Both the position numbers and the translations under genes were made by a program. Under the pieces are notes generated by a model, which was not told the DNA's origin, ran no database searches, and saw nothing but the letters and a program-made list of their open reading frames with translations. DNA of 63,366 nt, the filler included, from Rhabdomonas costata (lineage: Eukaryota): the NCBI GenBank assembly GCA_019059605.1. It is 36 parts of 36 records of this genome, joined end to end, with 100 filler letters (N's around TTAATTAATTAA, not from the genome) between each part and the next. Parts side by side here need not be neighbours in the genome. Positions count along the whole stretch, not along the records: positions 38,789 to 40,451 come from JAHMHO010011076.1; 35 more parts are not named here. One strand, 5' to 3'. Below are positions 1-63,366 of this stretch, piece by piece; position 1 is the stretch's first letter; every line of letters starts with the position of its first letter.

Positions 1-776
1 GTTGTTGTGTACAGTTGGTGCTGCTTTTCACTCCTCTCACGCTCTTGTCAGCGCCACAGCTCGGAGACTACGTTCTGCTAAAAGTGGACGCTGTGCTCAG
101 GTATTTTGCATCTTTTATCGTGATATGGGTGATTCAAGTGTTTTTTTTTAACATTTTGAGTGATTTAGGTACCTGTAATACATTCCCAAGAGGCGGTCGC
201 GGCACGTGTGGCCGCGCATGCTGAGATTCGGCGCACTTTTTTCACCCCGTCTGTGCAGTTTAGACCCTTGTTTACCACGACCCACAACCTGCATCGCTTT
301 GCAGGTGTGGGAAACCTGCAGTGGTCACAAGTTTTCCTTTGCTCCGACAGCGTAAGATCAGAATTTCAGAAATGTTTGATTTCGCCGCCACCAATTGAAA
401 CACTATTTGCAGAAAATTGACTTTGTCAGGGTTTCTTTTAGAACGTTGCCGGTCTGCTGCATTTTCATTTTTCTCATTTTTAGTCAACTTTCGCAAATTT
501 TCGGTTCATCAAAGTGCTGAAGTTGTTCCTGCAACAACATTCTTGCGCCCGAGAATTACTCAGAGCTTATGATCTCTTACGAGAAGCCTGAGGAAATTGC
601 TAGTTGAAAACTACCCAATTACCCCAGCCTGACGACTGCTACGCGGTCGAAGGGCTAATTTCTGTGCCCCGCATGGGGTTTCTTTTTGTCATCGCTGTCT
701 CAGTGAACTTCGTCTGTCATCCAACTTTTTGCCATCTCTCGGGTTACTGCGACAGTTCGTCAGTTGTTCACGCACC

Positions 777-982
777 GCCCCCCCCCCCTAACCCCCTGCG
801 AGATCACATGAACTCACCTCGGGGCACACGTGCACACCTTCGCCCAAAATATGCTCAAGAATTTTATAGCCTCGCCATAAAATTTGGAAACTTTAATGGC
901 GGTGCTATAAAACTTTGACCATTTCGAAATTTTAGACCAAGGCCACAAAACTTAAAAATAGTGCCACGATAGGGGGGGGGGC
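777..982. repeat. MITE-like element with nested inverted repeats
   Basis: Outer arms are G(C)11TA (777-790) and TA(G)10C (970-982). The inner imperfect inverted repeat is ttttatagcctcgccat / atggcggtgctataaaa (about 862-912). No recognisable coding potential. Confidence 0.35.
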
Positions 983-1664
983 TATTTGACATTTTTAACC
1001 GGCCTGCTTTTTCCCTACCCTCAACCCTCGGTCACAAACCGTGGCTGACTTCGCTTCTGCGAAAGAAATGCGTGAGTGTAAAACCAAGTGGTAGGTGACG
1101 AAGGTGAAAGAAATGTACATACCGGGGACGGCAAAGCAAAGAACTTGCCTTTAACTCTATGTGGTAGCACCGACTGCTAGGATTCCCAAGCGCATGCTGC
1201 AAAGAGGCTCTGCGCACCGTGTGCAAAAATAGTTATTGCAAACTGCACCACCCACTCACAGCAATCTGTCGGCGAAACCCTGCCTTTCCTTCTAAACGCT
1301 TTTGACGCTGAAACATTTTCAGTAACCCCTGCTATCATATAACACCACCGAAGCGGAATCCAAACAGGTCACTTTCGGAAAGGGCAACGGGTACAAAGAG
1401 AGCCCAGCCTACAGTTTTTCTCTCAAAAAAACCCAAGCCCAAGGTAAAGAAAGAAAGCGTAAAAAGAAAACCAAGCCTGTGCAAAGGCCCCAGAACACTC
1501 CAAAATGGCCCCTAAATGGCCTGTAGGGTGCCTGTACACACAAGTATACCAGCCCACTCCGGTGCCAGCATGAAAGCTTAGGCTCAGTATTCAGGCCTGA
1601 GAGGACCAAAAAGTCCCCAAGGGTTGGAAACGCGCCTGGGAACCGAATGACCGCCCCCCCCACC

Positions 1665-1764
1665 NNNNNNNNNNNNNNNNNNNNNNNNNNNNNNNNNNNN
1701 NNNNNNNNTTAATTAATTAANNNNNNNNNNNNNNNNNNNNNNNNNNNNNNNNNNNNNNNNNNNN
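1665..1764. other. Artificial contig-joining spacer (44 N + TTAATTAATTAA + 44 N), first of 35
   Basis: Identical 100-nt spacers start at 1665, 3429, 5189, 6953, 8717, 10480, 12243, 14007, 15771, 17538, 19302, 21066, 22825, 24588, 26350, 28113, 29876, 31638, 33400, 35163, 36926, 38689, 40452, 42215, 43980, 45743, 47502, 49265, 51028, 52791, 54554, 56317, 58080, 59843 and 61605. The 12-mer places stops in all six frames. Confidence 0.99.
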
Positions 1765-1944
1765 GTGGTGGGTTTCAAGTCTCCAAGGTGTGGACATGAC
1801 TCCCACTTCTCCAGGCGACGAGTACTCGGAGTGGCGATTCACATGTTGAATTCTCGATGAAGGTAATATGATCATCTGCGTCCGGGCTAGCGCTTTGTTT
1901 GGGATCAGAGTGAAATCTCGTGTGTTGTATTCTTTTTGTTGCAG

Positions 1945-3022
1945 GCGCGTGCTCCCTCTTTGTTGACGGTGGCTTCATGGCAGAATGACAACTCGCTTCT
2001 ACCCCTTGGTGTAGGAGGAGAGGTTCGCTTCCCCACCTTCGCACCCATGACTTCCCTTCGCACTGTCTTGCGACACAATGCCGCCAGGACTCCAAATCTT
2101 TCTTATCCTGAGAGTGCTAATCTTCTGATTTCGATGCAGCTTTTTTGCCCTTCCTTTTCTGTTGTTTTCCCCCAGCACCAGCACCGCTAAGACTCTGAGA
2201 GAGTTGTGCTCGTGTCTTTTTGTTCCCTTGCTGTATTTTTTTTTGGTGGGAAATCCGTTAGTGGGAGCCGGGGATGCCTTTCCTTTGCCCTGTGGGGCTG
2301 CGGCACAGGTCATCTTCCGGAGCTCTGCGCCAGGATCAGCCTTGGTGGGGGTAATGAACCGCACCGCCTGCGGCGACGCAGGGTCCGGGATGCCTCCGTG
2401 CCCGACCCCGGCAGTGTACTCGCTGAACTCGAGCCGTCTGGTGCCCACCTCGACCTCGAGTTCCGGCCTGAGCAACCTTACTGGGGTCTCCTTTTTCTTG
2501 AGTCACCTCGTGGGGCTGATCTCTCTAAGGAAAAAAAGCAAACCCTTTCAAAAAAGGTCAAAGCGGGGCAGTTCTTGTGTCCACCAGTGAATTTTTGCCA
2601 CTCCGAATTGGTAAAAGGTTTGGCGTTGAGAGGCGTCGGTTTCGCATGGCAGACTCTCAGAGGTTTTAGCGATCCCTAGGCTCCGCGGTGCAAAATAAAA
2701 GGCGTGACACCAAAAGGCGAGTTGTGTGTACGATTTGGGTCGGTTTCGATTTTGGCCGACACCGGTGTGTGACCACAGGGTGTTGTTCTTTTGTATGGTT
2801 TGCTGCCATGCCGTTGTAACACCCTTTCCTTTGAGACGGAAATCGGGAAAGTGGAAGTCATTTATGGAGTGCTACCTCCTCATGCTCTATACCTTGCGCC
2901 TGAATGGCAGGATAACTTCGAGCGCTACCTTCTGGCCAGCGGCAGGCTGCAGCAGCAGTTGCTCAACCTCACCTTGGAGGCCGGCTCTCCCGTTAATGTC
3001 GTCACTCTGCTGGAGCTGGCAG
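1945..3022 (+). CDS. Hypothetical protein, partial, multi-exon
   Basis: Open GC-rich segments bounded by AG/GT at about 1945-2022 (ARAPSLLTVASWQNDNSLLPLGVGGE), 2309-2486 (VIFRSSAPG...SNLTG) and about 2837-3022 (TEIGKVEVIYG...LLELA). Family not recognised. Confidence 0.35.
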
Positions 3023-3164
3023 GTGAGCCATGATTGCGTTAGTGCCAGCCTTCAGAGGCACTGCCATCACGCAGCAGCTTTTTGACCTCCACAACTAACT
3101 GAAAACCTTTGATCCCGACAAATTCTTTTTTTTGAAAAGAAATCGGCTGTCAAGGAAGGAGGAC

Positions 3165-3215
3165 AAAAAAGTCGCCGACTGGGATTCGAACCCGGGAACT
3201 GCCGCGACGAAGCTC
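3165..3215 (-). other. tRNA-derived fragment (T-arm/B-box followed by T6), possible SINE relic
   Basis: The minus strand reads cccgGGTTCGAATCCcagtcggcgacTTTTTT. I could not fold a complete cloverleaf. Confidence 0.4.
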
Positions 3216-5390
3216 GCCAACCAGTTCAGAAAAGCCCTCTTCTCTGAAACAAAGCGATGATAAGCAGCATTCATGCAAAAGGTAAAACGGACAGTGGACA
3301 GTTGTTCTCATAAGGAACAGGATTATCGTGGATGCCGACATTCCGTGGAGGCGTGACTGAAAAATTTTCCAAGAATACTTGGTATGCTTGGTCGTTGTTA
3401 ACGGTTTCAACGTTTTAACCCCCCACACNNNNNNNNNNNNNNNNNNNNNNNNNNNNNNNNNNNNNNNNNNNNTTAATTAATTAANNNNNNNNNNNNNNNN
3501 NNNNNNNNNNNNNNNNNNNNNNNNNNNNAAAAATAAGGTCTCGAGACATCTCGAAACTCAGAATTTAGTATGTTACGAGTTTGCAGCTGAAGTCCTGGGA
3601 ACGCTATAAAATGCCGCTGGGCAGGTATGTGCGCATACAATGCATTTAAACGTTTTTGGGTTACTGAGGCTAAAAGCGCGTGTTCGTGTGAGGTTACGGT
3701 AGCGTGCTATGTCAGAGTCATGCGAAGTGGCGAGCCATCTGGGCAAAACTTGACATGTTACTGCTCATAAACCTCGAATTAGCTGGGGAGTGTCAACTAA
3801 GTTGAGTTTTATCTCTTTATATTTTATATTTTATCTCTTTTATTTTTATCAGGACAGCATCTAAACCGAAAAATGTCCTTGAAAGGCCTTTCCTATTTGC
3901 TCTTTCGCCAGCAATGATCAAAAAGTCCCAAAAAATGGCCTATGTGGCAACTACAACCCCCCCCATAAAAATAACCTCAAAAAGTCTCAAAATAAAAAGA
4001 CCCGCAGAAGGCCTCTGCGGCTCCAAACGCATGCACTCCGGCCCACTACGGAGCCAACATGAAGTGCTCCTGAGCTCTACCCTTGGGTATGCTAAGCAGG
4101 CCCGGCCAAGAGCTTAGACTCAGCATGCAGACCGGTAAAAGTGTGCGTCGGAGTAGAAGGGGGCGAGGTGGGTGTTTTAAGGACCTTAAAGGTGCTGACC
4201 TTGTCCGAGCGACGAAGCAGAAGCACCTCACGGCCGGACGCAGTGCCTGGCGCGGGCCTGCTCAGAAACGCTGTGACGACGCGCCATCGCGCAGCCATTG
4301 CAATAAACACAAGGTGAATGGGCAATCGAAATGCGAAACGTTTGCAAACGAGAAAGAAAAACACGGTACAAACGGAGTCTGGTGGAAACGGAGGAAGTTC
4401 GACACAAAAAACAATACACAATAGCTACACGTGCACTCCAATTGTTGGGGACATGGCATCACGTCGAATGGACCACATGAACATTCTGGAACCCAAAACC
4501 TATAAGTGATGCACCACCGATGAAAAAGTCGGCAGGTAAGGTCGAGGGGTCAGAATGAAGGTGAGAGGGTCAAACCATGCGGCCGAACGCCGGCGGGATA
4601 CCTTGACCTGGCTGCACCTTTTTGCTTCTGAATCTTGAACAACTCGCACAGGAGTTCCAAAGCACCTTCCAATGAATCCAATAAAGGTTCTGTTCACCCG
4701 TGGGATGTCTACCCATAGCAAAGGAAGCCATCCCTTGCACACAAGCTCCCCGGTAGTGGTAGTTCCGGCGCATACGTGCGAACTCACGGAGTCACCGGGG
4801 GCGGGGGCAAAAATCATTCTCAATCCAGCAGCCAATCGCAGAATCCTACTTGATTTTTATTGATTTTCAGTAACATTCTGAGGGAAAAAGGCGATCGGAT
4901 ACGTTCGCATCACAAATCCAAGACGCTATGGTAGTAATTATGAACCTAAGTGGAAGAGGATGCACAAGAAAAAACGCAATCAGTGTCTGCAGATTCCACG
5001 TGCTTGCAAAAACAACCTCCACCAGAATTCACAGAAGCAGTGGAGCAGGGGAGGGGGGAGGTGAGGGGAGGGGGTGTTGGTGAAGGCTGGGTGAGTTCTG
5101 GTAGGCGTGGCACATTTCCAATTCTACAAGGAGCCCCGTAACCACTCAACAAAGAGAGAAAGAAAGAGAGAGAGAGATCAAAAACAAANNNNNNNNNNNN
5201 NNNNNNNNNNNNNNNNNNNNNNNNNNNNNNNNTTAATTAATTAANNNNNNNNNNNNNNNNNNNNNNNNNNNNNNNNNNNNNNNNNNNNTGTGGTTTTTTG
5301 TGCTGCTGCTGACATTCTTGAGACTAGTGATTTCGCATTCGTCACATCAGCCAGGGTTGGTTCTTTTACGGGGGTGTTGGCTCTGCGCAG

Positions 5391-6952
5391 GGATGGGCGC
5401 GACGCTTTGGCTGAAGCGAGAGGACCTGCTGCACACCGGGGCGCACAAGATCAACAACGCCCTGGGGCAGGCCGTGCTGGCGAAGTGGCTGGGCAAGAGC
5501 AGGATGATCGCGGAGACGGGCGCGGGGCAGCACGGCGTGGTATCCCAGCAGCTTGACCCCCCCTCGTGCACACGTGCAATTACCTATCCCTACTGCTTTG
5601 TGACAGACCCCCCGACATTTACTGTGGGGTTTGGTTGCGACCTAACCATCTGCTGTGGTTTTGAAGAGCTATTCTTCCCTGCCGTTGTTTGTACGAAACA
5701 TTCCAGTCGCAGTCTTGTGAACTTCGGCGCAGCTTTGCATCGGTTTTCACTCTCTCTAACCCTTTGCTGTAAGCGCCTGACTTGTCACTTACTAGCAGAG
5801 TAATGACTGTGAACCGAGAAAACGAAATGGGTGAGAACATACAGTGACGAGGGCTTGCGCGGCCCATGGGTTTGTTCTTCGGTTACCGCGCTCCACCCTT
5901 TCCTCTTTTCTTTCCACACCTTTGTACTCAGGCAACGGCCACCGTGTGCGCCCTGTTCAGCTTGAAGTGCAGGGTGTGCCTCCTGTGCATTGCTTGTTGA
6001 TATTTCCGAGTTCCTCAGTGTCACCGTTTCGGGGTCAATGGGCGAGAACAGCTTCCGATGTGGCGTCACCGATCCACTCAAGCAGAGCCTCTGCCGCCAG
6101 GCTGGCGCTTGCATTGTTTGTTTTTTGCAAACACCTCCCTGCTCTTCGAACATAGAGTACAGGAGATCGCAGTGTTGCTCTCTCGGAATTGTGCTTCTCT
6201 CTTTTTCATCTCACGGACAGGTGTACATGGGTGCGCTGGACGTGGTCCGGCAGAACCTGAACGTCATCCGAATGCGCGCCCTGGGGGCTGAGGTGGTGGC
6301 GGTGGAGTCCGGTGGGAAGACCCTCAATGACGCCGTCAACGAGGCCTGTGGACACCTTTACACCCCAAACCCCACCCTCCTGCGTGCTGCGTGCTGCGGG
6401 CAAGAAGCGGCACAAGGTTGTCCAGAACATCACATATTAGCCCACCTGGCAAAAATGAAAGTGATTGCGGAACAAGGATCAGTCTGTAGCCATTTCCTGT
6501 TCGGCGTAAGCCTCCAAAGTCGGAGCTAGTAGGAGAACTTGCCAGAAGATCGCTGTGCGTCCAACTTGATGAGGAGGATAATCCAGTTGCCGTCACCTTT
6601 CTCAGATAGTCAGCAACAGATTTGACCAATGTGCTGCGAAGATGTTACTGTGACGAGGTACGGCGAACAGGCTTACTTCTTCGATCACCCGGTGCCAATA
6701 GGAAACCGCCCCGTGAGGTCCCAAAAGCCTTCTGCATGTACTTGGCAGTGATACCCCTGAGGACATCCTTTTTTTGCCGCTGCAGGCCCTGAGGGACTGG
6801 GCCAGCTCCTCTGAGACGACGCACTACATGATTGGCAGCTGTGTGGGGCCGCACCCCTTCCCCACGATGGTGCGGGATTTCCAGTCCATCATCGGCCAGG
6901 AGGCCAGGAAGCAATTCCAGCAGGAAATGGGCAGGATGCCCGACAAACAACA
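5391..6952 (+). CDS. trpB: Tryptophan synthase beta chain, partial (4 exons)
   Basis: Exons 5391-5539, 5932-5973, 6221-6343 and 6786-6952 join in frame. They give [16 protein letters not shown] (PLP lysine), [25 protein letters not shown] and DAVNEALRDW...[21 protein letters not shown]. Confidence 0.97.
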
Positions 6953-8135
6953 NNNNNNNNNNNNNNNNNNNNNNNNNNNNNNNNNNNNNNNNNNNNTTAA
7001 TTAATTAANNNNNNNNNNNNNNNNNNNNNNNNNNNNNNNNNNNNNNNNNNNNGGTTTGTGGGTATGAGAAGGAGGGAAGCTGTGGGGAGGGAGGGGGGAG
7101 GCACCGGAATGCTTCCAGAGGTCACGGCCCGCAGCAGAGTGTTGCGGACGTAAGTGCAGGGAGCCTTCATTGTAGGCTGGAACTGCAGCAAAGGCACATG
7201 AACACATCCATTACGGGAACGGAGGTACGATCAGTCATCCGTTGTGCACGCAGCTATACATATGCGGTGGCACACGGCACGCTCAATTCCCACCACAGCT
7301 ATTTCACAACAACTTTTGCGTGTGTACCCAAACATCAGTACTGATGCATATGCGGCTTCATCCGTTTTCTGCGATGGCAAAGTTCTGGTCTTCTCGGGGT
7401 GCAATGGGCGGTGAGGAGGAGGGTAATCGCAATCGTTGTCCAAATACATAGCCGCTCAAAGCGGAACGTGTGTGTGTGTGTGGGGGGGAGACAGAACACA
7501 GCTTTGAAATGAAAGCAATTCGCTGTTCATTTGAGAAAATAAGTGAGCCAATAAAAACCAGGCTACTCCAGGCACCGTTGCACGCACAGACAAATGGCGA
7601 ACCTTTGAGAGCCACAGCAGCAGCTGGTCTAGAAGAGCGCTGCAAATGGCCACCGAGGGCTCAAAGGGGAAGGGCTGGCCCGCGCATTTCTTGTGCACAG
7701 TCTCGACAATCTGTGAAAAGAGAAGGAGCGATTGATCCACACAAAGACGGAAAGAAAAGAAAAGCACAACTTCACAGGTCGACAACCTGCGACCCAGTAA
7801 AAACGATTGGTTTCGTTGGGCAGTGCCAGGAGAAATATACGGCGTGATTGAAGGAATGCACCTTATGTGTACGCATCGGAAAACCCGAGGCAAGTGAACA
7901 GGCTTCAACCAAGCGTTGCAAAGCATGATCGAAGCGGTTCGCAGAAAGAATGCCAGTCCCTTCCGTCACAAAAACAAGAGAAACCGTCATACCTTGAAAA
8001 AATACAAGCAACTTTGTGTCCCATTGCGTTAGCATGGTTCTGCCGCAGATTGCGCGTTGAAACGCGCAGGCTCTGCGAAACCGTCCACCTGCGTGACAGT
8101 GGCATTATTGACGGTGCAATTTTGGCAGCACAGAC

Positions 8136-8284
8136 CTCCGTGAGCTCTCTGGCGACGTCCTCGCTGTCGCTCTTGTAGAAATAGCCGTCCAGGTAGGCTG
8201 CCACGGCGCGCATCTTGATGTCCAGGTTGTCAGAGTCCAGACGGTCCAGAAGGGCCTTGAGGCTCTTGTGCATCGCGTCAAAGC
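8136..8284 (-). CDS. Hypothetical protein exon (helical, possibly HEAT/ARM-like)
   Basis: GC-rich AG/GT-bounded exon encoding MHKSLKALLDRLDSDNLDIKMRAVAAYLDGYFYKSDSEDVARELTE. Confidence 0.35.
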
Positions 8285-9843
8285 CTGCCGCAAAAGAAAA
8301 ACCACATCGTCATCCCAAAATCATCCCCGATTCCACCCCTTGCATGCACCAAGAAGTAAGCGAGGCACGCGCTGTGTTTCCGTGAAGCAGTCGCGCAAGG
8401 CGGTCTGACACCCGATCTTTATTCCACCTCATTCGACTGCGCACGGTTCAGCGTGACAGGTTCTCCAAGGGCAGCGTAGCCAATCAGATACAGCAGGCTA
8501 CATCGTAAACAGAGTTGTTAACCAGGATGCCGTGAAAGACCTGACCCCTGGCTTAAAAATAGGCTTGAAGGGCTGTTCGAAATGTCACACACTAAATTCT
8601 CAAATTTTGAGGTGTTCCAAGGCATAGAATGAAGAAAAGCCACAGAGATTTTGCATGACATCCTCATTCCAATTCCGTAAAAAACCCCCCATCCCATCCT
8701 TGTCACTCTAATATTTNNNNNNNNNNNNNNNNNNNNNNNNNNNNNNNNNNNNNNNNNNNNTTAATTAATTAANNNNNNNNNNNNNNNNNNNNNNNNNNNN
8801 NNNNNNNNNNNNNNNNGGTTTTTTGGTCTTAGTACAATAGATTCGTAACCTCGTAGACTATAGACCCCCCTTTCAGCTCCTTAGACAACAGTAGCTGGCA
8901 AAAGATGAGTGGGATTCCTCCTGAAGATCCTTTTGGAAGCCTCCCACGATTTCGCACGCTGTTTGGGGGTGCATCGTTGCCTCTGCGATCATTCCTTTGC
9001 CTGCCGCTGTTATATCAATTGCATTTGTTCTCATCCTCAGCAATTTGCCATCAGCACAGTCTGCGCGTTATGAAAGAAAAGACGGAAACAATCTGGAAAG
9101 AAGGACAAGAATGCGGTGCATATGCCACATACATAACAGGTTGGAAAATGTGTTGGAGGTGTAGTAAAACAAAACATACAAAGCATCCTAGAGAAAATTA
9201 AACCACAGTCCATCATTCGCCTTGCAAGCATGAAAACAAGCATAAAATCGCTGGTCGTTTGTTTGCGCGGTTGGCTGCCACCCAATTCATTGCCCCATGT
9301 TCGGTGCAATGGAAGTTGGGGGAGGGGAACGGTTATCACTGGTGACAACTTCTACTATGCGAACATTTTCTTTAAAAATTTTTCTGTTAAAAGGCCCCCA
9401 GATAACGTCCCCGACTCAGCCGCCCGCTCCGGCCGCGGCATGGACTGGTCCCCGCGGCACGCCGCGCCGCTGGCCTTCGCCCCTAAACTAATGCTATCCA
9501 ACTCTTCCGCCCAAATCCCAGCCATTGGCAAGCCCTTAGCCTGCCCCAGAAAGGTCATGCGATCCGGAAATGCACAGGAGCTGAGGACAACAGCACAGCA
9601 CAGCCGTATGCCCGGCATTGGCGATAAGAACTGACACGAAATCTTCCCAGTCGAATTCATCCATGCCTTTCTTGGAGCAGAATGAATGGCACACGCAGAT
9701 ACATTCCACAAGAGAAGTCAAAACCAAGGTGCAGTGCACACGAGCCAGTGGGCGCGCGCCCCTCCCACACACACACGCACACGCACAGAGCAGCAGCTGT
9801 GACAGTGCGGATGAGGTGGGAGGGTATGCAGGGAAGGGGTCTC

Positions 9844-10050
9844 TCAGCGGCGGGTGTGGTTGTTGAGCTTGCGCTTGCCCGAGTTGAGATGCTTGGGCTT
9901 GAGGTCGGGGATGTGGCGGTCCCCCTCCCCCTTGGGGGCACTCTTGTTGCGCACCTTGACCTTGGCAAACGACAGACGCTTGGCCCGCTCCGCGAGCTGC
10001 GCGCAAACAGGCACCCCCACTCCAGTCCGTTCCGCTGCACTCACAGAAAC
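9844..10050 (-). CDS. NOG1: Nucleolar GTP-binding protein 1, terminal exon
   Basis: KGEGDRHIPDLKPKHLNSGKRKLNNHTRR* matches the conserved NOG1/GTPBP4 C-terminus (GEaDR.I...KPKHL.SGKR). The exact acceptor is uncertain. Confidence 0.85.
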   Translation of the reverse strand, partial: VSVSAAERTGVGVPVCAQLAERAKRLSFAKVKVRNKSAPKGEGDRHIPDLKPKHLNSGKRKLNNHTRR

Positions 10051-10708
10051 TGAGCTACTAAATCTCCCACATTCCCCTGGGAATGGGGAGGAGGGCAAAA
10101 AGTCTTGCTCACCAAAACCCAGAACCCAAGTAGGGAGGAAGTAAGAACCGACCCAAATACCCCCTTCGGAGCTCAACAGCTCATCGTGTCAAAAATGAAG
10201 TTGCCCCGGAAGTCAAGGGAATGCGCAGGGAATCCGCAGGATATCGTATCGCCCCATAGAAACAGGCAAAAAGTATATCATTTCTTCATAAAGTACACTA
10301 CATCCACACAAAATATGCAAAGTTGGGGATTAGGAAGGGGGGGTTGGATCTCACACCTGAACACATGGTCGCTTCCGTGCTGGGTATTATCTATGTGGGA
10401 TTTTTGGGAATAGGGAGTGCCGTCGTAAAGCGGGGCTTCACTCTCTCCTTCCAACAAAGCTTCTCCTCCCAACCCCACCNNNNNNNNNNNNNNNNNNNNN
10501 NNNNNNNNNNNNNNNNNNNNNNNTTAATTAATTAANNNNNNNNNNNNNNNNNNNNNNNNNNNNNNNNNNNNNNNNNNNNGGGTTGTGGGTCCCCACCAGA
10601 ACTCTGCCCAGGAAGGCAGAGCAGTCAAACCATGCAAAGTACAAAACTATGAAAAGAAAGCAACCGCATCAACGATGATAATCTAAAATGCATATAGCAG
10701 GGGGACAC

Positions 10709-12221
10709 CTTCGAAGTGTCTCGCCCTCGCTGGGAAAGGGGTCAGCAAGGTCTTCGGACCTCTCGTTGACTTCCTCTTCAGGAAAATCTTCGCCGTTGGT
10801 GGTGCATACCTGCGCACATAACGTAAACCCTTCAGCTTTTGGAGTGCTGGGAACGTCATCATGCTCAACTTCGAACGAGAGTTCGTTCAAATCCTATGCG
10901 TTTGCAATGCCTTCACAGTCGCTGAATGGTGCAGGGCAAATATGTGAAGCACTCCGTTAATATACCTTAATATATGTACCCTATCCAGCGACTGCAACAT
11001 CCGCTTCTCACTAATCTCTCACATGCACCAGGCAATTACTGGAATATTCAGGTCGAACGCTCACAACATGGGGTCCTTCATGGTATGGCCCGCGCCAACT
11101 CAAAAGTTAGAGGTAGGGTAGACCCACAACGAACAGGCCGACACGAGGCACCTCCACATCAAAACCAGTTTTTTCACCACTCCTTTTTCTAATCCACAAA
11201 TGCCTGATTCAGAGCGCACTTCCTCGGGCTGTGACTTTTTGAAGAAACGCGGCATAACGTCCTTTTCATCTCCCCAACAAATGCTGGGACAGGGGAAAGG
11301 AACGGACCACGGCCATGAACATTTTTTTCGCTACAACGCGCTTTCCGCCTAAAATACACCATACATACCAGTCCAACCGCAGCCTCAACGTCAATGCCCA
11401 GCCTCGTTTTGCGGCCCCTGAAGTCAAAGGCAACTTCGTAGACCGATTCGCCGTCCTGCTCCACCGACAAATGGCATTGAGCGGGGTCCTAGGCAAAAAA
11501 CCACCTCGTCAAATGGAGGTGCCTGCAATCAGCATACTGCAAGCGCAGTGCGATGCATTTCTTTTTTATTGGGGGGGGGGTAACTGTTTAAAACAGTTTC
11601 ACGTTGTCAAAACGTGCGTGTTACAATACTGGACGTCTGGTATTGAAGTAAATTTCTGGTATGTCAGAGGGCTGACTTTGGTGGTGACTTTGGTTCCCGG
11701 GAAGGGCGATAACCGGTTCCCAATAGAAGCACCATAAAAGGCACCATAAAGTGGGGAGGGGAGTTATCGTAGTCATGTGTTCATGCGCTCCCAAAAGCGG
11801 ACATAGGCCCGGTTTTCTGGCGGTCGAACCGACCAGCATACTTTTGAACCTTATCGTTAAGCGCTCCACCTTCCCAAAACGTATCAGACCCTGTAAGTCT
11901 TCTGCCTTCTTCAAACCAAAATCGACCATGAGTTTCGATCGTAAATTAATGAGTAACGAAGTTCTGGTCAGATACCATTGGGGCACGTGGGCCCAGTGCA
12001 CCCGTCGACAGCTCAACAATGGCAATAAAACGCAAAGCAACGCCACACCGTAATCGCAGCGACGAGTGAGGTCACCACAATACTCTTCTGGTCTTCACGG
12101 GAGTAGACCCGGTAGGGCCTCTGAGGGTCCTCCGTCTTCAGGCAAAGCTGCTCCGTCATCCGCACCAGCCTGGGCTTCCCCGGCTCCGAGCTGCGGTAGA
12201 GGTACAGCTGCCCAAGAGCCT
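10709..12221 (-). CDS. Hypothetical protein, partial (4 exons)
   Basis: Phase-compatible exons at about 12221-12076, 12001-11870, 11488-11378 and 10893-10709 (EALGQLYLYR.../VHWAHVPQW...IRFGK/DPAQCHLSVE...EAA/DLNELSFEVE...). Family not recognised. Confidence 0.45.
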
Positions 12222-12370
12222 CTGTTCAGAAAACAAAAAACANNNNNNNNNNNNNNNNNNNNNNNNNNNNNNNNNNNNNNNNNNNNTTAATTAATTAANN
12301 NNNNNNNNNNNNNNNNNNNNNNNNNNNNNNNNNNNNNNNNNNCACGGTTGCTGCTGGGGGGGGGGAGTCT

Positions 12371-13471
12371 TCATCCAGCTAAAGCAGACACAGCAGAGCG
12401 GATCGCTTCTGCACGCCCGGGCCAATCCCAGGGACTTTGCTGGGGACCCTCCACCGCACTAAGTGGCCAGTCCAAAAGGGCAGCATCCGTCTCGAACTTT
12501 TCACCATCAGAACGAAACCACAGCTCACCATACAGCGCCGTGAACAGTCCCACAACTACAGGTTGCTGATACAGTCGGAACCCCAGGCTCCGGTACAGCC
12601 TGCACGCCGCAGCGAATACTCCGTTGCCCAGAGTGAGTAGCCGCACTCGCTGGTACCCAAGCCTGGCGGCCTCATCAAGGGCGGTTTGCGCCAGGGCACG
12701 TCCCCAACCCTGGCGCCTCAGCGCAGGGTGCACAGAAAAGAGACATAGCTCTGCTGTGCGCGGCTCCATGGTGGGATCCTCAACGTCACATGGTCGAATG
12801 CTGACTGTCCCGGCAAAGGCAAGAAGAGAGGTGTGGCTGGCATTGGGGTTCGACGGAAAGAGGCACTCAAAAGGTAGTTTTGATATTGTTCACTCTTCGG
12901 AAGAGTCAGGAAGGTTCCTAAAAGTTGAAAACCAGATCCACCAATTTTTAAATCACAATAGGAAACGACCAACACAGCAATTCAATAGCCAGCAACCTAA
13001 CAAAACACAATTATGGGGAACACCCACTTTCAGAAAACGGCCGAGCCGCTTAACGACCCCTCTGATACAAATGATGCACAATATTTCCACTTGCGGTGGT
13101 TTACCAAATTACTCGCAATATATAAAAGAACGCACGTGTGTCAGCTTCAATGCTTCATAGTGGTTATATCACGGAAGCTTATGGAAATGGCCACTTCCCG
13201 AACCCGGCATCAACCAAAAGGTGGGTGAGTCAGCGGGCGAGGAAAAACTACTCGCCAGGAGCTGCTCGGTTGTGGGAATGCCAACCCAGCACAGCACGGA
13301 GGAAAACCCGTGGTCGTCCAGAAGTGCGGGAAAGTCCGAAGGGAGATCCTGGATCTGCGCATGTAGGGCTTCGGGAGAGAAGCTGGTGGCATCCAGGTGG
13401 TTGATCATGTGGAAGGCCCGAACGGCCTCCCGCTCGCTTGCCACTGCACGCCGTATGTTTGGAGCTGGCAT
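12371..13471 (-). CDS. GNAT-family N-acetyltransferase (2 exons, probably complete)
   Basis: ATG at 13471 (MPAPNIRRAVASE, a typical GNAT start). Exon 2 carries motif A, AELCLFSVHPALRRQGWGRAL, and AACRLYRSLGF, with the stop at 12371. Confidence 0.85.
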
Positions 13472-14171
13472 CAGAAACGTAGAGGAATTCTCGGGGAAGA
13501 GACAAAAAACACTGTACACAGAAGAAAAACTCCTGATTGGGTTCCCTCTTTCCTCACCTCTTTGCCTCACCAACTTTGCTCAGTATGTTCCGCGGTTAAG
13601 GGGCGGAGGCTACAAAGCTACGAAGCTAATATTTAAGAATTCTAAGAGTATCTGAGAGTGCCAACGAGAAGCCTTGTGCAATGCTGAGCCAATTCGAGCT
13701 TTACATACAAATTCCCTTCACCCGCATAAAAGGGGACCCCGAAAACCGAGGAAAGCAACTCTGAGGTAGTCGGGTTTCCGCCGATCACGCCAGCGTTTCA
13801 TGCCAAGCAATTCGCCGCGCCAAAGCCACTGTACTGAGTTCACAAGTGCCCTTCAAGCAGCCCGCAGCGAGGTGGGGTGGGGCAACAGTGAGACAAGCCT
13901 GACGTTTGACATATGGGCCTTCAGGGGCCAATTCCTCAATGGGCATTTCCGGCCCGGAACAGGTTCTTCTGGCGAAAAATGGACCTTCAGAGGTGCTGCA
14001 ACACACNNNNNNNNNNNNNNNNNNNNNNNNNNNNNNNNNNNNNNNNNNNNTTAATTAATTAANNNNNNNNNNNNNNNNNNNNNNNNNNNNNNNNNNNNNN
14101 NNNNNNGGTGTTGGGTGGCCCTTGATGGGAGTAGGTGTATCGGCAACTCTACAAATGGCGGTGCGTGTTAC

Positions 14172-15582
14172 CTGCTCCAGAGGGATTTGGGTGGAGACTC
14201 GCGACGCCAGCTTCGAAGTGCGCTTGTCCCACAAGCAAAGGCCATCCCGGCTGGTCACCAGGAAGCAGTCTCCTGCCAAGAGACGGACCCCCACACATAG
14301 CAGGAGAAGAGCAAACAACAAGAGTACAAGTGGGGCTGTAACGGTGAACCGCCTGACATCCGCATCAACCATGCGCCCTGCAACCTTCTCCTTGGGCAAT
14401 GGATTAAGATAGATGTGGGTGTCTTCGCGAGGCTGTGTGTGTGTGTGTGTTACTATTTCGGGTTGTTGCTGGAAGGATCTGGTATGCCGGCATGCCCCAA
14501 TTTTTATTTCAGCAGCAGGCAACACCAACCCTTCCCGGTAGGGTTGGATGAATGCTATCCACTTTTCTACGGAGGGGTTTGTGCACGGCGAGGGTTGCGC
14601 GTTGTGTCTCCAGGTGATCAAACATCTCAGTACCACGCCCAAAGAGACAAACCAGCAAATCACATCGTACGTATGAACGCATGAATGCACGTGATAAATA
14701 TACAAACACACAAAAGACAACCGCGGGGGGATAAAGGACGCCCGCAGCCGCCACACCAGAGTCTGCGTTGGGAAGCGTGCAGAACCGCACGCACTTCACC
14801 GCTCCTCCGGCGACAGGGAAGCTCGTGGGCTGCCGCACCCCGTCCGGCGCGGCCTCGAAGAGTCGCACTAGAGCCTGCGGGGACCCACTCTTCCGTGAAA
14901 CCTGACCTGTGAAAGCCGCCGCGAGCACACCCGCAGTATCGATACACACCTCTGTGTGTTCCGGTCGGTCGACAACCCCATTCTGCAGCTTGTATGACTG
15001 CAGTTAGGCTGCCGTGGGTCGGGGTGAAGGCTTCGATGTATATTCGTCGCGAGATAAGGTCCAAACTGGTTAGTTTGAGTTTCCTTAAAATTTGAGCAAT
15101 TGTGAGGGGTGGTTGGCGTGGATTGTCTGACGTCACCTTGAGAGGTGAGAGAGGTAAAAACAGAAGGAGCGAAAAAAAAGAATCTCCAACCAAAAAACCA
15201 CTGTCCTCAATTAGAGTACACTTTTTCGACTGACACGTTTTGGAGATGACGCAGACATCATGCGATGCGCTCCACTGGATTCCAGGTTGAACCCTACGGC
15301 TGGAAATTGAGAGAGGTTATCCAGTGCAGCTCGCACACCCTGGCTTGCACATCTTCAAGAGCATGTTACGAACCTTCCACCACCGGTTACCCATCGCTCC
15401 GCGAGGGAGAAAGGAAGGGAGGAGAGACGGGGAGGGGGCATGCCCAAAGCGAAGAGATGGACATCTGTGGACACATCGGCCACGTCGGTGTACAGCCCAT
15501 CCTCATGGGGGAACTCCACAATGACCTTATTGGTCTGCAGGTCGTAGAGGTACCCCGAGTCGGTTGAGCCGCACCCAAAGGC
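14172..15582 (-). CDS. WD40/beta-propeller-like protein, partial
   Basis: Exons encode SGYLYDLQTNKVIVEFPH, ALVRLFE...GGAVKCVRF and FLVTSRDGLCLWDKRTSK, which resemble WD-repeat strands. Confidence 0.5.
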
Positions 15583-16423
15583 CTGAAGGCACCCCGCACA
15601 CAACCTTACACACAACCACCCCGTTTGGGGCTTCCCGTGGCACACAGCGGTGGATGGAGCCCACTGCTTGCTAGAAGATAGAATCAAAAAAAGATCGATC
15701 CACGATGGACAGATCGACTGGCAGTGCCGAGAAGTTAAGGAAAGACCCACACCCACACCTCCACACAACANNNNNNNNNNNNNNNNNNNNNNNNNNNNNN
15801 NNNNNNNNNNNNNNTTAATTAATTAANNNNNNNNNNNNNNNNNNNNNNNNNNNNNNNNNNNNNNNNNNNNTGTTGTTGGTGCACAGGCAAAAACAGAACT
15901 GCGTGCGGCAACGCAATTTGGGGCGCGCCATGACACGGGGGAAACTGTTTCGAAGGCGTTAGTAATTAACTTCTCGTTTGCGTGTTTTCCTGAGCTCCAA
16001 TGTGCTCTTCTACGTTTTTTTTCCACGTGATGCGAATCCGAGCGTCCCTTCCCGCGTGCCATTCTTTCTGCCTGCAGGAATCCCCTCTCCTGTTTCTCCA
16101 CCTTCCCTTGCTATACTGTACGTACATTCTTTGCTCTTCTATTCCCTTATCTTGATGAGGTTGTTTTTTTGTCGGAGGCTGGAGGCCAACATGTTTGCGG
16201 ACTACTGGCACCACCTATGTACGGGCATGCCCTGTAGACTGCGGTTGTGCAGACCCCAAAATGGGGTAAACATTTTTTTCGACGGCTTTCAATATCATTC
16301 AGCGCAAATTGTTAACATCACCGCTCAGAAAACAAGTCCAGCAATCCGCGCAGAGCGACACAAAGAGCGGTGGTGGGGGAGCTCAAGGCGGAGGAAACGG
16401 TGGGGAGAGAAATATGTGCAGGC

Positions 16424-16849
16424 CTGCCAGCCCGGTGGCAGTCAAAAGGGCCATGAAGTACGTGGACTCCAGGCCGCTGGGGGCCAAGGTGTCGGCGTAC
16501 ACGGGGCCGCTGACGTTGACTAGTACCTGAGAGCGTCCCGAGGGTGAGGCCAGGGAAAGACCGCGAAGAGAGAGGGAGAGTGCTTGCCATTTGATCACGT
16601 GGTCTCCAGGCCCAGGCGCGTGCTTGAAAGTGAGGCTGAGGAAAGGATGAGGATGCATAAGTTGCAAAAATCTAGTCGACAATTACTCATAAAAAAAAGG
16701 TCGCGAGAGAGATGTGGAGCTCATCGCACCTGTGCCACCACAGCAGAGGCGCACAGCATGGCATTGGTGGCGCCTTTGGGGAGGAGGTATCCACAGGCGT
16801 CGTAGTGAGAGTGAGCCTGGACGTCCGGCATGATGTCCATTAGGTGGGC
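16424..16849 (-). CDS. Hypothetical protein exons
   Basis: Phase-0 joined exons AHLMDIMPDV...SAVVAQ | VLVNVSGPVYADTLAPSGLESTYFMALLTATGLA. Confidence 0.35.
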
Positions 16850-17713
16850 CTGCACCGCGGTGGGAGGGCAATCACCACAAAAAGACACTCAAAGTGGCAT
16901 GCATATATATGTGCATATCGTTTCGGCGTTACTTTCGTTGTGCACCACGCTTCCCTTTTAGGTGTTTATTTGAGATGCTTTCGCTTTATGACCTTCTGGA
17001 TACAGTTGGAAATGATAAGAAACGAGCACATCCGAGACGGCTACTTTCAGTGATTCTCGTGCGTGGATTTTGTTATTCTTCTCACCTGGGGTTAGGGAGC
17101 ATTACCTATGTTCGGATTTTGTTATTCTTCTCGCATGAAGTTAGGGAGCTTTTCATATTTTCACTGTGGAAAACAACGAAAGTAATGCCATCGTTTCTTG
17201 TCTGCGGAAAGGAGTGTCGTAAAAACCACCTTGAACATCATGATGACTGCATTGCATTAGCACAGGAGGAGGAAAGAAGCTTCCTTTGCACGTTGGCCAT
17301 CATTCTTACTGGATGCTGTTTACCCTCATTTCCAGAGGGAACTATGTCGCCGCGACAGTCCAACCCATTCTGCCCCATTCCCCGCATGCAAAGCAAACCT
17401 GCTCCACTTCCAGCGGAGAGGGCTGCGAGGGAACCTTCCCGATAGGCACGCCTTTGTGGTAGTGGTGGAGATGCGGCAACAGCTGCGGGGACAGCAGCAG
17501 AGAGCTGCTGCCACCCACCACCCAAACACACCCACACNNNNNNNNNNNNNNNNNNNNNNNNNNNNNNNNNNNNNNNNNNNNTTAATTAATTAANNNNNNN
17601 NNNNNNNNNNNNNNNNNNNNNNNNNNNNNNNNNNNNNGGGGTGTGTGCTCATTGCGTTCTGTGGGCGATCCCGGTTGCATCGGTGATGCTGAAAATGGAA
17701 CAAAAATAAACAG

Positions 17714-19290
17714 CGCGGTCGCTGCCGCATACTCCGATCGAGCTGGCCGAGGTGCGGGCTGCCACTGGGCGGGCGGCAGACCACCGGGTCTGCGACGGCT
17801 GCCTGGCAAAGCTCCCTCTCAGCGAGTTTACGGGGCCTGACCAGTGGCTCTGCCCGCGATGCTGCGCCCATCCCCCCACTGCAGGCGGTTTCTACCACGT
17901 CACGCCCACACCCTCCCACATCCGCACTCACTCACCGCCGCGTTCATGTGAAGAGAGCAACGTCAAATGCCACGGGTGTTTTGAGAGTAGTGCATTTGTT
18001 TGTGCGTTCGATCATTTGGCTGACAACACTCGTGCAATGCAAAAGTATGACTGCAGAAGTGAAGTGATGAAGTAAGAGAAAGGTGGTGCGGTTGTTGGTG
18101 TGCAGGGTATGCGAAAAGACTTGCGTTGGGGTTGTGATGTATTTTTGCGCAGCAACTGTCCGTCTTGCTGCTGTGCCGGAAGCAGCCCTTCCTTCAAGTC
18201 CAGCAGCCATGGGTACTTCCACCCACACAGCCATGTTCTTCGTGTCTTTTCGCAGCGTCACATTAGCAGTATTATCATAACTGACAAGCAATAAACGGAT
18301 TACAGGCCCACCTCGTGTAAAGAAAGAGTCAAGAGCTGGAGTTTTGCCCTTTCCAGAAACATCTCGTTTGTGTTTGCTTCGAGCCTGTGGTGCGCTTGTA
18401 ATGCATTGCAACTTGGGTGCCTGTTTTTCCTTGTGCCCAAACACAGCCTGGGGAGTTAGGGACGCCTTGCTGGATACCCGGGGGGCTTTTCCACCTCTCC
18501 AGAACATTGTCCCCGAGTGCCTTGACAAATGACCGTCCAAATTTCCCCACCCCCACGGTAAGAATGGCTCTGGTAAGAGTGGCTAAAGATAAGCTGTCCT
18601 TTTTCTCTAATTTGCTGAAATGGCCTCCTTTGCATGACCCATCTTCTGTATGTTCTCTGAACACGGCAGGAGATAAATGGGCCGGATAAGTGCTACTGAT
18701 TGGTTAAAGAGATATAGGGGAGATGTGGGGCTTCGTTATTGCTTTCCTCTTTTTTTTTTTTTTGCGAACCGTAATTTCAGTTAACCTGCAAGCGAGAACC
18801 AGTCCATTCCTTCATCGCTTCGGTTGCCCTTTGGGCGCCGCCAAGGGGCGAGGGTGGGTATTGGCCTGAGGATGCAGAGAACGGCCACGCACCGTTTCGG
18901 AGGACCCACTGTACACAGGAGAGAACCCGGGCCTGCTTCGGCTTTGCCCTCCAACGAGTCCGATTCATCAGCCACCTGCATTGCCTTGTAGCCTCTTTGA
19001 TTTTGCTTAGATACGTCTTTTCGTTCTTCTCTGTTTCTGTTCTCAAAAGAAGAGGCGAATCGGCGCATGTGCTCCGATGAATTTTTCTCCGTTCGCTCCG
19101 TATCCACACCACACCCGCACTCGTCCATGGGCACAGGGCTGCAGAGGGCCTCCCGCAACGTGGTTCGACTATGCGCGCAGTGCTACCGGGAGGACGTCAC
19201 CGTTCCGGTTTCGGACGTGTTCCCCCTGTGCCGTGGATGCGCTGCGGGTCGAGGTTTGTACCCCCTTCGCCTCCAGCTCAAGCGCACGCG
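17714..19290 (+). CDS. Zinc-finger-containing protein, partial
   Basis: Two GC-rich exon-like segments carry paired CxxC motifs: VCDGCLAK...WLCPRC (about 17780-17870) and LCAQCYRE...PLCRGC (about 19170-19245). Confidence 0.4.
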
Positions 19291-19409
19291 CACACACACG
19301 GNNNNNNNNNNNNNNNNNNNNNNNNNNNNNNNNNNNNNNNNNNNNTTAATTAATTAANNNNNNNNNNNNNNNNNNNNNNNNNNNNNNNNNNNNNNNNNNN
19401 NGGTTGGGG

Positions 19410-19599
19410 GTCACAGCTCAGAAATAAGCTGAATCGCTGAATTGATGAGAAGGCAGAACAGAACACTGAGCACAAAAATAGGACAAAAGGCATTTTTCTC
19501 CGGTACCGTGAACCAATGCCTTTTGTCCTATTTTTGTGCTCAGTGTTCTGTTCTGCCTTCTCATCAATTCAGCGATTCAGCTTATTTCTGAGCTGTGAC
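19410..19599. repeat. About 85-bp perfect inverted repeat at contig start (probable amplification fold-back)
   Basis: 19410-19494 is the reverse complement of 19515-19599, with a 20-nt loop. It begins immediately after the G/T primer-like end. Confidence 0.8.
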
Positions 19600-19761
19600 T
19601 CCCAGGCCCTTCCATTCAAACGAAAACAGTTGCGAAAGCAGCCGACTGCTCAGCAACACGGAAGTAAAACGGAAACAGAAGTGAGGGTAATCATCAAATT
19701 GCTTTTTTGTGGTGAAGTAGCTGAAAATTGGCGGGACCCCAAAGAGGAAAGGCCATCTTAC

Positions 19762-20567
19762 CTCTGCTGCACCGGAGTAGTTCCCGCACTCGTACTGGAA
19801 CTTCGCGTACTGATACATGCTGTCCAGAGTCTTCTCCGAAATCCCGTACATCTTGTCCAGGTAGTCCAGGTTGAAGTTAAGTGTGCTGGGCAATCAACGA
19901 GGGAAAACCACACATGCATACAACTCACCTATCCTCCTCTGTGTGCATGTATGCATCAAGGTGCCTCGCACAATTTTAACGAGCCGGGACGGGTGGTGTG
20001 TAGGTGCAGAATTTCACCTCGTGTTCGCAGAGAAAAAACCGGGGGGGGGGCGCACACATACACACACCTTTTCAGGACTTTCATCCGCTCCGAGCCTTCG
20101 TCACCACTAAAGACCTCCAGGAAGACGCGGATGTCACCCTGCAGCCGCCGCAAGTTATCCACAACTTGCTGCCGCTTCTCTCTCATGGCCTGAAAGACGG
20201 GAGCGAAGGAAGACAGAAGCATAGACCAAATAAAAAAACACTCGCACCCACAACGACTTCGACAAAGACGTTCTCTTGCACAGGAAACTGCGTAGAAACA
20301 AACAAAAAACCCAGGTGGGGGGTCCGCTTCAGGTATATCATCATAGCTGGCTTCCGAGACCTGTGGGACATCGTCAGTTTTGTTGACATCTCTGTAGATC
20401 TCCGCGCAGTAGTCAATCATGTTGGTTTTCGCCAGGAGGGCGATCTTGGCATCAAGGATCTCAGTGGTAGGGTGGATTTCCTTGGCCTGCAGGAAGTCAA
20501 GCAGAGGGAGGATAAGGTGGCGGTCCAGGAACTGGGAGAGCTGCTTGGTGAGGTCGTACGTGGCCAT
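19762..20567 (-). CDS. EIF3E: Translation initiation factor 3 subunit E, 5' part (3 exons)
   Basis: Exons 20567-20361, 20189-20068 and 19885-19762, all GT-AG and in phase. They encode MATYDLTKQLSQFLDRHLILPLLDFL...KTNMIDY and YQYAKFQYECGNYSGAAE. Confidence 0.96.
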
Positions 20568-22924
20568 CTTGGAGGGGGCTTGGAGGGGGTTACCCTAGAC
20601 AACTGCACCGCCCTCGGGGACACACGAACTTGAAGTGTGCTGACCGCCGCGCCTCAGGGAAAAATAAAAGAACTCAAAAACAAAGAAGGCTGGTAAACAG
20701 CAACCAAAAACTATAAGGGCGCTTGTTAAAAGAGGTGCACTATTACAAATGGAATGTAAACCCAGTGTCAAATGACGGCACCACCACAAAATCAACCCCC
20801 AAAAGGGCCCGAAAAGAGCTTATATGGACCTTTCTATCCCTTCATAGATAGAGTCCTCCTCCTGCACAAGAATACGAAGCATGCTAATTTCAGGAGTTAA
20901 TCCAAAATTGCAAGCCTTCACGGAAACTCTAGATAGACAGCAACTCCTGCATCGCGCTTTTATAGCAAATGCAGACTACATAACGTTTCGAAGTTTCACC
21001 GAGTTTTACCCATCACACCCATCGTCAAACCATGGCAGAATAATCGCGAGCCCCCCAACCACCACNNNNNNNNNNNNNNNNNNNNNNNNNNNNNNNNNNN
21101 NNNNNNNNNTTAATTAATTAANNNNNNNNNNNNNNNNNNNNNNNNNNNNNNNNNNNNNNNNNNNNGGGGTTTTTTCGCATTGGTTGGCTCTTGTTGCTTT
21201 CACACACTGTTTACAAAAGGTTCAAGCTCATTCTCGGATTATCCAAGAATGAGCTTGAACCTTTTGTAAACAGTGTGCGAAAGGAACAGGAGCCAACCAA
21301 TGCGAAAATGCACCTGTGCAGTGACAAACTCCCGGCTACCACCCATCCAGACATAGTCCTGCGGCAGGTTACAGTGTGCTACCTTTCGTTTCCTGCGGTC
21401 GCACTTCTCTTCTCGCACAGACTGCCAGAGTCCTCACGCCCGAGACAATTGCATGAAATCCAGTGCTACCCAGCCGTAACCGCACACACCTGAGTTCCCT
21501 CCTCCCTGGCACGCCCAGCTGGGGGCCCAGAGACCACTTTCGGAAGCCCCGCAATCACCCCACCGTGGACCTGAGGATGCATTATAATACAAGGAGTATT
21601 TGGGAGGCCTGGCTGAACAAATTAGTGAGTGATACCTACCTGTACTTGCTCCATCGGGTGCTGATTACAAGATGTCAGTGTAAGAACTTTGGCACAGCCC
21701 CAAACTTGTCATACAAAAAGAATACAGAAATGTAAACCTGACCGAAAAGCAGAGGATTGACACCGGGACAACGAGTATGCACCAAAACCAATGGCCTGAA
21801 CTCTATATACTATATAGTTTGTAGCTTGAAAATCCATACACGCCATCGAGTTTGTGGGTACCAGCAACACAAAAAATGAAAGAAAATGCAGGGTGGTTGC
21901 AGATGAAAGCAGTAATGCGCCCCAAAAACGTACAAACCAGATTTGGGGGGTGGCCATGGCATGTGCGGGGGGCCTCATTGTCCGGAACAGAGGGGAAAAC
22001 CTCGCTGAGCAGGTCATCGAGGCTATTGCCAGTGCTGATGCTGTTGCTGCTGCTGCTGGCAATGGTGGTGGTGTTCACCATCACACCTGAACGGGCACAC
22101 CCAAATACCAAAGGTATGCAAAAACTTCAGCTACGCCTTGTGCAAGCGCATCAGTGAGATGAAAAAAAAGTCTTGTGAACCCCTTCAGACTTGTATCTCT
22201 CCCTGAACCAACGTGCTCAAAGCTCTAGGGCAGCCCGTTTTTCCCTCGGCTGAGAGCTCCAGTCCGTTCGTGCAGTTTTCCCCTGGGAACAACTGCATTC
22301 CCAAGTGTGCAACAAAAGTCCAACGTACAGGGTGAAAACGCAGCGTCCGGGTTCGGATAAGGTTCATTTCTTTTGACGGGTTTGGTCAGCGTGCTTTTTC
22401 GCGTTGCTTCAGCTCTCTCTTTAGTTCTCTTTAGTGTCAAGGGAACTGACGCACTGTCTGCCTTGTTTGTTTGTTCTTTGCTTCTGTGGTTGTGGATCCC
22501 TATCCACCCCCAACCAAACGCAGGAATGTCTCACTGAAAAATAAGGGGTAAAGTGGGCACGGGATGAAGTCCTGGCGGCATTCCGTCCATCGCCCGGCGA
22601 CCCTTTTTGCACACCTCTCAGCTGCCTCTTCCCGTGCAGTCCATTTCTACTGCAGTTTTCATATGTGTGGGTGGTTTGGTGGGTACCTCACTTTCGGTGC
22701 ATCACTTTCAGGACGCAGACTGCCAACCCGAGCTTCGGCTTAGGGGTCTCAAGATGCTATGGCAGTGGCACATCCCGAGCTCCAACCTCCCGACCTGCCC
22801 CCCGCCGCCCTGGGACACCCCACANNNNNNNNNNNNNNNNNNNNNNNNNNNNNNNNNNNNNNNNNNNNTTAATTAATTAANNNNNNNNNNNNNNNNNNNN
22901 NNNNNNNNNNNNNNNNNNNNNNNN

Positions 22925-23056
22925 CCAGGGTCCCAGTGCTGGATCGACGCCACGTCCGGGTCCAAGCTGAAGATCACCGCGTGCGGGGAGGCCTGCCGCA
23001 AAAGCCACGTCGAGGCACCGAAGTGGATCCCGTTCTCCACAATGAACGCCGGCTGC
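22925..23056 (-). CDS. Class I SAM-dependent methyltransferase-like exon
   Basis: After the acceptor tgtgcAG it encodes QPAFIVENGIHFGASTWLLRQASPHAVIFSLDP, fitting motif I (vE.G...G.ST) and the post-I strand (i.slD). Confidence 0.55.
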
Positions 23057-23688
23057 CTGCACATAACAATGCGGGGAAAAAGGCTCTGGCTCCGAGGACA
23101 ATGGTTCTGTAAAGGTCCACCACGCTCGATTCCGGCCCATGCAAACACTAAAATGGGCCCCAAAAGGGGTCCGGTCTATTTTTGGGGGGCCTAGGGGGGA
23201 CCTCAGGTCCTCCCCACCCGTTCCAAGTGCACGCGCTGTTGAACCCTCAGTTTTCGACTGTCGTTGCCTCCGAGAGCCTTACCGGCTGTTCTTTTTCCGG
23301 GTTGGTCTTATCTTTATTTTAATTTATTTACATTTAATTGGGGGGGGGGGGCACCGGACGTGCCTGATATCGGTCTCTTGCTTTCGCTGAGAACATGTCC
23401 TTGAGAGGCTATCTCTATGGTTGTGGGTAATAAACGTAGACGAGTTAAAAGAGCGTGCTCTGCGGAGATGTCAAGCATCTTTTCGATATTAACGCAGTGC
23501 GCAGTGCCCAAGCACCTACTTCGGGTCTGATGCGCTTCGGAGAGATCGTTAATAACAATCGCTTTTTCCGGAAATGGTGTTGCATTGCATGAAGCTGTTT
23601 TCAACTGAAAACAAAAGTGACACTTGGCTTTGAAAAATGACGATCCCTTCTGATGCGCATGTGTCGCCCATTTTTTCTTTCCCAACAG

Positions 23689-24404
23689 AGGACGTGGTGT
23701 GCCTACAGACCCTGTCGCTGTCCGCGCAGAAGATCAGCGCGGCGGCGGTGAGCCCAAGCGGGGAGTGGCTCGCGTTCGGCAGCGCTAAGCTGGGGCAGCT
23801 CCTGGTATGGGAGTGGCGCAGCGAGACCTACGTCCTCCGCCAGCAGGCCCACCGCGCGGGCGACGTCAGTGTGGTCGCGCTCAGCCCCGACGGCAGCCTG
23901 GTGGCCACCGGAGGCGACGACGGTAAGGTCAAAGGTACACCTCAATTCTCCCTTGCCACCCACCCCCAATTCTCAGCTCTAATTCCGTTTTCGAGGGAAA
24001 AAGATTCCTCAAAGCCCAAAGAAGCGGACGTGTTTACGATGTCTTGGGGTGGCCATTGTAACAGTGAACGAAGACCCGCCTTCCTTCGCGTGATCCCACG
24101 ACGAGACAGTGAGCCGATTTCGGCATGTTTAGTTGTGTAAGACTACTCGCTGATACAATTTGGGGACCCCCCCGATTAAGTGCATTTTGGGAAGAGCGGT
24201 TGTGGCCACGCGTTTGTGCTTCTCGCAGTGTGGCGCGGCACCCGGGGCTTCTGCGTGGTGACCTTCCGGGAGCACACCGCAGGGGTGGTGGCGCTGCAGT
24301 TCAACGCGCAGAACGCGCTGTTCTCGGCCTCCCTGGACGGCACCGTGCGGGCGTACGACCTGCTGAGGTACCGTAACTTCAGGGTCTTCACCACGCCCAA
24401 GCCG
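23689..24404 (+). CDS. PWP2: Periodic tryptophan protein 2 (UTP1), internal exons
   Basis: Exons about 23689-23934 and 24229-24404 encode GEWLAFGSAKLGQLLVWEWRSETYVLRQQAH, ATGGDDGKVKVW, GFCVVTFREH and SASLDGTVRAYDLLRYRNFRVFTTP. Confidence 0.95.
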
Positions 24405-25095
24405 GTGCCCACCCCACCGCCCCCTCCACTTTCCACACTGCGGACCATCGCACTTCCTGCTTATTTGGCTTCGGCAACGGAGTGACGAATGCTTTCATCG
24501 GCGGTGCCCGGGAGACTTAAAAACAGGCTATATCACTGATGCTTCGTAAGGCCAATAAAACTAAGCAGCTGCGCGCTACCCACCACCNNNNNNNNNNNNN
24601 NNNNNNNNNNNNNNNNNNNNNNNNNNNNNNNTTAATTAATTAANNNNNNNNNNNNNNNNNNNNNNNNNNNNNNNNNNNNNNNNNNNNGGTTGGGTGGCAC
24701 ATCAAGAACCTTAAGAACATTTTTTATCCCGAAGCAAGTGGGCCCGCCGCATGTCTGTAAAAGTTCACCTGTTCTTTTGCGCGCATGAGTCAGATGATGT
24801 CATTGGGCTCAAGTTGTTGTTTCTGTGTGTTTCTCTCTGTGTGTGTGCGTGCGTGTATGTGCTGGTGTTTGTGCTTCTGCATGTGCGTGTCTTTGTGTGC
24901 GTGAATCTGCAGTACATTGCAGTGCATTTCCGCGATTGACCATCACTATTGGAACCCGTCTTTTGATGATGGGTCACTTATCCTACATTGACCCATTCAT
25001 GTAGATCTTCTTGCGAGGTTTGCGGCGGGTCTTTGATTTGTATTTGAGTTTGCTCCATCGACTTGCATAAGCTTGGGGGTGGGGATGCGTCACAG

Positions 25096-25223
25096 ACTGC
25101 GAGCTGTTCATTGACGAGGAGGCGATGCAGGTCCGTGTGTTTGGGGAGTCCGAAGGCCGGGAGAAGGCCCTCGAGCAGCTCGCTGCCATCATCGCTGAGC
25201 GAGAGCGGCCAATTTCCTCGCGG
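25096..25223 (+). CDS. KH-like domain exon
   Basis: CELFIDEEAMQVRVFGESEGREKALEQLAAII resembles the C-terminal half of a type I KH fold. The segment is AG/GT bounded. Confidence 0.4.
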
Positions 25224-26479
25224 GTCTCATGATTGGAGTTAGGACAGAACTCCCTGTTCCTTCTGGCACCCACCCCGGATGCTATACTCCTTCCCCAATT
25301 TCATTGTCCCCCTCCTCTTCCCCACCATTACAACGACGTCACTCCTTCTCCTTTGGATTTGAAGGTTCCTTCTTCGCTCGTTCCCTCCGTGCGAAGCGGG
25401 TCACTGCAATGGGTTGGGTAGCTTTGGCAGAACTTTTTCAGCCATCTGCCGAACGAGAGAAAGAGCCCACGTGCAGAACGATGGGGTGCCTTTCACAAAG
25501 AAAGCCTCAACCCTTGTGACAGGGCCTCAGCAAATTTCTGCCCACTCTTTTTCTGCCTTTGCGTGTGGGGGGCACGCCGCTTTCCCGTAGAAGCACACTC
25601 GCTCACTCTTTGGGACCACTTGGTGCTGCAGTCGTTGCGTTTTTCGCTATTCGCTGGTGGGGAAATCTGGGATCGAATTTGCAGGATGCAGACTAGGAGC
25701 TTATTTAGATGCATTATTACCATTATTGTGTTGTGATGATTAATCGCAAGTTTCCACTCAAACGCTCGAGAAAGGAAGAACAAGACAGCAAATTCGGACG
25801 TTTTCAGTCACAATAAACATGCCCATGACAACAGTAGAAAAGTAAAGTGTGTCGCAAACAGTTGGTTTCTGTCGACGGTCCTCACACAACAACTGTACAA
25901 AATTATTGCCAGTATTGCATCCTTCTCACATCCACCGCCTCAAACAGGGGCTCTGGAAACTCACTGTCCAGTCTTCGCAGCAACCCCGCCGCGCCAATCC
26001 AGCATGAAATCCCCGCACCTCCATTCGGAGCTGAGGCAAAATGACGATCACAGCACAAAATCAACTACACGGAACGCAGAAGGTGGAAAGAAAAAGCAAT
26101 CTTGGCGACAAAACTCTTTCCTCAATGGTCTCCGCTGGATCTTTCTTGGCCGTTCGTTGGAAGATTCGGTCTTCGAAGGAAACTTCTGCACCTTTTGACT
26201 CAATTGCTTTTTTTCTCTTGACTGTTCTGCATTGGTATAAAGGCGTCGATCCAATAAAGGTCCAGTTTTCTCCGTGTCTAAATCGTGTCTATATCTATCT
26301 AGTGGAATCTAGCAAAGGAGAAGGAAACAACACGACACCCACCCCCACANNNNNNNNNNNNNNNNNNNNNNNNNNNNNNNNNNNNNNNNNNNNTTAATTA
26401 ATTAANNNNNNNNNNNNNNNNNNNNNNNNNNNNNNNNNNNNNNNNNNNNTGTGGTGGGTGTGGTTGGTGTTTTTTTTAG

Positions 26480-27793
26480 GGCGCGACTCCAGCTCGGCGG
26501 GCTCCTCCACGGGTGCCGGGGGTGCAGGCTCGGGTTCCCCCGCGCCTCCGTACACGGGGCCCTCCTCCACGGGCAGCCCCCCTGGGGCATCCCCGCCCTC
26601 CGCGGGAATCGGAGGGTTGCCCGCGCCCTTCGATGGACAGCAGCTCGGGGATCTAGCCTTCCGCGCCATGCTCTACGCCAAGGCGCTACGGTACAAGGAG
26701 GCCACCCTGGCACAGGTCGTGGAGCGCCTGAAGGAGGTCGATCGCCACCGCTACCACCACCACAGTTTTGGGCAGATGTGAGCAGGAGGGGGGCTGCGTT
26801 CTAAATTGGTGATCAACAAGATAAGATCGAAGCACCCGTTGCTTTTTGAGCAAAAATTCTAAAGCAGGTAACATCGTAAACGTTTCCACCTTCACGTTCC
26901 TGGTGTGGCTATCCTTTCCTCTCTCTCTTAGCCCACTGTGTTTCCTTTTTGGTGCCTGCCAGTGCGAATTTGCGTAACTTGGATCAAACTGGGGAAATCC
27001 GAACCGAAAGGCAGGTGTCTGCCTTACCTTTGGGTATAGGAGTATTATGAAGTGTGCGGGTGTGGGGGATAGTGTGCGGCGTCTGGACGCCGATTCAGCA
27101 AAGGACTTCGACACCGCGCTGAAGACCTGCGAGCACCTCATCAGCATTAATAACGAGCTCTCCCTCCCGCAGGCAGCATCCGGTGCGTATGTGTGTGTGC
27201 GTGGCACCGGCCACCAGGCCCAACACAAGCACAAGCGCTCTGGTAAAAACCTCTGCTTGTTGTTCTTGTGCGCGTTTTGTTTTTGAGGTGGAGTGGGGCA
27301 CTTCTCATCCGTTCATTTTGAGATAGACAAAGAAGGACTCAGGCGAATTGGGCTTGCGCGGTACGTCTCTTCCCGCTCGCAGGAGTCCTTGTGTTCATGG
27401 AGAAGCGGGTGGAGCGATTCCGGAGGAAAACCGAGCGTCCTGACGACGAAGCCGGCTCTGCTGTGATTCGGGTATCCTACGCTGCCTGACCAAATGTGCC
27501 TCTTATTGTGAGTGATGCGATGTGGCGTGATGTGGAGAAAACGGAAAGAGAAGGAAAGAACATATGATGTGATAGTTTCTGATAACATCTCGGTTTTTAA
27601 TTTATTTTTTCGTTTTCCAAATCGGCATCTACCCACCACAGGCCGAGATGTACGAGCAGCTTGGGCGGTGGGACGAGGCCCTGGCGATCCACGAGCGCAA
27701 GCTGCGTTGCGAGCCGGAGCGTGTGGGGCACATCCTGGGCATTATGAGATGTCTCGGTGAGATGGGCAAGTGGGACAGCCTGTGCCAGTTTTG
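26480..27793 (+). CDS. TOR: TOR (PIKK) kinase, FAT-domain exons
   Basis: Exons about 26480-26777, 27040-27182, 27383-27471 and 27642-27793 join in phase. They encode LGDLAFRAMLYAKALRYKE, EHLISINNEL..PQAASGVL and YEQLGRWDEAL...LGIMRCL...GKWDSL. Confidence 0.88.
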
Positions 27794-28421
27794 GTGCGAG
27801 TGCGCTTCATTTTCACTGTTTTGGTCGTTGACTCCAACAGGTTGGACTCTTTGCTCATGTCAGCACTGTTTTTTCGATGATGAATAATAAGCTCCGCCCA
27901 GACGTCCACATCGCCTTCATACCTGCTGTTAGAGTTGTCAAAAAGCCCCAAGGGGAGCGTTGCTAACCTGTACTAACAGGACCAGGCTTCGTTCAATTCA
28001 GAAACCACCTGCCCAGTATACCGTGTTCGAATCCAGGGTAGGGATGCGTCACTTCCCAACTCTGGGTATGCTGCTGGAGGAGCTCCACCCCCCCCCCAAA
28101 CACACCCACCACNNNNNNNNNNNNNNNNNNNNNNNNNNNNNNNNNNNNNNNNNNNNTTAATTAATTAANNNNNNNNNNNNNNNNNNNNNNNNNNNNNNNN
28201 NNNNNNNNNNNNTGGTTTACGTCTTTTTGTCTCCAAGTACGAACACTCATGTGAGTGTAAGTGTCCGTGCTGTCAGGGGAGAAGTCCGCCTCTCCGACTT
28301 ATGGTGTTTTTATGTGACATCTTCATTTAGATATTCTGTGACAGCAGCCACAGCACTGGAACTTAAAAAGAATGCCCAGCAGCATTTTTTCTCCTCATTG
28401 AGGTGCGTTCTGTGCGTGCAG

Positions 28422-29807
28422 GTGTGGGATGGGGGTTGGGTGCAGGCAGACGCTGCTGACTCTTGTGCCCGCTTTGGCTCTGGGTGCCGTGGGAGGAGCT
28501 GCCGGTGCGGCCTTTGTTAGGCTTCGAATGGCCGCGACTGTATGGAGGAGGACCCGCGTGGTCGCCCCGCTTTTCAAGCTGTGGGTGTGTCTGCTTTTCA
28601 TCAGTACCGTGTTCCGAAAAGGTGTGAGTTCCGGTTTTTTGGGTTATTTGTGATCCGGTGGAGCTGCCAATTGACCGAAGGTGATGCACCGAGAGAGGGA
28701 GGCAAAGAGCTTTCTATGGACTGCCCTGCCACAAGAGAATCAAATCAGATTATTGCTTGAATATGAGTTTGAAAAGGATAAGAAAAACATGTGAGTTACA
28801 GAAGATAGGGTGGAACCCGGTGACCCCCCCCCCATGCGATACTGCACAGCATCGTTGTTTCAGCAACTAAGAGTTGGAGAAGCATCGTCGGGGCTCTGTT
28901 TTGTGTCAAGCGACAGGAGATTTCTCTTCTCATTCCTCTTCTTTTCCTTCTTTCGCGTCTCTTCTCTATTCCACCGCAGGCGTTTATTCTTTGATTTAGT
29001 TAGTTTCCTTTTGCGATCGGAAAAAGAAACCGCCTTGGTGGGTTCCCCTTGCTCGTTTGTGTCCCCGGTTGCCCTTGGCTCTGACTGAGCTTGCAGTGAT
29101 TAAGGGCCGGGGGTGCGACGACCCAGCGCAAGCTGTAAAAAAAGAAACAGAAGAAGCCCCCGATCAAAAAAGAGACATGGTGGGCTTTTGGCCATCCGTT
29201 TCAAGCACCGCTCATTCACCTCGTCACATCCCCCTTTCCTTTGTCGCTGTGCACCCACAACAAAAAATTATTTCATTCCTGTTCTCACAAGGAACCTTGC
29301 GTGATCACCCTGGCGTACTCACTGGTGTGCTTCTGGTCGCCTTTCTTGTTCGCCTGCTACGTACCGCCCTCGGCGGGAACGAAGGCTTCGGAGAGCTTTG
29401 GGCAGGTGCAGCCCCCCCATAAAAACTCACAAGAAGGCCTTTGGACCTCCTGCCGATTCGCTGGAATTTTCTATTTGATTACTACTGCTGTTGTCATTTT
29501 CTTGCCTGTGGGTGACCTTTCGCTTTTCTCGCGGTCTCGTTGTATGTCGTATGCGCTGGGCAGCAGGAAGGCTGGATGCGATTTGTTGTGGGGAACCTTC
29601 TAGGAAAAGGAATTTTAGTCGGGGTTAGGGTTAGGTTTAGGGTTACCTATTTTTTATTGTAAATCAGTGGTCCTTGATGGACTTTTTTGGGGGACTGCCC
29701 TAATATTTGTTTGGGTTTGGGTTTGTTTTCAGAGGTTCATTTGCGCCAAGGGCTACTACAACCCATTGGCCTCCCTCACCTTCGCTGCTCCAGAGTCCGT
29801 GCTGAAG
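28422..29807 (+). CDS. CLC chloride channel/antiporter (CLC-6/7-like), internal exons
   Basis: Exons 28422-28584, 29292-29405 and 29733-29807 encode LGAVGGAAGAAFVRL...KLW|EPCVITL...FAC and RFICAKGYYNPLASLTF (f.C..g.YN.lAsL.f motif). Confidence 0.75.
29622..29645 (+). repeat. Short interstitial TTAGGG-like repeat in an intron
   Basis: gggTTAGGG TTAGGT TTAGGG TTA. Confidence 0.5.
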
Positions 29808-30558
29808 GTCTCATGGGAAATCTCCCCTCCCTTCCCCTCCCCCGAGCAACTGCTGCCTACTTTTCCATAACCCAANNNNNNNNNNNNNNNNNNNNNNNNN
29901 NNNNNNNNNNNNNNNNNNNTTAATTAATTAANNNNNNNNNNNNNNNNNNNNNNNNNNNNNNNNNNNNNNNNNNNNTGTTGGGTGTGTGTGGTGGGGGTTG
30001 GGTTCCATATGATGAACCGCTCGCCCTGCCAAGGAAGAGCAGCCGCCCACGAGAGAGTTTGAGGATAAGTCTCTGCGCTGTTGAGGATGTGATAAATTGT
30101 ACATCCGTGACGAACTGTGAGGCAGCTGCTCCTCGCCTTTCTGAAGTGTGAGAGAGAGACTGATTTCGAGTTTCCACACACGCAAGGGCGCGCGAAGACA
30201 AGAAAACAAAGGGAGACTTCTTCAGCGAAACAAACCTGCACATGACAGCAACAGAGACAAGCGGCAGGCCTCTGTAGTCTGTCCTCGGACCACACACAAG
30301 AACTAAAAGAAGATCACCCCTGTCCCCCGCCCGACCTCCTCACTGAATCCTACTCACGTCCACCGCCTCAAGGCGGGAGGTATTCACATTGCCTCATCAC
30401 AGCTGCCTCACCCCACCCCATTGCAGTGTACCTAAAGCATTTTAGATTTACGTTGGAATTATTCCGAGGGTTTTGGTGTTATCGGAGTTTACGCTGTTGC
30501 CATTATCATGTGTAACGGCATGTGCGTGTGTGGGTGTGTGGCGTGCGTGGAAATGCAG

Positions 30559-31605
30559 GTGATGCACCGGTGCCGCCTGCAGGGCACTGTGCGGACACTA
30601 CACAATCGCCTGCGCAAGCTGCCCAACATCACCAGCCCCAGCCCCTCGGCCCGAAGGTGTCGCTCAGGGTGATCTTGTTAAGCATTGATTGCAAACGGAG
30701 AAATTCCTCGGACTGCAAAGTTCTACGGTCTCGGGCAGTTTACCCCTTTGTCAAGGTCCCCAACAAAAGAAACAGGGTTGTCAAGGGCGTACTTTGGCCA
30801 AGAAACCGCAGCTTTGCTTAACAGTTTGCAAGGCGCTTAGTCTGTGCTGATCGCGCCCTTCCCCGCCGCGCAAAAAAATTCATACTCTCGCCCGATTGGA
30901 CATGCACTCACGTGTCTCGTATCTCAACGCAGTTCCCTTAGAGTGCAGAATCATTTTCATGCGTACTTTATGTCTCGAAGGAGCACACCTTTGAGTGTTG
31001 TGGTGGCTATTACTCGCCCGCTCAGCTATGCCGAGAGGCAGGCCGTGAACACTGTCGTTCAGGGCAGCGCTGCCGACGTGATCAAGCTTGCAATGCTGGA
31101 AGTCCAGCGCGTGCTTGCTGACGCCCAGCAGCAGCTGCAGCAGCAGGCTCTTGACGGCGCCTCCCTTCCCCAGCTAGTGGCCCAAGTCCACGACGAGCTG
31201 CTGTTCCTCGTTCCCACCTCAGGTGGGGGCCTGGAGCGGTGGGTCCCCGAACTGGCCCGATGCATGACTTCCGCTGCCTCACTGCGGGTTCCTCTGTCAG
31301 TGAAAGTGTCTGCAGGGCCCACTTGGGGAACCCTGCAGCGCTACGGTGTGTACCGTCAGCCTGCTCAGCCCGCCCACGGTGCCCCGACACTGGCACGACT
31401 TGTCCTGGTCAGCTCCTCCTCAGCTGCTGCTGCTGCCGCTGCTGCTGCATTACTCTCGCCTCCCCGCATCTCTGGAGATGGGGTTGAGACTCCTGCGACG
31501 TCGTGTTTTCCACAGCCGGGTTTGCCGCTGGTTGAAAATGTGGATGAGCCCCAAGAGCTGCTTCTCGCTCCCGTTGATGAGTCAGGGGGCGAAGAGACCC
31601 CCTGA
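30559..31605 (+). CDS. Family-A DNA polymerase (Pol theta/nu-like), last two exons
   Basis: Exons 30559-30656 (CRLQGTVRTLHNRLRKLPNI) and 31026-31605 (AERQAVNTVVQGSAADVIKLAM; motif C LVAQVHDELLF; LRVPLSVKVSAGPTWG), with the stop at 31605. Confidence 0.9.
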
Positions 31606-31845
31606 TAATTTGTCTGGTTGGATCTATTCGATGGCCANNNNNNNNNNNNNNNNNNNNNNNNNNNNNNNNNNNNNNNNNNNNTTAATTAATTAANNNNNNN
31701 NNNNNNNNNNNNNNNNNNNNNNNNNNNNNNNNNNNNNGGTGCCCGTGGGTGTGTTTGGTGTTGTGGGGCGGTTGAAAAATAGGCTCAGTTTCGGGGAGTT
31801 CCAGGGCTTAGAATGGAAGAGGTGGCTGAGGTGGTTCGCGCAGAC

Positions 31846-32015
31846 CGTCTCCAGGCTTGACGTCCTGCACGAGCCACTCCACAGCACGGAGGATGTTTTG
31901 GAGGGTTGGGGTGGTCTCCGGATCTTCCTGATCATCATCTAGGACCCTGACACTGTCTCGCCGCCAGCCCTGGTGCGCCAGGAAGTCGGCCATGCGACGC
32001 ACGTCGCGAACCGCG
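31846..32015 (-). CDS. Metacaspase exon
   Basis: AVRDVRRMADFLAHQGW...VRVLDDD...PTLQNILRAVEWLVQDVKPGD matches the metacaspase p20 segment just before the catalytic HySGHG. AG/GT bounded. Confidence 0.85.
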
Positions 32016-35000
32016 CTGACGAATGAAAGCATAACGAGGACACAGGCGGTGCATGTGCACAACATTCGAAATTCTTTTGGAAGCATCCCAAGAAGGAAGG
32101 AAACGGGCAGTCCTATTACACGTGTGATGTGATTGGCAGAGGTTTCGAGAGGTTCCCATGTGGGAGCCCATTAGACCAGCCATCAATAGTGAGTTAACCG
32201 CGGCATGCCGTCACCACAATTCAGTAATTAGCCCGAGGGCGAAGTATCCGGGGCGGAGAAACAGGCATCGAGGAGGAAGGAACTGACACCAAAAAGAAAG
32301 AAAAACCTTTGCGATGTGATGTGCACGTCCCAAAAAAAGAATGCCAGCGACAGTAGATGGCGGGATGCACCCGCACACCAAAAGCGAGCCTTCCTTTCCG
32401 AGCCTTCCGTTGTTCTCTCACCTCGCCAGCACACCTCACAAGCTCATGGCTGGTGCGGCGGTAATTGGTGCCGACCAGCAGCGCCCGTGTGTAGCGCCCT
32501 TTTAGACATCACAACACAAGTAAACAGGGTTAGTCATTCACCTTTCGCGTTTACAGCAGCTGCCAGCGTCCTCAGCGTTCGAGTCAACGGGAATTTCATT
32601 TCACTGGCATTGGAACCAACACGTGAGAAGCCCGTGAGCGCTGAATCGCATTGAAAAATTGTTTAGGAGACTAATCTGAGGTGAGACTTGAAATACTAAA
32701 GAAGTCTCAGCTCAGACTCGTTTGATCATTGCCAAGCCAGGGTGCCATGGGCCGTACTGCAATTGTAAGAGTCCAAAGGTGAGGTTCCTGAAAGATACAC
32801 ACCATCTGCTGTGATCCCGGGACCAGCCACGTGAGGTGATGATGCCCCAGTTCCCGCAGGTGTTGAGTACGAAACGGTGTAAGGGGGGTAGCCGCTGCAA
32901 ATCGGGACCCCTGAGGGGGTGGGGTATAGCGTGGTTATCGAAGCAACCGAGGGGTAGGGAAGCATTTTTGAACAGTTTAAGAAGACGATGAAACCCTTTG
33001 CCCAGCAAGCGGAGTGAAAGTTACCAAAGAACGCCCCTGATTTGTTGAACACGTACTCGCAGGACACACACAACCCACTGTGCTCAGGAATGATCGGAAA
33101 AGATCAAAGATTCCGAGCAGCAGAACGGCATCGTACAATGCATTCAGAATCCAACAACCCGCAGGCATCAAAGTTGCTCGAAGTGCTGAACTTCTTCGAA
33201 CACTTAGCCTTTGAATAACTTAAATGCATAAAACTTAGTAGTTTGCGAAACTGGCGCACAACTTGAGTGCGTATTTCGAAATAGTGTATAAAACGAGTCT
33301 CTGGTTCATTTAGTTTTTTTTTGCAACTTCATTCCATTGATCGTTAAGAAAATGGAAAAAGCTGTTCCAGAGAGTTATGTGCGAATTCTCGCAAACCACN
33401 NNNNNNNNNNNNNNNNNNNNNNNNNNNNNNNNNNNNNNNNNNNTTAATTAATTAANNNNNNNNNNNNNNNNNNNNNNNNNNNNNNNNNNNNNNNNNNNNG
33501 GTTTTTGCACAGACACGAGGCTGGAGTCAGAGGTGGATGCCCATTGTTTCTACGCGCGGGAGAGAGGGATAGGGCGTTGTCTCTGGATTTCCAGTTGCCG
33601 CAGTTTGCAGTATGACGAGAGTTCGAAGAGAAGGGAACGGGAACACTTCATTGCCTTTTATCGGAACCTGACCACTTCCAATCCCTTCAATTATCGTAAG
33701 TTGTCACTGGTTTCCGCACAATGCGCACAGTGTGGCTAACACCTAAGTTTCCACGACTTGCTTGGTGGACACTCGTCACTTCTTCTGCAGCCCCGAGCTC
33801 GACAAGGAACGGAAAAGAGAACGCTTTTTAAAATGGCACAAGTGTGGGACTGTCTTCCCTTTACAAAACCATGGGTCAAAAGTGAAACAGACGTCAAACT
33901 AACGTGGAACGCAGTACCAGGAAAAAACTAGCAATGGAAAAGCAGAGGTGGCTATCAATGCTCCGGAAATCACGGGCTTAGGAGGCATGCCGCCCAGCAA
34001 GTAAAGACCAGGTTCCGGCTTTCAGATTCGTAATTCTGGACAGGGCACCGAGTTTTATTCCAGTCTATTGGCTACCGCGAATCGAGTTTGCGTTAGCCAA
34101 TAGAAAAAGCCAACAGAAAAAGCGAGCCTATTGTTCGTGGAGCATAGACACAGTGTTCGTCTTACATCGTACAGTGGCAAAACGACGGGTTGGCCCCGTC
34201 GGGCACTAGAGGTACCTGTGTACCTGAGTGTACCTGTGTTCCAGGTGCGGGGGTGCGAAGGTGCGGGGGCCAAGCAGAACGCAGTTGTACAACATGAGCG
34301 TTCATGAGAGTAGGGCACTTATAGCCTCGAATGCAAGGGATTCATGCAACGATTGCACGACGCTTCCCATCCCATCATTGCGGAAATGCTCCAGAAACGG
34401 TCACTCGGGTAGCCCAAGCGTAATATTGTCTACAATACCGTTACTCGGGAAATAGGCCACGAGAAGATAAGTCCACTTGCGCGAAGTTTCCGGGAAAAAA
34501 GCTGAGCCCACCTGTGGACTGAATACAGGCCGACAAGCAAATGTTGTCGACGTCAGCTGGGGAAGGCTGCCCTTCCAGCCGCGCCAAGAAAGGTCACCGG
34601 CCATTGCTTAAATTACAAGAGCTACATGCCGCTACTCCACCATCGACTCGGCCTCACCATCCTCTGCACTTCGGAGCTCGGCGTCCTCCTCGTCTTCGCA
34701 GTCCATCATCATGCAAGGCGACGCTGCCCCTGGTTTGTGAGGTGAAGCCACAGAGAAGTCAGCCATTGGGGGCCGGACTGTCGGTGAGCCATCGATCGCA
34801 ACATCCGCGGGGGAATGGGGAGGGGGTTGCAGTGTCCTTCGAATCCATCTGTTTTCTTTGGAGGGACAGGGGGAGTTGTTTGAAGTTTACACACGAATTT
34901 TAGTTACGTTACGGAACCACAATGTTTAACACCGACATCCTTTCACGATTCACGTTTACCATTGCTGAGTCGTTAAGCAGCAAGAGGATTCTTCCCAGGC

Positions 35001-35356
35001 ACGCTGGCCAGAGAACTAGAACTAATACCAGAGAACTGCTATGCCTGCACTCCTTGGATGTTGCTATGATTAAAAATGACTGGCATGAAGGGGGAAGCTT
35101 CTGGAGGGAGAAGCTGAAGAAGGCCTGGGGTCTTTGGTATCGCAGCAGGCCTCCCCAAACCCNNNNNNNNNNNNNNNNNNNNNNNNNNNNNNNNNNNNNN
35201 NNNNNNTTAATTAATTAANNNNNNNNNNNNNNNNNNNNNNNNNNNNNNNNNNNNNNNNNNNNGGGGTGGTTTTGCCAAAACCAGCCGCCTCTATTTTCCT
35301 TTTTTTTTTTGCAGCCGCAACCGTTATTCTTTTTTTGGCGGAACTTGTGCTTTCAG

Positions 35357-36801
35357 GGAACCCCTTTCTGGGGTGGGTGTCGGATGTTGCTGTGATCACT
35401 CGCCTGGGCTACGATGGGGCTGCCCCCGCAGAGGTCACCCCTGTCGGGCTGCTGCTGCCTTGCGCCTCGCGGCGGGCTCAGGTCCGGAGGCGGTGGCGGT
35501 GTTAGTAAGTTTGGGATCTTTGTTCTGTTTTCGGGGTTAACTGTCAGCCTCGAACGATCAACAATTTGTCCTTAGTAGTAAACTAGTAACGTTTGACCGT
35601 TTTTTTTTACCCATTTGCTGTTGAACTTGAATTATTGATGCCCGGTCGGTGGCCGGCGTCCTTGTGGAAAAGACTGAGTTGTGCGAGAGGGCGAATGATG
35701 TTCAAGGGTGTATTCAAGGTATCTGCGGCAATAACCGCAGAAACCGCGGGTGCCCAGGGTTTAGAAGGTCAAAAGAGGCTTCACGCTTGCAAAGCGGCGG
35801 CTTTTCCTTTTCTCAGGTCTGCCACTTCGACTATGGCAGCCCTTCGTGTCGCTCGGACTGCACCGGGGACCCTTCGCCGACGATTTCGGGAATGTGCGCG
35901 GTGAGCTGCCCAGACACTTCCGCCTTCCTGGCCTACTGTATGGAAGCCCGCCCCCCCTGCACAAACCCCCTGGATTCTCCATTTCTTCTGGAAACCATTG
36001 GAACCCAGTTTGCTTTTGCAGACAAAAAAGGCAGCATTCGATTTCACTCACCACCAGGTCTCCCTATATATCCCTATATATATATATATCTCTTGTTGCT
36101 GCTTGATTCTTCACATGCCCCATACTGACGCCCCCCCTAATCAGTGCACTGTTCAGCTGAGCAGTGATTACTATTCAAAACATGAATAGTGTGTGGATGG
36201 GTGGGGGGCGTCTAGTACAAACCCTAACACTTTTCTCTTCTTGACAGCCACCTAGTTTTCTTTCTTCAGTGTGCTTTCATTGGCACACCCTGTTCTGTTG
36301 TGTGCGCAGTATTTTCACGCAATCAGAAGTAAAAAAACACCTCTAAATTCACCCTTGTCACGATATCGTACCCCCGGTTTACCATCGCGCTTGTGAAAAC
36401 AGGACTGTGCCTGATTCACCGTGCACACGCCGTGCCGCGGCTGGCTTCCACCTTGTTGTCAAGATTATCCTATATCTTGGGTGTAAAAGTTTTCCAACTA
36501 TTCGTCAGCTCAAGAAATCACAATACCGAGAACTGGGGTTGAGGCGTATGCAGGTTTGTGCAGTAGCTACTGGTAACACCGCTAGACCGCCAGACGCCTA
36601 AACCGCCCGTGATGATGATCGTGCCTCAGGAGAGTGGGCTTGAGCGCGCATGGCCTGGTTTTGGGTTCAGGGGCTGTGGTGGATGAGTCCAAGCCCACAC
36701 TCTCCTTCGGCGCCGTGGTGGGGATCGCCGCTGCGGTCAGCGCGGTAGGGCTGGCCGCCCTGGGGGCTATCACCCTCTTCCTGTGCTCCAGACAGCGCCA
36801 G
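35357..36801 (+). CDS. Single-pass membrane/receptor-like protein, partial
   Basis: Exons with a Cys-containing extracellular segment (VCHFDYGSPSCRSDC) and a transmembrane helix (FGAVVGIAAAVSAVGLAALGAITLFLC) followed by basic residues (SRQRQ). Confidence 0.45.
36123..36217. repeat. 95-bp intronic element with terminal inverted repeats and internal hairpins (MITE-like)
   Basis: Ends are tact-gacgcccccc and ggggggcgtctagta (one indel). Internal palindromes are cactgttcagctgagcagtg and ctattca...tgaatag. Confidence 0.45.
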
Positions 36802-37131
36802 GTTCATCCTCACCTAACGCTCACCCCCGCTGCTTAACAAGTGGAACAAGTGGTGCCCCTGGTCACGGGCTCGTTTATTTTGACTGGAGTTGTTTCATAT
36901 TCCACCGGTGGCACTCAACCCACACNNNNNNNNNNNNNNNNNNNNNNNNNNNNNNNNNNNNNNNNNNNNTTAATTAATTAANNNNNNNNNNNNNNNNNNN
37001 NNNNNNNNNNNNNNNNNNNNNNNNNGGTAGGGGGGAAATCGATGAGGGTCTGGGAGTTAAAGCTTGTTTGGGGCGCTCTCAGAGGCGGACCAAGCCAAGC
37101 CGTCGGCGGGCACATCTGTATGTGGGCGCAC

Positions 37132-38322
37132 CTGCTTCACCACTAGAGTGATGGACCTGTTGGGCAGGTTGAGGTAAGGATTTAGGCTCACCAGAGAAGG
37201 GTCAGCCCACGTCGAGATCTCACCTGCACAAAGATAAAGAATATTGTAAAAACACATCAGCTTTCGGTCATCGCCCTTCTGTGCAACAGCTCGCTCAGTG
37301 GGGGCACCCCTCCTCCGCAATGGGTGCACCGCATCCCACTCTGGCACCGTGGCAAGGCCTTGCTGCAGGACCCGCACTCTTATTGCTTTGCAATAGAGAC
37401 AACAGGTAACTTGTTAACGGCCTACTTCAAAAGGGAAGTTCAAAGCATCCCTAGGCTCATGCAGGCGTTGAGTAGTGCGAAATGCGAAGAAAGGGATTGA
37501 TAAAGGAATACGGAGCAAGTTTCCTTCTTAGCCAGAGGGGAGCACAATGAGACCTGTCCAGATCTGCACCACCGCCTCCTTGGAGAGCAGAAGCCTGGTG
37601 GTGGTGTTCGGCAGGCTGTACACAAACGCCTGGATGAACATCACACAAAAAAGCACCAATATTCAACACCAATCTCACTCTCACAAAACAGGGAGCCCGA
37701 TATCCTGCATAAAAATGGCAGCATCCAGACATAGTGGATAAATAATTCTGCTCGATGGCGGCAGAGAGGCAAACTAAAAGATCGAGCCAGAGGAAAGCCA
37801 AAAATGGTTTTGCAAACCGATCGACGTGAGATAGGGCATCATCACACAGCAACATCAAAACAGAGGCTACAGAGGCTACGGGTTCTGTGTGTATGTGAGA
37901 GGGGGGGGGGGAATGCCGCCACCATGGGGTGCACAACGAGCGGCAGATGCATCATGTCGGGCTCGGGAAGGGCGAGTGGCTGCGTGGTAAGCGCGAAGTC
38001 CACCTGAGGCCAAAATAGCATAAACACATTTTTTCAAACAAAAAAGTAGCTTCGACTGCAAACGTCCATCTGCAGCACGCACACCGACCTGTTTTTGCTC
38101 CAGCTGGCTCATCCCATCGGAGTTGTTCGTGGAGGCAAACCTCAGATCGTACTGGGGGTAGGACTGCTCGAAGAACGCCTTCCACTTCCATGCGATGCCC
38201 ACCCCCGCCAGCTCCGAGCCAGCGCCCCGCAAGACCACAGCAGAGGACGTCGACGCGGTGCAGAACAGCAGAGGAAAGCCAACCACAAGAAGCAAGGCAA
38301 AGGAGTGGCCTCGCTTCGTCAT
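37132..38322 (-). CDS. PstS-like periplasmic-binding-fold protein with signal peptide, 5' part (4 exons)
   Basis: Exons 38322-38089, 38003-37923, 37629-37554 and 37223-37132. Hydrophobic N-terminus, then VLRGAGS, QVDFALT, AFVYSLP and LSKEAVVQIWTGEISTWADPSLVSLNPYLNLPNRSITLVV. Confidence 0.85.
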
Positions 38323-38788
38323 CTCGTCTGGCGCCTCCGGAAATCTCACAGCCGACCTCGTCACGGCACACACACGTACAGGACCAAAAGCGATAACGAA
38401 CAAGCAAACCAGCTCTGGATGAGTATGAGAAGCGACCGAGCGCTGGGAACTCGAGATGATTGCGTTGGAAATGGGAGACATTGGGACCTCTTTGGCGAAA
38501 GAAAGCAGGCGCAAAACACGGTGGATCGTTGGACGGGGATTCCCGCCATCTTATTCTCAATTGTCCTCAGACGAAATCAAAGACTATGTACCACCTGTAA
38601 AGCCAACCGCCGCCGAATTTGTTTACAAGTTCCGGCTGATAATTAGAACAAAATTACGATCATTCGTGTTCGTGTTCCCCAAACAAAANNNNNNNNNNNN
38701 NNNNNNNNNNNNNNNNNNNNNNNNNNNNNNNNTTAATTAATTAANNNNNNNNNNNNNNNNNNNNNNNNNNNNNNNNNNNNNNNNNNNN

Positions 38789-39024
38789 GGGGTTTTGTCA
38801 AGTACCTCGTCCAACAAGGACCACGGGGGATTTGCAGAAAGGATTTGGTCCGGTCCCCAGTGGTAGTTGCAGGCGTTGTAGCCCTTGGCATGCAGGTCCT
38901 CCGGATCAGCCGAATAGTACCTGCTCAATTGGTGATGTTTTCTGCTTGCAAACAGATCCACCACAGAGGAACCAAAGTACTTGCATATTCCCATGAACAC
39001 TGTTGGACACAGAATCACATCCTC
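38789..39024 (-). pseudogene. Dam-like N6-adenine DNA methyltransferase domain of retrotransposon type (truncated by contig end)
   Basis: VFMGICKYFGSSVVDLFASRKHHQLSRYYSADPED...YHW....LSANPPWSLLDEVLDK contains the SAM-binding DLFAS (38944-38958) and catalytic NPPW (38821-38832) motifs. Confidence 0.8.
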
Positions 39025-39589
39025 CTAAATTCCAAAGTTGGGATGCGGTTCCCATGCAATCTTCATGAGCGGGGAACGGCCCTCAGTCAGATCTCGCTTC
39101 CCCACTGAAAGTGAACTAAACCGCTGTTCGAGCGGCGCAGGGTCGCTGTATAGTACCAATCCCATGCATTGCTTCCACACTGGAAGTGTAGCAGCATCTT
39201 ACGGTTGGTAGGGTGCGAGCTGAAGCACAATTCCATCCCAATCGAATCGCACTACCTTGTTGGGAATGTTCTATCGCTTCCTAATTCACTTAGTATGGAA
39301 ACACTGAAATGTATACACCAAAAATTAGTCATCCTCATGAACGGCATTGTGGTAAAATTGCTGGTTGCTTTCCTCAAAATTCTGGTCCACGTTACGTTCA
39401 GCATGTGCTTCGTGCAATATTGGAAGTCCTGGTCCACGGCTTGCTGTTGATGAGCCGGGGCATTGGAATCTACCAGTTGAAACATCAGTGCTTGTTCCAA
39501 TTCCCATTGTTTCTCTACTTGAAGAAAGGCGTCATTAGCCTGCTCATGCGTGGGCATCTGGACAACTGTGTCAAGCTCTGTCTTCTTTA

Positions 39590-40440
39590 ATGAGATCAGC
39601 TCGCTGGAATGGAAGACGGGCCTCATCTTCTTCCGATGTGGGCAGGGATGTAAATCTCAGAGGTGTTCTTTCAAGGTGATCTGCATCTTGATCTTGTAAG
39701 GACCAACGGCATTCGGTGCCAGGGGGCCAGCGGGACCCATCTGGTTCCAATGGTGTTTCATCTGGTTGATCAAGACGTCCTGCCAAACCACAAATTGATA
39801 ATTGGCACACTTGCGGTTGCCAAACTCCGCTGCCATTGCCCGTTTATGTTAAATGGCACTGTACAAAGGACCCAGTCGGAGTTCAGCTGCGCAAGCCATT
39901 CCTTGATCGTCACCGTGTTCATGCCGGTTAGCCTCTCCTCGTCAAAAAAGAAGATAGGGTGGTAGCCCAGGTTCAAAAAGTATGTGCTGAGCTATGTGCC
40001 TCCAAGAGTAGCGTTGTTGATGGCAATCTCAACAACATCCAGCAGGAGAAGCCATTTTGGCAGCCTCCAATACCTGAATTCCTGCATTTTTGCGGGTACA
40101 ATCGTCCGCAGCACCTAATTCATTTATCTGGTTTGTTCTCTCCGCGGCACCATTCCCCTGAGTATGGAACGGTAAATTCATGCGCTGAGGGCAATCACCT
40201 TTGGCGCACCACATCGTGCAAAAACAGTTCTGCCACATGTGGTGCCTTCACTTCGTCCGAGCAGGGAATCAAGATCACCTGCTTTGAAGCACTGTCCGTG
40301 GCAGTCAGCACCTCATGGGCATCTACAATTGTTCCATGTGACCTCGTGGAAGATGATGTAGTGACTTGGCCTGTTGACATGCCACGCAAGTCCTGCAATA
40401 ACTGCTCATGAGCCTCCGGAGATGTTCAATTCGGTACCGC
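39590..40440 (-). mobile_element. Decayed Ty3/Gypsy LTR-retrotransposon integrase
   Basis: In order across frameshifts and stops: YCRTCVACQQAK....PRG (Zn-binding CC), VLTATDSASKQVILIPC...AELFLHDVVR, PFHTQGNGAAERTNQ, WLLLLDVVEIAINNA...FLNLGYHP, then the GPY/F module LAPNAVGPYKI...RPVFHSSEL. Confidence 0.85.
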
Positions 40441-40551
40441 CCCCCCACCCCNNNNNNNNNNNNNNNNNNNNNNNNNNNNNNNNNNNNNNNNNNNNTTAAT
40501 TAATTAANNNNNNNNNNNNNNNNNNNNNNNNNNNNNNNNNNNNNNNNNNNN

Positions 40552-40637
40552 TTTGTCGAACAGGCATGCCGTTTTCTTGCTCTCGCGCAAGCCATCTTTG
40601 CGGAGGACGGAAGTAAACGGCATGCCTGTTCGACAAA
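40552..40637. repeat. 23-bp inverted repeat at contig start (probable fold-back artefact)
   Basis: tttgtcgaacaggcatgccgttt pairs with aaacggcatgcctgttcgacaaa. Confidence 0.7.
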
Positions 40638-41233
40638 TCAAGGAACAACCAACTCGTTAAAGGGCGACAAACCGTGGCAAGATATTAGCTATGGGTGAGA
40701 GAGATCCTACGCTCTCAGCAGCGTTTCAACTAAATGAGAGACTGGATTCTCTTGGACTCATTATTTTGAGGATGGACTTGAAGGTCTGCAAAACCAATGC
40801 GTGAGGTTCACCCTTGACCGACGTGAGTCAGCTTGGAGGGTCCGAGGATGAATCGATCGCCATATGCTAAGCCCGCAGCTGGGATCGAGGTCATCGCTCA
40901 TACCCTGTCTTTGGCGCAAATTGTGCAGGTCTTCGCACAGCACACAGCCACGGTTCCAGCAAAGCGTCTTCTCAGGCGATCCATAGGCTCTTCTTTCAAC
41001 AATGTGGGTGCGTCTGGTACAAGCTTCCTGTTTCTATGGAAGACTACCAATGCCATTCAAACCTCATTTCCAGAGGCGACGGCAGTACTATTTGAGTCCA
41101 TGTTGGTTCAGTATCCTAGCTGCATCCCTGTCCCTGTACCCCGTCGCACGCAAAACATGACAGAATGGACTGGGCTGCAGACGAAGAGCCAACTGTGCAA
41201 GCTGTGCCAAGGATAAGAGTTAGGGGCTCCGCC

Positions 41234-41911
41234 TCACTGAAAGTCCCAAATGGTATCCCACGCAACTGTGCTGTCTTCCACGATGTCAAAAAGGGTACTG
41301 CGGCGGTGGAAAGTGACCGGCGGGTCCTGTCCGCCGCCCAGCACCCCACGATGGTGCTCCATCTCCTTCAGGAACATCTGAGAGAGACAGAGGTCTTTCT
41401 CGAAGAAAAGAAAGAAAGAAAGAAAGAAGGAAAGAAAGACCCATCGAAGGGTGTGTGTGTGCATGGTCCAGTTTCATCAGATTTTCTTTATCCGTCCAGC
41501 TTCTTTCAATATCGCCCGAGGTGAGTTTGTCTCCCCCCCCCCGTCTGCCTGTCTTTATGTGTGCGGGTCCTGGGCAACTGCCAGAGTTTTGCGGTCAGCG
41601 AAACAAATCATAACATGACCTGTACATTTTGGTGGAGGGCTAGGCCGAAGCAGGCCTGGGGTCTTTTGAATAAACAGCAGGCCTCCCGAAACACTGCGTG
41701 GCCGGTCCTTGGGGTCAAGATTTCCTGACCTATCACCTTTCGTGTCCCTTTTTGCACTTTTTGTGGTTGTATGACCTATGCAACGAGAGACCCATACCTT
41801 AACATAAGTTTGGCTGGCGTGCTCGGCAAGGGGCCTTGTTGGAGCGTTCATCTCATTGCAGAACCCGCGTGCCATGAAGCTGACTCGAGGGTTGTAGTGG
41901 GACATCATGAG
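41234..41911 (-). CDS. NOC4: NOC4/CBF-domain nucleolar protein, last two exons
   Basis: Exons 41911-41798 (LMMSHYNPRVSFMA...QTYVK) and 41377-41234 (MFLKEM...PPVTF...WDFQ*) fit the NOC4 C-terminal pattern L..HY.P.V...A....Y..lf..E. Confidence 0.55.
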
Positions 41912-42721
41912 CTGCGAGGAACACATCCCCCAATACCGAGACGAGCACCCCGAGCACCCAAGTCACCAATGCCAAAGCCCTAACTAAGGCTAAACATGGG
42001 GAAGGCACAAGCAAGGAGGCGTTCGAGTGTGGTGCCGCCGCCGAGTGTTACGTCCCATGCAACACTCAAATGTTGGAGAAACGTTCAAGAGCCCTGCTTC
42101 CGTCGATCAAGGAATAGTTTCGCCAGTCACAACGACGACTCTCACGATTCATGTGTTATATAAATTAAAAACTCGACATAAAAAAGGGGCCATTACAATG
42201 GAAAAAACACACCCNNNNNNNNNNNNNNNNNNNNNNNNNNNNNNNNNNNNNNNNNNNNTTAATTAATTAANNNNNNNNNNNNNNNNNNNNNNNNNNNNNN
42301 NNNNNNNNNNNNNNTTGTTGTTGGAAGCTGCGAACACACCGATGTCTGCTTTGTTAGCCTCAACACATAACTGCAACTGGTATTTCACCCGCAAAAGGTT
42401 CGGGTTTTCTTGAGAACCCGGCAGATAGTTATGGATCACGTTTTCATTCATCCATTTGTGTACTCTGCCCAACTTGTGGACTTCATCGCTTGTCTTGTGG
42501 TTGGCCCATACGGGCCAGAAGATCGTTTCTGAAGCTTCTTTTTTCCAGGATGTTGGATTGTGACAGCGCTTACTGTCTCACCTCCGGAACTTCTTTGTAC
42601 ACCAGTCAGACGGAAAGGATTTTGGGGGCTGCAAGGTGCTTCCCACTGCAAGTGTTGTTGCACACCCTATCGGTAGCTGTTAACCGCCAACCGCTGACAG
42701 CCAACTGCACAACTGATACAG

Positions 42722-43135
42722 GAGATCGTGGACGACTGTCTGGCCAGCAGCGGAGGCTTCGTTTGCAGCTCGGGCTCGGGGTGGGTGCTGGGCGGGTGGA
42801 ACGTCCTACACGGTACCCTCAGCCATGCCCTGAAGGCCTGTGGAGCGGCCGTACAGCTGCGCACTGCACTGCAGCCATTGGTCAGCCGAACCCGGTTACT
42901 GATTCCCCCAACGCAGCTCCGACTGGCGCTGGTTTCTGGGGAGTTCCTGGTGGGCCACCTGCCGGCCACCGCAGGCCCGTCGTCGCACCACAGGGGATCA
43001 GGGGACGTGCATCTGATCGGGTGGAAGACCGCGCTGCTGCATGCCATGCTGAGGTTGGATGGGTTCCTGGGAACAACGGTGCTGATCGACCGGACCATCG
43101 CGGAGACGATGGAGAACCAGTACATCATCATGCCG
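42722..43135 (+). CDS. Class III adenylate/guanylate cyclase-like domain exon (degenerate)
   Basis: IVDDCLASSGGFVCSSGSGWVLGGWNV...HALKACGAA...LRLALVSGEFLVGHL...HLIG...LRLDGFLGTTVLID follows the cyclase secondary-structure pattern. AG/GT bounded. Confidence 0.65.
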
Positions 43136-43257
43136 GTATCTTGCCCTTTGAGCTGTGGAGCCACCGATTATTGTGCAGTGCAGTGCGTTGCAGTTTGGGT
43201 TTTGGTGGTTTTGTTTTGCGAAAAGGCATTATTAATTGTTTTCGAGTATGTCGTGCG

Positions 43258-43802
43258 GGTGTGTGTGTGTGTGTGTGTCGCCCGACAAGACAGCGGGACA
43301 AGGTACCATGGGTTGACAAGGGTGTGAGGCCCGATGGGCCCATGCCCCATCGAAAGGTGGGAATCCAGGGGGGGAGTGGACCTCGAGTCCTCCCCAGAAA
43401 AACTCATCCTTGCCAAGTGCACCAAGTGTGTGTGTGTGTGTGTGTGTGTGCTTGTGTTTGTTTGTGTGTGTGTGTGTGGTTTCCTCTGGACGGTGAGTGG
43501 GTGCCCCCTGTGGGTGAACTTTTTCTTTCCATTATCATCTCGTTGCCTATCCTTTTGCTTGACTCCTTTGCACAACTCCGAAACGTCTTTTTATGTTCAG
43601 GTTGCTTTTTGGTGGTTGTGCTGCCCAACATACCTCCCCTTACAAATGTGCTGCTCTTTTCTCCCGTACTCTTCTCCTCTCTCTTTAGGAGCGCTGCAAA
43701 TTGTGATTGAAAGGTGCCAGTGGTTGCATTTTTTGTCTCCATTCAAAAAGACAGCCTTGCTCATGCTCAAGTGTGCGATTGTGTGTGTGTGTGTGTGTGT
43801 GT
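43258..43802 (+). repeat. Cluster of (GT)n microsatellites
   Basis: GT runs at about 43258-43277, 43427-43478 and 43780-43802. Confidence 0.85.
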
Positions 43803-45329
43803 GGTGCGCCTGGCTTCGCCTGGCCTGCAATGAGCTTCTTGTGGGGGAGTGCATGAATACATGTTAAATACCTTCCGGCCTTTTGTTGTATGCATTTCCG
43901 CTTTTCTTCTTGAATCGGTGTGCGTTCAAATCAAAGAAGACGGGGCTGGTATCCCCTTCCTGAAGTGCACAAAAACCCCNNNNNNNNNNNNNNNNNNNNN
44001 NNNNNNNNNNNNNNNNNNNNNNNTTAATTAATTAANNNNNNNNNNNNNNNNNNNNNNNNNNNNNNNNNNNNNNNNNNNNGGGGTTGGGTAAAGTGGTGTT
44101 TCGGTTGGTTGCAATAGCGGCAAACCGCGGGGAGGGGTCCCCCTTCCTCGAAGTAGGTGTAATCCGTAATGGGACAAACATGCACCCTCGTTTCTTTACG
44201 GGACCCCTTAGCGCGGCGCGCGGCGCCCTTACTTGTTGCGCTTTTTTTTTTGCGCGAAGCAGTCGGTGCTTCAAGCCTCCGTAGGGCCTTCAAGGCCCAG
44301 GTTTGTGGGGGTGGGCTATCCGATGGAAAAATTCCCGAGCAAAAATTCGACGATTTTAATTTTTCGAACCTAATACCCCCCCCTCACGAAAATTTTCAAC
44401 TTTTGGGCCGCCGGGGGTGAGGAAGGAAGGCCGGGGGCAAACGAAGCTTACTCCACAACTCGTCGGGCACGTTTGCGAACCCGCGTGGTCCGAGCCCCAG
44501 CTGCAGGCTGGGAGGCGTTGGGGCTCAGTGTGGCCTCGGGGCTGGTGTATAGGGAGTGTCCAGAGTCGTCGGGTGATTGTCAGCTAATTTGGCAAGGCCG
44601 TTATTGTGGGTTTCAGACGAGCTGTGACGGTGGTCGGGAGCAAGCGCGAGAGCGCGGAGTGCAAGCGAGTGTTGACGGGGTATATGTCAGGAAGGACCTG
44701 CGGTAGGTTGACAAGGGGTTGACGTCATACCCGATCCTGAATGAGAACTCAGAAAGAAAATTAAGAACAAGTAAGTGCGCCATGATTAAACACCTGGGCA
44801 ATAGTTTTTGAGGTCAACACCAAAAGTACGTAAATTTCATCACGTTCACTATGATATCGTATACTTTATTCCTCGTCAAAAGTGTCCGTAAAGAAACACC
44901 AAAATTTCAAAAATAAAATATAAAAATGCAAAATATTCCTCAGCCAGGATGCCACAACGCTGAACTTACCACCTCCTGCTGTTGCTTCGCCAAGTCCTCA
45001 GTCCTCAGCAGGTTGGTTGTGGACAGGCGCATGCACCTTCGGTCTGCTGCGAGCCAGGTACGACTGTGGAGGTTGGGGTCACGACTCCCTCCCACGACTA
45101 CCGGTGATTCCGATAGTCAGCCTGCAGCGTGGACTGTGAGTAAGGAATGGTATAGGTGTTGTGCACCGCAGCGTTACCCAACGCGAGGGACCAGCACTAC
45201 CTGGGGCTATGACAGCAGAGCCTCTGAGGGTTACTGCATAGCTCACCCCACGTATCCATGGTCGGCTGCATCTTGAGTGACGTTGCATCACCGGTCACCG
45301 TATGACCTTAGCTCACCAGGTGTTGGTGG

Positions 45330-45742
45330 CCTCATCCACTTCACCCGTCAACGCCACTCCTCCCATCAAGCCATCAAGCCCAACGACCCTCACACCACCA
45401 ACATGCCCCAACCAACCCAACGTCACGAACACAATAACCCACTGCATGACACAACACAATACTAACCCTACACACGAACACAACAGAAGCAGAAACACAA
45501 CACTACAGCCACAGCACGTAACCTGACACACCACCACTGCACTACCACCACAGAAACAGCAAGAGACAGCAACACCAACGACGCCTCGACCCAACCACCC
45601 TGACCCACCAGCAACCACCATGACAGCCCCTCCAGCACAAACACAGCACAACAACAGCCCCAACAACCACACTGCACTACCCACAGAGACACAAACACAC
45701 ACCATGCACTGACCCTCCAACAACACTCCAACCCACACCCCA
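45330..45742 (+). repeat. A/C-rich low-complexity tract
   Basis: About 400 nt strongly depleted in G and T on the + strand, with a repeated cactgcactacc unit. Confidence 0.7.
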
Positions 45743-46342
45743 NNNNNNNNNNNNNNNNNNNNNNNNNNNNNNNNNNNNNNNNNNNNTTAATTAATTAANN
45801 NNNNNNNNNNNNNNNNNNNNNNNNNNNNNNNNNNNNNNNNNNGTGGTGGGTGTGTTTGGGTGGGTGGGGGATTCAGGGTGCGCCGGCGCCTGTCGGTATT
45901 ACAATGAAGTGCGTTTTGTGTGTGGTTCCCCAAGGAGAGGACATCAGCCTCCAAGGGAGTGCGGGGCAATGCATAGGCTCCTAGGGCATAACATTGCACC
46001 AGCGCAGGAAGCCAGAAACAGCAGCGGAGGGTGTTTTGTGGTTACTTCGAGACCCAGTTCAATCCCCTTGTTGGAAAGACGCGTTATCATGCACAACAGA
46101 TGCAATTCAAGGAAACACTTTTCATCTATACTCATCCCATGAAACCCATCGTCAAAGTGTGTGTAATTCAAGCACACACAAAAAAGCCATTTCATCACCC
46201 AATAAAACGCGGTGTATTGAAAGGTTTGGAGCACAGTGGGAATCCGATGCACACGCTTCTCAGAGAGGTTTGCAGAAAATGGAGGCCACCAACAGAGCCG
46301 GAGATGAAGGAAGCGAGAAGGATGCGGACCATGGGCGAATAC

Positions 46343-47198
46343 CGAGAGGACATCCGCAGGGGAGAGCTTTCCCTTGGTCTCGCCCTCTCTGCGAAGAATG
46401 TCGGTTCGGATTCCAGGACGCAGCCCACGCGGGTTGGTGATCAGTGGGGTGACCGAGCGTATCACCTGAACCAACCCGCGAAAAAAGAGTTGGCTGAAGA
46501 GCAAAGAGTTGCCACCCCGTTTTGCCGCAAAGCGCCACGAGAGATTCCTTGTTTGTACCCACAGTTCCGGTTGTATGCCGGAGGGCGGGGGGGGCATTCT
46601 TCCAGTCTTGCGAGTTTTGTGACAACTTTTGAAATTTTTGTTGCCGGTCCCATCGGCTGAGGGTTGTAATTAACTCCAGCCTCTCGCCTGCACCTCGCCA
46701 GTATCTCCTTTCTCCACACGGTGGGGACGTGCGTTGGATTTGTACGCTGGGCGTAGGATGTGCCCTGAGTCGCTGTCACCTGCGCATCTGATCCCAGCCT
46801 GATCCTAGTCTTCGCCTAGTCTTCGGCGAACAGCAATCTATCGCTCGAGAATATGTGTGCGTGTCACTCTACGCCCTCGAAAATTAGTTTTTTTTGCAAC
46901 TTTCTTAAAGGTTTTTTTACGGCTTCTTTTACAGAAATAACCAGCTCCCATTTTTAAATCTTTTGAAAACGATCGGGCCAAAATGTGTCTGGCCCTGGAC
47001 GTGTCGATTGAAACGGTGGAGTGCGCAATCGACACGTCCAGGGCCTTTGCGAGGTCCGTGATGGTCATGGGACTGCCGTAACTGAGCTGCTCCACAACCA
47101 GCCCCTGCACCGTGGTCATCGTCAGCTCCTTCTCCTGACCGCTGGCAAAGCCCACGATCACGGTCAGGGTGCCCAGGGAGTGCACAAGCTTCAGCATT
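46343..47198 (-). CDS. Cullin-family protein, internal exons
   Basis: RMLKLVHSLGTLTVIVGFASGQEKELTMTTVQGLVV...MTITDLAKALDVS | VIRSVTPL...ILRRE.....LSPADVLS matches the cullin homology region (RkL.w.hslG...keL.vst.Q). Exons are 47198 to about 47015 and 46465-46343. Confidence 0.7.
46991..47045. repeat. 20-bp perfect inverted repeat with 15-nt loop at a cullin exon/intron boundary
   Basis: ggccctggacgtgtcgattg (46991-47010) pairs with caatcgacacgtccagggcc (47026-47045). Confidence 0.9.
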
Positions 47199-50100
47199 CT
47201 GTTCGTACCCAAACATACACAAAGCATTCGGCAGCCGGGATGCAACAGCGGACCGGGATTGCCGCGAGCCTGAGAGCTAGCGTCAAGCAAGACGGGAAGG
47301 TGTGAAGTCCGGGCGAGTCCATGGCATCCTGCGGTATCCGTTTTGATTTGTTGAGCTCACCAGTCTTGAATGTCCGCATCGGCGTCCTTGATAATTCGGA
47401 GTGTTTGAGCTGCGCTAAAAAACGTAAGCTTCCTCCTTCGGACTTTGCTGTTCTCGGTCCCTCTCGGGTCTGAAAAGGCTGCATCGAATCGCCAAAACCC
47501 CNNNNNNNNNNNNNNNNNNNNNNNNNNNNNNNNNNNNNNNNNNNNTTAATTAATTAANNNNNNNNNNNNNNNNNNNNNNNNNNNNNNNNNNNNNNNNNNN
47601 NGGGTGGTGGGGGAAACAAAACCAAAACGGAAGAAGCAGATTGTCCAAAGTTAAGCTTTTCCAAAACACGCAAATGACAATCACAGTTGAAAATGGAGAA
47701 ACGCGAACTAGTAGCACTGAAGAGAAAATCTGAAGAGTGTTTTCACCACTCTCAATTGCGCTTCAGAACAGGTCCTTGAAGCCGCCCCCCCCCTCAGATT
47801 TTGATGTTGGTAGGGTTGGGGGTACCACTAGGGACACAGAAATTTATTATCAGCATAATTTAGGCAAACGTCCGTGTCGCCAAGCTCTTTTACTTTTTTT
47901 TGTGGAGCAAACGTATTGTCATATTGGCCAAGGCAACCCCAAACCCGCGCACCACTGCTGCAGTCGATTAGGAACACAAAACCATATCTGCTTGTGGTAT
48001 CCTCGAGCAGTGGCTCGTATTCTTGCTGGAGCTGTGGTAGCAACGATCGTCCAAAAAAAAGGGCCCCAGCAGCGGCTGCCCCACAACGAGCAAAAGAAAA
48101 GCGAAGTCACGCTACCGAATCTCCGCCGCAGCGTCTGGCGCGCCATCGACGTAAAACACGCTGAAGCACTGGTCCACCTCCACCCCAGCCTCGCCGGAGT
48201 CAACCCCCTCTCGCCCAGCTCTGGGCAAGGCCTTGGACGACAACGAATCCGGGGTGCTGTGTCGTATGCAAGTGTTTGGTAGAAGCAGGAGAAGGTTTTT
48301 GCACAGCATGAACGGACCGAATCTCGGACTGCACGCCCTTCCAGAAGACACCAGCGTCTGTGGCGCTGTGGCAGCGCTCAGTTGAAGAGAAAGTGCTTTG
48401 CCCTCATTATTCGGCAAGCTCAGTGCTGGTAAGGAACACACCATCGTCTTCTGTGCCCAAATCAGCTCTCTTCTTTCCTCTCTCGAAGCGGATTTTATGC
48501 CCCAGTTCTGCAGGAAAAAGCGAACAAACCACATTTACGGCAACGCATTGCCCCTGCTCCGACACAGGGGTGCAGGTCTTACCAGAAATACTTGTTCGGC
48601 ACCCCGCGGCACCTGACAGGGCCATATGACCTCCCCCCCCGCACAGCGAGCACTCAAAGGCGGTGTGAATTTAGACTATGACACCTGTTGTTTTCTTTTT
48701 TCTTTTCTTTTTCTTAACTTCTTTTTTTTCGCCTTTCCTTTCCCGTTTCCCCTTCTCCATCATCTTTTATTTTCGCGCACAAACGTGTACAAACTTATAC
48801 ACTACACCATCCCATTCACCCAAACCAAATGAGCACCTGGGGCTTGGCCTCTGTCTCCGTCTCCGGCGTAAGAGCAAACAGGTGCCGACTAAGGCCAGCG
48901 CAGCAACCGCGCCCTCCACGCGATGCACCCAGGCCAAGGAGGATGACGCATCCATGGAGAAATTCAGTGATGAAAAGTGCAACTCTGCAGAGTGCAGGGC
49001 TTGATATGTACTCAGGATCGAAGTACGTTCACCAACACATCAACGCGGCGGGCTGAGGAGCAATACAAGGCCTTCCCACACAGAATTGAACGAATGGTGT
49101 GTTCCCCGCCCATTTGTCCAAAGGACTTCAGCATCTTCTTGCGACAAGCACTCGGACGAATTATGGCAATGAGAGGAAGAGCGGAAATCCCGATATTTCA
49201 TCTGTGCCAAGTTGCCTCCCACCAGAAGCGTCATTGACAAGTTTCTGCGGACCCCACAACAACANNNNNNNNNNNNNNNNNNNNNNNNNNNNNNNNNNNN
49301 NNNNNNNNTTAATTAATTAANNNNNNNNNNNNNNNNNNNNNNNNNNNNNNNNNNNNNNNNNNNNTGTGTGTTTTTGTTTTATTCATCGCTACAATAGAAA
49401 AGAGTTGTGATCCGGAGCTGTTGTATTTTTTAATGGGGGAGGGGGCGTTTGACACTGTAACACGTTTAACGCCTCCCGCCCACCAAATGCACTTGTCCAG
49501 TGATCTCTCGCGCCAAACAATCAACAGCTATTTTTCCAGTTCACGGACCTGCTCTGCTGCTGGTTTATATTCCGCCTTATGGACAAGCAATGCGGCGACC
49601 CTCTCCCGCCGCTTGCCGCCGTGCTGGGGATCAGCATCAACATTGCTCACGTGTTCATCGCCCTCAGCGAGCGCGTGCTATGGGGGTTGTTGCAACCGAT
49701 CTCAAAAACATCAGCCCACATCTTGGCACGCGATCTCGTGCTGTTGTCTGGGGATCTCAGCTCTTTGGTGCTATTGGCAAATTTTCTCCGACGCATCCGG
49801 CTTGACGTGTCTCAGCAGCTCGCCCTTTTACCTTGGGGCATGGGCACGGCCGTTCTTCTGGTAAGTGTATATAAGCTTAGGCTGAGTTTCGGGGAGACAC
49901 CCTGAGCCATTTCACTTCCTGGATGCAGACTTCATCCGACTTTTGTTTTATTTCTTCCCATGTTCTGCGGGGTTTTTTTCGGCTTTCGCGAGGCGTTTCC
50001 TTGGAGGCCCCGAGCCCTTGTCGAGATACCGAGGTTATCTGCTTTGTTTTGTGGTTTTGTGCTGACTTGACTCGATTTCTTGTGCCCGTTTTCTTTTGGT

Positions 50101-51255
50101 GCATTCTTGGTGGTGTTGACACCGCACCCCTTCGATAGCTTTCGGTTGGAGCCCGGGTGGCCTCACTGGGACAGCCTCGTACCCATCGTACCCTCCCACT
50201 CCTCCATCAAACGAGAAGTCGACTCAAACCGGATGCTGACGGCAATACTGTTGGTTCTCTCGTTGCTTGGGTGAGTCCCGATAAGTCGTACTAAGGTGGT
50301 GTTTGAACCTCGGTTCCGTGAATTTCAGAGCAACGGAACGGTGCATCGCGGGGAGGGGTTCAGTGTTCATTCCCTCCCGGAATGAGTGAGTTTCCAAATG
50401 CTGGGGATGGTGTTAAGGTGCTCGGGCGCATCTCTGGCACCACTCAGAGCGATTGTCCACGTTATCATGGCGAAATCCCCCCCTCCCGCACTCCTCCGCA
50501 CTCTGCGCTGCTCTGAGCGGCCATTTCTTATGTTTCACCCGACTTGGAAGGTGGAAGGAAGTACAACCGCCTCTCCTGCGCCCTTCGCCAATTTTAGGCA
50601 CTCCTGCCAGTCCGGTCCCGAGTGTCGACCAGCGCCGAATCTGTTGCAAAGTCTAACTCAAATGCTGCCCGATACTGCCCCTTAGACTTTGGTTTCTTAT
50701 TTTCGCTTCGTTTGCTGCTCCGGCGGGTGTTTGTGATTAATGTCGACTCCGACCTCGGAGATTGACGCCGAGGCGCCTCCCGTGGCCCCTGTGGAACCTC
50801 CCGCAGTGGCCCCCCGCCCCTTTTTGGAGTCTTCACGACCGCCCGATCACTCCGAAGAGCAGCCCAGCAGCCCCGATGTCCCCGAAACTGCAGTTGTGGT
50901 CCCGATTACCACTACGACGACAGATGCGATGGCTGTAACAGAGGTCGGTGAGGAGCCCAGCAAATCGCCGCCCCCGGAGACCGTCGTTGTCCCGGTGGCG
51001 GCGATTTGCTGGGCTCCACACCAACCCNNNNNNNNNNNNNNNNNNNNNNNNNNNNNNNNNNNNNNNNNNNNTTAATTAATTAANNNNNNNNNNNNNNNNN
51101 NNNNNNNNNNNNNNNNNNNNNNNNNNNTTTGTTGGGTGGATTTTTGTGGAAAACCGGCTGTTTTGAGTCAGGATTCTTTTTTCAGTGGATCTGTTTATGG
51201 GGCTGGTGCTTTCTTGACGTTCGTACCTGTGTGCTGCACTCTGTTTTTGGCTCAG

Positions 51256-52669
51256 CCTGTGGGACCACCACGGTGAACGTGGCCCCGCCTCCAGTGATCG
51301 GCTCCTTCAGCTGCCTCTCTTCGAACGGCTCCATGGGGACGGCCATGACCACGATGTTCTCGCTAATCGTCGGCGGGGTGGTTGCAGTGCCCCCAGTGAA
51401 GTATGCCTTCTCCCACCAGGCCCTCAGCCGGGACTCCGACGGCTCTGTGGGCCAGAACGTGCCTCTCTCGGGTGGTTACCTCTCCGACGCCTCGATGACC
51501 GCGCTGCTGCCTGCCGGGGCGGCGCCGGACTACAAGCTGGTGATCTACGCGGATGTCCTGGATGGCTATGGCTTCGTCACGGAAGTCTCCTGCGTGGTGT
51601 TTGTGGAGCCCGTGCCCAACGTCACCGTCTCGACGGGTGGCTCCGACGTCGCCAACCTGACCTCAAACCAGACCTTGGGCAACCTAAACCAAACCCTCGA
51701 GCGGCAGATCCAGAACCAGGACAACCAGGGTGTCCGAGCGAGCATTGCGGCGGTGGCCTCGATGACTCTGACGTACACCGTCACCGTGAACATCACGCAG
51801 GCATGACTTTTTTATCTCCCGACCACAAAAACTGTTTAAAACCGGGAAGCTGTTTTGGCATAGGATGAAATGCAAGGTTCTTCCTGTTCTGTTTTGTTCA
51901 CTCTCAGTCGTCGCGCCTGCATTTTAGGGAAAACACAAGATATTTGCGGCTTATTGGTGACATCTCTGACTTTTTAGAGTGAGAACAGGGAGGTAATTCA
52001 CAGGTAAGGGCAAGGGAAAGACGTCTGCAGGGTAAAGACCCCAGAGGTAACAATGTGCGATGTGCACCGTTGCAAGTGCGCGTCCACAGTAAACAAGTGT
52101 GTGGAGGATAGAAAGAGTTCCCTACTAGGCGGCTCCGTCTCTGGGTCGCCAGAATCACCGGAGTCGAAAGTCCCACTGCTATCGTGTGTGATTCCTTCCC
52201 GGAAACCACCCCTTTCTGGTTGTCCCCACACAGATGATGACGCTCTACGTCAACGCCTCGCAGAACTGTGGGGCGAGCTGCACTGACTCCGCGTCGGCTC
52301 TGGCCAACCTTCAGGTCTGCTTCGCTCACAACCCATCATCGGTTGTCTGCCCGTTGTATGCCCGCCTTTTATCCGGCGACCGCCTCGAGGTTTTTTGGTG
52401 AAATACTTTCTCTGAAGAAAAGCACCCGCCCTTACTTATTTTTCTTCTCTTCCTCTCAGGTGCTTGGCGCCCTAGCCTCGGCTGGGGTGGTGCAGGCCGC
52501 AGCGATCGCACAAATCCTGCCCTTCATCGGGACTCAGGTTTGTAGCGCCACGGCGCGCAGCACGGTGCTGACTCAGCAAGCCGTGCTGGCGCTGAGCGCC
52601 CTGCTGCTCAGCGTGACCTCTGCCAATGACGCCGCCCTCTCCGCGCTGGTGCAGTCCACCCTGATGCAG
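51256..52669 (+). CDS. REJ-domain (PKD1/polycystin-like) protein, partial
   Basis: VNVAPPPVIGSFSC.....GTAMTTMFSL...PPVKYAFSH...LLPAGAAPDYKLVIYADVLDGYG is the REJ signature. Further exons at 52234-52314 and 52460-52669. Confidence 0.75.
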
Positions 52670-52890
52670 GTGGGCGGCGATTGGGCTGCGCAGTGCTCCT
52701 CCCCTTTCCCTTGGTTTATAGTGTAGTAGGTCGAGGTGCCCTCCCCCTGGCAGAATGTTTCGGTCATGTGCCCGGGGGAGGGCACCTCGANNNNNNNNNN
52801 NNNNNNNNNNNNNNNNNNNNNNNNNNNNNNNNNNTTAATTAATTAANNNNNNNNNNNNNNNNNNNNNNNNNNNNNNNNNNNNNNNNNNNN

Positions 52891-54553
52891 TGTTTTGGGT
52901 ATCAGCCTTCTTGCAGCCCACGTGTTGAGGGAAAAAACCACTCTCTCATCCGCAATAACATTGACTGCAGGCAGAAGGCCCGAAAAACGATCAAGCGCTC
53001 TCACGTTGCGGACGTCCGCGGTTCTCTTCCAGTGCCCTGCGTGAAGGGAGTAGTCCTCAGCTGAGTATGAGCGTTTGTCCTGCGAAGCAGATGCAAACTT
53101 TTGTTCTCTCGCTGCAATTACTGCCTGGTGTGTGGGCAGCAACCAAAGAGCATGTGCAGGTACTTGAGCTCGGGAGGATAACATGGTGCAGCGAGTGCTG
53201 ATGTTGGTGAGGACGAAAGAGATTTGAGGTGTTGTCATGACGGGTGTCCGGCAATGAAGAATGCAGTCCTGCAACACTGGGTCCTTCCGCGAGCGGTACA
53301 AGGTCGTGAGGCAAATTGAGAAGAAGTTGTATATCACAAGGCCCGAAAGCAGGGGTGATGGTTCGCCAATGGGTTCATTTTGATAGTGGTCGCCACAAGC
53401 GACAAGGCAGATTCCGCCAAACACCTTGTCATTGCCCCTGAGTTTGCGAAGAAGAATGTCCATTGCAGCCAGCAGCTTCGCCCCAACTTGAGCAAATTCG
53501 TCCACGAGGAGAACGTGGAGCTCTTGTAACATTCTCTTTTGAATGGGGTGGGATGCCAAGGTTCGAAGAGCTGAGCTTGCCAAGGAAGCCGCGGATTTTC
53601 CTCTTTGCTTGTCAACTCTGAAGCCAAAAAGAAGGTGGATATGAACACCACCAAGCTTCGCCGCTCGAAGTGCAGCAAGCGAAACCATGTCCCACTTCAG
53701 GTTCCCCTTGGACTGCAAGGTGCGACAGAGATCGGAAAGAATGTGTGTTTTGCCCGATCCAGGAGGTCCGGTGATGTACAGCGGGGCGACGAAGGGCATG
53801 CTGTCGAAGGTTGGAGTGCAGTCAAGCAGAGGTCTCAAATGATGCAGCAGGGCTGTCTTTGCTCGCTCCTGCTCGTCCCAGGATGCGTCAGATTGACCTT
53901 CACCACGGTGCCACTCTGGAACAGAGGTGACGTAAACCGCTTGTCTGGCCGACCGAGCTTCAGTGGCTTCCTTGTATTGCTCGTTGTGGCAAGAGGCGAG
54001 GTCATCTTCACTGCTGGGCCATGACAGGGTAAAGCGATCGACGTTGGAAAGGCTTTCCCATGTAGATCGAAATATGCTCATCATCGACTTGTAGCCACAT
54101 GGCCAGTAATGGAGACGATGTCCAAACTCTGAAAAAGTGGATGAAATGTTGAGAGGGCACCGCCTGGCGTGATCCAAGGTGTAGCGAAGCAGGGCCTCTT
54201 CGTCACCGAAGATTGTCGAGCGGATGGCGTTTTGAACGGTCCACGCTGCTACTTGGGAAGGCGAATAACGAGGATGGACTACTATCATCTCTTTGGCTTC
54301 GTAGTCCAAAAGCGCTGAAATCCAAGACAATTCCCCAGACAACGGTGGAGTGTCCAGCCTTGCGCTTTGGATAAACGCAGGTAAAAGTTCTTCCGCCCCG
54401 AGTCTCTGAAAAAGGTCACAGAGGCCCTTCATGTTGCGCAGGACGGTCTTCCTCAGCTTAACCCGAACTCCCCGGAGGTCGAAAAGACCGTTTTTCTTCC
54501 AGTCCAGGATGAAATCCTGACTCACCGCATGGCTGGAGAAGTGACCAAAAACC
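52891..54553 (-). mobile_element. Intronless Pif1-family (SF1B) helicase ORF, open at both ends; probable Helitron-like element
   Basis: About 554 uninterrupted codons with YITGPPGSGKT (Walker A), LGGVHIHLLF, LLVDEFAQ (Walker B), LRGNDKVFGGICLVACGDHYQNEPI (Pif1 signature) and LTTLYRS. The helicase call is strong; the mobile-element assignment is inference. Confidence 0.75.
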
Positions 54554-54725
54554 NNNNNNNNNNNNNNNNNNNNNNNNNNNNNNNNNNNNNNNNNNNNTTA
54601 ATTAATTAANNNNNNNNNNNNNNNNNNNNNNNNNNNNNNNNNNNNNNNNNNNNGTAAGTTCGGTAACTTGCGAGTGAATTCCAGTGTCACTCCTACGTCA
54701 TTAAAGCAGTAGACACGGCTGTCAC

Positions 54726-56091
54726 CTTGTACAGCTGGTCATCGAAGTCTGCCAGCTGGGCGACGGAACCCATCGCGTCTTTGGTCATGAAGAAAGGTGG
54801 GTACACAGAGGTGTAATTCTTTGTGATGAGAAAATTCATTGCATAGGAGATGAGTCCAAGCTGAAGCTGAACCAGCTGACCTTGCAAAAAGAAGGCACGA
54901 CCACCGGCAACCTTGGTGGCAACCTGCGACAAGAAAGAGACGAGGAGTGGCTATGCTGGGAATTCATTCAACAGGAAAGTCGACCTCAGGTTATCAGGTT
55001 ACAGGTGAGGTGGGGCCAAACTGCAACTGGGTTTCAAGTCCAGTATTGCCTTACGTCGAAAAGCAGGATTTACTTGTACTAACTCATACGCTGGACAACC
55101 ACCCAAACCAAAAGTTTGACATAACGCAAGTTACTTTGACATTTCTGCAGGTAAATGAAGGACTGAGGCTGCAGGGTGGGGGTGGGGGGCCGAGTAAGGG
55201 ATGGACCGGGGCTGGAAACAAAACATTGCAACCTTGACGGATCCGGTTCCCGGATGGTGATGATGAGGTTCCAAGTTGTCAAAGTTGTATAAAAGCCCAA
55301 TCAGAGACCCGCTCCACTCGCCCCACAGGACACTGCAAACTTTGGTGCGGGCCCTAATTTAGGATGGAAAACGAAAAGCAAACCTCCCCAGTTTCCATCC
55401 CCATCTTGGACATGAGGTCGACATGGTTGGGCAACCCCGCCTGCGGTTTCTTCTCGCCCCATGTTCGGAGCACGTCGTTCTGATCTTCGTCAGCTGTGGG
55501 CTTGCAGTCCTCGTGAACGATGTTTCCAACCGTCCCGAGGAGCTTGTCGCGACGCTGCTCCACCTCCACGGCTTGCTGGTCGACTTTTTGCACCTCCTGA
55601 GGGAATGGGTTTCCACGTTAGCCTCTACAAAGTGATGAAGTGCGAAGGATCAGGCCGAGAGAAAATGAGCGGTGGACCTGGTCAACAAGCTTGGACAGCG
55701 ATTTCAGTTGAGTGACCGTGAGTGTGTCGAGCTGGTCCTTGGGCAGTGCCTCTAAGGTCTGGAGCAGGGCTCCAGGAAGTGGAAGATCCTCCCCATCAGC
55801 CTCTTTCTTCTTCTTCTTGTCAGCAATGGTCTTGGAGCACAAACCCGCCATGCGACGCATGTTGTCGGCTTTACCTAAAATTGGCAAAACCGCGAGGTAA
55901 TAGAAGCCAAACGTATTTTTTCAGGTTTAAAAATAAGAAATCTGTTGACCTTGAAGCTTCCTCCATTCATCGTCGATCGCAATGACACGGTCAACAACCC
56001 CAACGTCTTGACATCTTCTCCTCTGAGACTCCCGGACAAGATCCGGGTTGCCACCTTTGTCTTTTCGAAACAAGAGAATGTCAAGCACCAT
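54726..56091 (-). CDS. SARS: Cytosolic seryl-tRNA synthetase, 5' part (4 exons)
   Basis: Exons 56091-55950, 55874-55678, 55596-55384 and 54923-54726. They encode MVLDILLFRKDKGGNPDLVRESQRRR, VGNIVHEDC, NHVDL, VAGGRAFFL and PPFFMTKDAMGSVAQLADFDDQLYK. Confidence 0.97.
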
Positions 56092-56167
56092 TAGTAAACC
56101 TGAGCGCTTCGTCTCAAAAAACAGCAGCTGTGGGTGTCAAATTTCAAAACACAGGCGACGGAGCTTT

Positions 56168-56194
56168 GACAATTAAGACAATTAAGACAATTAA
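56168..56194. repeat. Tandem 9-mer (GACAATTAA)x3 upstream of the SerRS start codon
   Basis: Three exact copies about 80-100 nt 5' of the ATG on the coding strand. Confidence 0.8.
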
Positions 56195-56416
56195 AGGCGA
56201 CAAATTGCAGCGCCATATAGAGCCATCAAAAAATTTAAGAAGCGTTTCAGCAGACCCTATCACCCCGATTCGAAAGTGAAAGGACCGTTTCAAAGACACA
56301 GCAGAAAAACCACCCCNNNNNNNNNNNNNNNNNNNNNNNNNNNNNNNNNNNNNNNNNNNNTTAATTAATTAANNNNNNNNNNNNNNNNNNNNNNNNNNNN
56401 NNNNNNNNNNNNNNNN

Positions 56417-57607
56417 GGTGTGGGGTTTCCGGCAGAGTCGGAGTACGCCACGCGATGCTTCGAAAAGGCCGTGGAGCTGGACCCCGAGGACCTACAGACG
56501 TGCCTGAGCTACGCAACTTTTCTGCACTCCGCGCGGAAGAATCCCAAGGCTGCCCTAGAGCACTATGCGAGGGTAGGGCGCGCGCATGGGCACGGTTCCA
56601 AATTTCCCACATTCCCTTCTAGGGTCTACAGTCGGAGAAGATACCGAGTATGCGTCTTTCAGTTGGGTAACGTGGCACATGGTTTTCTTTTTCAGAGCAG
56701 GTGTAAAAGAAATCACACGAAGCTTCTTCCAAACCCAGCCCATGCTGCGAGTTATAGTGGCTTGCACTCCAGTTTTGCCTTCCATTCTACAGGCACTTTC
56801 TGTGGATCCTTTGTCGGCGTCCTCCTCCGTTGCAAAGTATCTGCTCGAGTGGCTAGGTATGCTTTCTGTTCACCAAAACCCGCCCACGCCCCTTTACACT
56901 ACTACTACTACTACTACTACTACTCTACTCTACTCTATATGTGCCAACTCTCTCCTTTCATGTTTCGCAGCTTAGCGACGAAAGTATGTGATGTTTCAGG
57001 TCTTTGATGCCCTTATTAACCCCGTTCGAAACATAAAATCATTATCTCCCGCCGTAAGTGTACTGGTTTGTGCTTACATTGTATGTGTTTTTGCCCACCG
57101 TTTCATTAGACGTTGTTTCCAAGTTGACAAGTTGACAAGAAAATGCTGAGAAATTTGATAACTTTAAACTGCTCACAGCCCGACTCCGTATTCCTGCGCA
57201 CAAGCACTGATGAGCGATTCAGAGTGGGAATTATTTGCCACATTGCAGGAAAACGCAGGATGCACGCCGCCTTCGACGAGATTGTCCGGCGCGCTCTCCC
57301 AGAAACTCCCATTCTGGGTTATTTGGGGTATGCCACCTTCTTTGTTGACGAGCAGGAGGACGCCTCGGTCGCAGACAAGTATTTCAAACGATGTCTGGCC
57401 ATCTCCCAGGAAGACAGCCATGTGGTGCCCGAGCTGTATGCCCAGATGCTGGTGAAGTACAGCTCTTTCTGCATACACACCATGAACAGGCGCTCGGAGG
57501 GAATGGAGGTGCTACGGAGGGCTCTGGCGATCGCTCCGAACCTCCCGCCCGAGCTCGCTCGCTCGATTAGGGAGATGCTTGAGCAGTATGACGACCCGCA
57601 GAAGTGA
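56417..57607 (+). CDS. TPR-repeat protein, 3' part (3 exons)
   Basis: Exons ending at 56572, 56793-56856 and 57249-57607 join in phase. They encode ATRCFEKAVELDPED...YATFL, ADKYFKRCLAI and EVLRRALAIAPN. Confidence 0.8.
56898..56924 (+). repeat. (ACT)n microsatellite in an intron
   Basis: About 9 tandem copies. Confidence 0.85.
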
Positions 57608-58994
57608 TTGGCATAGTGGCAGGAGCTTCGGTTGCGAAGCCGATAAATGCCAACGACTGCACTGTGTGACTAGTTTCCATTTCGTGCCTCAGGTTCCAAA
57701 TGGTCCGTGTTTAGACCTTGCAACGTGGATACATTCAGCCCTTGGACTTGCCTCATTTATCCGTTCCCCTCTGCGGATTCCCACGACATTAAGTAATTCC
57801 TTATGGCACTTTGGAATACGGTGATTTCTCATCCCCTCAAACATGTTAACGTCAACACTTCCAACCCGCTCGCCCGACCCGTACGCGCCTATACAAACAC
57901 CCATACACGCGACTCCTGCAACCTCGAAAACACTCCCCGATTCTCGCCCTCCCCGATTCTTCTCCCCTTCCCAAACCACTTCTCTTCATTCTGTACAAAC
58001 ATAAATAGTGTATTCAGACCTTACGGTACTCTTCCGCCACCCAACTGTCTCGCACACGCCGTGAGTAGGTGCAAAAATGNNNNNNNNNNNNNNNNNNNNN
58101 NNNNNNNNNNNNNNNNNNNNNNNTTAATTAATTAANNNNNNNNNNNNNNNNNNNNNNNNNNNNNNNNNNNNNNNNNNNNTGTTTGTGTTGCAATTTAATA
58201 ATGCTCACAGTATACAAATGCGCACAGCTTTTTACAAAACGGGGGAAATAAGGAAAAAAAAAGGAACAAAAAAAAGGAAAACGACTGTGTGTGTGTCCGC
58301 TAACTCTGCGGTCCTTGTGGTCAGCTGTAATTCTTCCAGTTAAGCACCATCCGGAACGCCTTTTCGTCTCCTCGGCGAAGAATCCTATGGGCAGAGCGAT
58401 CGCTTGGGTCTCCCAACAGTCACGTGCACGAATCCTCCTGCTGTTTCGACCGCTCTTTGAGAGAGAGAGAGTACCCGGTTTCTGAGCGGCAGATGGACCT
58501 GTTGTGCATTCCTGACATCATCTCCCGGGCATCAGCCTGTCGGCTTGATGCAGCTCTCGGACAAGGAGCAAATACGCCATGTTTTTGCATGGTCACCGCA
58601 TCGACGACAACGGCAACGACGATATGGTTTTTTGGTCAACGACCGCTCCACGCCTCCAAACTAGAGAACGCCTAAACGGCAGCGAGGGGAGAAATCACCC
58701 TTCAGCAGCCTGAGAGCCATGGACAGGGGCGACTGAAGGATGCCCCGTGTTTGAGAGAGAGATAGACCTCTCTCTCTTGAGTCTCGCGACTGCTCGAGAC
58801 TCCGTCATCTCCAGGCACCTCTTGTCCCCATCCAGACACCTGCTGGCCCCCAGGGGAAGTCCTGGTTGAGGTGGGGCCAACGTTGCCTTCAGCCTAACGC
58901 ATAATCGAGACCAGCGTGATCGACCGTGATATGGATTCGAGCGGACTTCAGTGCCTGACAGTATCCGTCTTTGTGTGTTTTGTGTAAATTTCAG

Positions 58995-59546
58995 GAGTGG
59001 TGTGCGCGGAGTGCGCCTGTGAACTCGGTGGAGCTTCTCGCTATGCTCCGGCAGCTACTTCGGGGCCTACACTTCGTGCACAGCGAGGGAGTGTTGCACC
59101 GGTGCGTTCTGCATTTTTTGGTGAGGAGCATTTTAAGGGCAGTCAGTAACACACCAGCTGCCAATTGGTTTCAATTGTTTCCAGAGATCCTCGCATCGTC
59201 TTTTATTTGATTCCTAAGGCAGTCATTTGGTTTGGTGCACTTTCAAGAATTGGGCATGAGCTGCCGATCCATACGAGCATACGGCATGAGCTGCCGATCA
59301 CTACGTCTTTTCAGATGGACACCACTGTCTTTGTCTGCTGGCTTGTCAATGTGCAGAGACCTGAAGCCCAGCAACGTTTTCATTGGTAAACGTGGAGTGC
59401 TCAAGATTGGCGACTTCGGGCTAAGCTGCGTCCGCGGTGGCTCACAAGCTCCGGGAGGTCAGGGCACTTCCGGTGCAACTGGGGACCCGGGCTCTCCATC
59501 CTCCCCACTTGTGGTCTTCGAGGACGACTCTGAGAGCGGCTCTCCG
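58995..59546 (+). CDS. Ser/Thr protein kinase (eIF2-alpha kinase-like), internal exons
   Basis: Exons 58995-59101 and 59357-59546 give [27 protein letters not shown]....LKIGDFGLS followed by a long activation-loop insert. Confidence 0.9.
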
Positions 59547-62109
59547 GTACGTACCAACGGATGGCAGCTTCTTCACACCACATTACCGCGTTCATTGGTC
59601 AAAGCCCTACATTGGAAAGATTCGATCAGATCGAATCAAACGGCTTTTCTGGACAACGTTTCGTTTGTGTTTGACGAGATTGTGATTCTCACGACTTTTA
59701 ACCGGACTCCGTTGGTCCGGTACCGCGAACGACAATTACCAGTTCGGTTCGGCCTCGCACACACTCTTGAGTGACACAAAAAAACAACCACCACAGAAAA
59801 ATGAACTGAAGAAAAACCAAAAACCCCAAACACACCCACCACNNNNNNNNNNNNNNNNNNNNNNNNNNNNNNNNNNNNNNNNNNNNTTAATTAATTAANN
59901 NNNNNNNNNNNNNNNNNNNNNNNNNNNNNNNNNNNNNNNNNNTGTGTGTGATGCTGCTTGCAGATTGTGATTAAATGTGACTAAATGATTTCCCGATGAA
60001 CTTTTGGAATATTTATTTACAAAATGGCAAACCCATCCTTGGGGTAACCTCCAGGTTGCTTTCTTTTTTCAACTTTTGTTGTCGCCGGTGGTGCTCGGCT
60101 AAGGACGAGAGTCCCCTTGCCGAGCACACCCAATAAAATATAGCGAGAAAAGCAAGGGTGCTGAGGGCGGGGAAGTTGCTCGTAAAGCGCGAGCCTCCCA
60201 GCGTAGGGGAATCCGTCGAAGACGGTGTCCATTCGCTCCGCTGAAATTGAGGGTATCAAACGGCAGCGCAAAAGCCAGGCGCGAATATATAAATTACTTA
60301 ATTATTAGTATTTGGAACACATCCGTTTCTGAGCTGAGACCGTCGAGAAGGGGGATGGCGGAACTGCTCCCCTCCTCTCCGTGTCGCTCAGTACTATTGG
60401 GAAGGGGTGGTGGCTCATTTTATGCTATTTGTCCGCTGTTCACCCACCAGATCGCCCATCAGAGTGCATAATTTCTTTCGGATGACCCTAACAAATATGG
60501 GTGGGGGTAAAAGTCTGGGTGTAAATGCCATGGGAAGACGTGCTCTTCACTCTAATGGCCTACCTCTTCTTTCTGAATAACTTTGTCAGCCTGTGAACGA
60601 TCTGTGACGGTCGTCGGACGATGGATTGCTGGGGCGGAATTGGGACCGCTTGTCACGACCGCTTCGGTTTCGGTTTTTGGTGGCTGTGGAGCTTATATTG
60701 GTGATCGCTATGGATCGAGAGAAAGCCTCAAAGAAGCATCAATCCAACGAACGCTCGGGGACAGTCATGAACGCCCATTTGGCAACTTCCGATCGAAAAA
60801 AGACGCACAGGTCAAACGCGTGCATCTGGGGATAGATGGACCGACCTGATCTTCCGAGCGCGCTCGAGCTGTGCCGCGCGCTTCTCCTTGTAATCCTGGA
60901 CATTGAAGGGCTGCCGTGAAGAATGCATCTTCTCTAAACAGTGGGGGGGGGGGAGGCTTCAAAGGGAACGAGCAGAAAAATGGAAAAAGAATATCAGGTC
61001 CGCTGAAAGTGGAGTGGGAAGACGCCCGACTAATTGGTTGGACCTGCGAACTGCACCACTTGGTCACAAGGCACCCAAAAAGGAGCTGTAGCCACTCAAG
61101 AGGGAGGGTGAAGGATACGGCAATGGTGGGAAAGTGCAACCTGCATCCGTTGGATAAAATTGATAGTATGCAAAAACGAGGCAAGCCGTTCTGCTTTTAT
61201 TACTTATCTAACACATACGCGATGGGTTTTTTTAAAAAGGAATTCACGCCAGCGCCACCCGTGCATTTTCCAGAATGAGCAAGTGATGTCAAGAACTCGC
61301 CCCCCCCACACACGCAGACCTCGCTTCAACCAGGCAAGAGAACAGGACGGACCGGACCCGTGCGAGAGAGAAAAGTCCAATTCCTATTTCACAGGATAAA
61401 AGGACTCCCGCAACGGCTGCGAGAAGTTCCCACGGCCTTGGGAGTTGGCTGCGACAGTTACCGACCAGCGACACACAGCACAAGGCAGCAAAAGAACACA
61501 CTTAGGCAAACGTTACGGCACAGAACAGAGAAACCCTCGGGGTTTCCGGGAACCCCCGCTAAAAACACCGATGCATCAAAAATGAAATCAAAAGGGGGTG
61601 GCATNNNNNNNNNNNNNNNNNNNNNNNNNNNNNNNNNNNNNNNNNNNNTTAATTAATTAANNNNNNNNNNNNNNNNNNNNNNNNNNNNNNNNNNNNNNNN
61701 NNNNTTTTTTTGTGCTGCTAACTTCTCATCCCACCGCTCGGCGGGGGGAGCGCGAGCCCACTGAGCGGTGGGATGAGAAGTTAGCAGCACAAGAGGCAAC
61801 AGCCAGATTCACCATGACATTTGAAGCATCCAGAGAGAGACAGAAGCTCCAAGCGATGGTGAAAAGAAAGTGCGGGCCACTACAGGATGTGAGCTGGAGC
61901 GGCATGGAGCGAGATAAAAGGATGGAGCTGGAAGGCGATGAGCTGATGGAACGCCACGTTGTCGAAGTGAGCACAGCGTTAGCTCGGAGAGCAGCACTGA
62001 GGATACCCGGGAATGGTGAAGAAGCCTCAACTCAACGCCCCCATCTCGGAGGAAAGGAACGAGTTCAGTCCCTCCCAGCGGGCAGGAATGTTCGAAAAAA
62101 AAATTAGAA

Positions 62110-62490
62110 CAGCTTGAAGGGGAGGAGAGATTGAATCTCATGGATCTTTGGCGGGACGAGGTCGCAAAGCTGAAGCAGCGTGCACAGCAAAACCAAGAGC
62201 GAGTTGCATTGCTCCGAAGGGAAGCGCAAGTCCAGAGAGAAAGAGAAAAATTGCATGAGCTGGAGGAAGCGTTGAGCAAATCGCATTACGAGGGGCTGGG
62301 GGTGCATTTGCAAAGCAACATCCAGGGCAATCAGAGCAGCGTACAGGAGATTGGCATTGGAGTGCCACCCAGATAAATTCCCGCTGGAGATCACGAAGGC
62401 AACCGCCTTGTTTCAGGCCCTGCGACGGGCATACGAGACCTTGTTAGACGCGCAGGCACGGAAGGCTATGATCAAATGCTGGAGTCAGCC
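62110..62490 (+). pseudogene. Frameshifted intronless coiled-coil + J-domain (DnaJ) sequence
   Basis: SHYEGLGV / ATSRAIRAAYRRLALECHPDKF....ATALFQALRRAYETLLDAQARK / YDQ. The HPD motif is intact but the domain is split by frameshifts at about 62310 and 62467. Confidence 0.75.
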
Positions 62491-63366
62491 CGAAGTGTGG
62501 AGAAGTCCACGAGCTGCGACCGGAATCCGAACCGGTGCGTCCAGAACATCCAGGGGAGTTTGGGCTGTACCGGGTGATCACGCTTGCAAAGCGTTTTGGA
62601 ATGGACCCGCTTGAGGTGAGAAGAAGCCGCAGCTAATAGAAAAGCCAGGGAAGATCTTAATATAAGCTCAGGCCCCAACAAGCCAGGAGCATGCTGGGTA
62701 ATCCTACCAGGCCTACTACGCATTGAAAGAGCAAATTACATGGGATGCCAACTTGTGGGGCAGCCGGGAAAAATGTGGTTGATCGAGGTAGCGCATGTCA
62801 CAGGAGACTCTCCAGCCGTGGAGCTGACCCCTGGCCTGAGACTCTTCAGCACGCAGTGGGAGGCGGTCCAGTGCGGAGCTCAGCGCAGAGAGAATGGAAG
62901 TGAGGACCCAGGAGAGAGGGAACGGAGATGCCGTGTGCAGCAGAGAGGAAAGAAGGAGGGAAAGGGGCATCAGAGAAAGGAGCGAGGCCAAGCAAGGGGG
63001 GAAAAGGAGAGGAAAAAGGACAAGAGAAGGAGGAGGGAAAGGAGGGAAGAAGGAAAGAGGGAGAGAGCAAGGAGGGAGGAAAAGGAAAAAAAAAAAGCAG
63101 AAAAAGAGGGCCCAGCCCTCAAAAAAGTGAGAGTGGTGAAAGCCGAGGTGATGCAGGTGGAGAAGATGTTGCCTAGTTGCTCAAATTGAGAAGCACGGAC
63201 GGGTCCCTGGGGACAATAAAGGGGAAAACCTGGCGCGCTCCGGAGCCACCAGAACTGGAACAATCGTTACTGATGACAAAACTGAGATTACCCCCTCGGC
63301 GTCCCGTCAAGGGGTTAGGGCCAGATTGAGACAGCCACAGCGAGTAGACCGACGCCCCCACCCCAC

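Follow-up and report, generated by a model that had tools for sequence, protein, structure and literature searches.

Does a contig of the protist Rhabdomonas costata, in which a decayed integrase is followed by an adenine methyltransferase domain, preserve part of a retrotransposon that encodes both? The contig, 38789–40451, is one of 36, each of 1,659–1,667 bp, that together with spacers of the form N44-TTAATTAATTAA-N44 make up the 63,366-nucleotide stretch of DNA analysed (the window), and the region of interest, 38789–40440, takes up almost the whole of it. The preliminary description proposed that this protist hosts an LTR-retrotransposon family with an adenine methyltransferase at the C-terminus of its polyprotein. 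The integrase–methyltransferase fusion in the contig is confirmed as real. The contig very probably holds a truncated piece of a dead Ty3/gypsy-type LTR retrotransposon, of a family whose pol ends with an integrase, a long variable linker and a Dam-like methyltransferase (a ‘DAM-LTR’), and the interpretation as an LTR retrotransposon with a C-terminal methyltransferase is supported by collinearity with intact open reading frames and by tree placement.

The minus strand of 38789–40451 carries a decayed Ty3/gypsy-type integrase, recognisable from the CxxC of an H2C2 finger, a remnant of the core and a GPY/F-SH3 module. The contig starts within the H2C2 zinc-binding domain, the N-terminal domain of a DDE integrase, the C-terminal part of which (40311–40439, minus strand, one in-frame stop) has the CxxC as CRTC at 40386–40397 and aligns with residues 1141–1183 of the L013 pol and 792–832 of P0163, both from public sequences. 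The match to Pfam Integrase_H2C2 (E 8.6e-5, 23.0 bits) falls below the cut-off of 25.5, the contig containing no more of the profile than its last 26 positions, 33–58 of 59. The N-terminal remnant of the integrase core (rve; 40183–40314, minus strand) does not share the frame of the zinc finger, contains one in-frame stop and matches L013 pol 1203–1250 (37% identity) and P0163 858–901 (43% identity) in blastx. The integrase ‘E’ motif, ERTNQ (FHTQGNGAAERTNQ), lies at 40128–40142 in a minus-strand segment (40128–40169) that aligns with P0078 132–145. Just upstream of this motif the stretch with the second catalytic Asp is absent, and about 38 residues of the L013 pol (1250–1288) stand opposite only about 16 codons of the contig. 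The C-terminal part of the core (39845–40135, minus strand) is in a third frame, with blastx matches to L013 pol 1288–1374 (38% identity), P0078 161–224 and P0149 21–82. No intact D,D,E triad is seen in the contig, the core being disrupted by the frame changes, the stops and the missing second-Asp stretch; the rve core is present in the relatives L013 pol, P0163 and P0078. The GPY/F module of SH3_Tf2-1 type (39570–39842, minus strand, one in-frame stop) has GPY at 39696–39704 and VFH at 39609–39617, and with its GPYKI and VFH motifs it aligns with the Pfam SH3_Tf2-1 regions of P0036 (9–90), P0163 (1041–1127) and L013 pol (1407–1465), the identity being 39–40% to P0036 and P0163 (40% for P0036). 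Over the integrase segment the summed E-value against the intact L013 pol is 4e-27 in a one-sequence search.

On the same strand, about 545 nt beyond the integrase, comes a Dam-like N6-adenine methyltransferase domain, of which the N-terminal part is present; the SH3 homology ends at 39570 and the core of the methyltransferase (DAM) starts at 39024. The spacing agrees with the roughly 560 nt of degenerate sequence described before, but about 250 nt of this (39025–39276, minus strand, three in-frame stops) are not spacer and correspond to a conserved N-terminal extension of the methyltransferase domain. Read in the methyltransferase frame through the stops, the extension matches P0025 2–140 in blastx (44% identity over 139 aa) and also P0012 and P0006. 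What is left, 39277–39569 on the minus strand, is a variable linker between integrase and methyltransferase without a recognised domain. Its similarity to the P0154 linker, which is acidic, is weak, and a 134-aa open frame at 39255–39656 has no Pfam match. In the relatives the linker measures 130–380 aa, has a high content of Pro, Asp and Glu, and aligns poorly.

The contig retains the N-terminal 77 aa of the methyltransferase core (38791–39024, minus strand), the contig end truncating the domain about 11 codons past NPPW. Both motifs of adenine methyltransferases are present, the upstream D-x-F-A as DLFAS (38944–38958) and (D/N)PP(Y/F/W) as NPPW (38821–38832). That the two survive in so decayed a copy had been pointed out and is borne out here, with one change nearby: the nearly invariant Tyr63, two residues ahead of NPPW, is Ser in the R. 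costata copy. Residues F25, W56, N65, P66 and K77 are invariant in alignment A1. In a phmmer search of 1.84 billion proteins the 77-aa piece found 192 relatives at E ≤ 1e-3, including 25 at E ≤ 1e-10, with a top match of 60% identity and an E-value of 4.3e-23; such matches are far beyond chance expectation. A Pfam scan of the eight stop-free minus-strand pieces of the contig matched Dam (PF05869) over profile positions 17–72 of 169 with an E-value of 1.7e-3 and 18.5 bits against a cut-off of 28.1, for a domain that the contig end truncates. With pieces this short, the Dam and H2C2 scores stay under the curated cut-offs, and the remaining six pieces have no credible match. The scan recovered the zinc finger and the methyltransferase at sub-threshold level and did not recover the GPY/F module, SH3_Tf2-1 having no direct match on these stop-free pieces. 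Among 33 related domains, 22 match the Dam profile at E ≤ 0.01, and several relatives linked to reverse transcriptase (RT) or RNase H score above the Pfam cut-off.

The R. costata copy is dead and unable to make protein. There are at least five frame changes between its homologous segments and at least seven in-frame stops within them, and the integrase core carries deletions. These breaks are not general assembly noise, since another contig of the window (52891–54553) is one uninterrupted 554-aa open frame. Searches with blastn, tblastx and tblastn found no further copies in the other 35 contigs of the window. The contig does not reach as far as the RT, the LTRs or the methyltransferase's C-terminal half, so that for this lone dead copy the element class in the host rests on homology to relatives known from environmental sequences; by itself the copy contributes no functional information.

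The contig strand is collinear with intact single open reading frames of unrelated public sequences (P0078, P0036, P0163 and L013). P0036, P0038, P0078 and P0149 each match the integrase and methyltransferase parts of the contig in order, and P0163 and the L013 pol are likewise collinear with it over both. The junction is thus not limited to this contig. The single RT–RNase H–integrase–methyltransferase frame that had been anticipated is found in P0163, a 1,684-aa open reading frame with the order RT-RNaseH-H2C2-rve-SH3-DAM, and in L013. Both L013 and L015 have a gag (Retrotrans_gag, zf-CCHC) and a 1,980-aa PR-RT-RNaseH-IN-DAM pol, with PR at 300–389, RT at 654–811, RNaseH at 874–1003, H2C2 at 1108–1166, rve at 1186–1283 and SH3 at 1404–1468, followed by the linker, DAM at about 1818–1979 and then the stop. 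The proposal of an LTR family with an adenine methyltransferase at the polyprotein C-terminus is upheld by this shared order in L013/L015 and P0163. LTR edges were not found in L013 or L015; in L013 a unit of 10,221 bp recurs with 100% identity, and L015 is without a direct repeat.

All 150 listed phmmer matches of the methyltransferase piece were scanned for neighbouring domains. Among these matches SH3_Tf2-1 or rve lies upstream of the methyltransferase in seven, and RT and/or RNase H without an intervening integrase in 12; the order RT-RNaseH-DAM-IN and a DAM ahead of the protease occur once each, two of the matches listed are false and 127 are without a second domain. Through DAM-only peptide patterns 18 metagenome loci were found, which were then confirmed with a query of integrase plus DAM, a step that biases the set towards integrase-linked loci. 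An in-frame integrase is present in all six loci with at least 1.1 kb of upstream sequence (four independent elements), and in the other 12, with less than 0.9 kb upstream, RT or RNase H is found there in none. A word-index protein search added five further relatives, two of them integrase-linked; other such searches for longer relatives gave no match, which is weak evidence. The public-sequence searches show in addition that the integrase-then-methyltransferase arrangement makes up a single coherent clade, one that is common among environmental eukaryotic sequences.

Trees of the DAM domain, which come from quick searches and short alignments and are unrooted, separate the two kinds of neighbourhood. 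With 127 rows and 78 columns, nine integrase-linked rows are set apart together by a branch of 95% SH-aLRT, and with 95 rows and 199 columns 12 integrase-linked rows are split from 12 RT/RNaseH-linked rows plus P0150 with a support of 98%. The R. costata copy lies on the integrase-linked side, within a set of 16 rows (96%) that includes P0036 and P0163. The preliminary description had asked whether other copies would show the methyltransferase after RNase H. In the DAM clade of the copy, RNase H is directly upstream in none and an integrase is upstream in all 12 rows with enough upstream sequence. These comparisons show the methyltransferase of the copy, as placed by its alignable sequence, to be part of a clade that occurs exclusively behind integrases. 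P0150 has RT, RNaseH, Dam at 816–916, H2C2 at 1076–1134 and rve, and in the tree its DAM falls with the RT/RNaseH-linked ones; the different domain order and this position indicate a separate capture.

Two other origins of the junction have to be weighed against that of a degenerate DAM-LTR. The finding contig, like most of the 36, has a G/T-only 5′ end and a C/A-only 3′ end, here 38789–38798 (GGGGTTTTGT) and 40440–40451, neither assigned to a strand and both outside the element, the first resembling a primer remnant and the second having the look of one left untrimmed. Several of the 36 contigs also retain a constant GTGGTGGGTGTGTTTGG-like word. We take the G/T and C/A ends to be remnants of whole-genome-amplification primers, and such ends imply that the template was amplified, which would allow the junction to be a chimera that arose while a single-cell type of sample was amplified or assembled. 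This is the least probable origin: a chance joining would not recreate the order, strand and domain boundaries of independent public open reading frames, nor would it pair the integrase with a methyltransferase of a clade that is always integrase-linked. Two dead elements lying side by side, with a gypsy integrase fragment adjoining or interrupted by a DIRS-type fragment that supplied the methyltransferase, would be in keeping with the heavy decay and with the change of frame between the integrase and methyltransferase parts. The methyltransferase domain is classically carried by DIRS elements (10.64898/2026.05.21.726589; Iyer et al.), and in Euglena nested insertions are described as able to mimic fusions (10.64898/2026.05.21.726589). 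This too is very improbable, if slightly less so, as the strand, order and approximate spacing match those of intact single open reading frames and the methyltransferase groups with the integrase-linked DAMs at 98% support. Moreover, directly upstream of the methyltransferase core there is the conserved N-terminal extension of close relatives and no insertion boundary. DIRS-like and LTR pol queries found no match to RT or RNase H anywhere in the contig, in which an integrase lies upstream of the methyltransferase, and none of the eight minus-strand pieces of this 1.66-kb contig has a Pfam match to a tyrosine recombinase.

As a DAM-LTR, the element is of a kind already known through the work of Fernandez-Moreno et al. 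(bioRxiv, May 2026; 10.64898/2026.05.21.726589), which describes five lineages of DAM-LTR retrotransposons (Chlorophyta chromovirus-like, Chloro-Ochrophyta, Ichthyosporea, Pyropia and Euglena), and the R. costata contig is a further example. The chlorophyte LTR methylase fusions mentioned in the preliminary description are among them. The likeness lies in a Ty3/gypsy-like polyprotein with a Dam-like adenine methyltransferase of the eukaryotic transposon-borne DAM family; that the methyltransferase is encoded together with LTR-retrotransposon domains is seen here by collinearity, the reading frame of the contig itself being broken. In DAM-LTRs the NPP motif is reported to be conserved, and the role proposed for them is that of exploiting 6mA-marked chromatin (10.64898/2026.05.21.726589). 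Unlike in some DAM-LTRs, the methyltransferase is here the last domain, after the integrase and a long linker, and a chromodomain was not detected. The Chloro-Ochrophyta arrangement, as described there, and P0150 share with the contig an LTR-type pol with a DDE integrase and a DAM, but have the DAM after RNase H and ahead of the integrase. DLFAS-type and NPP(W/F/Y) motifs also mark the homologous methyltransferase domain of DIRS1-like elements, and the methyltransferase piece is about 41–43% identical to RT-RNaseH-DAM proteins; in DIRS, however, the methyltransferase follows RNase H and a tyrosine recombinase is used, whereas here it follows a DDE integrase. A DNA-methyltransferase domain within the polyprotein, in Gypsy-type elements among others, is also described for the cytosine-DNMT retrotransposons (de Mendoza et al, 2018; PMC5890265), but those enzymes are C5 cytosine DNMTs that mark 5mC. 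The available text of the Chlamydomonas v6 paper mentions a methyltransferase domain only in the DIRS-derived INT1 and no LTR–methyltransferase fusion. The contig provides independent evidence that one more protist has Ty3/gypsy elements carrying an adenine methyltransferase at the C-terminus.

In intact members the methyltransferase would be translated as the C-terminal end of pol and would travel with the integrase and the reverse-transcription complex. It presumably uses S-adenosylmethionine (SAM), DLFAS resembling the SAM-binding motif and NPPW the catalytic motif, and its probable target is N6 of adenine in nucleic acid of the element itself. Across 10 integrase-linked sequences, 32–49% identical to the first of them, D-x-F-A and NPPW do not vary, and a full-length domain is predicted with confidence to adopt a Rossmann-type methyltransferase fold (pLDDT 88.9). 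These are signs of what may be a functional domain within the family. There would seem to be about an even chance that the target is cDNA, the RNA:DNA hybrid or newly integrated DNA. If it were DNA or the hybrid, new copies would bear 6mA and be found in permissive chromatin, following the model of 10.64898/2026.05.21.726589. A non-catalytic or otherwise different role is somewhat unlikely; the methyltransferase domains of DIRS1 are considered inactive according to Iyer et al (2016).

PCIF1-like methylation of the element's RNA is less likely again, and the same can be said of the wider proposal that the C-terminal domain, instead of writing 6mA in DNA, is a PCIF1-like module that methylates cap-adjacent or internal adenosine of the element RNA, or that binds RNA or RNA polymerase II. 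Among solved structures, a confident model of the domain comes closest to the cap-specific adenosine methyltransferase (Foldseek, 6irw_B, E 7.5e-5, TMq 0.65), and VIA-align gives 6irx_A a Z of 11.7 with an rmsd of 3.2 over 146 residues, the Z being lower for KsgA/Erm-type enzymes (about 9.5) and for the Dam enzymes of T4 (8.9) and E. coli (8.2). The lead in Z is about 2 units, however, and a common fold proves no function; furthermore, a profile search of PDB sequences found no credible relative, the best being a DUF4827 protein at E 0.0026, so that the structural ranking may merely mirror which adenine methyltransferases have been solved. Pfam PCIF1_WW is matched below threshold in several relatives, yet at the profile level Dam is favoured, with 22 of the 33 members of set A3 against four for PCIF1_WW at E ≤ 0.01. 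The domain has PCIF1/CAPAM as its top structural match and shares with it the NPP-aromatic catalytic motif, but PCIF1 is a cellular protein with WW and helical domains, neither of which is present here, and has capped mRNA as its substrate; in the structural alignment the sequence identity between them is only 14–15%. Iyer, Zhang and Aravind (2016) assign the DIRS1 methyltransferase to the PCIF1 clade. In the available text of 10.64898/2026.05.21.726589, eukaryotic DAMs expressed in Dam-deficient E. coli gave no increase in 6mA, consistent with a PCIF1-like role, while DAM-LTR copies carry more 6mA than other LTR elements, which argues against it.

More doubtful still is a combined possibility, that the integrase-linked C-terminal methyltransferase clade, known almost only from environmental sequences, was captured independently of the five published lineages, as one more such event, and acts in a PCIF1-like way on RNA or an RNA:DNA intermediate and not on dsDNA. 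If true, these elements would be writers of an RNA or hybrid mark, and such a target would account for the missing 6mA gain in E. coli. Should the domain be active, whichever its substrate, the elements would write their own epigenetic or epitranscriptomic mark, with a bearing on how they escape from or exploit host chromatin.

The contig at 38789-40451 holds one copy, dead and truncated, of a Ty3/gypsy-type element that carries a Dam-like methyltransferase at its C-terminal end. All of the integrase and methyltransferase features named in the preliminary description are present on its minus strand: the CRTC of the integrase zinc finger (40386-40397), the ERTNQ of the integrase core (40128-40142), GPY (39696-39704) and VFH (39609-39617), and, in the methyltransferase, DLFAS (38944-38958) and NPPW (38821-38832). 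Among eight stop-free pieces scanned against Pfam, Integrase_H2C2 (E 8.6e-5) and Dam (PF05869, E 1.7e-3) were matched, both under the curated cut-off because the pieces are short, and the other six gave no credible match. A 77-aa piece of the methyltransferase found 192 proteins at E<=1e-3 and 25 at E<=1e-10 out of 1.84 billion searched, the best at 60% identity (E 4.3e-23), a result that excludes chance. The spacer between the two domains had been called degenerate, which does not hold for 39025-39276; read through three stops, this stretch belongs to the methyltransferase domain as its conserved N-terminal extension.

The copy is decayed. Along the strand its segments of homology follow one another in frames 1, 3, 1, 2, 1 and 3, which takes at least five frame changes, and they contain at least seven in-frame stops. 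The region around the second catalytic Asp of the integrase core is absent, and the Tyr preceding NPPW, nearly invariant in the relatives, is replaced by Ser. A neighbouring contig is a single open 554-aa frame, so the frame breaks are not general assembly noise. That frame spans its whole contig (52891-54552, minus strand) and includes a helicase domain resembling PIF1 (Pfam PIF1, E 6e-12); it may represent a paralogue of cellular PIF1 or belong to a Helitron-type element. The window, 63,366 bases long, is made up of 36 length-sorted contigs of 1,659-1,667 bp each, separated by N44-TTAATTAATTAA-N44 spacers, and is not a single locus, so that the integrase-methyltransferase finding, which takes up one entire short contig, is confined to it. 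Most of the 36 contigs have a G/T-only start and a C/A-only end, with a constant GTGGTGGGTGTGTTTGG-like word retained at several. We take these stretches to be untrimmed whole-genome-amplification primers, in which case 10-30 bases at either end of each contig may be non-genomic.

The domain context of the methyltransferase was followed in a Pfam scan of all 150 relatives listed (72 + 78) of the 192, plus four cluster mates. SH3_Tf2-1 or rve lies upstream of the methyltransferase match in seven of the 150 (P0036, P0038, P0048, P0050, P0078, P0084 and P0149), while 12 have the DIRS-like pattern of RT and/or RNase H upstream without an intervening integrase; in 127, mostly short fragments, Pfam found no second domain. 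P0047 and P0089 were rejected as false matches. Two further domain orders are seen in P0150 (RT-RNaseH-DAM-H2C2-rve) and P0139 (DAM at 80-158, then a retroviral-type protease at 335-432); in the DAM tree the RT/RNaseH-linked side holds both. Blastx aligns P0036, P0038, P0078 and P0149 to the contig over its integrase part as well as its methyltransferase part, in order in every case. The contig is also collinear with P0163, a 1,684-aa protein in the same 90%-identity cluster as P0020, with RT at 294-453, RNase H at 516-645, H2C2 at 759-817, rve at 837-934, SH3 at 1057-1121 and the methyltransferase at the C-terminus.

Full-length relatives were sought in metagenome contigs from JGI by means of two peptide patterns, both from the methyltransferase domain alone. 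Candidates were confirmed with a joint integrase and DAM query, one that favours integrase-linked matches, which left 18 loci out of 76 pattern matches. Upstream of the methyltransferase, six of these (L004, L007, L011, L013, L014 and L015, representing four independent elements) extend for 1.1 kb or more, and all six have an integrase there in the same frame; RT or RNase H was seen upstream in none of the remaining 12, each with less than 0.9 kb of upstream sequence. L013 and L014 lie on a single 18.5-kb record and L015 on one 99% identical to it, and together these records hold an intact element. Its gag has Retrotrans_gag and zf-CCHC domains, and its 1,980-aa pol has PR at 300-389, RT at 654-811, RNase H at 874-1003, H2C2 at 1108-1166, rve at 1186-1283 and SH3 at 1404-1468, followed by a linker of ~350 aa, the methyltransferase at ~1818-1979 and a stop. 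The window strand aligns to residues 1141-1183, 1203-1250, 1288-1374, 1407-1465 and 1833-1915 of the L013 pol. Within the L013 record (1-17961) a 10,221-bp unit recurs at 100% identity, either as a tandem array with shared LTRs or as an assembly loop through identical LTRs; L015 holds 9,707 bp of the unit at 99% identity, no direct repeat was seen in L015, and LTR edges were found in neither. At L008 a DAM at the end of a pol (457-888) is followed ~1.25 kb later on the same strand by a match to L013 pol 555-628 (2137-2361), which points to neighbouring or tandem elements a short spacer apart.

A junction created artefactually in this contig is rejected by the same integrase-methyltransferase order in the intact relatives. 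The insertion of a DIRS element into a gypsy element would likewise bring the two domains together, but the window methyltransferase is collinear with intact integrase-DAM reading frames and falls on the integrase-linked side of the DAM trees, and this explanation is also rejected. An unrooted quick IQ-TREE of the 77-aa region (127 rows, 78 columns) has one branch, of 95% SH-aLRT support, with all nine integrase-linked rows and the window copy on the same side. A second quick unrooted tree, of the whole domain (95 rows, 199 columns, of which the window row fills 38%), left out the two false matches, five cluster mates and any unlabelled row with a match of under 125 profile positions. Here a 98% branch separates 48 rows, including all 12 integrase-linked ones, from 47 that include all 12 RT/RNaseH-linked rows and P0150. 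Together with P0036 and P0163, both integrase-linked, the window copy belongs to a set of 16 rows (96%); the row nearest to it is P0001, at 61% identity. The order in intact relatives, the collinearity and the trees thus support the original reading of a gypsy element with a C-terminal methyltransferase.

D-x-F-A and NPPW are invariant in 10 integrase-linked sequences with 32-49% identity to the first, which argues for a domain under constraint that probably binds a ligand or is catalytic. The full domain of P0021, from the window's subclade, was modelled with a 33-row alignment (model m92a6013ca791, mean pLDDT 88.9). Among solved structures, Foldseek ranks the human cap-specific adenosine methyltransferase PCIF1/CAPAM best (6irw_B, E 7.5e-5, TMq 0.65), with KsgA/Dim1-type rRNA adenine methyltransferases after it. 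A structure search independent of Foldseek gave 6irx_A (Z 11.7, rmsd 3.2, 146 residues), RNA adenine methyltransferases (Z ~9.5), T4 Dam (8.9) and E. coli Dam (8.2), PCIF1/CAPAM being nearer the model than the DNA Dam enzymes. Pfam Dam matches 22 of the 33 alignment members and PCIF1_WW four; a PDB sequence search gave no credible relative of the family.

The only directly relevant work found on LTR elements bearing an adenine methyltransferase is a preprint of May 2026 (10.64898/2026.05.21.726589). It counts ~10,000 eukaryotic DAM proteins, mostly retrotransposon-borne, claims the first DAM domains in non-DIRS LTR retrotransposons, named DAM-LTRs, and sets out five lineages. The kind of element is therefore already described, and the window copy is one more member. 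The same text reports higher 6mA and transcription of DAM-LTR copies in two ichthyosporeans, higher 6mA on Euglena copies, and 6mA not raised by DAM expression in E. coli. PCIF1 as the top match of the predicted structure stands against its 'prokaryotic-like DAM' label. Iyer, Zhang and Aravind (2016, PMC4738411) assigned the DIRS1 methyltransferase to the PCIF1 clade and regarded it as inactive. The predicted PCIF1-like fold fits that placement; the conserved motifs of the integrase-linked clade do not fit inactivity. PCIF1 acts on RNA, offering a parallel for an RNA or RNA:DNA hybrid target, though it would seem unlikely that the integrase-linked clade is both a further independent capture and active on such substrates in place of duplex DNA.

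Elsewhere in the window, a full-length U4 spliceosomal snRNA lies at 539-678 on the plus strand (RF00015, 64.4 bits, E 5e-12), the only Rfam match at the gathering threshold. Ordinary eukaryotic gene fragments encode the N-terminal domain of eIF3 subunit E (19959-20594, minus strand, E 6e-26), the C-terminal region of a DNA polymerase of family A (30841-31602, plus strand, E 5e-23) and, by a weak match, a PLP-dependent enzyme (5291-5800, plus strand).
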